Source: Marsupella aquatica (lineage: Eukaryota; Plantae; Marchantiophyta). Taken from it: DNA of 64,000 bases. The stretch spans positions 21,981,867 to 22,045,866 of the forward strand of contig OZ316894.1 of assembly GCA_973895155.1 (NCBI GenBank), read 5' to 3'. The position numbers were made by a program, and so were the translations under genes. Below, in pieces: positions 1-64,000 of the stretch; position 1 is the stretch's first letter; every line of letters starts with the position of its first letter. The notes below the pieces were generated by a model. It was given only the letters and a program-made list of their open reading frames with translations, ran no database searches and was not told the origin of the DNA.

Positions 1-90
1 AGTGAGCCACTCCACAAACTATGCTAGTGTCGAACTAGAGCTAATGCTAACCGCAGTTAGCCGAGTACAAGGTAGAGGCAATACCTAACA
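1..90. mobile_element. Partial LTR (one end only, truncated by window start)
   Basis: Ends ...caaggtagaggcaatacctaaca at 90. This resembles the end of the solo LTR at 22841-23161 (...caaggttgagtcgaaaacctaaca). Confidence 0.45.
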
Positions 91-201
91 GAAAGAGTGG
101 GACGGATGGCAACTCTCACCTGCAAATTTTGGCTCTAATGGTGCTTCAGTCTGGCTCCTGGACATCCTTTCTTAGAGCATTAGGGAGAGATAGGGGGCCC
201 C

Positions 202-533
202 TGTTGAAGTATGACGCCTTTCTTCATGACGATACAACCATGACTCATACCATGCACATGTAGTCGACACTATCCATACGTGGTTCACCTCTTCTCCAAG
301 GCTACGTCCACACGAATACAACAACTTTATTTCAAGAATCGTTGAACACACAAGCTGTCTCTCTTCCTCAAGTTGCTCCATTACAATGAGCAAGCACTAC
401 GTACCAGCGGCTTACACTAGCCCTGGTGTATGCAAGGTCACACATGACTAACCTAATCTCAGCTAAGTCCCTAACTGAGGTTAACCTAATTACTGTATTT
501 TTTGAGTCACAAGACTAAGAGCAAGCCTTAACA
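202..533. mobile_element. Solo LTR, probably Copia-type
   Basis: Has TGTTGA...TTAACA termini and is flanked by cccc on both sides (198-201, 534-537). Shares the motif atacgtggttcacc...ggctacgtccac with the LTRs at 22841 and 23737. Confidence 0.7.
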
Positions 534-3182
534 CCCCTAACTCAAGATTCATCTTTGTGTGAATCTTTCTGCGGGTAAAAGTACGTTGCTAGAAAAGAAA
601 CCGAAGATCATCATAGTAGTTGCTTCGGCAACTCAAATGCTGGGTTCCAAAATTACTCTTTGTGGACCATATCTAGTTTTCACTCAATGAGCTCTTTGAT
701 GTTGCACAGATAAGGGCAAAGGATATTTGAGAATAGTTCATCTATGGTGGCGTTCCTGGATATAGATGACGGAGTAGTCCCACACCCACAAATTGTCTGC
801 CCTTGAACTATTCCTTTGCTGCCAAAATGGAACCTAAAAAGACATCAATTTCTCAGAATTTGTTTCTTAATACATACCCCTCCAAGATGAGTCAATTTAT
901 CTTGGTTAGCGAATTCGCTGAAGGTCAAAGAGGAACTACCCTAGACCGTGAAAGCCATCCTGCAGTCCACCAACTGGGTTCAGAAGAATATCTAGGATTG
1001 GAAATGAAGACGCCCAAGAGATCGGACTTGTCCTAGGCCCTACTCGGTCAACATCTTACAAATGTGATAAAGATCCTCCTCACTGCAAAAGTTGAGCCCA
1101 ATTCATCCACATCTCTGGCTGAAGAAGCTTAGGGGAGGACCAAAAGTAGGAGAAACCGAGGAGAAAGAAGCACATAAATAAGATGTCCAACATCGGTGTG
1201 GGCGGACAAAATGCCACACCATTATTGTAACTTCCACGAACAGACTAATTGAGATGCAGCTGCACGTGGAGAGGTGGATGGACAAGGAGGCCCTGGAACC
1301 ATGGTACCACTAGGACGAGGTATACTGAAAGTTAGGCACGTCTTTCAGGACGAGCTCTTTGCTTAGCTTCTGTCAAAGTCGTTCCCATCTACCCTGGCTC
1401 AGCTTCCTAGAGTCAATTTAATAAATCAAGCGTCACGCTCTGCTCTCTCGTGGTCATCCAGTTTCCACCAATGACCTCAAGATTGTATTGGACCCATCTG
1501 CTATCTGACTAAACATTTCAAAAGCTGGACCAAGCTGCTATCTGACTAAAAATTTCAAAAGTGCCAAATCTGGGCACTCTGCCAAACGTACTTTGTATAT
1601 GAGAATTTCATTTTGATTTTTTCTGGATGTTTGCATTAGCCTTGAGATTGTGAAAAGCGATTATTTATTACGTGGCAGATGGCGAACCGGTGAGGAGTAC
1701 GGTTACTTTTGTTCTAGATTTAAATGTGTGGCCGAGAACTTATTAGATGAAATTAAACATATGAACGACATAAAATTTCGAAACATGGGTTCTCCGTACA
1801 CCCCGTACCCGGTCACTAAATTAGTAAATTACGACAAAAGCACTTTGGATGCCCCATTTTCGCGGTACGTTGATTTTATCACCCGTCGATTGAAAGCATT
1901 CAATTATGATCGGTGGTTCGAAAGTGACAAAGTGGGGAGATACGTGCCAGCCTTTGGATCTTCCTCGCGAGTAGATCTGCGACAGATGTCGGCTCCCACC
2001 TCTTCCCGAAAAATCCGTGGCACATTTTCGGCCTCAAATATTATTGAGGTCAAACGGATGTTACGGGTTTCATGGGAGGTCAGCCCACCCCCTAACGGCC
2101 GCAAACTGCACGCCTGAACTACGTACTCACTCCGCCCTCTAGGTGGCTGACCGTCGGCTCAAGGGCACCTGTCGCTCTTCTACTGGGTAGCGCCGGCCTA
2201 GACCGGCACCTGTCCTTGAACACCGGTCTGTCGAATAAGCGTCCGCCACGACCAGGAGAAAACACCTGGCCGCCACTTCTCATTGGGTGCTGCCGGAGAC
2301 CGACTGGTATGACCGACACGTAGCGCCCGAGCCTCGTGGCGTCGCTTTGAGTCGGAGCTTTGGTCTAGATGTTTTGCTCTCTTCTCTGGGTCCGAATCGA
2401 AAGTCTTCTTCGTTTATGGGCAGCAGGTGATGATCATAGCCTTCATGTTGTTGCAAATTGGGAACAGGAGGAGTAGTGTTGCTTGCGTGTAGAGCGTCGA
2501 GAGTCAGAAAGTTGGACGTGTTGCATTGAGATCGTCAGCAGTTAGGAAGAAATCGCGGTTACCAGTTTGTCGGTGGATAGTGTGTGCTGGGTCTAGAACT
2601 CCTTCCAATCCAATCGGTCGATTCCTCCCATACTTGTGGTCCCGAGAACAATTTCTCGATCTGCAGCTGGAAAGAAAGAAACCTCCCCTCCAATCGGTCA
2701 CTTCCTAGTGGACTTCTGGTCCTCAGAAAAGTTGTCGTGCATATTCTGTTGCAGTTTAGATCTGTCCCGAGTGGAGAGTGATGAAATTTCAGTAGAGAAG
2801 GTCGTCTGCATTGGCAATTGAAATCTTGTAGTGTGTTTTTTGCTGGTGGCGTGTAGCCCCCTTGTCAATCACTCCTTCATTATTCCGAGAACAGATTCTC
2901 GTGCATATATTGGCATAACCCGATTCTTGTTGAGTGACATCTATTCGAAGCCAGTAGCAGTTTTTACTAGGAAAGACATTGGGATTGACGCTTCTGAATC
3001 AGAATTCCAGTTCTGGCAGCTTTACAGACTCATTCTCATTCCCCCGTGTGAGAGTCCTGAGTTTTTGGTGCTGGGTGCTCCAGTTTGTGAGAGAGCTGCG
3101 ATTTTGGCTTGGGGCAAAATTGAGCGCAGCCACTGTTTCCAGTTCTGTTGGACGGAGGGGGATACTACTGTCTCGTCGTGTG

Positions 3183-4412
3183 ATGGCTCAAGCGTGGACG
3201 GATCCGGAACAGAAGGTATTAGAGCTGGATCCCCTTCATGACGTGAAGGAGGAATTTCAGCACCACAGTCCCCGTTTGAGGCATGTGGATTTGCCTGAGG
3301 AGAAGGACACGCAGATGGACGGTGTTGTGAAGGCTCACGTACCAGAGGCGTTCGTTGCTGAGTTGGAAAACGACCATGCTATTACTAAGCCTGCCACAGA
3401 CTTTCATGAGACCGAAGCAGAGTACATGGAAGATGACCCTTTGCACAATGTGAAGCAGGAGCTGGAGCACCACAGCCCTCACCTCAGGCATGTGGAGTCT
3501 CCCTACTCTCCTGGACATTCTCCTGCATCTCCTGGAGGAGTCGTCAAGAGTGAAGTTCCTCCTGCATTCGAAGAAGAGCTGAAGAACGACCACGATATAG
3601 TGAAAGGTCACGAAGCTGAAGGGTTGGATGGCCAGACCGGAGAAAACCAAAGTTTTCGCACTCTGAGAGAACCAACATTCGTTGGGTTGCGACCTGGGGC
3701 TCGGCCCAGGTTTCGAATCAGTGCCAATGTTATGGGCAATCATCCTCATCGAGCTGGTCTGCATCCGAATCCCGAGACAGCAAACATGTGCTTCAAGGAC
3801 GAAGCCGACGATCAGGAGGGGGAGTCAATTGATGCCAATCCCGCAGAAGAGAGTAGCAGTCTTCGAAATGAAGAGTCGATTGCCACGAAACCACGAGGAG
3901 TCGCAGCCCGAGGAACTCCCCACTTCAGGATCAGTGCACACCAAGGAATGCGCCCTGGAGGCCCGTTGTCGAGGGACTTGAAATCCGAGACAACAAGTGA
4001 GAGTACTGCTGTTGGAGGAGACGGAGTAGGAGCTGATTTGTCCGCAGAGATGAAGCCCAAAGGTCCTGGCTTACCAAATAACCGTGGTGGTCTGATGAGC
4101 AGCTCAGGACCCAGACGTGGGGGGCTTGCCAGAACGGGGTCTGGAGTGCCAGGAGGCGAGCAAAAGGGAGGAGGCGGAGGTTCGCTAGCCAGAACAGGGT
4201 CTGGAGTGCCAGGCGAGCAGAGGCTAGGTGGTGGCCTGGCCAGGACAGGGTCGGGAGTGCCTGGGAATTCTTTAGCTAGACAAGGATCTGGAGCGTTCGG
4301 GGGCCTCGCCAGGACTGGGTCTGGCATTCCCAGTTCCAAGGGAGGTAATAATGATCTGAAAGATTTCAGCTCATTTTTAGATTCCGCTGATTTTAAAAAG
4401 GAGGAAATGTAA
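3183..4412 (+). CDS. Uncharacterised, likely intrinsically disordered repeat protein (409 aa) with two WH2-like LRHV repeats and five LARxGS repeats
   Basis: Long open frame whose first ATG is at 3183 (MAQAWTDPEQ...). Internal repeats are conserved at protein level with synonymous codon changes, which indicates real coding sequence. A GC-rich promoter-like region lies at ~2090-2340. Confidence 0.85.
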   Translation: MAQAWTDPEQKVLELDPLHDVKEEFQHHSPRLRHVDLPEEKDTQMDGVVKAHVPEAFVAELENDHAITKPATDFHETEAEYMEDDPLHNVKQELEHHSPHLRHVESPYSPGHSPASPGGVVKSEVPPAFEEELKNDHDIVKGHEAEGLDGQTGENQSFRTLREPTFVGLRPGARPRFRISANVMGNHPHRAGLHPNPETANMCFKDEADDQEGESIDANPAEESSSLRNEESIATKPRGVAARGTPHFRISAHQGMRPGGPLSRDLKSETTSESTAVGGDGVGADLSAEMKPKGPGLPNNRGGLMSSSGPRRGGLARTGSGVPGGEQKGGGGGSLARTGSGVPGEQRLGGGLARTGSGVPGNSLARQGSGAFGGLARTGSGIPSSKGGNNDLKDFSSFLDSADFKKEEM

Positions 4413-6034
4413 TCATTGGTCTCCGAGGAGGACAAGAGTTGCGACCGGAAGGATGGTTTTGGGAAGGTTGGTGATAAAACTGGTTGAATGGGGAAGTAAG
4501 TGAATCTAAAATCTGCCCCTCAGGAAGCCGAGAGGCTTAAAGATACCGGGGAGGTAGCTACAGGGGAGGCCGTCAGGTCTGCTGATGCGTCAAGGTTCAG
4601 GTTCAGCAGAATGTAATGGCTGTGGATCGTGCAATGCTATGATGGCGCGGAGCGCAGAGCGTCTGAGCAGATCTTTAGATCTGGCCTGTCCACTTGGCAA
4701 ATCCAATGCATAGAGCACGGTTTATTTGAGTCTCACTACTGGGACAGACTTCCTCGTTCCTTCTCGATTGACGTTGATGAAGTCGAACATTGGGGATACC
4801 AGTAGGACGGATTCTCCCATGTGGGTTTATCTGACACAGCTATAGTTTGAAAGTTCTGAGACTACACATCATTTTTTCATTATATCTGTGAGGCGTAGGC
4901 TAGGTGATGATCGATCTATTTTTGATTGGATCATGCTTCATAATGGCTACTTTGTGAGCCTCTGTGCACGAAATTCATGTTTATTGAATTCAGCGAGCAT
5001 GTTCATCATCATTCGTTATGCCCACCATATCTGCCACAGGGCAACCATTGCATTCTATCTTTCTATTCAACTGTGGACTGTTATTTACAAATTAGGATTG
5101 GAGTTTATTGCAATAATATGGGCACTTCTTGATGATCTCTTGTACATACTTGGTGACGATACGGCCAGTGACGTTTTTGCTCAACTGAACGTATCTAAGA
5201 ACGACATGTTTTCGTATGATGCTGTTTCGCGAAGCAGCACAGCAAGAAAAAGAAATGGTTGCATACTTTTGACGCGTTATTTCGATCGTGGCAAGTTCTC
5301 GAGTAGTCTTTAAAATCTGCTGGGTTGTGTACATGGAAGGAGAACTTTTACTATGAACATGAACTTTGAAACGGGTGAGAGCACCGTTTGTCGCGCGACT
5401 ATATGTTCACTTCGGAAGGAACAGCCGTACCAGACACTCGAATAATCTCGTCAATCACAACCTACGTATCTAATACGGGTATATGAAATGAGTTTTCGGG
5501 TTCAAGGGGAAAAAAGAATAATTTCAGAAGCCACAGCGCAGAAAGTTGCAAAGTAATTTAATAACTTGCACGTCGTGTGCAAAGGTAAATAAATACATCT
5601 CCATCGTGCACAACTTTCAAGAGTAAAGGAAAAACTCGGTGGTCCTCACTGCGCACACCTTTGGCCTCGTCCACAACTTAAACATCTAAATTCGTATGCG
5701 AGAAGAACTTTAAAGAGTGACAAAGCGTAACATTCAAAGCTTCAGACAAGCAACGCTGATATGTGCAACTTCACATCGTGGACAAAGCGGCATATAAATG
5801 CAAAGTCAATGCAACTGCACATCATGCACAACTTTTAAGAGTACAGGATTAAGTTGAGGGTCTTGCTGGACACATCTTTCGACTCGCATCCTATTTCAGA
5901 TGCCGTGGAGACTCTTTGCCTCGAAAAAAGGGCGCCCTGTTACACTTCTCTCAGTGTCTGGTGTGACGCATCAAAAGCAGCTGTGGATTTTTGGTGCAAA
6001 CATAATCTGCTGTTGGCAATTGTAATAGTAAAAT

Positions 6035-6197
6035 AAAAACCGACGACTATTGATTTAGATAGAGCCTCACAGATTTTGCAAAGCTGAGATGCTTCTGTAA
6101 TTCCTCATCTGCTTTGGCAGTTGTAACAGAAAAACTGACCACTATTGATTTAGAACCTCACTGATCTTGCCAAGCTGAGATACTTCTCTAATTCCTC
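6035..6197. repeat. Two tandem copies of a ~90-bp unit
   Basis: aaaaaccgacgactattgatttaga...gctgagatgcttctgtaattcctc is repeated as aaaaactgaccactattgatttaga...gctgagatacttctctaattcctc. Confidence 0.7.
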
Positions 6198-7136
6198 GCA
6201 CCCAAAGAAGAACCCTCACACAACACTCCGAAATTGTATGTTCCAACACTGATACGTATGTATTTGAACGCTTCTCTTCACATCCAAACTATACTTCCAT
6301 TCTATAAATCCGGAGAATGGAAAGTATGTCACAGTGCAAGGGTAATCGAATACATTCACTCAACAGAATTCGTTGGGTGTTTTCGAGGCAAAAAAACAGA
6401 ATTTCCTTATTCTACCAACCTGACACTGACCATAAGCCAATCTGTCCAACACTCACGACAGAATGATGTCATGTCCTATTTCGGTCCAACATTCCCATGT
6501 CAGCCGTCGAAGTTAGAAAGAGCTATGGTAACTGTGCCCTGAAGTGTATGAGTGGAACCGCCTGACAGACGAATTGTTGTCCATCGAGACCGAATGTACG
6601 ATACCAATATAGGACGCAATTACGATCAGAGATTTGGATTTCCGAGACTTTGGGCTATAGTAAACGACCCCATGGTGCAGAATTCGGACGAATCCACGAA
6701 ATGGCAGATTCCACTGTTTTTTTAAATAGATAATGTATCATAATTTGACTTTACGATTCCCAGAACATTATCGACTAACTACGGTGACCGGGATCCGCCA
6801 GCTCTTGAAAATGGATAATGGAGGTTAAAAGGACGCCCAACTTTATCATACTTTTCGAATAAGTTCTCCTTTAATATTGCAGCAGAATAGCAGACTCATG
6901 AGCTGAACCGCCGTCGACAATAGTGATGTCTGCCGTGATGATTTCATCATGACGAAGGCAGCGTGTTCACTGAGCTGCTTCCAGAGAACCTTCGGAAGAA
7001 ATGAATCTAAACCCGTTGAGTTCTTCACTGTTAAACATGGTGTGGAACGAGTAGGAATTGCTGAAGAGAGGAGAGGAGAGGAGAGCTAGGGAGCGGAGTT
7101 GAGCTGAGCTGCGCTGATCTGATCTGAGGAGGAGCA

Positions 7137-8783
7137 ATGGCATCTGGAGATCTCAGGGACCCGGTGCTAGAGCAGCAGGAGCAGCATGGAGGGAGAGTCG
7201 ATGAGTCTTACGCCGGGAGAGTATTGACAGCGTGCTCTGTCGACTACGGGCGTCAGAAGACGCTCGCACGGCTGAAGAGCACCAAATATGGGAGAGGGCT
7301 CGAGTCAGTGAGCATCCCCTCGCGACTGGCCTCTCCCTTCGTGCAGCTATACAACCGATTCAACCAAGAGCTGAATTCGATCTCGTTGCCACTTAAAGTG
7401 GGCCTCGCTGCGTCGATATGCTCCCTCCTCTGTTTCCTCCCGGGCCCGATGAGCGTGTTCAATAGCAACGGGACTTGGGCAGTGGTCACCGTGGACTTGG
7501 TGATGGAGGCCAACGTCGGGGTCACATTCAGCCAGGGCATCAATCAGACCCTCGGGACTTTGGCAGCCGCTGCTCTCGGTTTGCTGGTAAATTTCCTAGT
7601 GCAAATGAGTGGAAAATATGAACCCTACTTCCTGGTCTTCTGGGTATTCTTCGGTGGTGCTCTGGCGACAATGTTCAAATTCAGAGGCCCGTTCAGAGAT
7701 CGGTGGAACCTCGCCGTCGCCATCTCGATGATGATTTTCCACGTTCTGATCCTGGCCAAGATGGACTTCAAGGACAGATTGACATCGCCGTTCATCTTGC
7801 TGTTCACCATTGTCATTGGCTTTTTGACCACTTCTCTGGTAACGCTGGGGGTTGCACCTAAGTATGCTGGGTCAGCGGTCAATGACCTGGTGGCCAAGAA
7901 TTTCGAACGAGCAGGCAATGTGATGGAGCGCTGTGTGATTGCTTATTGTCAAGGGGTGGTGCTGGAGGAGTTGCGTGAGATTCATTCTGGAGAAGCGGAT
8001 GATCACAACATCCACATGTCTCTCCACGAGATCACTTCAACCGAATCCGAAGTCGAGAAGCTGTTGAAAGCAGTGCCATTTGAGCCGTGCCATGGAAAGT
8101 TCTTCTTCGGCTACCCATGGGATATGTATGGGGAGGTTACAGAAAACCTCAGACAAACTCTCTATGATGTATTAGAATTGGAGTCGTGCTTGCATTCTGA
8201 GATCCAGGCTCCTCTCCATCTTCGCCATGTTTTTGAGGATGAAGTTCTTTGTATTGGTAAAGAATGTGCTCAGGTGTTCCGCAAGCTCGGGGAGAGCATA
8301 CGAGCAATGCGACGTGTGCACTCTCTTCATCCGCTGGAGCAAGCAGAAGAAGGTGCATTGCTTCTTCAATACAAAATCGTGAAGTATACCAGTAGCATTA
8401 TTAGTGGCGCTGGTAGTGCTGAAAGTGAGATTGCAGGAAGGTTCCCAATTGACAAAGAATCAGAGGATGTTACTGAAGAAAATGCTACAGTGTCTGGCCA
8501 AGAGGGTAGTGTCAAATCCAGAAGACGGGCGCGCTTGGTGGATGGAAATGAAGAATTTCTGCAGAGACGAGAGACAATGAGCCACCGATGGGATACAACA
8601 GTCCATAGAATAGCAGCTCTGTCTCTCATTAAATTTGCCGCACTTCTTATAGAATTAGTCATCAAGGCACGGTTTGTGGTCGCTCGTGTACAAGAGTTGG
8701 AAATCAAGGCCCGTTTTGAAGAAGATGACGCGGAGAGCAACTTTTCAGCTCACATCCCAAAGCCAGGAAACCAGCAGGCCTGA
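7137..8783 (+). CDS. ALMT: Aluminium-activated malate transporter (ALMT) family anion channel, divergent, single exon (548 aa)
   Basis: Shows ALMT motifs LKVGLA, WAVVTV..ME.NVG.T.S.G.N..LGTL, P.YAG, FEPCHGKFFFGYPW.MY (the WEP-motif region), LHSEIQAP, and C-terminal ALSLIKFAALLIE. There are about six N-terminal hydrophobic segments. Confidence 0.93.
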   Translation: MASGDLRDPVLEQQEQHGGRVDESYAGRVLTACSVDYGRQKTLARLKSTKYGRGLESVSIPSRLASPFVQLYNRFNQELNSISLPLKVGLAASICSLLCFLPGPMSVFNSNGTWAVVTVDLVMEANVGVTFSQGINQTLGTLAAAALGLLVNFLVQMSGKYEPYFLVFWVFFGGALATMFKFRGPFRDRWNLAVAISMMIFHVLILAKMDFKDRLTSPFILLFTIVIGFLTTSLVTLGVAPKYAGSAVNDLVAKNFERAGNVMERCVIAYCQGVVLEELREIHSGEADDHNIHMSLHEITSTESEVEKLLKAVPFEPCHGKFFFGYPWDMYGEVTENLRQTLYDVLELESCLHSEIQAPLHLRHVFEDEVLCIGKECAQVFRKLGESIRAMRRVHSLHPLEQAEEGALLLQYKIVKYTSSIISGAGSAESEIAGRFPIDKESEDVTEENATVSGQEGSVKSRRRARLVDGNEEFLQRRETMSHRWDTTVHRIAALSLIKFAALLIELVIKARFVVARVQELEIKARFEEDDAESNFSAHIPKPGNQQA

Positions 8784-10010
8784 GATCTAAGTAAAAAATA
8801 GTTTATTTTGTTGGGGATGTATACAACTCTCTGCGGGCTGGTGATCCCAGAAGCCTCGCACTGTGGTGCGTTCTCTTCGATATTCTTTCTCTTCCTATCA
8901 ATTGTCGCAACACTTTGGTCCATGGTGACACCATCTGCCTTACTCCTGGTTGGTGAGAGTGTATGGGAGCTGGAGTCCGAGGTGAGGATCGTCCATTTTC
9001 AGGAGTTTGTTCATTTTTCATCTCTGGTGGTTGGCATCGAGTCCAATCCTGTGCAACAGTTTTCGTTCTCGCTCTTGCACTATCAATAAGAGTCCGAGCG
9101 TCATCATTCATTGCGCAATCCACCCACAGACAGACAAGATCAAGCTACATTAGAGCCCCGGTAGGAGCTGTCAGCGCAGTTGACGAATCGAAGGCAGAAT
9201 GTTACCATTTACTCCAACTGTTCATGTGCTGGTTATACAATCTTGCCCGATACTTACATTGTAGTATGTACAAAGGGAACGTTGGGAGACGATTTCCAGA
9301 AAATGCAACTGTGAGAAATTTGTAATTGATAATGATTGAGAACAATTGTGGTTCCAAACGGAGACTTGTTCACTAAGCACAAGACATGCAACACAATAAA
9401 ATCATAGTTCAGATTTTCCCAAATCATCGTTTTGCCCTTTTGAAACCAGGAGTCCGCGTTGGTTGCCATTCCTGAATAGAGTTTGAGACGATGAATTTTT
9501 CGAACTGAAACATGTTACAACAAACTCTTTGTCATAATCTTATAGCAATGAGAAATTTGGCCATAATCGTAAGAAACAATGCGTCAGATCCTAGTCTAAG
9601 TAGATGGGGAGGGTCGAACTAACTGAGTTTCATATCAATTTGCTGATTGATATTTACCCCCATCGTGGATTCTTATTGCGAATTGTTTTTCATGGTAGAC
9701 AATTGAATCAAACTGTACCACAAGAAATGAGAAAACATCACATTCCTCCGGAGGACATTACCAAATTCCAACTCTTGCCAGTAGTCCCCGCAGAGTAATA
9801 GCTCAATCTAAGGTAATTCAATCTGTACTTGAGTGATACCTTGTTGTATACTTACGCCACAAGCTTTCCTCCAAATGTGCTGGCTGCTTCCAGTTGTAAT
9901 GTGCCAATCGGCTAATACTCTCTCAAAGAGGCTTACACTAGTACATTGATCGACCCTTCCCAGAAGCACAATCGTATCAGCTCTCGACTAAAGGAGCAGA
10001 ACTACGGGGA

Positions 10011-13000
10011 TCAATCTCGTTCGATATTGGCAGATTGCGCTTGATGAACTCGATTTTGAATGTCGACGAGGTGAGAGTATCCGCCCCCCTTCGCAAGAAG
10101 CTCCGTGTGGGAACCCTCCTCAAGAATGGTGCCCTCTTGCACCACGGCAATTGTGTCGGCTCCTCGAACAGTTGAAAGACGGTGGGCGATCATGACCGTG
10201 GTTCTGCCCTTCAACAACCGGTCTAGCGCCTCCTGAACAATCTTCTCCGATTCAGCATCCAAGGCAGATGTTGCCTCGTCCAGGAGGAGGATGGCAGGGT
10301 CCTTCAGCACCGCGCGAGCAATGGCGACCCGTTGTTTCTGTCCACCAGAAAGTTGCACTCCTCTCTCCCCGGCTTGTGTCTTATACCCGTCCGGAAGAGA
10401 GCTTATGAACGTGTGAGCGTTGGCAGCTTTGGCTGCTTCTACGACTTCTGCCTCACTGGCTCCACCTCTCCCATAGAGAATATTCTCGTAGATTGTGGTG
10501 GCGAACAGTGCCGGTTCTTGAGATACGAGAGCAATGTGTCGACGGACTGATTTCAAATTATACTTTCTAATGTCCTTCCCGTCAATGAGGACCTGCCCGG
10601 AGCTGGGGTCGTAGAACCTTTCGATCAAAGCGATCGCTGAACTCTTCCCCGCCCCACTAGCTCCCACAAGCGCAAGGCTGCGCCCAGAAGGAACCTTCAG
10701 GTTCAGCTCTTTGAAGATGATGGCGCTTGGTCTAGAAGGGTAAGCAAATGTGACGCCCTTGAACTCAATAGCTCCGGCTACTCTTTCGACCTGCTCGCCG
10801 TTCGGATCTTCTGGTTCGATAGCCGTCTTTCGATCCAGCACCTCGAACACAGAGCCCACCGCTTGTCCTCCTTTGACGATATCAGGTGTGAGGGCTAAGG
10901 TCTCGGCCATAGAAATTGAAGTGACGAGCAAGATTAAGAAAACCTTGATCACATTCCCGAACTCCACACCGTCGTCAGCCATCACCTTTCCGGAATACCA
11001 GAGCCCCAATCCATACGAACCGAACAACAGACATTGAGACAGTCCCAATCCAAATCCGGCTACCTGTCCTGTCAAGAATCCTTTGGATGCGGGATACTTC
11101 AGCTCTTCTGCAAACAGTGCTTGCACCTTGTCTTCGGCATTGAATGCTGCGACCGTCCTGATGTTGGTCACTGCCTCTCCAGCAACTTGAGTAGCGCGTG
11201 CATATGCCTTGCTGCGGCCTCCAGAAAACCCCTTAAGAAATAATCTCTGCAACAATTCAATCCATCATTCAATGTCGCCTAGTTTGCACAGGAAATAGGA
11301 CGACTGCTCCAAAATCTCCCCAACCTCCACGTCCCCAATGTTCTTAGAATTAGGTCTATTCTAGGACAAAGACGAGAAAGCAGATTGTGCTCTCCCGTTT
11401 TGAAGTTGAGCTCTAGATACAAAATACTTGAGGAACAGATCCTTGAAAAATAATCATATATACAATCTACGAGAATCGGCATTCTCATTTTAAAGTAGGC
11501 ATGTAAGTAACATATCTCTGGACGAGCACAACAGAACGAAAAAGCAGACTTCAAGTTGAGTGCAAAACAGTGCAGGGAGACAGTGACGGAGCTAAACAAT
11601 ACCTTGGTGGACGACGCACACACGAGTAACGGAGTAACGGAGATCATAACTAGCGCCAATTTCCATTGAAGGACAAAAGCCATTGTCCATGCGACTATCA
11701 TAAGCGCAATGTTTTGCAAGATCACAGCAATCCTGTCTCCAATAGCTGCTCTCACATTGGTTGCGTCGGAAGTCAGACGGGCGAGTATCTGACCACTTGT
11801 GTTCTCGTCTCTGTCAAACCATCCTAACTCGTTGCAAAGAATTTCTGCCACAACGACACCACATTTTGCCGTTAATTTCAAGGTGAGATCGTGAAAAAAG
11901 TATGCACATTCCGAACAATGGGCAAGTGATAAGCGGCAAAGAATCCAAAGAATCTTTGCCAGGTATTCGGCGAAAAGAGTATACTGTGAAAAGTTGGATC
12001 CTCCAGTGATGTAAAGAAAGTCAGTAGAGATGGAGCTGTATGAAAGGTTCTAGCTATAGGCGAGTGAGATAAATACTTACTGTCAAACATTCTTACTCGC
12101 ACACGCTTGACAAGGTTTTCGCCCATGACTCCGAGAGTGTAATGCTGGAGGATGTAGATGAGGAGCGATGACAGACCAATACCGACCAAAATAGTTGCAT
12201 ACTTGGCAACGTCAGCCTTCATTTTCTCGTCGGTGCTGTAGTAAGCTTCGAGCACCTCACCTATAAGCAGGGCAAGCGCAGGGTTTTGGCAGCCGGCCAA
12301 TATGGATCCTATGATCCCTCCTATGCCATACTTCCATTCAGGCTGGCATATTGACATGAGCCGGGTGAACGACCCTTTGGAACTTTCGTTCTTTTCCTTC
12401 TCGATGATGTTATCTCCTGTTTGGCCCTTCTCCAGCGATTTCGTACATTCGCCACGCTTTATAGAAAAAGATCCTCTGAAGGATCCGCCCGCATTGAAAG
12501 ACCCTCCGAAAGACCAGCTCCGTTGTGATAACCTGCAGAGAGTAGATTCAAAGCTCTTGAATTTCCCAATTTCACGAGCTAGGTAAGTCCTCCACGTTAT
12601 TCTACTTAAGAGTTGAGAGTGTAGCTTGAAAGGATATATCTACTGTTTAGAAGTCGGTTCGAGCTGATGTGGCATAGATGAGAAAAATCATGGAAATGTT
12701 CAGGAGATGCCCAGAAATCAATGACCAAAGCTTTACCTTGCTGAGAGACCAAGTGAGTGGCCAGTTCTGAACGAGTTTCGATTCATGCTACCATCCTTGG
12801 CTGCAGCTAGTTCCTGCAGACGCACGAGAGTAGAATACTCCCCATCCGATCTGGAAATCAAATCCTGGTGAGTGCCCCTCTCAACGACTTGACCTTGCTG
12901 CACCACCGCAATGCTCTCAGCATTTCGAATGGTTGAAAGACGATGAGCCACCACCACGGTTGTCCTGCCCACCATTAGCCGATCCAAAGCTTCTTGCACG

Positions 13001-16000
13001 GTCTGTTCTGACCGTGTATCCAAGGCGCTGGTGGCCTCGTCCAGCAGCAGAACTGCAGGATTCCTCAACATGGCCCGAGCTATGGCTACTCGTTGCTTTT
13101 GTCCCCCTGAGAGCTGGATACCCCTCTCTCCAACCTGTCATGGCCACCCAAATTGCTGTCATCTAGAGACTCGATAATGCATCTTTCTGTAACGTTACAG
13201 GCTCAATCTTACTATCTTCAAACGCTACTCTATGGAAAAAGCCTGTTGAATTATCGTGAACAGCTTATTCTAATTTCGTTTCAATGACAGTTGGGTCTGA
13301 GTTGACTACTAATTCCCATTCCATCCAATCTTCCATCTGTCATTACTTCCAAGAATCCTTCAAGCATCAGTGCGAGACCACTCCCTGCAGTATGGAATGC
13401 GAATTCAATTTTAGGGCACAGGACAAACCTGAGTTTGATAGCCAAAAGGAAGTTTCTCTATGAACGAATGTGCATTGGCAGCTATCGCAGCTTCTTCAAT
13501 CTCTTTCTGGGTAGCAGTATCCTTCCCATACAAAATGTTTGCTGCAATAGTCGTCGCGAAAAGTGCTGGTTCCTGATTTACAAGTCCAATTCGCCCTCGC
13601 AGCCACTTCAGGTCTAGCTTTTTAATGTCATGTCCATCTAGCAAAACCTGGCCTACAAGTAAATTTCAGTCAGAGGTCTCCCTTAGAGTAAGTCTCAGGC
13701 AGAAGGCACCAAAATCCAACATACTGTGATTGAAATTCATCAGACCCTGACAAACATCTCCAACCCAAATACGCATAGGTAGGAATTTACAAACAAATAG
13801 TGGGATTCACTGTTACCTGCAATTGGATCATAGAAACGTTCAATGAGGGACACAACAGTACTCTTTCCAGAACCGCTGCTTCCAACAATGGCGACTGTCC
13901 TTCCTGCGGGGATGACCAAGCTCAAGTTTTTGAACACAAACACATCTGGTCTTGCGGGATATGCGAAGTCCACATTCCGGAGCTCAATATGACCCTCAAC
14001 CTTCTCCAGCGTTTCAGAGTTTTCATTGACCACGTTGATTTTTGAATCATGATCGATCATTTGAAATATCTTGTACGCTGCCGCTTTTCCTTTAGCCAAG
14101 GCAGTGAGATTCGGCAATGCTTGCCCCAAAGCGCTGCATTGACAGTCAAGAGAGTTACAGGGGCCGGAATTCCTTCCTTCTGCGCTAAATGATGTGATCC
14201 TTAAATGAGAACTCTGTACTCGTTCTCGGACTGAAATTAGAAAGTCTCTCGTGACACAGAACAAGTAGTCCTGCTAAATTCAATTTCAAAGCATCGATCA
14301 ACAAGACAATGGATGTTCACTTACTGTCCTGCGAAGACCACAGCGAAGACACTCGTCACCGCTTCACCACCTTTAACAACGCCTTCGCGAACAAGAACAC
14401 CTCCGTACCAGAGGAGGAGTGCAAAACAAGGGTACAGAACTGAATAAGTGCAACCCATTCCGATTCCCTTGGCGAGACCAGCTCTGGCCCCCAACTTCAC
14501 TGTCTTCTCTAGAGATGTAGAATAAGCCTTGATGAATTTCGTTTCGCTCGCAAACGAATAAACCGTCCGCACCTGAGCAATTGCCTGCATTGACAACGAA
14601 ATGAACCATGCCACTTGGAAATGATGATGAAATACAACACAATGTTTGTGACAATGCATTCTAAGAATGTCGCTGACTCTCAGTGGCAGGCTTTGAACTT
14701 TAGAGCAAAAATGACATGGTGGAATCAATCGATGCCTCGACAAGCTATCATGCAAGAAATGTGGCCAAATGTAGCAAAATGTGGCTGGTTGTAGCGTATA
14801 CGAGATTGAGGGCAGTAATTCACTGTCAAACAAGGGCTTCTACTGTGGCAAGTACAGTGAAACGCATACTTGTTCAGCGATTGTTCCCGCTTCGGCGTAC
14901 GCTGTTGCGGCGCTAGCAGTGGTACGGGCCAACGTGTAAGCGTACCCCACCCCAGTCATTGCAAGCAGAGGTACCACGGCAACTGTCACTAGAGCAATGC
15001 GCCATTGTCGGCTGAATCCGACCACAAACCCCGAGAAAAAGTAGCCCATGAAGTGAATGAAATTGCCCAGCTGCATGGAAATCAACACAACCGAAACAAC
15101 AACAGCATGATAGTCGGCTCACCCCGATGAACATTATGACAGCAGCTGCCTTTCACAAACAAAATGATGAACCTCTAGTCCCACAGTTGCAATTGCACGA
15201 CCGTACAGGATGGAAATTCGAGCGGGAAAGTTTCACATGCTAGCGACTGTACCTTTTCGCTGATGGCATCCTGTACGATGAGAGGATCGGCCGCAATGCT
15301 GGACACAAAATCTCCCGTCTTGGTGTCGGTATCAAAGTACGCCACATCTTGTCGAAGCAGAGCTTCGAGGTACTTGGTCCTCATTTTCGCCGACTGCCTT
15401 TCTCCAGTGAGCATCCAAAATGATACCTCTACACGGACGGGAAGCCAGGTTCAACCGAAAGGCAAGGGCAAAGGGGGGACTCTCGTGCACGTCATTGTGT
15501 AAAGGCTCATCTCTCTTACAACAAGTACATTGCGCAAACCTTTGGACAGAGAAAAAGAGAAGGGCAGAAACGATGTAAGTGGAATCTGAATGAGAGTTCG
15601 ATAGAGATCGCACCGATCCATGCGGAGCCAAGAGTTGCAAGCCCCAGGTACAGAAAGTAGAGTGAGTACTGCACGCACGCAGGAATGGTTAGCGATCGTT
15701 ATATTGCCCACTGTAGCAATCTTGAATATTATACATGAAATTAACACTGAGCTGAGCTAGGCTGTAGCCAACTCGAATATATATATATCAAACGATGACT
15801 TGTAGAACTGAGCTGAGCTGATTTTTCACGTAGCACAGCCGTCCACTGTGCTACTGTACTTGGAGCTAAATGATACAAACAGCGATTGGCAATAGCCTTG
15901 GACCATGAACGAACTAATAATCGAGCTGAGCTGATTTTGCACTTAGCACAGCCGTCCACTGTTCCTGGGCCACTGTACTCGGAGCTAAATGATACAAACA

Positions 16001-16637
16001 GCGATTGGCAACAGCCTTGCACCACGAACGATCTAACAATGGCCATTTGTAGTAACAATGGATGAGCTGATTGAAGTCATCATGTGGGTGACAGTCAGCT
16101 CCCGAGAGAGCCGAAGACTTGTATAGTTAGTCAGCTTTCCGAAAGGAGGAAGGCATGCAAGCGACTCATGAAGAAGTACTGTACCTTATCGACAGTATTG
16201 GTTGAGGACCCGATGTTTCCTGCATTCTCCTCTCCAAGCCCATTCAACAGCTTTCCAAAAAAGAGAATGAAGACTGGAATCGCTGAACCGTGCGCAGCGG
16301 CGCCGAGGGTCCCGCAGAACATGAGAAAGTAATCGAACTTGTCCGCAAACGAGAACAACCTAATGAAAGGAATCGACCCCTTGTCACCAGCTTCCTCTTC
16401 GCGCGACTTGACAGCGGCAGCTGAACCAGTTCCGTCGACTCCCTTTTCTGAACCCATCTCTTTCTTCACCATGTTGTGATCATCAACTTTTCCACAACGG
16501 TCGTTGAGATGAGGCCCTTCCCCATTCCACCCATTCTCCGCTGCGTTTGTACTCCCATTCACTCGGACGAAGCCGCCGCCGCCGCCGCTGTCCCCATTGC
16601 TCTTCCTGTTCTTGCGGTCGCCATGCAGCAAAGCCAT
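10011..16637 (-). CDS. ABCB: Full-size ABC transporter subfamily B (MDR/P-glycoprotein), 11 exons, ~1337 aa
   Basis: Exons, all GT-AG and phase-consistent (4014 nt total): 16637-16185, 15668-15614, 15428-15253, 15070-14870, 14584-14325, 14133-13817, 13652-13429, 13134-12737, 12532-12081, 11844-11603, 11246-10011. Architecture is TMD-NBD-TMD-NBD with Walker [10 protein letters not shown] and GASGAGKSS, two LSGGQKQR signatures and two [11 protein letters not shown] motifs. Confidence 0.97.
15808..16040. repeat. Tandem duplication of a ~115-bp unit in ABCB intron 1
   Basis: gagctgagctgatttt...agcacagccgtccactgt...ggagctaaatgatacaaacagcgattggcaa occurs twice in tandem. Confidence 0.8.
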
Positions 16638-19600
16638 CGCTGACGAGAACAGTGCTCGTTCAGTCACGAGTTCTAAGAAACGATTTCACGGTACTTCAAT
16701 GTCGTTACATCACGAGTCTGGAACCGTCCGCCACATTACGAAGACGAGTATGTCGAAGAATTCCTTCGTGCATAGGGCTTCTGATCATCGATGACCAGTG
16801 CGCGTCCGCCAATGTCCCAAACTATAGCAGCCATCGACATAGTTACGCCAAAAGCTCAAGGCATCATTGGTGACAAGAGCTCGAGTCTTTCAGGACATCA
16901 CAGATTTCTAAAGCTGAGGCAGCATTTGTGAAGACTGAGTTGTTGTTGTTGTTGCCGTGACGAAGTGTCGAATGACTGATGCTGTGTTGTTGCTACATTA
17001 CTGTGCGTGGAAGTCACAACGATTCTCTCGTGCGATCGTCGTGATTCACGGTACATGAGTTTCGACCAATGTTGTGACTTGCGAAGGAAATCGAGCAGAA
17101 GCTTTAAATGGGAAATTAAAGCTAACGTGTCAGAAGCAGGTTAAATTAATAATTTAATGAAGGGTATGGGACTGGGCGACAGCCCATTGGTTTTCCTGAG
17201 GGGTGGTGAGCTCATGAAACCTATCCTCTTGGACAGGCAGGCCACTACTCAAACCAGAGTTTTGTTCTCAGCTAATCACACATCAAAATGTGATAATATA
17301 CAATGTGCATTCATTGATTTAAAAAATAATAATGAGGTTTATCATGGGTGGGAGGGATGTCATACGCCGTATATGTTAGACTTCCATCGTGAGGTTGTAT
17401 TTGCTTTGATTCACTCCGAAACCTCAGAGAGGATCCTATGATGTGCGACGTTTTTGAAGAATAAACGCACTAAAACATAAATAAAGGAAGTGCTCTCAAG
17501 CATAATAGGAACTGGTGAGCAAACTACTCACCCCCAAATGTTTCCTATTGCTCACCTGGCAGGCCTGCTGGAGGCTATTATCTACATTGTTAAACAAGGT
17601 TAACACTAGCCTCCATTTGGTCAACAACTATCAATGAGACATCAATGGTAGCAGGGCTCAGTGCAGGAGATACCAACGAGGTACTATGTCCAGGTCTGCA
17701 GTTTAGGATCCAACACTTAAAAAATATATTTTAGTCTAGTAGGGGTCTACAGTTCTTGGAGAAACAATACTCTCTTCACTCCTTGCCCAAAAAGCACCTC
17801 CGGACCAGGCCCTTGGAGGACAATTGTCTAGCCACATAATCTAGTCGACAATAATTTGTTTGATATACCCTGTAAAAGAATCAACTACAGTATATAGTCC
17901 ACAATGTGGCCTTCCACTGAGAAGTTAGACGAGGCCACATTGCAAATGCAATACCTGAAAATAAACTAACTCTCAATCACACTTGTCATTATGTCAATGT
18001 TACATGTGTAAACCCAAACCTATGCACATACTCTATTTGTGGCTAGTAGATAGTTTTTGACAATCACTACTACGCTTTTGTTTCCCTTAATTAGAACATC
18101 TCTATCTGTCTAGGGGCAAATACCTGCTAAACCCAAAATTTAGAAAAACATTTGGAGGCCTGGAAATTACCTACACCCCCATCTTTTGGATTCGGTCACT
18201 AGAGCCCCTGCTCGTGCCCCCTCCCCCTTCTCTGACCTCATCTCCAAAGTGAAGTGATGGCAAACTTTCCCAGTCAGGTCCAAACTTAAGTTTCAAGCAT
18301 GTCTACCATATTGTCATCTTGTGACATGTGGTGGAATCTTTGACTTAGATTGGAATACAGACAAGGATATAGGTACTCTCTCCACGTTACATTCCTAGTA
18401 CCAAATATGGCAGCCAGGGTTGTAAAAGAAGGGGCTCGTTTCCATTTATTTGGTTAGAAATTATAGGGGTCACAATTGGAAAGCCAGCCTTCCAAAACCA
18501 GCTTCTATATGCTCCTCTTACTAGCAGTTGCAAGCTCATTTGACCCCATTGTTGAAGATTCTTTTAGAGGTTAGGCTGCAATGACCCCATGGAGCCAGAT
18601 GGTCTCACAACTGGCCAACCACTTGAATCAATGGAGAAAAACTCCTTACGCATGTCAAGAAGGGGACCCACCTGACCTAGCCTATAAGGACCAAATATTT
18701 GAAATGGTCACAATGGGTTACCAAAACATCAAAGTTTGTACTCGCAATCAAAGCCTCAAAAATGAGGATAAGGATTGTCTCGCTGGGATTCAAACCTCGG
18801 ACCTCCTACTAGTTCAAAGTTGGACTAAAATGCCTTAGACTTTGTACTTATTTGAGAGAAAAATTAGTTACTCATTAAGAACTCACCCTCACCCTTTTCT
18901 CATCCGCCCTCAGTTGAGTTTGTGGCAGGCTTTGGGTTCCCACTAACGAGTTCAACTGAAGTGTGCACTGTCTATTGAGAGTTGTGAATTGGCGCCACAT
19001 CATCATGGCACGCTGCAAACAGGAAGAGATCTGTTTTTGGATAAAATTAACTTCTGTATTCGTGCTTGTGGCAACTTTTTTATGGCTTCAAGCAATCATC
19101 CACAACTATGAAGCTATGGTATAGAAGCTTCACTTTAGACAGTAGCCCTTGAAAGTAGCTTTGCACTGGGCTTTATTAGTAAGATTTATGTATGACATTA
19201 ATAATTGTTTTTTAATCATTTTTTTCATTAGTATTTAAAGGATGGGAATAGGGAATATATTTTGTTAAATTTTATTGTACTCTCCTCATGTTCAAAGAAC
19301 GCATAGTCGGGGCTATTACATAGAATGCGACTTTGGAAGCTACTCAGTCGAGAGTTTTGAAAGGGAGCTTCTCCCCTCAGCATATTGTATCCACCAACAG
19401 TGTCAGCAGTAGCAATATCTGCCCTAAGTGGGCTCAGCCTAGGCTAAGGGCCGAGCTCCAAAAAAGAAGAAGAAAAAAAAAGGGCCGAGCTCCAAGGGCC
19501 AGGCCCAGGGTAGGGATTACAATCACTCCCTTTGACACCCCTTGGGCCCAAACGGGGGCCCAAATACACTTTCTCCATCATGGTGTCTCTTTGGTTTAGT

Positions 19601-20838
19601 GTAACATTTGTTTGCACTCACATGTTCCACATACTTGCTGCATAGTTTCTCCGTTTTATTTCTTACTCAAACACGCACCCCAAAAGATAAGAAAAAGATA
19701 TGATCAAAATTGGATTTAATAACCCCTAATTCCACAAAATATTGTGAGCCTCCTACCAAATCCAAGAAAGAAACACTAGTATACTTAGTTGCATGATAAT
19801 TAGGAAGAAAACAAGTGAGGACCTTGTCTTGAGCTGATGCATCAGAGACCAAACCAAGCTAATGAAGTGACTCCCAATAAAGCTAGCCCAAAAGATGCAC
19901 AGACTCCCAAATGTACAATTTAATGGTTGACCCTCTTTGGGTGTTTATTAACAAAGGCCATCGCAAAAGACTTAATGTAAATGCTACAAAGGACCATCAC
20001 AAGTTACTAGGAGATAACAGTGTACGTAATGTGCCAAAGACATTTCATGATCAAGCTGAAGCTCAGGAGTTTCACTTTGGCCAACTTGGCACATCACATG
20101 CAACAAAACATAGCCTTGTTACGGGTCTAGTTAGAGACTATTGTAATTGTGAAAATTCTGTGAAAAATCCACATCATCCCATAAATTCTAAACCATTGGA
20201 TCTGTCTAATTGAACCATCTAGATTCTTTTCATGTGTGAGCACTTGTATGAACACTCATGTGGGACAAAAGTGAATACTTGATTCTCAGCCATTGGATGT
20301 TTCTAATTGGAGCATCTAGATTTCTTGTTTGTGGGAACATTTGTATATTCCTTGCATGTGGGGACACTTGTATGCAGAATCATGTGGGACAAAAATGAGA
20401 ACCCCTATCAGATTGTATTAGAATATTAGATAATGTCCATGCAATCATATCATACCAAAACATAGATGCATGTCCCCCATTTTTCTTAACCATGTCATAA
20501 TGGAATGAGGGTACAAAATAAGGAAAAAAAGAGAGTCAATCCTAGCCCTTTATCAAAAATGGATTTTTTAGGTACCATCAGATCCACCTAGACTCTCCTC
20601 ACACCCCAAATGTCTGTCAGAATGCCTGCTCGCATCTGCCCAAAACGAAAATTAAAATAAATTTTGGAAATTTTGGAAAAATCTGAATATCTAGACTATT
20701 TCCAAAATAAAATAAATCAAAAAACACTCCCTCATATTGTGTGACCATACATGGACACCCGCCGCACGTGCCCATGCATAAACCTTTTCTCTCCCCAATA
20801 ACAACACTTTCACAACAATGATCTCGAGGGCCTTACGC

Positions 20839-21089
20839 CCAGGGGGTCTCATATCACACACAAAATTTTGGGGCAATAACACATTAAACATAAGTAAAAT
20901 TTTTAATCACTGATTTTTTAACCACTAATTCCTTTGACTTTTCAGAATCTTCTTATAATTTTCAGAAATTGATTAAAACAGCCCTAGTGTTCGTCCACAA
21001 AAAATTATTAGTCTTTCACAAAATCCAATAAAAACCCTTTTACTTATTCATGCATTATGGGTCGGAAGAAAATAAGTGAGGACCCGCGG
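20839..21089 (+). mobile_element. Degenerate copy of the MITE family seen at 25075-25353
   Basis: Ends are ccagggggtctcata / agtgaggacccgcgg, and the interior is similar (gattaaaacagccctagtgttc...ccaataaaaaccct). No TSD is recognisable. Confidence 0.45.
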
Positions 21090-22199
21090 ACAACAACAAC
21101 AATGATCAAACTGATAACAATTTTATAACACTAACAACCCAACCAAAATGAAGAGACTTTTGCACTATCATGGTTGTTTTCCAAATTTTGACTTTTTTCA
21201 TGTCAACAAAAGACTATGAAGCAAAACATGGAAGGGGTCAAAGAGACTGGAAAAAAAAGAGGGGGGGATGATCAAGGAGAAAGTGGGAGGCACATGGATG
21301 GGAAGGCACGACCTTCAAAGCTCAATGGATGAGAAAAGGGGAATGCAATGATAATTTTTATGCAACACATTCTTTTACATCCCTATATCTTTTATTTCAC
21401 TGTAACATCTGTTGCATAACAACATACTTTCTGCAATGATATATTTTGTACATCTTTTGCACAAGGACATCTTTTATGCATTATCATCTTTTATGTAATG
21501 TCATCTTTTATGTAATGTTATTTTTTGGGTAATGACATTTTTTACACTAGAACATCTTCAATTTGCATATAACAATATCTCTGGTGTAATGCACAAGTAT
21601 TGAGCTAGTTTTGCATTACAACCAATCACCCAAAATTTCAAATATGTCTTGTAGAGCCCTTAATTGCTGATGATAGGAATTATATAACATTACCAAAACT
21701 AAACCTCAACTAATATTTTACCCTGAAGTCCTTGCAACACTCAATGGTTCCACCATTGGATCATTCCAAACTAGCCAGAGTTACTTTGGTTAATCAAGAG
21801 TGCAAATAGTGGGATTATAATGACTTAACATAAAATAGTGACAAAGCATCCAATTCCATTCTTTTTGGTGCCCCTGAAGCCTGTAGTTGATCTAAGGATG
21901 CACTACACAACAAGGGCACATGAGAACCTTCAAATCAGGTTGGACTTATCTAGAGTATTTGTAGTAGTGTTACATGTTTGGGACAGGCTTCTTCTTGGGC
22001 TTCTTGAGGGATGAGGGTATGAAAAAATTCAAATGATGTGTTAGTTGGCTTTAAGTTACAACTTGTTGGATGTCCTTGTGTGCAACTCTTCAGAACTTTT
22101 CTTAGGAGGACTCTAAGTGGATTGTAGGAGTGTGATTCCCCACCAATCAAGCAAAACTTGCTTATGCACTGAAGCTGACTAAGCCAACTTCATCATTTA

Positions 22200-23500
22200 G
22201 ATCATTTTTGTGCTTTTTAAATTCATTTCTATTGCAATGGATAGAAATAACTCCAAGTTTATCACTTACAGAATAGACATGGTGGTCTATTTTAATAAAA
22301 TCTTAGTAAGTACCAATGAAGGTAAAAGTTAAGAATAAGGCAAACGCAAAGCTAGTCAATGATTAGTTTTCCACAGAACACACATATTGTGACACAAATG
22401 CCTTCTAAGCAAATTTACCTAAGCCGACCTTAAGCCAAGTTGACACAGGCAGATCAGACCTGAGCTGACCTCAACTGAGCCAATCTGACCAGAAAAAACC
22501 TTGTCTGAGCCAAGTTGACCTTTGCCAACCTAATCTATCTAAGCTAACTTCAAAATTCTTACCAATTAACATTGTGCATTTTTTAATTTCATTTCTATTG
22601 GATAAAAAAGGTGTGAGTTTACTACCTAATAGTATAGACATATCCGTATACTCTGGTAAAAGCTGAGTACCATTGGAACTTGAAGTTGAGACATCAAAAT
22701 GTACATTCAAAGATATATAAAATAGACAAAGCGGGAGACAAAGATAGCCAATGATTAGTTTGCCACACTATACACAACTCTCTTCTTAGGTGATTTACCT
22801 AAGATGATTTCACTTAAGCTGCTTTACCTAAGGTGACCTTTGTATGATCAAAATGGACAGCATAACGTCTCATAATCATCAATCATTTAACACCCAAGTA
22901 CACCGACACAAAGATACGTGGTTCACCCCATCAGGGCTACATCCACGGCCGCACCAAGAGCTTCACTATGAACATAAAAAGTACATATCACCATAGCTCC
23001 ATGGTCCAAGCTCTCTCTCTCACACACAGTTCTCAACTAAGTGTTCTCTCTCCATGGGACACCAAGAGGGTTATCCCTTCATGAAGAGTCTAGTCAACTA
23101 ATGTTAACTCCGGTTAACTTACTCTAGTTAACCTAGCCAAGGTTGAGTCGAAAACCTAACAACCTTAAGTTGACTTGACCTAAGCAGATCTGACCCCAGC
23201 CGACCTTACCTAAGCCAAATTGACATTTTCTGATGTTATATATGCTGAATTCAAAACTTAGAGCAGGGTCCAACATTTTTTACTTTCATTTGTAAAAGTT
23301 GAAAGTTTTAGAGCTCATAGAATAGACATGGTGACCATATACTGTGGCAAAATCTTAGTACCAATGGAGCATAGGGTCAAGAATAAAAAATAGGCAAAGA
23401 TAGCCCATATTTGTCTGATTAGTATGCCACATAAGACATAATTAAATGCCTTCTAAGCTAATTTGACCCAGGCAGATCTGACCTAGGAGGACCTAAAGAA
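22200..23500. repeat. Three degenerate tandem copies of a ~360-bp unit, the second interrupted by a solo LTR
   Basis: The blocks aatagacat, agtacca.tg, tgattagt.t.ccaca and ttctaagc..attt recur from ~22270, ~22630 and ~23320. Confidence 0.65.
22841..23161. mobile_element. Solo LTR (321 bp) with 5-bp TSD
   Basis: TGT...ACA termini. TSD acctt at 22836-22840 and 23162-23166. Contains the motif gatacgtggttcacccc...ggctacatccac. Confidence 0.9.
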
Positions 23501-23736
23501 AAACAGTATTCATTATGGGAGTGCTTGCTCTCTTGTTTATTTGGGGTTGAGTGGTCCTCACCCTCTTTCCCCCTTTATTCCTCAAAAAAAAAGAAAAACA
23601 ATTCAATCAATCTACAAATCAATGTGGCATGGAAGAACTAGAAATAAATTAAACCTCATAACTCTTTCCATGATAGGTGAAGGGTTGTGAAATGAATGTC
23701 TTTTCGCATATGAATGGACATCCTTATTGCTAGTTG

Positions 23737-24106
23737 TGTTGAGATACATGTGTTGAGGAACCAGGGTACAACGCACAATCTATCTTGACTTAAAGAAGTT
23801 TGGTTCACCCTGTTTAGGGTGCATCCTTGACCAAAAGGAAAATTTGACTAAATATATTAACACGTACCATACATTGGCCATAGCTTGACAAATCACATGC
23901 TGAGCTCCATGACACTATACTATTCTCTCTCTCCACTCTCCAACTCTTCACCATTGATATCTAGTGTGGGCACAATGAAGTGTTCCTCCAAGGTATAGGC
24001 CCTCTCCACTAGTCTAACCTTAGCAGCACTAATTCATGGTAAAGTACATTGTGTTAGGAGAGTTAACCTATTTAACCACTTGCTTGCATTGAGTTAAGTA
24101 TCAACA
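23737..24106. mobile_element. Solo LTR (370 bp) with 5-bp TSD
   Basis: Inverted termini TGTTGA...TCAACA. TSD agttg at 23732-23736 and 24107-24111. Contains a related tggttcaccc...gggtgcatcc motif. Confidence 0.9.
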
Positions 24107-24266
24107 AGTTGTTAACCCTTGCTACTCTCAACAATGTTGTTATGGATGGGGCACTTGTAAACGAACCCTACATCCTAATTCTCCCTCCCCCACCTTCCCT
24201 TATCACATCAAACAACTTTCCTTTTGGTAGAGTCCAATTGAGAGAAAAGTGGTTGGAAATTTAAAG

Positions 24267-24550
24267 CTCAATGATGTTACTAAACAATTCACAACTAGAC
24301 CCACATACTGGTTTTATTGGTTCTAAGACAAGACTTAATTAAAAATTTATGTATGAGAACCTTACTAGCTAGGGCAGTTTAATCCAAGTTTGAGACTTAC
24401 AAGCTAGAGAAGATAAGGTTTAGAAACCAATTTTGGGAATATTCTTAATGGGGGGAAAAATGTTGTTTTCTTCTTCTTCTTAAATTTTAGGGTATATGAG
24501 GCATAGAAATGACTGGGTATGTGGGGTCTCCTTGTAGCGAGACTCCCAGG
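24267..24550 (-). mobile_element. Inverted, older copy of the 25075-25353 MITE
   Basis: Reverse-complement similarity (ggttttattggttctaagacaagacttaa; ggggtctccttgtagcgagactcccagg). Flanks atttaaag / agctaaag match 6/8, consistent with a decayed 8-bp TSD. Length is 284 bp. Confidence 0.65.
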
Positions 24551-24702
24551 AGCTAAAGAGTGATAATTAAAGACAATCATTAAGCTTCTCCTTTGCACCA
24601 CTAGAGTGTTTGACATTTTACAACCCCTAAAACATTGTAAAATTTATAGGTGTTTTTGCATGTTGGCCTCATTCACAATTGGGTGCACCTCGCAGGAACC
24701 AC

Positions 24703-25055
24703 TTTCAGGACTCAAAAACATGCTTTTTTAGTGAAAAATGACTTTCGTAACATGGAAAAAGGTTCATCATGATTTTATCTCAAGACATTTAAGTCTAATT
24801 TTTTCACAAGACTATTTTACATGGTGTAACCTACCTCACCATGTAGATACATCAAGTTTTCAACTGTTTTAAGGGATCATTTTATTGATGGCCCTAAATA
24901 AGCCAAAATTATTGATTATTTTTGTCCTGTACATAAAGGTTTAGTGTGTGTCACTATTTAAGTTTTGAAATATAAGATTATGCTATTAGTATGCATGCTT
25001 TGGTAAAATTTCATTGTCTAAAATACATTTTTTAGAGTCCTTTTGAGTCCTGAAA
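24703..25055. mobile_element. Possible MITE bounded by a perfect 15-bp inverted repeat
   Basis: tttcaggactcaaaa (24703) and ttttgagtcctgaaa (ends 25055) enclose an AT-rich interior. No TSD was found. Confidence 0.4.
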
Positions 25056-25074
25056 TGATGTGAACCGTTGCGTG

Positions 25075-25353
25075 CTCGGGGGTCTCACTATATGGGGACC
25101 TCCCCATCGCCTGCGACGTTTTTAGGCCTCGGACCCCCTAAAATGTAAGAATTTTTTTTTAACCCCTATAAAGTTGGAATATTCTAAAAATTGGATTAAA
25201 AAGACCCTAATGTTCTTATAAGTCTCAAAATTTAATTTAAAAGACCATATTGTTCTTCTACAAAAATTCTTAAGTCTTCCCTTAGAACCAATAAAATGAC
25301 CCTATCCTTCGTCGCACGCGATATGCCATTTTTGTGGAAGTGAAACCCCCGAG
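25075..25353 (+). mobile_element. MITE (279 bp) with 15-bp TIRs and 8-bp TSD
   Basis: TIRs ctcgggggtctcact / agtgaaacccccgag match 14/15. Perfect TSD gttgcgtg at 25067-25074 and 25354-25361. Confidence 0.9.
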
Positions 25354-28300
25354 GTTGCGTGACAAGTCCTTTTATCAATCTTTGAAGGACATATAAGGAA
25401 AGCTTCAAAGTCTCAAATGCTAGATAGTTTAATGAATGTTACCAACCTATAGGATGTTTATTAAGTATAGTAAATCAAATTTTCTATATCATCTCATTAC
25501 ACCCTAAAAATGATATCCTAAAGCATAATAAACTATGGTCACTTTTGAGTGTGACGTTCCTTTTGCGTCCTCCAATTGTGAATGAGGCCGACATTGTGCA
25601 TTTATTAGGCAACTTTATGACGCCCATAGAGCCGAGCCGTATATCACAGTCAATTACTTTCCTTGTCCTAGACCAAGTTTGGAAATGCGTATATTGCGTG
25701 GTCCGAAACATTGAACATTATTTAGGAACCTATCCTACAATGTGGAGACTCTTGCTTACTCGGAGTTAATTCTGTTGAATTGTAGATGTGGGGTGGGCTC
25801 TTTACTTGTCCCAAACAATGTAACTTATTAACCATGTTGTAGATCAGGTTAGGGCTTGTTGTAATGGGGGGGGGGTTCACCTTGTGAAATTGTTGTATAC
25901 CCTGTGCAAATGCCCCTATCTAAGCACTCTCTCTAAAAGAAATAGGAAGCTAAAAACCAACCAATCATTTATTGACATGTACATGGCAAACAAATGAATC
26001 ATGTGAACAAGTGGCACTTTTTGAATTGTTATCCCCTGGTTTACCTACTTCCTTGCTACTTCTAAGTACTTCCCTAAAAGAATAAAAGTCTCTTACTTAG
26101 TTCCACATGATGTAAACATTTGTGCAATTAAGTGACCCCCCCCCAAGGTTGTAATGTACCTTTTACAACCATGTTTAGAGGCGGTAATAAGGACTCCTGC
26201 ACGTGATTAGGGGCAATCGGTCAAGCAATGAAAAAAAGTTAAACACCGTCTAGACCCGTGTCTAGAACATCGTAGAGAGACGTGGAGGTGGGTGCATCCC
26301 AAGACGACATAGCGGGAGGTAACCATGTTGTAAATGACATTTTCTGAATTGGGGGAACATTCAATAATGATGTGCATTATTGAAATTGGGTGGACAATGA
26401 GAAAATCTCAACTGATTGCTTTGAAGTCTCTTTCAATAATGATGTCCATGCCCTCTCTATTGGATTCTCACCTGCTTGCTTGGACTCTCTTTCATTGACG
26501 ACCATGTGCATTCATTCACTTTTCGATCTGATGGTCGAGCGTCAAAGCGCGCCTCATAAAGCCTGCTATTACTTCACTACGTATTATATTGAATGGAGCA
26601 AAGAAACGATCCTGTGAAGATGTGAAAGCTGTCATTCAAGAACGGAGCAGCGAGATCTCCCGACGTTTTCTGATATAATGAAAAAAAGATTCGGGACTTG
26701 AAGTCGTCCACTCAGGTCGATCGAAGGACTCAAGGCCCAAGTCGTAGAAATCTTAGAATCGAGCTGAGCAGCTGCACCCTTCAATCATGATTCACCGTGG
26801 TGGATGATTGAACACCGAAAAGGAAGAAATCTGGCGGTGACTAAGTGACTTTCTCGTGCGGTAGTTTCCGCGTGAATCTTTGATATAAATGAAGACTTTC
26901 CATCCTGCACCTACAAAGGAAGCTCCCTCTGTTGCTGGCTCGTCCACAACAACCCTTCAGTGATCGACACTGTGCCCGGCCTTGATCTGTGTCTCTCCAG
27001 AGAAGGCAACTCTGGCTCGGTCATGTCTGCTGCTCCTTGATCCACCTACAGCACGACGAGAGTATAGCTAGAGGCGCTCGTCAATCCACTCAGTCTTCAA
27101 GAACAATGGGGCGCACGGGCGAAGCAGTCGTCATCGATCGTCATATTACCCTTCCGTCCATTGTGGATGCATGACAGATCTGATCGTCTGTACTCCCGAG
27201 TGCAACATTTGAAGACCCCGATTGTACCACCTGACTATAAGAGCAGTCGGAAAGTATGTTCAGACTGTAAAGTAATGAGGTGATCTAGAACGAGCTACAG
27301 GAAGGATCTCGAGGGAAGGACGAGAACAATTCTACTCTCAATTCGACTGCATCGATTTGCTATCAATTTCTGGTCCGACGAGGACGAACAATAATTCGAA
27401 TTACCTGCTTGAAACGGTACATGTACGCAGTTCTCTCCGTTTTATCTTGTATCTTCGGGAAGGTCACAGTGGCTGGGAGGAGTAAACTCTTGTTCAAACC
27501 TTTAGTGTACTGGCCCGGACCCCACACATTAAGTTTTTAAGATTTCCTTTATGACTACGTAGATTCTGACTTCCACTTGCAGAAGCTTCTGTACAGCCGA
27601 TGCATAGAATGTTTAAGGTCAAGTAAATCTGGCCCTTGTTCTCTTGAGAGTGTACTACTAGATAAGAATGCAAAATACTAACTTGCAACAGCTGTACTTG
27701 TGAGAAATGATTGAAAGTTTTCTACTGCGTTTGTTCAGTGCCAAGGGATATGCACAATAAGGTTCGATCCACTGCATGGGGATTGACTTTCTTATGAAAC
27801 CATACTCCCAGGATAATTTGCTCTAGATGTCATAGCGCTTCATTTTCATGGGGAACCATTTTCTCGGGAAAGCACGCACAAATTATCACGAGTTTATTAG
27901 TTTGTGCCCATCCATTCTTCGAAGATAGTCAGATCCAGAGTTTGCACAGATCAGTACATTTTCTAGATATCGAATTAAGAGCGTAGTATCCAAGACCTGT
28001 CGGTGCAGAGATAGGTGCAATGATATTTCTACGGCATCTAACTAATGTCCAATCCAGTCTTTCTAACCTGTAAGAATTTCTGTTGTGCTTGACTCTAACG
28101 TTGTTCTTCCACTTCACATGCAAAGCGAGACGTCGGGGTTCAAAGCCGGGCCCGTTCACATACTTTGAAGAACGTAACTATTGCTAAGGATCGAGCCTGC
28201 TCTCTAGAAGGCAGGTGCTGGGCGGTGAATAGAATGTTTAAATTTTATGGCCAGAAGCTAGCCTTCTGTTCGTGAGCCGTTCCACCTGAGTGAGTGGATA

Positions 28301-30389
28301 GTTTATTGATGTTGTAGAGAGGTCACTGCAGACAGCCTTCTGTCCTGAGTAAGCAGATTTTTATTCAGTGTCCTCTTTGAAGCTCTCGCTAGAACTGTGT
28401 GCGGGACGAGAAAGGCCTCGCCTGATTTCTACATGTCGATCACAGGGGCCTGGTACTTTATTGGGGTTCATGTCCTTGCCAAGTTTACTGCATCCTCTTG
28501 AACTTGCATTGGTCCTGCTGCGCTGATGTGCTTCCAAGCATGTCCTTGGTTGCATGCCGACGCATGCAGTTAATATTGTGTGCAGGAGTGAGGTACCGCG
28601 GAACTGATTTGAAGCAACTCACGACAGCATCAGGATGTTGACAATTTTGCATCTGGTCGTAAATTTCATAGTACTAAGCGATGGTATGACTAGCTCTCGC
28701 CGAGCTGTCCGACACCATATCAACTGTTAGCGATTAGAATACTCAAGTGCTGATAGAGAAATTGGTGGGTTACAAATGTGGGAACTTTTTAGGAGCACCA
28801 ATGTCACCCTAAACAATGTCTACATACGTTCCAGTTGTAATTAAGTTTGAAGTTTGGGGGAGTGAGACTATGAACTCCCGCAACAATCAATTACTACTGT
28901 ACCTTAAATAATGTTCGATATCGTGATGGGAATATGCATCTCACAGCATTGATTTCACATTCCGAAAATTTACTAGTGATGGTTGATTTGAACTTACTGG
29001 GCTGTTAGTGTGAACATTGCTTTGGGAGACATCAGTTCCCCTAGAAAGTTCTATTAATAAAGTGACTCCAGGGTAATATACCTTTCAGAACTCGTCCTGA
29101 ATGATGGATTGGTTAAAATACAATTTCCTGTCGGACTATGAATTTAGCTCTCATTGACTGCTTGCATGTAGCAGGACAACTGTTGTGTCAAGAACTGTTT
29201 AAGTCCATGGGACTCGTGAAGAACTATCAAAAATCTCCATGATGTCGAGAAAGACATGGGCAGCAAAATCGAAAGAGCCCACGTACATATTAAAAATCAG
29301 ACCTGCAAACGTTCTGATCTTAGCATGCATGTCAGAAGTTCTGATCTACAGAAGGCTATTCCTGCAATGGGTATGCACACTAGTAAGTCCTCGTGCTTCC
29401 AAAGCATCACCAGTCACCTGCCGCTTATTTAAGGCTTCGAATGTCAATGAATTCATATCATTTTCATTGGTTACAATGTTACATTCGTACATATATGGCT
29501 GTGTTCTCAGCACATTATGACTGCGAAGCTGAAAGAGGATATATAAACACCACCGAGCCACCCAACAAATGAAAAAAAGTATCCTTCACTCTTTGAAAAT
29601 ATTTCATTATCGTCCCGAAGAACTCCAAATGCAGAGCAAGACGTCGGGGAAGCCCGTTCGATCAAATTCTCTAGAAGGACGTCTTCAGGATCGAGATAGC
29701 ACTAGGTTTTTCATTTATCAGCTGAAGTTTTGCAGAGGGTGAAAAGACCAATTGCGCAAAAACGCTACTAGCCATATTACTCAACGTGAGAGTGATCGGA
29801 GTGGTATGATTCTGAGTTATCATCTGAGCAGTTATCTGCGCAATTCTAGAATGATGAACCTTGCTTATAGGGACTAAAACCCACCTCAAAGTGAAGTACA
29901 GGTGCTCACTTTCACACTCAAAAGATAGAGTCACTATCACTTAGAACTTTGGGCCTTCGGGAAGGCCTGCCACTCTCACACACACCCTTGCACGATTACC
30001 AATATAACGAATGAAAAATACTTGATATCACAACGTGGTTAGTGAGTCCGATTCCGTCAAACAGTGGAATACATGCTGGAAAGAAGAACGCAAACTATTT
30101 ACGGGCGTTATGGTATAGCTAGAACAATATCTGGCCCCACTGCTGGCCAGATAAACTACTAAGTGATAAATACATTACTGCATTCAAAGTGTTTACATTG
30201 GGCTAGTGACATCAGCGAGCTGAAGAGTTCAGCAAGTAATGACCGCCCGAATGACCCAATGCCTGTCGGAGCGAAAGTTGGCAAACTAGCTGGAAACCTT
30301 ACTAAATCTGGAAGCAAGACATGACGACAGCATTAGAATCCATCCGAGGTGTGCGGACAGTTTTTTTGATACTTTGATTAGCATTCTGT

Positions 30390-31045
30390 AAACCGTTGGG
30401 TCCCACTTGAGCATTAGATTGTCATTCCTTCTAAGCTGTTTGTCAAACCCCTTGGGTCCCACTCATTTCTTTGAACCGTCTGTCCCGCACTCCCGCTCTT
30501 CGATGTTCATTGTTCGTGCTAAACTAATTTATTAGGACCCCTTGGGTCTCACTTTTAGATAATGGAGGTATTCTATGTTGGGAGCAAACAGGAGACCAAT
30601 AAATGTTATTAGGGAGACACTGATGGTTTCAAATTTCATTTGTTTTTTGGTGCCATTTCTATTTTTTTGTGTTTTTTAAAGACTCCAGATGGCAAGCGAG
30701 CTCGCTAGCAAAAAGGGGAGTCTCCAAAAGGGATGTTACCAACCAGGTAGTTGATAGCTAGGCAGTTGGATGTATGAAAATAGGGGTCATGCAAATTTTT
30801 TTTTTGCTCGGGCTAAATTTTTTTTTACTGTTTGATTGCAGTTACAATTACCCTAGATAATGTAGTGTCCCATTGTGAGTTACAATTACCCTTGATAATG
30901 TAGTGTCCCATTGTGAGACAGTAAGTGTTAATTGTCCCATTGTGAGCGGACTGTTCTAGGGAACTCATTCATTATTGTAACCCCTTGGGTCACACTTTTA
31001 CATGATGATAAGTCATCATGTAACCCCCTTCAGTCCCACTCTTAG
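30390..31045. repeat. Dispersed short repeats plus a 38-bp tandem pair, probably TE subterminal sequence
   Basis: An accccttgggtcccactt-like motif occurs at ~30392, 30447, 30537, 30980 and 31023. gttacaattaccct.gataatgtagtgtcccattgtga occurs twice at 30840-30918. Confidence 0.55.
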
Positions 31046-31344
31046 ATGTGCCATGAGATGCCCAAATGGGAGACTGGATATTAAATCTTCTATGCGTTAA
31101 TGATCCCCCATTTTCTTGGAGTTGCGTACACTGCCCGTCCTAATCCCCGATGCTGCTGCCCATTCTGGCCTGAGTTTGCCAAAATATAATCCAAGACTCT
31201 ACTGATTTGTTACCCACTCTGCCCTGATCAACTTTGTGCCATCCACTGCAGATTTCTGTTTTGGCACCCTTCATTTATTGTTGCTCGCTCCGGCCCAGGT
31301 CCCCGATGCTGGTGCCTGCTCCAGCCCAAGTTTGCCAGAATGTA

Positions 31345-31860
31345 GACCTATATCATTAATCAGAACTCTCATCCAAAGTACTAGGCTTTGCGTGAATACT
31401 TAGACTCTATTAGTAAATAGACATAACTCCATTGGAAAGAAGTGTTGCCAAAACATAAACCACTACTCCATAGATAAGCACTTGGTAGAACATTATTTAA
31501 CCAAGACTCTATCAATCATGACTCTTATTCAAAGTGCTAGGTTCTGCAACACTTTGACTATATTACGAAATAAACATGACTCCAGGTTGGAAAGAAGTTT
31601 TCCAAGAACATAAACCACTACTCTATAGAGAAGAAACAGACAGAGCATCAACCAAGACCCTACCAATCATGACTAAAGTATTAGGCTCTACAACATGTAG
31701 ACTTTGTTATAAAGCAAACATAACTCTATTGGAAAGAAGTGTTGCCAGAACATAAATTAAACACAACTCCACAAGAAAGAAATCAATCATGGCTCAAAGT
31801 GTATTGGGCCAGTGCAAGTGACAACAAGTGAAAAGTGCCAAAACATGAACCCAAAATTGA
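31345..31860. repeat. Degenerate tandem array of a ~160-bp unit (3 to 4 copies)
   Basis: The blocks aatcatgactc, aaagt.ctagg, acataactc..ttggaaagaagt.tt.cca.aacataaa recur with ttggaaagaagt at ~31432, ~31587 and ~31729. Confidence 0.75.
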
Positions 31861-34800
31861 TGACACAAAGTTGATGGAGCCAGAAGGGGTGACAAAATGA
31901 TAGGGTTTTGGTTTGTGTTTGGACAAACTTGACCAAGCCTGAGCAGACAACAACAGTATAAGGGAGGGACTGGGACTGGCAGTGTACAGACCCCAAGAAA
32001 ATGGAGGAACATTAATGTGTTGTAGACTTAATGCGCGACCAAGCCCTAGCCCACAGAGTAGGGCTGGGACCAGACCACTCCAGTCGAGCAAACTACAGTA
32101 AGCCCTCGCTGCGTACCATGTCAGTGTCAATAAGTAGGTCAATTCAACAACACTAGCTGCACATGTATCGCACGGCGCCTGGAGCTTTTTAATTTTCTGT
32201 ACGTTTCGTAGCTACAGTGTATTCAATTTGTCCTACTGACATATTAGAATTTCTTTGAAGTTATCTTCATACGCAAACAATTTTTTATGCAGTCGCTCGA
32301 AGGACCATCTGGCCTTTGTTGGCATAAACCTTGAAGTCCTTGTTTCTTAGAATTTTATTTCAATAATACAGCAGTTCGATCATAAAACTCGGTGACTGTG
32401 GATCAAATTAGACGAGTCCATTAAAACCACTCACTTTCTTGCAACTTACGGTGAGTCGACGGTGATTCGATAATTGTCGCAGACACACTTCCGCCGTCTG
32501 CATTGTTCAACAAACGAATGTTTATGTACATAGGAATTCTGATTCCGACACAACCATCGAGTGACTCCAATAATGTCAAGCCAGGTCGATCTGATCAGAG
32601 GCAATTATGGTATCGATCGACTTTCAGACCGCAAGCGCAGATTGATTTGTGGGACCTCAAGTGCAGACCAGGATCGAGGCATTTGTACCCACTTGAAAGT
32701 TTGGCCAGGGACCTCAAGTTGCAAAACTGTATCTATATCAAATTACAGCATCCATGGCAGACCCAGGGGCAGATCCTCAGCAGAGGCCTGTGATGCTTAA
32801 AAATGGCATGATTGGCTGCTCACTCGACTTCAGCTACTTGCATGGATTGCATTACTCTACGCTGTGACCGACAGCTACAGCTACAGAAGTAGTCTGGATG
32901 ATGCGTGACAGAAAATCTACTCTACTTACTTTTTCTGTGAATTCTGGGACCAGGGTTTTCGGAAAGTATCCAGTATGACAGTATGTCGATCGCGCACTGT
33001 GTTCGTCTTGACATGATTGCAGATCGAGTGGCTATTACCTGTAAAGTGGTTTTGTGTCTCGAAATGATCATATTAGTGAGCAATAGAGACTTCATAATTT
33101 CTGGCCAAACAGGGAGGCCCATGCTGGAGACCTGGGCATGGATAATAACGTGTCGTATTGACTTTTATGTTGTGTCAGGCATATAACTCGCCGACACAGT
33201 TACTTTTTTATTGTAGAATGAAATATATACGAGTTGATTGGGTTCCAACCCCTCCGATCCCACTGGTTGTTTTGGTTTAATGGTGCTAGGGCTAGGTTCC
33301 TTCTTATTAGAACAAATGAATGAAAATACCTTACTGCCTGTCAGATTCCTATCGATGTGTTACACAATATTAATTTTTCAGGTGAGGCAGGGTAATGTTT
33401 CTTTTTCCGCAGGGTAGCTAATGTCACCTCCTGTCAACGAGTATATGCTAAGAATATTCCTGAATTATAATATTCTTACATTAATTGATTTTGACAATTT
33501 GATCTCTATAGATTTAACGATAACGATCAGAGTCTGGCGAATGGGGTTGTGTGGCCTGGCAAGGTGGGAAACTAGCTAGTGGAAGAGAGAAAATAAAATT
33601 AATAAAATAAATAAATAAATAAATCTTTTCCCTACTTAATTAGTGGCAAAGACTTCCCAGTGAGGATGAATCTAGCAAAATTTGGCCAATCGAAAAGAAG
33701 CTGGTGTGAGGCCCACACAAGTACTTGATGGGGGTCCAAAACCTGAGTTCATTCAAGTTTTCTTTACGCAGATTTCATTCTAATTGGATATTCAAATTAA
33801 GGCAAATCTTCCCACTAGCTCTCGTGATTATTTCCCCTAATTGGCTCTAAGTTGATGTTCGGTCGATCATCAGATTTGACCCGAGTGCTACCGTAATTGA
33901 TGGACCAGTCACTTCTTTTCAAGACAACTGGTCCATGTGAGTTTGGCTTTCTATCTTAGTAGATTGCCAGACATTGGGGTCTATGGGATCCAGTTCAGCT
34001 CCAAGTAATTTACTGCAAAGGGGGCCATATATAGACAAATTAACCGAAGTAAGAGAGTTAGTAGTAAAGTTAGTTAATATCAGTAGTTATCGGAACACCT
34101 TGTACTTCCCCACAGTATTTGAGTACGTCATCCCTTCAGTTGATGTTCAGATCTCATGACGACATAAGAAGTGGGAGTTGCACAGAGTTATCCTTGGCAG
34201 ATGGTGTCGGTTCTTAAAAATTGCAAAAGAGGTTGAGACGTGCTTTTGCTTTTGACTAAATTTGAAGCCATCATGTCCATATCGGAACATTTGATACGTA
34301 CGAGAATCCCTGAGTACACAAAAAAAACAGTGTCATGAACATTGCAGACCAATTAGTAACTATGTCGTGCGCCTAGGCTGCAACAATCATCGACAGTAAC
34401 TTACGCAAACAACTGGGAGGTTTCCTTGATCGAACTGGTCCAGTTAGACACCGAGTACGATGTGATAGATAACTAAAACAACTGTTCAACCCTCGATGTG
34501 GAGACAGTCTGAAATTTATAATTCTGTAGCCTAGGGTTTCTGGGTTCATACCAAGAGAGGCCAAGAGGTGCTGTAGCGACAGCAAAGGAAAACTGCTTGC
34601 CAGTTAAGATAAATTCACACAAAATCCTGATGTCGATCTGCCAGTAATGTACATGCAGCTATATATATTAATATGTACGAGAATGTATGTTACTACCTAG
34701 AGTATTCACATTCACTCTCAATGGTACAAAGATTCCGGCAAGCGTGACAAAGGTGGTGTTGTTGCCTTGCCGTCCTGCAGGTTCATTGCCATCACGTTGG

Positions 34801-34919
34801 TCCCTTTCATAGAATACATGCCTTTGGCAAGGTTTCCATTCGTGTGGAAAGGAAATCGCTCCACGAAAAGGGGAAAAGGGAGGTACTTGCTAGCTTTTAC
34901 GAAGTAAACTACATTCTCT

Positions 34920-37151
34920 TCAGTGCAGCGGGATGCTTTGATTGAAATTGAAAACATTCTTACTGTCCCACTTATTCTTGGTAGCTATGAGGGCGTTGAG
35001 GTTGTTGGCATAGTAGGCACTGAGCGGTTCTTCCACATCAATGTAGTTCTGATAAGCTTCAGATGAGGAATATGGACGCACAGCACTCCAGATTCCCTCC
35101 ACAAAAGTGGTTTCGGTAAGTGCGTTTTGAGGCTGGTTCTGCCAATAGGCAAACATCTGGATGTTGAAGAGAGCGTCTCGGTGGACCCAGCCGTCTCCAG
35201 GCTGGAGAGCAATCTTGTTAATAGCAGAGCCTGAACCTCCGAACAGATCGAAGATGAAGTAGCTATTGGATGGACCACTTTTGAGTTTGTTGACGAATGC
35301 ATTTATGCCGGCATCAGAGTACCCAGAACCTTTCGCGATGATTGACTTCGATTTGAACACGCGCTCGTCGTACACGTAGCCGTTCCCAAGGTTCAGCAAG
35401 GAGGGGTTGTCGGTAATTTTAAATCCACCGTTGATGAGAGCCGAGTGAATGTAATCTGTTTGAACAATGTAAGTGCTGGTCGGAGTCGGCGCGTTGTTCA
35501 AGTAAGTTTGGACCTGGTTGTGAAGATTTGACTGAGGGCCTAGATATAACCCGTAAAACTGGTTTCCACCAGAAGGGTCTTGATATAAAGACGCTGATAT
35601 TTCGGCAGGGGCATTCAGTCCCCAAGTCTGGTAAGCTTTGATGGCTTGGAACTGGGCATCTTTGCTGAAATGGTACTCAAAGTAGGTCACGGGTTGCGAC
35701 ACATCGTAAGCTTGGAACTTGAACTGTGTGACGATCCCTGCAAATACACGCAAGGAGCTAGACATAAACGATTGCTTACATGACTGTGACGTACTACACC
35801 CTGGAAGTGGTAATTCCTATATTTTCATGTGAAGTCTGAAGTTTCTAGGTCCTGAGCGGAAAATCATAAGATGAATTGGGAGATGAAGAAGAGCGTGAAT
35901 TTGAAAAGACTTCGCAGTCTGTTATATAATTGAGTCAATCTAGCAAAACCAGCCCGATACAAATAGACAAGAATTCGAAAATGGATCTAGAGAAGACCGA
36001 CAATGCTAACTATCCTGCCGCGCCGGCACTCGTAGGACAGGTCCCAAAGAATAGAGCAACTTACCGAAGGAGTTGGCACCTGCCCCTTTCAATGCCCTGA
36101 ATAAGTCAGAATTTTGACCAGCAGTAGCCGTAACCACAGAGCCATCGTTAATAACAACTTGAATTGCTTGGATGCTGTCAGCCATGATTCCGAACTTTCT
36201 CGAAACAAAACCCCATCCGCCACCCAGTGCGTGACCGCCGACGCCTACGCTGGGACATGTACCGCAGGGAATGGTTACTTTCCCGGCATTCCATAATGCT
36301 AGCTTCAAGGGTCCCAATCGATACCCTGCTCCCACTATGGCAGTCCTAGCCTGACTGTTATAAGTGAAGGTGGTCAGACCAGCCAGATCCACCACGAGCA
36401 CACCATCTCGGCCACCTGCATATATCGATCCACAACTCGATCATTAATTTAGCACCGCCAAAAGCCTTTCATATGTACAAAGTACATGCTCCCGTTTCAA
36501 ACAAGAGAACCCGAAAGAGTAGAGACTTGTGAGTAGTCACGTACCTAGACTGTAGTCCTCGTAGGAATGCCCACCACTGCGGGGAGAGATCCCAATGTTC
36601 AACTGGACAGCGCATTTCACCGCATTCTGTACTTGGGCAAGTGAGGTCGCGAAAACGATCGCTGCTGGCTTGTACAAATTCCGATGATTCCACACTTTGC
36701 CTCGTGCAGTTTCATAAGCTGAGCTACCAGGAAAGACAACATTCGCACCAGCTGGGCTGAGGCAGCTCTGAATCTGACTAGCTGTCGCAAGCTCCCGACG
36801 TGGCTGTTTGAAAGCCTGACATCCAGACGCAGGCAAATGTCATGTTAATAACTTAAATCATGATCGACAAATTCTTGACAAGGAGTCTTGGGAGATGAAA
36901 GCTTGGAAGTGTGATTCTAGCGATATGCACAATACGCAGCACCAGTCTTGGGAGATAAAAACTTGTAAGTGTGATTCCAGCATTAGACACAATTATACTC
37001 AGCACCAGGACAAGTCCTCGTATTCTATTCCATCACTAACCCCTAAGGCTGATCTTGCGTCAGCGCTCGTTTCGTAAAGAGAGCTTAGAAGCAGAAGGCC
37101 TATCAGACAAACTGCCTGCACGCCCCGCATGGATCCTACTGCTTTCTTCAT
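34920..37151 (-). CDS. Secreted berberine-bridge-enzyme-like / AA7-type FAD-linked (carbohydrate) oxidase, 4 exons, ~516 aa
   Basis: Exons 37151-37041 (signal-peptide-like MKKAVGSMRGVQAVCLIGLLLLSSLYETSA), 36815-36545, 36415-36065 and 35737-34920 are GT-AG and in phase (1551 nt). Motifs: RSGGHSYE (FAD-linking His), GTCPSVGVGGHALGGGWG (FAD-linking Cys), GAGANSFGIVT, and the BBE C-terminus YQNYID...YY..N...L...K.KWD..NVF...QSIP. Confidence 0.93.
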
Positions 37152-40100
37152 GTCGTCCCTCCAGGCCAGTCCCGACAAGTTAGGCGAACTCTCAGCTCCG
37201 GGATCTCACTACTCCGATGTGGAGTGCTAATTTGGAACTACCGTTGGACCCAGTAGTGTATTTGTAGTGACAGACCTGATCGAGGACGTAAAGAATTAGT
37301 CGCCGCCTGACTACTGTGCACGATCCAAAAGGTGCACTTGGAACCTCTCATATTCAGCACTCCTCAGCACGTCGACATCCATGTAAAATGCCTGATCCTC
37401 AGGTCAACGTAGGCATGGAAGTGATGGACCAGGCTGTGTAGTGACTGAACGAGACGCGACGTGGAGGTGCCGACCAAGGAGTCAATGCATTGGCGTAGCA
37501 GGAAGCTGTAAATTCTGAATTGCATCAGATAGGGGCCTTACTGGAAATTCATTTTACGCTTACCAAAGTTACTGGAAAGAAGATCACGCGTAGAACTATT
37601 GCAACTAATCTTACGCATCCTGTTCAGTGCCTGCTGTGGTGCTGGCGTAGACAGGACCGGAAATCTGGAACCCAGTCGTATTTTAGAGAAGTGGTTTTGT
37701 TCTCTAGCTGCCCCCGAAAGGTCAAACGTGCCCCGGACACAACCAAGTGGTCCTGACGACAGCCCTTCAAAGGCAGTGATTGCTGTGATAAATGCAAGAC
37801 GACTAGGACATGCGGACTTCGGACTCCCCGGATCATCGTATGCGAGATCGTATGGCGATGATGACCGCGATCGTCATCGGGGTCATCGGACGCTTGCTTC
37901 AAATGTTGGGGGTGGGATAAATTGGGTATGGAGAATTGTACACTACAGTAGTTGCCAGCTGTGTTGCCACCCACCTAGCTTTGGTATACAGTAGGAACTC
38001 ATAAAGCTCGCTGGATAGTTCGCAGCATCTTCAGAATTCAGAGACACACGACAAGGGGCAATAAATTCGTGTCGTTTCTATTGTGTTGTAATACCGGAGT
38101 ACTAGAGATTAGATGGTTACAAGGCTGTACGTAGGAGTTCCCTAAATTAAAGCATGAGAGTATGCTGAAATCTCTCGTTGAAATAGTTCACTCAACAATT
38201 ACATGATGAAACAGAAACAGCATACATCGATTAGGGAGCTCACATAATTAGGCTGAACTCTCTACTTCGAGAGTTTATTTTGTACGTGGAATGATCTCCA
38301 ATAATAGACGCTGTGCATGACGATAAATCGAGAGAGTCCTCGGCGTTGGTTAAAAGTCTTGCAATGAGGAGTGCTTGTCCTTTCCAGAATCTGCAGTCCG
38401 TGTATAACGTTTCATGACAGCGCGCGCATTCAGTTTTCTTGCTGTTGTGAGAATCGATGGAATTGTGGACTGAATTTCTGAGGTAATTGTAAGAAAGTCC
38501 AACCAACAATGAGTTTTCGTCGAATATATATAAGAACTCAATCTCCGACCTAGCATGCAAGCACCAGTTGAAGGTTCCTTATTTATGCCTGCTGCTCATA
38601 CAAATTGAATATTGCTTCACTGACGTGGATGAGCACGATTGTCACGACTGTGAGCAAGGTATTGAATTTAAGATTCCAAGAGTTTCATGAAGTATACCCA
38701 AATTCTTTTAGTATTTCGAGAAATTGTTCACCCTAATCTCGAATTCTGGGATTAGGCGAAAACATGGCCTCACTATAATTGCACATGGAAATGTGACAAT
38801 TTTCCATGTATAATGTGATAAATCCAATTATTTTATCTAAATCACGGAGCCTTATTCTAAATAATTTTTGCTGTCGGTTTTTGATGTCGCGAAAACATTC
38901 AAAGAGGGTCTATACGAAGGACGTAGTTACGGAAAGATGCAAATCATCAGTGCAAGGGCCAAATTGCCAAAGACTGTAGAGAGATGACTTGTGACAGGTG
39001 GGAGATGACTGTCAATCTCGTTGAAGTGTAGACGCTGTGAAGTTTAGATATATTATTAGAGTGTGCATGAGCGCAGGGACGACATACAATTGCAAGCAGT
39101 AATCACATGTCCATCGTCTGGCGAGTGAGTAAGGACAGGAATCATCACGTCTCTCAAGTGGCTAGCTAGTGCAGAGAATGTATATTAGCTAGTGTTTAAT
39201 TGTCCAGTACATATCCTACCTCGATCAGTTGACCTGTCCCAGACAATTAAGAAGAAAACATGCGCGTAGCGGGCATGGATGCAGCCTTCCGACGAATGAT
39301 GCCGTAAATCTGTGACGCTTCTAGCGCGTGAAGAGAATTCGACATGACCACTAGTCTACATGTAGGGTTTTAATTTTATAAAATTCTACTTCTGACTTCT
39401 AGAGTGGACCGAGGGCTGATTGGATCCAGGGGGAGAAATGGTTATAGGTGTAGAAGAATGGATTACCTAGCCTACGTCATTATCCAAGATTCCAAATCGT
39501 GAAAGCAAACTTGGATGATTCCACACGCAGCCACGAAACAAGCGACTTTCTAAGGTCAACACCCATCATCATGGGATAGGGCTACTTTTTGAACGCTTTA
39601 ATTTTAAGTACTGATCATCTAGTCATCTATGATCATCTATTATCTCCGTTTTAGCTGAACTGTAGAAATTTGTGGACCTCACCCAATGAAGACAGAATCT
39701 TTCTCTCTACGAAATTAAGGGACCGTGTGCTGATATCGTACAACGACAGTGTGATGATATCATACGACAATCTCCAGAAAGATGAAGATAGTTATGCGGA
39801 TGAGGTCTGAGTCCAGCCGAACTTATCGACATTGATTGCAACAGTCGACTAATTTGAAGAAGTCCACGAGCACAGGTGAAGCTGTGAATTAACCTAGACT
39901 AGTCATATATGGCGAAGGCACTTGTGCTGCTATAATTCAAGGGAGGCCGTCAAGCACGTTCAAATCGAAGGTTCTATTCTGATGCGATTGAACTTTCGGT
40001 CGGCACAGACAGCTCATTCCTGCTAGTGCCGCCGCCAATGAAAGCTGGCATGGAAGATTCAAATAAGTAAGGCACATTTGTTAGCGGTTGCTCCTGATCC

Positions 40101-42751
40101 CGGCTCTTCGTGTGCTTTTGGGGTGCTCAGATGCCGCTTGGGTTAGGGTCTTTCCGTCCTGGCGATAGTCGCCTCCGGCAGCCTGCATTCGGGCTCAAAA
40201 AAGATTTGGAACTTCTTCGCTGTTGCAGTCGCTCTTTTCCTCTGCCTAGCTGCGCGTAGAAATTCATGGTGAGTACTTTGAGTCAAAGCTCAAATGAATG
40301 AGAAGAAGAGATAATACACAGATGTCGTTGCATTTCCCATGTGGACAAGTGCAAAAAGACATATCCGTGTTCAAAGCAACAAAATTGAAGCCGAGGGAGT
40401 TTTGCCACTTTGGAAGTCTGTGGATCGATCACAGCTTGGATCATGTATGACCACAGTGTATCGCCCTTCTAGATCTGTGTCTGGATCCACAGCCAGTAAG
40501 CTTCCTTCCACGATTGCCATAGTTGTATTGCTTAATATATCCGACGTACTTCGATCGATGGAGTACATACTAACAGGAAAAATGGACGACAGTGGATCGT
40601 TGTCGCGATCGAACCTGTCCACGGGTACTTCCCTCAATTCGATCGTCGTGGTTTATGGTACACCAGTTTCAATTCGATGCCAAAGTTGACATCATATTGC
40701 TCTTAATTAGTATCCCTATATATGTAAGTGTGTTTGTTTTAGCAGGCCTAGCGTTTATCGTGTAGGTCTAGGAATGGGAGACAATTATTCAGAATGCAAC
40801 AAAGAAAGCTGGTCGAGTGAATTGTAGAGTCCCCCAATTTTCCGTTTCACCATATGTATTCCTTATATTGGAGGAGAGAGTTCAAACTCGAGCTACAAAG
40901 ATCATATCATGTGCACGCTAGTTGAGAACTAATTCATCTAATTGGGTTATGCTCAGGTGTAAAGAATGTCGTCATTCTATATATCTAGCTTCAACGACAT
41001 ACAACCCGCTGAAATTATAAGATAGCCCTGCTGGGCGTCACCTAAGTAAGTTAAACAAGGTCTGTCCTGTTGTCCTTCACTGGCAAATAATAGACCGTGA
41101 GCGCGCCGCCGATGAGCTCAGCCGTCCACAGACTAGATATCTCCTAAAGCAGGAGCACCTAGCTAGTACAGGACAGCTCATTGCTGATTCTTCCGAATTG
41201 TGTGCCCCTCGGAGCTTTTTCTCCGGGGAGCTGATCCGCACAGAACGGAAGAAGTTGGGAATTAATTCCAAGGAATTCTTAGCCTAAGGCAACTCACAAT
41301 ATTCATCTGCCAACAATAAGGTATCAACCGCATCTTTACACTCCGTGCAATGATCTGGTGAGATATGAAGTCTGGAACTCAAGACTGGCAGGGAACGGAC
41401 TGATTAGTTACCGGCGTTCAGATCAAAGTTATACTACTGATTTGGAAAGAGAATTTTATCTTCTTAATTTACATGCAAGTAACGTTCAGAGGATTACTTG
41501 GATAGGGGACACTTCGGACTCACCTCAGGGCAGGCCAAAGCTAGGGCCAAAGTACTCGCAATTGCACCCTCTCAATAAATCAAGCATTGGAAACACATCA
41601 GAAACAAGGTAGAATAACTAATCAGGATTCGCTATAACATTAGGGGAATCAAAGTTCAGGAAATCAAAACAACGATTGTAGCTCAAGATCAATGGAACGT
41701 ATTTGCCATTGTATTTACATATCTTACATGACGTCTGGCGCAAATCAATACCATCTATGTAGTCTGCAGGCTGTAGGCGTGCTGCATATTGCCTGACATA
41801 ATTTATCCTTTATAACATAATTTCAAAGACCTTTCTCACCCCAAGTCGGAAAAGCTGTTTCGGTTGTTTGTACGTGGGCTCGAATTGAAGGAAGCTGTCG
41901 ATTTAGTTTACGTGAAATAAAGTTACGAATAGACATTGATGATCAGATGGTTGCCGATGTACAGTAGGCAGGGGAAAGGATGGGAACATCCCTATCTTAT
42001 AAATTTCATGTTCCAATTTTTCATTATTAAGTTCAGATTAAAGTGAAACTAACGAGCAAAAGGTTGGATGATTTTCGCTCTGACATAAGTCGTTGTACCT
42101 ACTGATCTGCTGACTGTTGGACCGAAGTGGGTCCATGGGCTGATCATAACTCCTTTCATTTAAATCTGCCAACTGTGGGACGAAGTTGGTCTAATGGCCT
42201 AATCTCTACTGACGCATCACGCATGTTACCAAAACCCCATGCACGACAGCAATCGACACCCAAGAATCATACAGCTTCAACAGTGCTCTCAAAATCAGTG
42301 TACACCACTTACTTTTCGGAAGGTCAACAGTGCCTGAACGTACCATCTTCAATCTTGGCGCTCACCGAGTCGATCATGGCCAAGAATCATGCAGCTCCAA
42401 TAGTGGGCGACTTTTGCTGTAGTCTCTCGTGCTTTTTGGCACTTCGGACTCCCTGGGTTTTCCTTTTGTTGCCCACGGGTCTCTGCCTGTGGAATCGTGT
42501 CGCCTGGGATTATGATATATATACGTACCTAAGAGTCAGGCTGGTGTACTCCACTTACTTTTCGGAAACTTTTGCAGTACGTTGCGACCGTACTATCTTC
42601 GATCTTGGCCCTCACAGAGTCGAGCATCGCATTTTTCAGACATGCTGAACCTCTTGACGAATTCCTCGTGAGCCTTATCCACTGTTTGCCCTACTTGGCC
42701 CGCCTTGCGCCACTGAACTTATTTGCAGAACCCTAAACCCCCTCCACTTTG

Positions 42752-43450
42752 TGTTGGAACTCTCAATTACATGGATCAGCTAGGAATTGAACCTAGGATA
42801 GGAATTGAACCTAGGAGTGTACATCTTAGTGCTCTACAACTGAGAGTGCTCTACCACTGAGCTATAGGCCCTTTGTGGCTGCATCCATCATTGTTCGAGT
42901 GTGGTTCATTTCCAACACCCTCCCTTGAGCCCCACTCCCTACAAGGGAAACTCATCATGGATCTTTGGCTATGATACTATGCATGTTAGAACTCTCAGCA
43001 ACATGGACCGGCTAGGAGTTGAACATAGGACTTCCAACACCCTCCCTTGAGCCCCACTCCCTACAAGGGAAACTCATCATGGATCTTTGGCTATGATACT
43101 ATGCATGTTAGAACTCTCAGCAACATGGACCGGCTAGGAGTTGAACATAGGACCTCCCGCGTACATTGTAGTGCTCTATCACTGAGCTACAGGCCTTTTG
43201 TGGCTGCATCCATCATTGTTTGAGTGTGGTTCATTTCCAACACCCTCCCTTGAGCCGCACTTGTTACAAGGGAAACTCCTAGTCTTTGGCTTTGATACCA
43301 TGTTGGAACTCTCAACAACATGAACCGGCTAGGAATTGAACCTAGGACCTCCCGTGTACATTGTAATGCTCTACCACTGAACTACAGGCCCTTCTTGGCT
43401 GTATCCATTGTTGTTCGAGTGTGGTTTTCAAGTGTGGTTCATTTCCAACA
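42752..43450 (-). mobile_element. Tandem-array TRIM (non-autonomous LTR retroelement) with tRNA-like sequence in its LTRs (Helenus/TRIMp3-like)
   Basis: LTRs lie at 42752-42917, 42984-43039 (internally deleted), 43106-43242 and 43301-43450, with TGTTGGAA...TTCCAACA-type ends. On the minus strand the ~58-66 bp spacers begin with a PBS (best copy TGGTATCAAAGCC, tRNA-iMet type) and end with the PPT CTCAAGGGAGGG. Confidence 0.9.
43321..43391 (-). ncRNA. tRNA-like Pol III cassette inside a TRIM LTR (not a functional tRNA gene)
   Basis: Sequence GGGCCTGTAGTTCAGTGGTAGAGC...AGGTCCTAGGTTCAATTCCTAGCCGGTTCA has A and B boxes. The D-stem, the T-stem (CTAGG/CCTAG) and most of the acceptor stem pair, but the anticodon arm does not. 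Further copies occur in the other LTRs. Confidence 0.8.
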
Positions 43451-43559
43451 TGATTGTCTTCCTTTTCTAATCCTGTACTGATCCGATAGTAATCTCACAA
43501 CAAGGTCAGCAATGGTTTAGTTTGGTTTAGTCCAAGGCACTTCTGTCTCAAGTGGCATA

Positions 43560-43810
43560 CTCCATTACAAGTCAATATCAATAGGGCATCTAAAACCTTG
43601 GAGTTGCTGGGAAAAATGATGAACCATCAGTTTCGGTCACGTGCGGTTCAGTAGTGTGTGGACACGGATTTTAGTGTCAGCCACTTGTCAGCCATGGATT
43701 TTGGTGTCAGCCGTCAGACACTAAAATCCATTGCTGATTCCATTGCTGATTGCTACTGGAGGCAGCAATGCAACATTTGAGACACCCTAATGGCTTCATT
43801 ATTGTAATAT
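43560..43810. mobile_element. Foldback/MITE-like element
   Basis: Degenerate ~50-bp terminal inverted repeats (cattacaa...taggg...gttgctg / cagcaatg...ccctaa...ttgtaat). Internal hairpin atggattttggtgtc-N8-gacactaaaatccat. Confidence 0.5.
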
Positions 43811-46235
43811 GTCTGGAAATAATCTCAATGGGAGGTGAGTGGGCCTGTTATATGGACAAATATAGGGTCAGTGGACAACTTTTGAGCCTCCAGTGCACCC
43901 AACAATGGGCAAGCCGCCAATGAGCTGAGCTTTCCACAGATTCAACTGATTCTCTTCTAGGAGTAACTAGAGGAGCTAGAGGAGCTAGAGGAGAAACAGA
44001 GTCGAGGGGGGACAGATTCTCATTCTCTCCATCCACATACTCTAGACTCTCTACAGGCTTCACTCTATTGTATGAGTCTAGACCACTCTGTTTGCAAATT
44101 AATAGTAAGATGGTCTGGTACTATATGGACTTAAGTACTCGGACATAGGCAGGGAACGGACTACTCTCGTTCAGATCAGGGCCCTACTGAATTTGGAAGC
44201 GAGCCTTATCTTCGTTCCATGCTAATAATTTTCAGACGTTTACACGGATAGGGGACACTCTAGAACGACCAGTCTCACCTGACAGGCCAAAGTACTTGCA
44301 AATGCATTCGGTCAATAAATAAAGCATTGAAAACCCATAAGAAACAATACTGAAGGTAGAATAACTAATCAGGGTTCGCGACCAACTTCAGGGGTAACTG
44401 AACAAAAGCGCGCCAGGCATTATCAATCGAGAGTTTGGAGTATCATTTACTGACAATCCACGCGGCTAGGAGGGAAGGAATTCTTTATGTGATTTGCCTT
44501 CGACTTGGATTGAAAAAACCGGGATGAGGGGCAAAGAGTGGGACCAAATCCGCAGCCCACATATTTTTCTGTGCTCCAAATTTCAATCTACGCAGCTCAA
44601 GATTGTTGCTCAGGAGAGCAAAAGGACGATTGTTGCTCAAGATCAACATATAGAACGCAGTTCCTTTCTTTTGTGGTATTGAATACATAGAACGCAGTTC
44701 TTTTCGTTTGTGGTATTGCAAATATCTTCTATCGTGCGTCCTCTGGCGAAATCGATATCATCTATGTGGTCAGGTTGCATATTGAGCAATTGTTCCAATT
44801 GCAATACAGTATTGACATTTCTTCTTTATAACATAGTTTCAATGACTTTTCTCAGCCCATATCGGGAACGACGTTTTTTTTGTTCAAGGAAGCTGCCAAT
44901 TCAGTTTATGTGAAATAGAGTTGCAAGTACGCATTAATGATCAAATGGTACAGTAGGCAGGGGGAAAGGATGGAAATATCCCTATCTTACAAATTTCATG
45001 CTACAATATTTCATTTTTCAGTTTGCAAATAATGAGTTATATATGTCAGAGTAAAGAGAAACAATCGAGCAAAAGGTTGGGTGATTTCTCTATGACATAA
45101 CTCGTTCTACCTACTGATCTGCTGACTGTTGAACCGAAGTGGGTCCATGGCCTGATCGTAACTCCTTTCTTGTAATCGGCCAACAGTTGGAGCCAGGTTG
45201 CTCGTTGTCCTTATCTGTACTGACCAAAACCCCATGCACGACAGGAATCGAAAGGCAAGAATCATGCAGGTCCAATACGCCTGTAAGAATAAGGCGTACT
45301 TCACTTCCTTTTCGGAACTTTAACAGTGAGCTCATGTACCATCTTCAATCTTAGGGCTCACAGAATTGATCATGGCATTTTGCAGGCAGCCTGAACCTAT
45401 GAGCCCCATTCACTGTTTGCCAAGTATCTCCCGTCGTGGGCCCTTCTTGGAACTGCTCTTGAGACACTTATTTGCCGAACGGGATGGTGTTCCGGCCACC
45501 TCCGCTTTGATTGTCTTTCTTTTTCAGTCCTGTACTGATCGATAGTTATCACACAACGGTTAAATTTGGTGTACTCCGAGGCAATTAGTACCATGAACCA
45601 CGCGGTCCTGTTTCTCGGATACTGGGAGTATCTCAGTAGGCCCTTAGGAGTAATCTTTGACAGACTTATAGATTTATTTGGATGACTTTTGGGTCTCTGT
45701 TGAAGCTCAAAGTTTTTCGGCATGTTCTTGAATGTCCAATCTATTGACTTACAAAATTGAGAACCTTTTTAAGGTCTCTTGCTCTGTTTCCTCCGATTAC
45801 AAAGATGATCAAATATTATCAATATATGAGGACTTCAATAAACACTTGAAATCTGATAGAAGTGAACATACGGGTCAACTGAAACCCGGGTAGCAAGTCT
45901 TTGTCTGCCATTTACAGGTTGTTTTCCAGTACAAGATGTAAACAATACTATCAGGGCAGTTTCAGACATTTTAGTAGTCCACGGCGATTTTGTCAGTCAA
46001 TGAGGGCATCATGGATAACGGGCCAGTCCTTCCTGGCGTTACCTTCTCCATCTAACCCTTCGCTTTCACGGGAAAGTCTAGTACTTAGTAGAAAGTCTCT
46101 ACATAGATAGTACGTCGGCAAATTTTAGCATTTGGGATGCAATCGCTTGGGCCAGACGTGGAAGATTCTTCAGACATCCCTAAATTTGACATAAGCTTTT
46201 TCTACTCACACAATACACCATATATCTCAATTGTC

Positions 46236-46428
46236 TTCCAACTTTTATTTGCATTCTGTCAATCTGGACAGGAAGTCTCCTAGACTATACTCTCTGGTCG
46301 AAGGAGTCATCAAATAGTTGATATATCATTCATTCCAACTTTTATTGGCATTCTGTCAATCTGGACAGGAAGTGTCCTAAACTGTACTCTCTGGTCGAAG
46401 GAGTCGTCAAATAGTTGATAAATCATTC
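46236..46428. repeat. Near-identical tandem duplication of a ~95-bp unit
   Basis: ttccaacttttatt.gcattctgtcaatctggacaggaagt...ctctctggtcgaaggagtc.tcaaatagttgata.atcattc occurs twice. Confidence 0.85.
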
Positions 46429-47717
46429 CGATAGGCAAACGATGGAAGGATCTGAATTAAGAGATCAAATTCTCCAATAGTTTGTCGAATCTGGAACTAG
46501 AAAATAGAACTTCAGACCCTTAATCAGCTGCGCGCAAAGCTAGCTAGCTATAGCAATGCGCAAAACCGACAGAGAAATCTCCTTTGTCCCAAAAAACACA
46601 GTATCTCCAGCTTCCCATCCAATTGAAACTAACATACAAGATAAGAACTATTGTTGTCGTCACTGAAATTACGCGGATACTTCAGAAATGCACAGATTTT
46701 ATGCTTTGCCTGTGACAAATGATGAACCTCGGTATGGCAATATGGAACTAGGGATTTGCTTATGCATGAGTGGGCACACAGATTCCTGGTTGAAGGCAAT
46801 GTGGGATATAATGCCCCCAAAAATGTGGGCTTTAGACTCACTCCTGCGGTAAAGAGTTGTCCTGTGGTATGTAAGCCTTTAGTAAGGGAGATAGACTTTT
46901 CATGTCGATACAAAAACGATTCCCGAACTTCGTTGGCTGGGAAAGATATCAATGGAAATTCACTTTTAGCTTACAACGAAAACCCCTCACACACCCGAGT
47001 TGCAAAGATCTTTTGAGGATATATAGTGCTTTATATTATAGAATTCATATGACGGCCTCGCCCCTGTTCGATCGATAGCACAACCATATCGGGAAAACAG
47101 AGAGCCAGGGTACAATTGTACAATTCAAGCCGAACCATATTAACTTGACGCCAGAGCAACTCTTCCGCCGTCCATCCAATTTCATCATATCGAATGTAAT
47201 ACGCAACGAATTTCACAGTTCTGGCTCCACATATCGTGCATTGCATAGTCGAGAAGGTGACAGGAATCATCAGACTGAGTTTATTTATCACAAGAACAGA
47301 AATATAAGTTTACATATGTACAAAACCAGCGACTCAAAATTAACTCATGTTTCATCATCACGAGAAGTGTCGAAAGCGTTTTATCCTACTATGGTTCCAA
47401 AGGCCTTTCATCGCTACGAGAAGTGGCCATGTATCTCACTCAAGGACAAGTGTCTCAGCTGTTGAAACTGGACCATGCAATTATTGATGGCAACAAATAT
47501 AACTTGTCAATTTTATATTTACACAACTCGGCTTTCAAGATCACATTGTTCTTGGTTATGTGTGATGTCCATCATCCAAAATCTGATGAGTGATATAAAA
47601 AAAGCAGAGTGCCGTCACTACTGTCATTCCTAAGGGATTTTGTAGGTGATGGACAATGGACAGGTACTCGATCCAACATATCTTCTAAGCCAAACCAACG
47701 CAGGCCATGAGCGTTTC

Positions 47718-50700
47718 TTATGTGTCATTTCCTCCAGAAGTTTTCATTGTGTCCGACAGAGTTGCGAGAGTCGACATTAGGACTCTCGTTACGTGACGCA
47801 CATGGCTTTGATCGAGAGTCCGACCGTTGCTTTTCGCCAGGACTTGCGCAGTGCGGATCGAATTTCTTATTTCGCGTCCGTTCAAATCCTCAGCAGCCAG
47901 CTCAGAGACAAATTCAGCTGTGACGCCTGCGACTCCGGCTCGTTCGAGAAGCGTCATCCAGATTTGCTCTTTCTGCTGAATGGTGAGTTTGGGGTACCGT
48001 AGGAACATGGAAATCCGCGAACGGAAGGCGTTGTCAAAAGTTCCGATGCGGTTGGTGGTTAGGAACAACACACCCCGGTAATACTCCAGAAAGCGGAGAA
48101 AGGTTCCTGTCATTTGATTTTGCGCCATACCCGTTGAAGCTCGCTTCTGTAGGAACACATCCGCTTCATCGAGCAAGAGAACTGCTCGCCAAGTTGCTGC
48201 GATGCCTAGAACCTCCACTAAAGTCTTCTCAAAGTTACTGGGAGTCCCTCCTAGCTCGGAGGCGCTGAGAGACCACAGTGGGCGATGCATGCTCTCGGCA
48301 ACGGACTCGGCTGTCAACGTCTTACCTACAGGAGGAGAGTCATTTGCCAATTGCAAAGGGATTTCAGCGGAAAGTATTAAAATTTACGAAGTAGCTCCGA
48401 AGTTATGCCTTGACGTAAATGATCATTGGACTACTCTCCATTAAAATCACCTTGGACTCAAATATTGTAATCCAGAGAGAACCACTCACTGTTTACGAGG
48501 AGAAAACATCTGGATTCAACAACGAAAACATAATGCCTGCGGATTGCCAGGTTCAGCACAACACAAAGTTCCGCAAACGAACGAGACGATAGTTCCAAGA
48601 CAACAAAATCCAGAGAATATATATACCTGTCCCTGGGGGCCCGTAGCACAGGAAGATGCATCCTTCACCCTTCCGTGAAATGGGATCGACTAGCTGGAGC
48701 GCTTGCGATGGATCCACCGGTGTCGCAATGTACTGGCTTACCAACTGGTACACCAATTGCTTCGAGTCGGGTTCCATCACCAAGGCGTCGAAGGCATTCG
48801 AGTTGAAGCTGATTTCGCTGAAGCCACTGATGGCAAAGGATCCCCATCGTTTCAGGGCAAAAGAGAAACCGTACACTATAGCAGGCGCAAAAATGAGAGT
48901 CTCATCTGTTATCGCTACTGAACTGGGAGGTGCCAAATCGAGGATTCCTTCACTCTCTTCAAAACGCCTTCTCCGAGGTCCATCGGAAGTATCAGCAGGT
49001 GGGCGGAAAGTGCCGACCGGCGGCTTCGCATTCCCCATTTTATACCCCGGATTCATTTTCGCGAAACTGGCAAGATCAATCATCACCCTTCCGTCGGCAT
49101 TTTCCTTCATAATTTCCGCGCCGCTGTCCATCGATTTCATCATCTGGAACATGGGTCCCGAGTAGTGCATGAAGCGATGGCTGTTTTTCATGGCAAGCTC
49201 GTAAAATCGCTTGCCATTGGCTAAGAGGCCCTCATTCACAACTTCTGGCACGCCTTCAATCTCAGTAGGACGGACAGCCAAACTAGAAAATGCAACCTCA
49301 CCATCGAACTCTGGAATCGTTCTTTGAATCTGGCACTTGCGATAGCTCCTTCCGTCGTAGTCCCAAACGTCCAGGTCCACTACGAAGGCCCATTCCTTCC
49401 GCACGGTGGTGTAGCTGTTTTTAGAAACTACCGCTGCCAGAGTCTCTCGCGTGTGAATACAGGTGTAGACCAGTTTCTTGCCAGGAGTGAGGAATGTCCA
49501 CAGCATGTCCCAGGCAACACGCTTCTCTTCAGTCATTCGCCGCAGTCGGACAGATACATCGTTGTACTCCTTGTCCATGAACCGAATCAAGTGCTTTAAG
49601 TGAAGTCCTCCCTTATCGTCACCCTTGTCCTCCTGAGGATTCTCAATCGAATTATCAGCGCTGCTGGCGGTCCTTTCGTGATTCTTGAGATCATCAAGGA
49701 CAATGAAAAGATCTCTTCCGTCGACCTTTGGGGCGGCCAGGCTTTGGAGATCACCATTTTGGGAAAGATATTTTTGCACAATTTTGATGAGAGGGGCTGA
49801 AATGAGATCCACTTGCACCATGTCTGGCCAGAGTTGTTGTTTCCTTCGACGGTACATGACTTGGAATGGACTAGCATTATTGCAGACTCTTTGAGAACAT
49901 TTCCTCAGAAGGATTTTTCCATTCTTGCCCTCGTAATGATCAAAAGCAGGCCATTCCCAATCTGGATCATCCACTGACTTTACATCAGCAGACCCCTCGC
50001 TTGAGTTAAGGGAAGCAGGGTCGGAAGGCGGGAATCGAGAACGCACTCCTGAGGATGTAGGCAGTGGGGGCTTCACGGGTGATTGGGGACCTGGAGGCCC
50101 GCGTTGCACAGCGCTTGAGAAAAACTTCAACTGAGGTCCCTTAAAACTCTTAAATCCATAGTAAACTAGTAGCAGAGCTTGACCATATCCTCTAATAATA
50201 GTTTCAACATAATACTTGACGAACTCCACGAACCTACACCAGTAACAGAGAACCACACATAAGTACAAATCATCACTGAGAGAAAACAATGTCCTTTACC
50301 AAACGCATGTTGGATCCATTACCGAAAATTAGAACCGCATTTCTCACCCTGACTTCAACACGTTGGCATAAGTCCGTTCCCAATAATAGAATTCGTATGA
50401 CCCATGAAGCTGTATGTGTACAACATTTGTAATGCAATGATCTTGGGTTTTCAAGGATGTGCTATTCAGAGACCCGTATGTTCCGGCGCTGGAAGCAATG
50501 TTAACACAAAGAGATTGGGCTTTGTTAATGTACAATCTACAAACCTGTTGGGTGCGTTTGAAGAAAATATGAATATCCATAACACAAACGAAAACCCATT
50601 TGGATCCAACGCCGCTGACAGTGGGACCAGGACTTCCTGAGGAAGCACAACAGGCCACATGCGTAGAAATCCTCTCGTATTGTAGATAAGGAATATCCAA

Positions 50701-52922
50701 GTTGCTGTACACGGTATCCACAATTTCACGACTGCTAGCAAGCAAAGAATAAGTGTTAGCCATTGTTAGAACTCACACGGACAGTACCGAAAGCAGTTGA
50801 ATTCGAATAGCTGCACTTAAACATCGGGCACGAATGCCGAGCAAGAACTAAGCTCCGAACTGTACATATTTGAACTCTGAAAGGTGTCTACTGTGAACGT
50901 TTGCTCCATCGCCGAAAGAGTCGTGTGTAGACCAGGTACGTTATGATCGAGCAGTAAACTGGATGACATTTCAAAATGAGTAGCGAGGGAATACACGGAT
51001 AGGATCTCCGCCGACGATTTACCTGTCTTCCAAAGACTATCGGTGATGCGAACACCTTTGCTCACAGCATCAACAGATTGGCCGTCGACTCCCACATATG
51101 CCTTCTTGGTGGCATAAATGAACACGTCATCGATTTCTTTCCACGACAATCGCAGTGGGAGAAACACTACTTCCTCTTCGGTGTCTGAAAAGCGATGCCA
51201 CAAAAAACGTGCAGTCGACTTGCTCCAAGCGGTAACTTTCTGCAGCGACAGAATGTTCAATGACAGATGGCCTTAGAATAGCTCATCAAATTGAAGAAAC
51301 TGTGAAGTACTACTCTACAATCAAGATTTCATGAACGTTCCACCTCAAGGTTAGGCACAACCTATCTGCATTTCAGGTTTTGCATTCGAAATGAATGCAA
51401 TATCAGTCATGAAGGAAGTGACTTCAAGCCAACCTTGAGTCACGTCAAGCTCACTTGATAAATTCAGGACAGCAATATTGCCCGCAATTTTTGCAAGACA
51501 GACGGAGGGGAAGCTAACGTGCATCGGCATCGGAATTGATGTCTCATGCGAAAGAGTCGACCCTCAGTGACACTCTCGTTAGAAGGGTGGACAGATTAAT
51601 CGACGGAAATGCAAAGTACGTTCCGATCGAGCCAGCACAGAACAAAAACTTACACAAAATCTCAGCGCTTTCAGTTTAATAGAGTGGTACGCGTTCTGTG
51701 CCGACATGAAGATAGAAGCGCCTTCTAGGTTGAGGCCAGTAATGGTCAAAAGTCCTGGTCACCCAAAGTAGGAAGATTGATTAACAGCATTCTCATACGC
51801 TCCTGCTCAAAGTTCAAGAACTTCTGCTTAATTGTCGCGAGATCTTTTACAAGTTACATTCGCAAGATTGAGAGTCAGGGTTCCATTGTGGCCCAAAAAA
51901 TACTCAAAGACTATTCGAGACCACTAAAAACTGCTACATTCTTGTCTGGCAAGTAATAGCCGAGTTTGAACTATGTGACTACTGATCATCCTCAACATAT
52001 ATGATTGCTTAGAAGAGAAGGACTGGATCGACCATGGTCACAGGAGTAACCACAAAATTACGCGATACGTACCTGCTGCATATTCCGCGTGCAGTATGAC
52101 CGGAACTTTGTCAACAGGAAGCCTGAGCAAATCGACTCCCTCACCTGCAAAGCAAAGTACGAAAGCAAGAAAGCACTTTATGGTGGACTCTTGTTATCCC
52201 GTCAGAAAAGAAGAAAAATCTCTACCTCAGTACTGCAGCACCTATCCATTGAATTTCTCGGAGACTCGACGAGAAAATGTATGCTTACCGGACGGCTTCA
52301 GAATTGCCCAATTGTCAATTTGAAGAATCGATGTGCTCTCTTTGAGTAGAGGCGCCGGATTACTACTTTGTTTCAATTTCACGAGGTCCTTCAGTCGTTC
52401 ACAAATGCCGTCGCGTAGCTCCACTTTGGTCTGCAACATCTGTCGCTCCGAGTTGAAGACAACACTCTCGTCGACAAGCTCACCACAGACAGCTGCTTCA
52501 CTAACTTCCTTCATCGACTCAAGCTCAGTCGAACTCAATCGTGTGGCACTTGACAGCGTGATCGTTGCTTCAGTGCCTTCTTTAGTGGAATTCAGGAGAA
52601 GAGGCGAATACAGAGGTTCCTTCTCGACATCCGAGACATCGTGGGCACTCAAAGCAAGCCGCACATCGTCTGGACCACCTCTGACGTTTGGATCGCGCAC
52701 TTTGGACCCGTACAATCTCTCGAGAATCTCCACTCGTTCCGCTTCTGCAGCCTTGTGATTACTCCCTAATTTTCGGTCCGGGTGAGCCACTGGTCGGCCT
52801 GCTACCCCCATTGCATTCAGTAACACAAGACCGAAGCAGACAGAAATTAGGTACATAAAGAAGTACGAGACTTCCTGTCCCGGAGGGGGGGCCAAACCCT
52901 GGATGAAACTGATTACAGCCAT
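47718..52922 (-). CDS. Fungal-type AAA+ ATPase (DUF7025-like region + AAA) with a long N-terminal extension containing hydrophobic segments
   Basis: Core exons 50233-48627 and 48325-47718 splice to give Walker A GPPGTGKT, followed by Walker B LLLDEAD, LEYYRGVLFLTTNR, DNAFRSRI and LNGREIRN. The motif LIRFM..EY...VAWDMLWTFLTPG lies upstream. Phase-compatible upstream exons: 52922-52289, 52144-52073, 51754-51654, 51239-51023, one unresolved small exon at ~50960-50820, 50734-50545 and 50409-50348. The core is well supported, and the 5' exons are less certain. Confidence 0.78.
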
Positions 52923-53619
52923 GATATCGTTTGCCAATCCCAAAGGACAGCAAATTTGCGCAACAAGTTCCAATTCAAGCTCGAAAACTCGATTGAAACA
53001 CCCTGAACGATAATGAAGTCTTGATGTCAATCAATCCGAGGCCGGATCCTTCGTCTAGTTCGGGTTCCTGACGAAACACTTGAAGCTAATTGTGGCCGAT
53101 GGCTTCTCCTCCTCGGCACAAGTCCATCGAGGCAACTTTCAGATTTGCCGAACTGTTGGACGACCTTCTCTCTCCTCTCCCAGAATCAGCGTGGCCATGA
53201 TCAGACGAGAGCACTCAACGAGCTGTCGAAGATTTGTTGGGTATAATCTCGGCGATCCACATACTTGTCCATGTCGATCAGCAGCGCATTACAAAGCGTT
53301 TCATTGCTGTCCCCTACAAGATATTCAGTTCTGTAAGGATTAAGCCACAGCTCCACTTGGGGGTAATTGCCAAGCAAGAGCATTTCGTGATCATTCAGTT
53401 CAACGGATTCAACAGACTACAGTCCCACTGGAGGCAATTTCCCAGTAGGAGCGTTTCATGAGCCACAATTTTTCTCCAGTGACGTTTCGTAACGGAGCTA
53501 TAAGTCTAGGGTCTAGTAGAGCATAGACCGTCCTGTAAAGACTATTCACTGGAATGTCATTAAATAATGAGGTTTGTACCACTGCTGCCCGCTCGTGCCT
53601 TTCCGCTGCCCAGAAGAAT

Positions 53620-53860
53620 CTAAAAAATACACACTTTTTGACTAGTCACAAAAACCTGTCTGAACCCCACTTATCCATAAAAAATACACATTTTTTTGAT
53701 GAGTCACCCAAAAAAAATACACCTTTTTTATGAGTCACAAAAACCTGTCTGAACCCCACTTTTGGGTGGAGTTTGTGTAAAAAGCTTGACCAGTGACAAA
53801 AACCTGTCTAAACCCACTTTTGGGTGGAGTTTGTGTAAAAAGCACATGGATCACCCACAC
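53620..53860. repeat. Nested short direct repeats typical of DNA-transposon subtermini
   Basis: aaaaatacac..ttttt...agtcac x3, aaaaacctgtct.aaccc.act x3 and tttgggtggagtttgtgtaaaaagc x2. A GC-rich block follows at 54300-54620. Confidence 0.6.
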
Positions 53861-55997
53861 TTTCAAACCCCCAACCTATGCCTCCCCACTAGACTGGGCT
53901 ACCATTCCACTGAGAGCCTGCTGCACATCCTTGGGGCATGCGCTTCTGGTGTTTATAGTATTGAATTTGCTGGCGGTTTGGGCAGCACTTTGCAGGCAGC
54001 AGGTATGGAGAGCTATAAGTAGCTTTCCAGGGACCTGTAGCTTTGAATCAAAGAAGTGGCAGGAGAGTGATTGCAAAACAATTTGATTTGCACAGGCTTA
54101 ATTTATAACTCCACTAGCTCAATAGGCCTGCATTGCACAAAAGATGTCATGTAGGCAAGTGATCATGGCAAGGCCTAGGGCTTGGCGAGGAGTTGGAACC
54201 ATAGGAATGAGTTCGCTTAAGGCCAGGGATGCATGGCTCGGTTTCATAAGACCTGTTTGATGAAAAGGGAGCGCTTGGACCTGAAACCTGGGGGGGGGTG
54301 TTCACTTCCAAATCCGGTTGGGAGGGCAAATGTTCAGTCCAAGAGGGGTGAGGGCGGGGTTGTGGCTGGGCAAGGCCGAGTTGTTGCTGGCCAGGGTGGG
54401 GTTGTTGTCAGGCCTTGCTCGGAGTCGGGCCATCACTACAGTAGTCCAGGCAAGGCAAGGGCAAAAGGGCGCGCAGATGGCAAGATGGCGAGGGCGGTAG
54501 CCGGCATGGAGCGGCAAGGTTGTTGCTTGTCAGTCGAGGGTGAGTCTGTGGAAGAGGGCAGGAGGTTGCGGCGGGGCGACACGGGTGAGCCAAGGCATGA
54601 TTGTGGCGCGGAGGGAGGGCTGCTGTACTTTAGTGTGGGGACTTTTTTCAGGCTTTAGTCCTTTGGTTTTTCCTCTTTTGATTTTTCTCGCACAAAACTC
54701 CTTGGCATTTTTCAACAACCGCCAAGGCATTTTTGGCGCAACCCTTTACTATACTTTTAGATAACAGTTTGAGTGCCGTCTTGCATGTAGAAAATACTCC
54801 AACAATGAGCTTTTAAGTGAAGTGATGTTAGCATATACATGGGCGAGACTTTCATGTCTCAACCCCCTCCCAGGGCACTCCTGACAGCAATCACTCAGGG
54901 TTCCAAGGGCAGGGCCCAAAACTGTTCCGCCCTTGACATCCCTACCTTTGATTTGAGAGCTACCTTTGATTTGAGAGTGAGACAAAAAGTGACACAGATC
55001 TTTGGACAGGCCAAAGGTGCTTTTTGAGGCTGCATATTGGGAATCGTGCATATTGAGAATGGTGCATATTGGGGTCTGGTGAGGGCAGGAACCTCGAAAG
55101 ACTTTCTCATGCAACAGCCCTGAGCCAGGGACCACTTGGTCAAAATCTTTAGTACTGAACTACACTCTTGTCACTAGACCTCTTGAATAATGATTCAGCT
55201 ACACTCCTGTTAGTAGACCTCTTGAATGAAGACCTCTTGAAGACTTGAATGATTCTTACCACGTCGCTTGCTTCGGATGTAAGCAAATGTTTAAAAATTG
55301 TAAAGCGGTCCTTTTTGTCCACCAGAATTGACGTGTGGAAGATTGGATCCCAGAAGTCTTTCAGAATTCAGATCAACAAGAGGTCAACATTTTGCATGGG
55401 TAAGGAAGCATCTCTTGAATGATTCTTCATAAAGTACCACTTTGATCGCTTCGAATGTAGGCGAATGGTTTCTAAATTGGTACTTTTTTCTGTCTCAACT
55501 GACTTGTGGAAGATTGGACCCCAAGTCCAAAAAGTGGTGGACCCAGAAACATTATTGTGTAAGATTAGACCCCAAGTCCTTCGAACCAAAAACTGGTGGA
55601 CCCATAAACATTTGGTTTGCTTTGCAAATGTCGACCAATGCCCCACCACACTGTCCATATAAAAGGAGAACTGTCCAAAATTTCTCCCTTTTTCACATTT
55701 CTTTTCTCAAGGGTGAGACTTTGCTCCACAATTTGAAGAAAAAAGGTACTAAAAATGGTGAAACCTGATCGATCCAGGTTTTGTCATGGAGAGAAGCCTC
55801 AAAAATATTGTGTTACCTCAAAGTCGGGCTCAACGAGCATTTGCTTGTTTTCCCCAATCTTCACTAACCATATATTATTTTCTGGGTGAGCAATTTTATT
55901 ATTGAGCAAAACAATGATATAGCACTTATTCCCACAATTCACGTAGACAACCCTCGGCTGTCTGTGTAGAGCAAACTGTGACAAGGAAACCAACAGG

Positions 55998-56342
55998 TAG
56001 GGGTCAGTTGGCCAAGGATGAGCTTAGAACGGAGAGGTCCCAGGTTCAATCTCCCCTCCGCATGCAAGGTTGTGGAGGGTGAGTGTGTGTGGGTGGGGTG
56101 TAGTGGTGGGAATCCTGATTTCTCGTGAGCCCCTAGCTGGTCTACTTTGGGGTTCTAGGCCAGCCTCTCTTGCTCCTGGTACTGGGTATGACCCCCTACA
56201 GAGGTGCATGCTCGAGAATATATGTCTATCCTTTGTTGGATGGTTCGACTTTTGGTATTCAAGGCAAAACAATAAATGTGATAAGGACAAACAAACCCCA
56301 GATTTGTGGAAGGGCCCTTGCCCAAGATATGTCATGAAAGTT
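55998..56342 (+). mobile_element. Possible tRNA-derived SINE-like remnant interrupted by the MULE
   Basis: A-box-like gggtcagttggccaagg and B-box-like gaggtcccaggttcaatctc at ~56000-56052. The target sequence resumes after the MULE TSD with gcattatcaataaa at 60339. Confidence 0.35.
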
Positions 56343-58321
56343 GAGAGATATACATAGTGGACCTCCAAACTTAAGTTTTTTCTCTTAATGGACCAAAAGT
56401 TACACACGCTCTCCCAGTGGACCCCAATATTTAGATTCCCTCCCAATGGACCTCTGGGCCCACTCCGTACAAGTATGTTCTTCTGAAACACCTTACCACA
56501 CAGTTCAGGTCCATTGCATACCCTGTGGACACCGTGGTTGGTCATTGTAGTAGGCCATCAATAATGTTGCAGTGCACAAGCAACGTAGCCCTAGCCTCAA
56601 TTGAGCATCATATCGCCACAGCACATGGCTTCCTAGTTTTTTTTAATACAATATGGCTATCGTATTCAAAACTACAATTGAATGAGTTTGCGGCGACATT
56701 AGAGCACACAAGCGCCTTCGTGCCCCGGCCTCAAAGTATTTCAGAATACATTGTCACTTTATTGTTCAAAAATACAAAGGAAATAGTTTATGACTGCATT
56801 GGAGCTTGCAAGCGCCATACCTCGCCCAACCTCCTTGCTTATATGAAGACATTGTCCATAATGTATACAACTTTTAAAGGAATTTTCAAAATTCAAATGT
56901 GCCCGCCCTTTATGGATCCTGTTTGGAACCTGTTGTTTTATTGTCATTTGGTTTGTTTCTCAGCATTTTCTCGTATTTTCTCGTGTTGTTGGTTCCTGCT
57001 CTTGTTGCTAGTTCTTGCTCCTGTTCCCACTCATGTTCTTGCTTGTGTTCCTGCTATGTCGACCCTTGAGGATATGCAAATTGCAATGAAGGAGCGGCGA
57101 GACAACAACATTGGGCCAATCCCGGTATGTACAGTGAACTCTGGATAAACGCACCCTCTCGGGAAGAAGGATCTGGCGTGCACTTAAGCAGGTGTTGCAG
57201 GACTTGATAAGCGCACATCCCACTAAAAGTGCTCTAATAGATGTTAAGTGTGCTTAATTTGGGATCCTTTGTTAAATGTGTAATTATCCAGGGTTTCCAG
57301 GTATTTGAGACCAAGTTGTGTGGGCGATGGCAGAGTGAGCACTACCAAGCGAATGAACAATGATATGGACTCCACCATGCACATTGTAAATACTAAAATA
57401 TACCCAGATCACATCAACATTCGGTGAAATCAACCTTTATTTCAAAATGACAACATTCTGTGTCCAATATGTAGTAAAAACAAAAGTGGACTACAGTGTC
57501 TACATTGGGCCTACACAACTTCTTCAATACCGACGGCAGTATGGATTGAGCAGTCCCTTTCATCTACGGAGCTTCCTGGGCAGTGAGGAACCAATGATAC
57601 TTCATTTGCAGTCACATTGTCAAGCAATGAGAAAAGATTTCTTCAAGATTCTACCAACAGTACTTTGATGTACCTTAGCGCCAAATGTTTCTGAAGCCCA
57701 TTCAACTAGAGCTTTGTTTGTGAGTGCTGGATGCTTTTGCTTGTGGCGACACATTCTCTCTTCTACTTGTGAGTCAGTGTTGTCACCTTCCTATCCTTTA
57801 TGTTGATTCCACCTGACGACCCCAATGATTCACGAGTTATAGTACCACGAGCTACAGTGCACAGCAGTGTTCGCATGCTCTATGGACCCAGTAGTCGGCC
57901 TCATGCCTTGATCCCTGCCCTAATTCTTTGCCCACTCTCCTTAAGTGCATTATTTACTCTACTCTTTTTTTTTTAGGATTTCAATTTTTTATTAAATTTT
58001 TTAAATTTTAAATTTTTTTTATTAATTTACTCTACTAATAATGGGCATGCCTTTATCGGTAAATGACATTTCTGGAGTTTATGCATTTACCTATAAGTGC
58101 ATTCAATCACTTATCCAAGGTAAGCGCTTAGAAAGTTGTCGTTTAGCGGAATGATTTTAGCCCTATGTGCGCTTAGGAAAAATGCTAAAAAACCGTTTAT
58201 CCCGTGTAAAACAAAAGGGAAGAACAAGATGGCATGCAATAATCCAGGGTAAGTGTTTATGGAGAGTGCATTTATCCAGAGTTCACTGTATTGTAATTTT
58301 GCCTCTGATTTCCTGTGGCCG

Positions 58322-58600
58322 AGAAATTTCACTTACATAGGTTGTAGACATGGGATTGGTGGTGGTATGGTTTGTTAGAAGTCCATTGAAGCAGTGGAGC
58401 AATGCAACCATGACCCACTACTGGACAGGAACAATTGTCATTTGTATAGGTTCCAAAATTTCATGGTTGATGTGTATGAGAACACTGGGCCATTCAAGGC
58501 CACAATCTTTCAAGCTGCACGAAAGCTTGTGGAAATGAATGCTGACAAATTTGCAGAGTATGGTACCATTTGCCAGCTTGAGACAATGCTCAGATTGGTC
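58322..58600 (+). pseudogene. RPA1 C-terminal (Zn-ribbon OB-fold)-like fragment inside the MULE
   Basis: The frame reads RNFTYIGCRHGIGGGMVC*KSIEAVEQCNHDP...LYRFQNFMVDVYENTGPFKATIFQAARKLVEMNADKF. This resembles the RPA70 DBD-C pattern Y.aC..C.K....C....YR....v.D.TG...T.F...A..L....A, with one in-frame stop. Confidence 0.5.
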
Positions 58601-58763
58601 CCATATTGTCTAGTGTGGATTAAAGCAGGACTCTGCTGTTGCAAATAAGCTTGTTGTTGAGCATAGACATGATTGCCCTCCTAGTCGTGCTCCTGTGCAA
58701 ACAAGAGTTGAGAAAGTGCATGACAGCAAAAGCAATCTTGTGGATGTTGATGTCCTTATGCAG

Positions 58764-58896
58764 CAGGGGCATCACCACCGCAACAACAAACAACAAACAG
58801 GTTTACTGGTACCAGCAAAAAGTTTTGTGTAGGGGCATCACCACCGCAACAGCAAACAACAAACAGTTTTACTGGTACCAGCAAAAAGTTTTGTGT
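58764..58896. repeat. 66-bp tandem duplication inside the MULE
   Basis: aggggcatcaccaccgcaaca.caaacaacaaacag.tttactggtaccagcaaaaagttttgtgt occurs twice. Confidence 0.85.
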
Positions 58897-59399
58897 TACC
58901 AGGAAACTTTTACTTTTACCAATAAAAAAGATGATCTAAAAATGTACCATTTAAAGTCTCAGTTTTCAAAATAATTAAAATCATGACATTTTTTTGCGAG
59001 CGCCAAGAGCTGCTATTGTTAGCTCCGAGCGCTAGCAATATGACGATGACTAACCCCAAAAAAAAAAATTCCAAAAAAAAAATTCCAAAAAAATTACCAC
59101 CCACTTTCCTCTTACCAGTAACTATTTCCTGTTACTGTTTCTTGTCATTTGTAAATACCCCTGCAACAATGACTTCAAAGTTTAGTTTGTCCACCATCGA
59201 ATCCATGTGTATTGTTGTTGGATTTAGTAAATAATATCCAATGTTGCTTGATTTCTTGCTCTCTTTGAAGAAAGTACACTTGTATGCTGTTCCAAAAATA
59301 TACATGAACTGAGTAGACAAAACTGCACAAACCATGATTGGATTGTATACATGATGCCGCACAATATGTTCATTACTCAGAGTGCAAAAATTGTATTCA

Positions 59400-60090
59400 T
59401 GACTCCGCAGCCTACAAATGGACAAAACCATTTTTACCTTTGTATACATGGTGGACATATATTGTATTCCAAGGTTACACTTAAACAAAGTTATGACTCC
59501 CCTGCCTTACATTCAGGCACCAAGGCCTGCTCTAATGGACAAAACCAAATAATGTTGAGCATATGTGTAGCTTGTATACAATATGCACCTTATATTCAGA
59601 TTTCACACTTAGAAAAATATCCTCCACTCCAACTTTACAAGGACGCCCCCCCCCCCCGGGTCGAAGCTTGCCCAAATGCCCGCCCAAATGGACAAAACCT
59701 ACCGTATTCAACTTACATAGAAGTATGATTTGTGATGTATACACTTTGCACGTTGTATTCAGATTTCACACTTAGAAAAAATTCCAGTCCCTCCAACTCC
59801 CGCTCCGACTTCCACTCCGACTTTATAACAATGCCCCCAACCAAAGCCTGCCCAAATGGACAAAACCTATTGTACTCAACATAAAAGTATGATTTGTGAT
59901 GTATACTCTTTGCACATTGTACTCATATTTCACATTTGGAAAAAAAATCATTAATTCCCTCTGACTTTACAAAGACGCCCCCCTGAAGCCTGCCCAAATG
60001 GACAAAACCTACAAATGAATATTCAACATAAAAGTATGATTTGTCATATATACACGTTGCACATTGTATTCAGATTTCACACTTATAATT
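59400..60090. repeat. Degenerate tandem array (~120-170-bp unit, about 5 copies) in the MULE subterminal region
   Basis: aatggacaaaacc recurs at ~59417, 59534, 59687, 59855 and 59997, with agtatgatttgt and atttcaca blocks. Confidence 0.8.
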
Positions 60091-60361
60091 ATTTTTGTTT
60101 GTTTGACATTACGGTTGATATTTGTATGCATTGTGGTCAATGTATACATCGCTCGGAACTGCAATCATAGACGACCGCATTTGGCGACACGGTCGAACAC
60201 TGAAGAACATCTCACACAAAATGGTACCTCTGGTGGGCCCAGAGGTCCACTGGGAGAGCGTGTGCAACTTTTGGTCCATTAACTAAAGAGAAAAAATTGC
60301 ATTTGGAGGTCCACTAAGTATATCTCTCCATGAAAGTTGCATTATCAATAAATCTATTCCT

Positions 60362-60538
60362 CCATTTGATGAGTCACTCCAATCACGGTCTTTTCCAAGG
60401 CAAGTATGATTTGTCCTCAAGCTTCATTTGATGAGTCATTTCAAACTTTGTTTCCAAAGCAATTATGACTTGTCCTCAAGCTTCACTTGATGAGTCACTC
60501 CAAACATTTTTTTTTTCCAAAGAAAGTATGACTTGTCC
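60362..60538. repeat. Three tandem copies of a ~62-bp unit
   Basis: ca.ttgatgagtca.t.caa...ttccaa....a.tatga.ttgtcc occurs three times. Confidence 0.8.
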
Positions 60539-60989
60539 GGGGTTAAGGAGAACATTGTTTTTATCTTTGGTCATACTTAGTCTTAAAGTTAGGAATCAAA
60601 CTAAAGTACTTTGATTGTCCTTCTCTCTGTAATTTTCTTTTATCGTTTATTGAAGTTGTTGGCTCATTGCACATCCATTTGTTTACTAGTATGCACCTTA
60701 TATAGAAATCAAGTTTTTCTTCTTTTCAGCTAAAAAAACTTCATATTTTCCTATGTTGACTCTAAGCCCATTGAATTGTTTACATTTTAACTCATGATTG
60801 AGCAGAATATTTAAAGTAATACTTTGTTTTTTAGTTCAAGATTGAATAATTCAGCCAAGTAAATGGCACTACTGTAGGTAACTTCATTCCATCCCCGGTT
60901 TGACCTTGCCCGTCAAACTGGGCGTTTGAGAGCGGCAAATTGACAACCCGGCACCCGGGTTCGGAAGCAGTCCGGGAAAGGAAACGTCC

Positions 60990-61425
60990 GGTTCGGGGTT
61001 CGGGTTCGGGAGGAGGTTCGGGAGGAGGTTCGGGTGGGGGTCCGGGTGACTAATCGGGTCCGGGTCCGGGGCGGAGGCGCTCGGTGGGGGCTCGGGGTGG
61101 GGTCCGGGTGGGGTTCGGGTCCGCTCGGTGGGGGTTCAGGGTGGGGTCCGGGTGCGGCTCGGGTCCGGGAGGAGGAGGTGCGGGGGGTTCGGGTGGGGTT
61201 CCGGGTGGGGTTCGGGTCCGGGTCCGAGGGGTTCGGGTTCGGGAGGTACGGGGGGTTCAGGTGGGGTCCGGGCCCGGGGCGGAGGCGCTCGGTGGGGGTT
61301 CGGGGCGGGGTCCGGGTGGGGTTCGGGTCTGGGAGGCCGGGGTGGGTCCGGGTGGGGATCGGGGTTCGGGGTCCGGTTCGGGGTTCGGGGTCCGGTTCGG
61401 GGTTTGGAAGTTCGGGGTTCGGGAT
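60990..61425. repeat. G-rich GGGTTC/GGGTCC-type minisatellite
   Basis: Dozens of gggttc/gggtcc/gggtgg units. A longer block, ccggggcggaggcgctcggtggggg, occurs twice. Confidence 0.9.
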
Positions 61426-61556
61426 TGAGGCTCGAAGAATTAGGGTTTCACGATTTAGGGTTGGAGGATGGGGCCGGCCGGGAAAGGGTCGGGGGCTCGG
61501 GAGAGGATAAAAGGAGGAGATCCCTCCTCTCCCTCCTCATTTTTGGTTTTGCAGAA

Positions 61557-61656
61557 AGGAGGAGAGGAGGAGAGGAGGAAGAGGAGGAGGAGAGGAGAGG
61601 AGAGGAGGAGGAGGAGGAGAGGAGGAGGAGGAGGAAGAGAAGAGGAGGAGGAGGAG
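61557..61656. repeat. (GAG/GAGAG)n purine microsatellite ending at a GTAAGT splice donor (probably the 5' UTR exon of the kinase)
   Basis: A pure purine tract is followed by gag|gtaagt. A candidate acceptor ttttcag|gttgg lies at ~62258. Confidence 0.75.
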
Positions 61657-62349
61657 GTAAGTGTTTGGTTTTGGTTTTTATTTTTGATTTTTGGTTTGTT
61701 TTTATTTGTTTGTGTTTTGTTTTGTGATTTTTTAAGTTTTTTTTGTGTTTTAAACCTTAACCTTAGAGCCAAATGGAGGGATATAAAGAAACACTTGTAC
61801 GCGCACGCTTTGAGCCTCGGTTCGGTTTGCGATACTCCATACAAGAATTTCTTAATATCACCTTAACAATTTAGTCTCCTTTGTTCATTAAGTAAAACAT
61901 TTGCGGAGATAGAGGAATCCATGTACGCATGCTTAGAGTTTCGGCTCGGTCTGCGATACTTTGCATGGATACCACGATTCGCCGAGAATGTTTTTACTTG
62001 AAATACAAATGAGTGTTAAGTTATAGACACCAAATCACATATGTCGAAGCAGGAATATAACAACTTTGAAAGAAAAGAACACTTTTGTGCGCATGCTTTG
62101 AGCGTCCACTCGGTCTGCGATATTTCACAAGTGTTGTCTTTCTCTTTTATTGTTGTTATATAGAAAGGTAATTAAAATCATGTGTGCAATAAAAATACAT
62201 AATGCATGGGAGAAATAAACCGGGAAAAGATAATAACAATACGACTTGTAATTTTCAGGTTGGTCGTTGAATCCTTATTGGAAGGATTTTATTTAAATCC
62301 CGGTAAGATCTTGTTCCTCCCTCACATATTCCTTTTGTGAAGGGAAAAC

Positions 62350-64000
62350 ATGGTCATCGAAAATTTTAGTTTAGAGTATAGGCAAGTGTTGGAGATGATC
62401 ACAAAACATGTGAATGAGGGATATGAGCCGAATCTTGTTGCTCTGGATGCATTGAAGAACGCTCGAAACACTCTCGAACATGCTAGGAATTCTAGCAAAG
62501 TGGCCGGGAAACGAAAACGGAAGGGGGCAAACGAAGAGGCAAAACAAGTTCGACACAATGTGGTAGTGTCGATATGGAAAGAGATACTTTATCGCTACAC
62601 TCAACCGAAACAGTATGGGGTGGACGGGTTCGAGAGGGAGTTCACAAGACACGGAGAGAAAGGATACAAGAACTTTCTTGGTGAGATAACCCGTTGTATG
62701 CGGGAAAGTGTACAAAAGGAGGACAATTTCACACGAGAGCAAATGAAGTCATTTGAAGATGAAACTGAGAAACCGGGAGGATTTCTGGAAAATTTGGCAC
62801 TCAACTTGGAGAAGCATGTTTGGGATAATTTGGCAGCCAAAGTGGAAGAGGGTGACACTACATTGCTTGGAAACCCCGGGATGTACACACACAAGAGAGA
62901 ATTGCTAGTGAAGTGGAGTAAGGAGTTGGCAATGGCAAAATCTGATAGCAATGTCAAATATGCTAACGAGATTGTGCACTTTGGGGATGTCAGCATCAAA
63001 AGTGCTCGAAAAGGAACACGTCCATCGCGTGTAGTTCCAGAGGTTAGGAGTATCCATTTTCTTAAACCTGAGCAGGTGCACAACACACGTCGCATTGGGA
63101 AAGGAATCCAAGGAGAGGTATACACTTGTCGTATATTACATTGTCCTCTCATTCCCGTCAACGTGACCTTAGTCGCAAAGCGGTTCAAGGATGGAGACAA
63201 GCATAAGAGACGAACTGACGCATTACAAGAAGTGCTTATGGGAGGACTGAATCATAAGGGAATCGTTGGAGCTCTTGCGTTGACTATTGAGGATCCGCCA
63301 AAACTTATTTACGATCACTATAATGGAGGTGACTTGGGTAGCTTTATTGATAAGTGCGGCATATCGTCAAAGAGCAAGGGGAAGGCACAGATCACGACGG
63401 ACCTTGATTTCAAGTTTATTTCGGAGAAGAAACTCTTGTTGGAGAACCGGTTGGGAATCGCCTTGGCTTTGCTGGAGACACTGCAATACTTGCATGAGCA
63501 TGATCGATTTCATTGTGATCTTCACTTTGGAAACATCCTTCTTCATTTCGATCACGAGCACGATGTGGCTATTAAGGTGTATGTTGGTTTATGTGATTTT
63601 GGCTTGTCTAAGCATAAATCACAGTGCAAATTACCAGCTAATCGGATGTGGCCCACAGCAACAGAAAAAGCAGCAACATACCAAAAACAATTTCCACAGT
63701 TGGCTCCGGAGCTTGTTCAACCTACCCCTGTCGAGTTTAGTGAAAGTACCGATATATATGCTTTGGGGAATATTTTTGAGACATTGTTGACAGAGAATTG
63801 GGATGGAATGTCTAAGGGTTCACGGTTTTTGGGGAGGGGTTGGAGTGCACAAGTGCATGGCCCCAAATTGGATATCATAATCCGTGAAATGATGGCCACG
63901 GATGCCAAGAAAAGAATGGATTGTGCTTTTTGGAGTTTGAAGATAGTTCGAACGTTTCCAGATTGCACATTGCATTTGCACAACAGTCCATATCTTAGAG
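62350..64000 (+). CDS. Protein kinase (TKL-like, non-RD) with a ~235-aa N-terminal domain; 3' end lies beyond the window
   Basis: The frame is stop-free from ATG 62350 to the window end (550 codons, hand-translated). Motifs: IGKGIQGEVY, VAKRF, helix-C QEV, HCDLHFGNILL, CDFGLS, LAPE, STDIYALG, and the subdomain XI Arg (DAKKR). An NLS-like KRKRK lies in the N-terminal part. Confidence 0.9.
   Translation, partial: MVIENFSLEYRQVLEMITKHVNEGYEPNLVALDALKNARNTLEHARNSSKVAGKRKRKGANEEAKQVRHNVVVSIWKEILYRYTQPKQYGVDGFEREFTRHGEKGYKNFLGEITRCMRESVQKEDNFTREQMKSFEDETEKPGGFLENLALNLEKHVWDNLAAKVEEGDTTLLGNPGMYTHKRELLVKWSKELAMAKSDSNVKYANEIVHFGDVSIKSARKGTRPSRVVPEVRSIHFLKPEQVHNTRRIGKGIQGEVYTCRILHCPLIPVNVTLVAKRFKDGDKHKRRTDALQEVLMGGLNHKGIVGALALTIEDPPKLIYDHYNGGDLGSFIDKCGISSKSKGKAQITTDLDFKFISEKKLLLENRLGIALALLETLQYLHEHDRFHCDLHFGNILLHFDHEHDVAIKVYVGLCDFGLSKHKSQCKLPANRMWPTATEKAATYQKQFPQLAPELVQPTPVEFSESTDIYALGNIFETLLTENWDGMSKGSRFLGRGWSAQVHGPKLDIIIREMMATDAKKRMDCAFWSLKIVRTFPDCTLHLHNSPYLR

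What the first reader, a model, noticed from the sequence alone, without database searches (positions are those of the whole stretch)
42752..43450. Tandem TRIM array whose LTRs each carry a tRNA-shaped Pol III promoter cassette
Seen: four short LTRs (137-166 bp, one deleted to 56 bp) alternate with ~60-bp spacers that hold little more than a tRNA-iMet-type PBS and a PPT. Each full LTR contains, in element sense, a ~71-nt tRNA-like sequence with A/B boxes and paired D, T and acceptor stems but a scrambled anticodon arm. The sense strand has no TTTT Pol III terminator anywhere in the 700 bp. Known: Cassandra TRIMs carry 5S sequence in their LTRs, and tRNA-bearing TRIMs have been described as Helenus/TRIMp3. 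Inference: this is a ~330-bp minimal retroelement transcribed by Pol III with read-through of PBS, PPT and the next LTR, and mobilised in trans. It may be a new family in this lineage and a source of tRNA-mimic RNAs.
Basis: partly seen in the sequence, partly recalled or inferred. Interest (0 to 1): 0.82.

Follow-up and report, generated by a model that had tools for sequence, protein, structure and literature searches.

The report
Liverwort mini-retrotransposon with tRNA-like ends
This is a decayed three-repeat stack of a 332-base, gene-less jumping element with many scattered copies, from what is likely a leafy liverwort; each end repeat holds a tRNA look-alike that likely works as its RNA polymerase III promoter, a design described in 2024 (Helenus) and reported then from only one other plant.

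Summary
The array is real, on the minus strand: TG…CA LTRs with 8-bp terminal inverted repeats, a tRNA-like cassette (ARAGORN, Rfam 37.6 bits), iMet-type PBS and PPT; unit 332 bp. Corrections: there are three true LTRs (each pair about 11.5% apart); the 56-bp 'LTR' comes from a young, identical 122-bp local duplication; lack of TTTT is what chance gives. It is a transposed element: 195-471 contigs per run map, with many different flanks at the exact LTR end; another run keeps the 5-bp target duplication CTTTG that the window allele lost in part; a paralogous segment in the window shows the empty site. Three further coded organisms carry diverged subfamilies in which the tRNA-like part is best kept. 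Host is likely a leafy liverwort. It meets every testable Helenus (TRIMp3) feature; the only plant Helenus in that paper is from Selaginella. Pol III transcription and the helper are untested. New lead: the 58-nt inside is predicted to pair with the T arm and with the LTR start. The scan reported this family before on another piece of this genome (e1-10634709). New member of a known kind.

The parts
42747..42751 (+). Left copy of the 5-bp target site duplication, CTTTG
   Evidence: right copy complete in run X4; single copy at the paralogous empty site 45505-45509
43451..43452 (+). Remnant (TG) of the right target duplication; the window allele lacks its first 3 bases
   Evidence: X4 contig joins the LTR end to 43451 with the missing letters between, depth 79.1, 47 letters on the short side (tables 5, 5c)
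43301..43450 (-). LTR1 (5' LTR), 137-bp core plus a 13-bp local duplication; TGTTGGAA...TTCCAACA ends
43321..43391 (-). tRNA-like cassette of LTR1: A box about 43373-43384, B box about 43331-43341, 16-nt unpaired anticodon arm, G3-U wobble and A discriminator
43287..43300 (-). Primer-binding site, iMet 3'-end type (motif recalled), abutting the LTR; the family majority at 43292 is the canonical base
   Evidence: table 3 (X1 2061 of 2891 depth), table 3
43274..43282 (-). Internal segment complementary to the T-arm 3' strand (43329-43337): predicted helix D
43251..43263 (-). Segment before the PPT complementary to the LTR start (43221-43233): helix B; majority alleles in other copies restore pairs
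43243..43250 (-). Polypurine tract abutting LTR2
   Evidence: sequence
43106..43242 (-). LTR2 (middle LTR), 137 bp; tRNA-like part 43126-43196 with changed A and B boxes
42910..43153 (.). Young 122-bp tandem duplication (two identical copies) that creates the 56-bp partial LTR (42984-43039) and the extra spacer
   Evidence: an X3 contig covers 43002-43153 with no difference (table 8)
42918..42983 (-). Second internal segment (66 bp, damaged PBS, two 4-bp insertions, PPT); identical to 43040-43105
42752..42917 (-). LTR4 (3' LTR), 166 bp: 137-bp core with 17- and 18-bp duplications and a 6-bp deletion
45505..45509 (+). Empty paralogous target site in an older segmental duplicate (one CTTTG, flanks homologous on both sides)

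Best explanation
This is a decayed three-LTR tandem copy of a 332-bp non-coding LTR retrotransposon of the Helenus type, from what is likely a leafy liverwort, whose tRNA-like LTR cassette likely serves as an internal RNA polymerase III promoter and whose RNA is likely copied and inserted by the enzymes of an unidentified autonomous element. Shown: LTR-PBS-PPT-LTR anatomy, insertion into a once-empty site with a 5-bp target duplication, many dispersed copies, related subfamilies in three more organisms, and best conservation in the tRNA-like part and around the PPT/LTR start. Inferred: TFIIIC binds the A and B boxes; Pol III starts near LTR position 47 (43391), runs through PBS, inside and PPT into the next LTR and, with no T run in the element, stops in flanking DNA (first TTTT 457 nt past the array); tRNA-iMet primes, strong-stop DNA jumps to the second tRNA-like copy, a helper integrase (Copia somewhat more likely than a chromovirus Gypsy) inserts it. 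Inferred for this locus: the three LTRs came in together or were multiplied right after insertion, then decayed neutrally. Predicted only: the inside segment pairs with the T arm, which would keep the genomic RNA from folding as a tRNA and from being cut by tRNA-processing nucleases.
For: Anatomy. Dispersal: 471, 295, 195 and 454 contigs laid in 4 of 4 runs; 23, 21, 7 and 21 contigs break off exactly at the LTR end 43301 with unrelated continuations (agreement 0.38-0.47). Depth over single-copy flank, rough only: 53-72 for the inside, 144-369 for LTR positions. Target duplication and empty site. Organisms C, D, G: 261, 81 and 51 contigs; in X9 depth 25,147 on the B-box region and 8,663 at the LTR start against about 80-90 in mid-inside; variable sites at 12% or more: 5 of 71 in the tRNA-like part against 27 of 78 in U5 plus inside (Fisher p 4e-5; p 0.046 if all 9 hidden rows fell in the tRNA part); none listed in the B box. 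Star-like LTR divergence: 8, 8 and 7 private changes, 19 of 23 transitions. Definition of Helenus and its single plant member (PMC10886601). Helix D: T-stem pairing 0.83-0.86 in the LTR-only RNA falls to 0.00-0.03 when the inside is included, helix D 0.67-0.97 in its core.
Against: No transcript, start site or Pol III occupancy was seen; no helper was found (none in the window; no genome held). Inside this array the boxes decayed as fast as the rest (3 of 23 against 20 of 108 sites, p 0.76). Cross-organism conservation is read through an 80% mapping filter on collapsed contigs, and true tRNA genes or SINEs could add depth to the cassette. Whole-element fold is no more stable than shuffles (z 0.66). 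Helix D drops to about 0.26 in the 286-nt RNA, is lost in the second spacer, some family variants break its outer pairs (43281, 43279, 43282), and its shuffle test is weak and post hoc (413 of 20,000). Helix B has near-zero probability in both window junctions because two local hairpins out-compete it. The host rests on one protein search.
Confidence: 0.75

Rival explanations
1. It is a TRIM transcribed by Pol II (from its own U3 or from neighbours); the tRNA-like piece, left by an old SINE insertion, is kept for another reason such as TFIIIC-based insulation or open chromatin, or as an RNA signal for packaging.
For: No Pol III data exist for any Helenus (PMC10886601 discussion). By eye, many described Helenus LTRs, Selaginella's included, carry a T4 run right after the cassette, which would stop Pol III before the PBS. 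The stems, not only the boxes, are kept across organisms.
Against: U3 is only 46 nt and its middle is the least conserved part across organisms; no T run lies in this family's sense strand and no allele creating one is listed in U5; the unit length fits Pol III limits and the Cassandra precedent.
Confidence: 0.17
2. The cassette is kept because it yields a functional or regulatory tRNA-like RNA (alanine-type acceptor, G3-U wobble) of use to the host or the element.
For: G3-U pair and A discriminator in 3 of 3 full LTRs, no variant listed at those places in four runs (9 rows hidden), same pair by eye in Helenus-1_SMo. That this pair is the alanine identity element is recalled, not tested.
Against: Anticodon arm is 16 nt and unpaired; one acceptor pair is mismatched in all copies; the cloverleaf is not the favoured fold; nearest phage tRNAs are of mixed types (Thr, Met, Val, Asn, Arg), none Ala among the 25 rows listed of 84 records.
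Confidence: 0.06
3. A local tandem repeat or a cluster of decayed tRNA genes, not a mobile element.
For: The window is full of small two-copy duplications (39 TRF rows) and holds no second copy of the element.
Against: Target duplication, empty paralogous site, many flanks at the exact LTR end, PBS and PPT.
Confidence: 0.02

Closest known systems
Helenus-1_SMo, Selaginella moellendorffii (Kojima 2024, PMC10886601; LTR 120, inside 85, 5-bp TSD)
   Same: Size (325 against 332 bp), TGTT.GAA start and TTCCAACA end, iMet-type PBS abutting the LTR, 5-bp TSD, tRNA-like cassette with the same A-box run and a G3-U pair, pre-PPT segment complementary to the LTR start (by-eye comparison with the printed supplement).
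   Different: Not the same family: U3, U5, anticodon arm and inside differ throughout; the T stem differs by swapped pairs; SMo has a T4 run in U5, this family has none; host is likely a liverwort. Homology versus independent origin was not tested by alignment.
Helenus/TRIMp3 of rust and agaric fungi (e.g. Helenus-1_AmAr) and of otophysan fish (LTR-11_DR group)
   Same: Same architecture; tandem arrays noted for LTR-11_DR; copy numbers of tens to thousands with more LTRs than insides. By eye the pre-PPT/LTR-start complementarity is in 9 of 9 fungal and 12 of 12 LTR-11_DR-group pairs seen.
   Different: Other primers (anticodon-loop priming in most fungi; His and others in animals), 4-bp TSD in animals; no shared sequence outside the tRNA-like part.
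Cassandra TRIM (Kalendar 2020, PMC7215508; passages)
   Same: Pol III-type cassette in the LTR, tandem arrays, read-through transcripts, template switching or recombination proposed for arrays.
   Different: Cassandra carries 5S, not tRNA, sequence, with terminators; 565-860 bp; vascular plants.
Tandem-array TRIMs, L3I2 (Gao 2016, PMC4717578; passages)
   Same: Three LTRs, two insides, one TSD; the commonest array form (63 of 93 in maize).
   Different: No small-RNA cassette reported; that survey found no TRIMs in Physcomitrella and the word liverwort does not occur in its text.

Membership tests
Helenus (TRIMp3) | Two or more LTRs with TG...CA ends around a short non-coding inside, unit under about 1.3 kb | tested here: met
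   137 + 58 + 137 = 332 bp
Helenus (TRIMp3) | PBS after the 5' LTR and PPT before the 3' LTR | tested here: met
   family majority restores the canonical PBS base; iMet motif recalled
Helenus (TRIMp3) | tRNA-like sequence in the LTR with box A (TRGCY, YGG) and box B (GGTTC) | tested here: met
   motifs from PMC10886601 section 3.5
Helenus (TRIMp3) | 5-bp target site duplication (plant and fungal members) | tested here: met
   complete in X4, single at the paralogous empty site; 3 bases missing in the window allele
Helenus (TRIMp3) | Dispersed multi-copy family | tested here: met
   tables 1, 2, 7
Helenus (TRIMp3) | Solo LTRs outnumbering insides | tested here: inconclusive
   depth ratio LTR to inside 2-5; summed contig depth is no copy count
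Helenus (TRIMp3) | Cassette not a functional tRNA | tested here: met
   16-nt unpaired anticodon arm, acceptor mismatch; no bench test
Helenus (TRIMp3) | Transcription by RNA polymerase III from the cassette | not testable with these tools
   only contigs were available; also unvalidated for described Helenus
Helenus (TRIMp3) | Mobilisation by an autonomous Copia (fungal, plant) element | not testable with these tools
   no whole genome held; no second PBS motif or retroelement ORF seen in the window
Helenus-1_SMo family | High identity over LTR and inside | tested here: not met
   by-eye comparison with the printed supplement: likeness confined to ends, cassette and PBS
Cassandra / Ajax | 5S rRNA sequence in the LTR | tested here: not met
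   Rfam scan of 42000-44200 gave tRNA only, no 5S
tRNA-derived SINE | tRNA head at the element's 5' end, simple-repeat tail, no LTR, PBS or PPT | tested here: not met
   cassette lies inside a TG...CA LTR; copies end at the LTR boundary
Tandem-array TRIM (L3I2) | Three LTRs and two insides within one TSD | tested here: met
   definition from PMC4717578

The most novel reading that the evidence does not exclude
Land-plant Helenus is one old lineage shared by liverworts and lycophytes, older than Cassandra, and its tiny inside is not a spacer but an RNA structure module: one stretch opens the T arm so that the tRNA-shaped promoter is a tRNA only as DNA and the genomic RNA escapes RNase P/Z, and a second stretch pairs with the LTR start to present the PPT/attachment junction in a loop, a helix seen by eye in fungal, lycophyte, fish and liverwort Helenus with unrelated sequences and not mentioned in the defining paper. 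This would be a general rule for how Pol III-driven LTR elements solve the tRNA-processing problem.
Probability: 0.22. Interest if true: 0.7.

Novelty: new member of a known kind. Interest (0 to 1): 0.42.

Why it matters
Helenus was known from one plant species, and its Pol III promoter has never been tested. A family of 332 bp with dozens to hundreds of copies in several related organisms, likely liverworts, gives a second plant lineage, a way to ask whether plant Helenus has one ancient origin, and a very small element for a direct promoter and trans-mobilisation test. It will also inflate tRNA gene counts in these genomes (ARAGORN calls one copy tRNA-Tyr). The predicted helices give a concrete hypothesis for how a tRNA-shaped genomic RNA avoids being processed. 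The tandem form itself is ordinary.

Tried and rejected
Pattern scans: metagenome contigs gave 1 match, L001, which lies in prokaryote-like coding sequence with no LTR repeat and was rejected as chance; genome and viral contigs gave 0. Exact look-up of the ALMT frame: not in the collection. Absence of TTTT as evidence: rejected. Box conservation inside the array: none. Parent tRNA type by BLAST against phages and plasmids: mixed, undecided. Helix B as the favoured fold of the window copies: not supported. The helix D rows were out of register; one search gives the right ones. Middle LTR as a chimera of the outer two (late unequal crossover): no sign, private changes are spread evenly. Self-priming by the cassette: not needed, the PBS is of an ordinary type; not tested further. 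Earlier-findings search by sequence found nothing. Literature searches for a liverwort or bryophyte tRNA-bearing TRIM or for the hairpins found none; that library holds only Creative Commons PMC papers and bioRxiv, and Repbase and Dfam could not be searched, so a deposited liverwort family may exist.

Full report
Observation. On the minus strand the stretch reads LTR1 (43301-43450), 58-bp spacer, LTR2 (43106-43242), 66-bp spacer, a 56-bp piece, an identical 66-bp spacer, LTR4 (42752-42917). LTRs start TGTTGGAA and end TTCCAACA (TTCTAACA in LTR2 and the 56-bp piece). ARAGORN calls 43321-43391 a tRNA; Rfam scores the three cassettes 37.6, 32.1 and 25.9 bits against a gathering score of 29 and finds no 5S. 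The 56-bp piece is not an independently deleted LTR: 42910-43031 and 43032-43153 are identical over 122 bp, with a short microhomology at the joint, whereas the three full LTRs differ by 11.5-11.7%. An X3 contig covers 43002-43153 without a difference and X1, X2 and X3 contigs match the flanks into the outer LTRs (table 8), so the array is no assembly artefact; X2 or X1 may be the window's own source and are not independent support. The lack of TTTT is real but expected by chance.

It is an inserted element. The window's flanks do not match (CTTTG left, TGATT right). But a contig of run X4 (depth 79.1) continues from the LTR end with the three missing letters into 43451, which gives CTTTG on both sides (table 5c; tables 5, 5c, 47 letters on the short side). 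Independently, 41387-43501 has an older duplicate at 44148-45557 (69-86% alike in pieces), which reads straight through one CTTTG at 45505-45509 with both flanks homologous: the empty site. Whether the X4 allele is a solo LTR, a single element or an array could not be told.

It is a dispersed family. In 4 of 4 runs laid first, 471, 295, 195 (57% of the run read) and 454 contigs map at 80% or more; 23, 21, 7 and 21 contigs leave the sequence exactly at the LTR end 43301 with unrelated continuations. Summed depth over single-copy flank depth is 72 and 53 for an inside position and 144-369 for LTR positions in X1 and X2; the tool warns this is no copy number, so I read it as dozens to hundreds. 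Majority alleles undo private damage of the window copy: the PBS base at 43292, acceptor pair at 43323, A-box base at 43381. Three runs of other coded organisms (C, D, G; 3 of the 13 lower-share rows were laid besides X4) hold 261, 81 and 51 contigs with their own fixed alleles, so they are diverged subfamilies rather than carry-over. In them cover is concentrated on the cassette and on the PPT/LTR start, and in X9 falls about 100-fold in mid-inside and mid-U3. Sites varying at 12% or more: 5 of 71 in the cassette (three are reversions of window-private changes, two lie in the anticodon arm) against 27 of 78 in U5 plus inside; 9 rows were not shown. Limits: 80% filter, collapsed contigs, possible depth from real tRNA genes. 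Inside the array itself the boxes decayed like the rest, as expected of a dead copy.

Host. The ALMT frame at 7137-8783 is 70% identical to a Calypogeia fissa protein, 50% to Marchantia and Riccia, 47% to Sphagnum (13 hits at E 1e-50 or less): likely a leafy liverwort. One protein only.

How it likely works. Shown: anatomy, insertion, dispersal, conservation pattern. Inferred from Cassandra and from general LTR biology: A/B boxes recruit TFIIIC; Pol III starts near LTR position 47; RNA runs through U5, PBS, inside, PPT, U3 and the next cassette; the first sense-strand TTTT lies 457 nt past the array; the repeated cassette-plus-U5 serves as the R region for strand transfer; tRNA-iMet primes (motif recalled); a helper provides Gag, RT and integrase. 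iMet priming and 5-bp TSDs fit Copia, as proposed for fungal Helenus, but also chromovirus Gypsy (recalled), so the helper is open. The three LTRs carry 8, 8 and 7 private changes, 19 of 23 transitions, 13 G>A or C>T, with no chimera pattern; with one TSD around all, the array most simply came in as a three-LTR cDNA (read-through or template switch, as discussed for Cassandra in PMC7215508, passages) or was doubled soon after. Later local duplications (4, 4, 13, 17, 18, 122 bp) and a 3-bp loss in the TSD followed.

Structure leads. (a) Helix D: 43274-43282 of the inside is complementary to the T-arm 3' strand. In folds of RNA starting at 43391, T-stem pairing is 0.83-0.86 up to the LTR end, 0.00-0.03 once the inside is present, while helix D's core reaches 0.97 (149 nt) and 0.70 (195 nt), but only 0.26 in the 286-nt RNA. 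Loose-end consensus letters for X9 (5 contigs, agreement 0.77), X13 and X16 (1 contig each) keep a 7-8-nt complementary core with different letters, and keep the TTCCCTTG arm that pairs with the PPT start (table 7, read by eye). Against: second spacer lacks it, some variants break outer pairs, shuffle support 413 of 20,000 after choosing the region. (b) Helix B: 43251-43263 against 43221-43233. The window junctions pair at 9 and 10 of 13 places (shuffles 794 and 74 of 20,000); majority alleles at 43257 (62% X4, 99% X9, 100% X13, 38% X16), 43262 (64%, 75%, 74%) and 43254 (94% X9) each restore a pair. In the printed Helenus supplement the same complementarity, with unrelated letters, is visible by eye in 9 of 9 fungal pairs (one bulged), the Selaginella pair and 12 of 12 LTR-11_DR-group fish pairs, and not in 12 bivalve, 2 coelacanth, 2 sturgeon/paddlefish and 1 ctenophore pairs; I saw about 40 of roughly 230 families. 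The paper's main text has no 'hairpin'. Against: ViennaRNA gives it near-zero probability in both decayed window junctions. (c) All three cassettes have a G3-U wobble and A discriminator, as does Selaginella's by eye; its meaning as alanine identity is recalled, and BLAST did not point to one parent type.

Comparison with what is known. Kojima 2024 (PMC10886601; read parts 1-4 and 6 of 6 of the text, term searches, supplement hits and part 5 of 11) defines Helenus as TRIMs with a tRNA-like LTR sequence, PBS, PPT, 5-bp TSD in fungi and plants, 311-1263 bp, states that Selaginella moellendorffii is the only plant with a characterised family, notes tandem arrays for LTR-11_DR, and says the Pol III promoter is not validated. 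Every testable feature is met here; the element is not the Selaginella family. Three-LTR arrays are the commonest TRIM array (PMC4717578, passages; PMC13570524, passages). Searches for a liverwort or bryophyte case found none (listings only), nor for the hairpins (listings only); Repbase, Dfam, subscription papers and bioRxiv supplements were out of reach. An earlier unreviewed note of this scan reached the same reading for a 332-bp copy on another piece of this genome; I formed my reading before seeing it and did not check that locus.

Verdict. New member of a known kind, extending Helenus to what is likely a liverwort group, with two testable RNA-structure leads. Interest 0.42.

Noticed in passing
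window 41387-43501 and 44148-45557: Old direct segmental duplication (69-86% alike in pieces), apparently non-coding; the second copy holds the empty insertion site.
   Followed up: partly
window 43583-43848: About 266 bp skipped by one contig each in X1 (depth 41) and X4 (79); raised depth at 43542-43703 and a 21-nt inverted repeat at 43688-43737: probably a second small, polymorphic repeat insertion.
   Followed up: no
window 47718-50295 (-): AAA ATPase gene with DUF7025 and a weak match to the fungal AAA lid family: possible fungal-type gene in a plant genome.
   Followed up: partly
window 34920-36440 (-): FAD_binding_4 plus BBE (berberine-bridge-like) oxidoreductase pieces.
   Followed up: partly
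window 7128-8783 (+) and 10011-16685 (-): Aluminium-activated malate transporter next to exons that read like an ABCB transporter (label from recall).
   Followed up: partly
whole window: Many short two-copy tandem duplications (39 TRF rows), six of them inside the 700-bp array; X4 has another 3-bp insertion at 43483. The lineage may favour small tandem duplications.
   Followed up: no
window 2958-4412 (+): 484-aa open frame with repeated GLARTGSG-like motifs near its end and no Pfam match.
   Followed up: no
window 59519-60088 and 60900-61700: Diverged tandem repeat of about 160 bp, and a G-rich low-complexity tract.
   Followed up: no
Supplement of PMC10886601: By eye many fungal, bivalve and the Selaginella Helenus LTRs have a T4 or longer run just after the tRNA-like part, while the fish LTR-11_DR group and this family have none; how the former make full-length RNA by Pol III is unexplained.
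   Followed up: no
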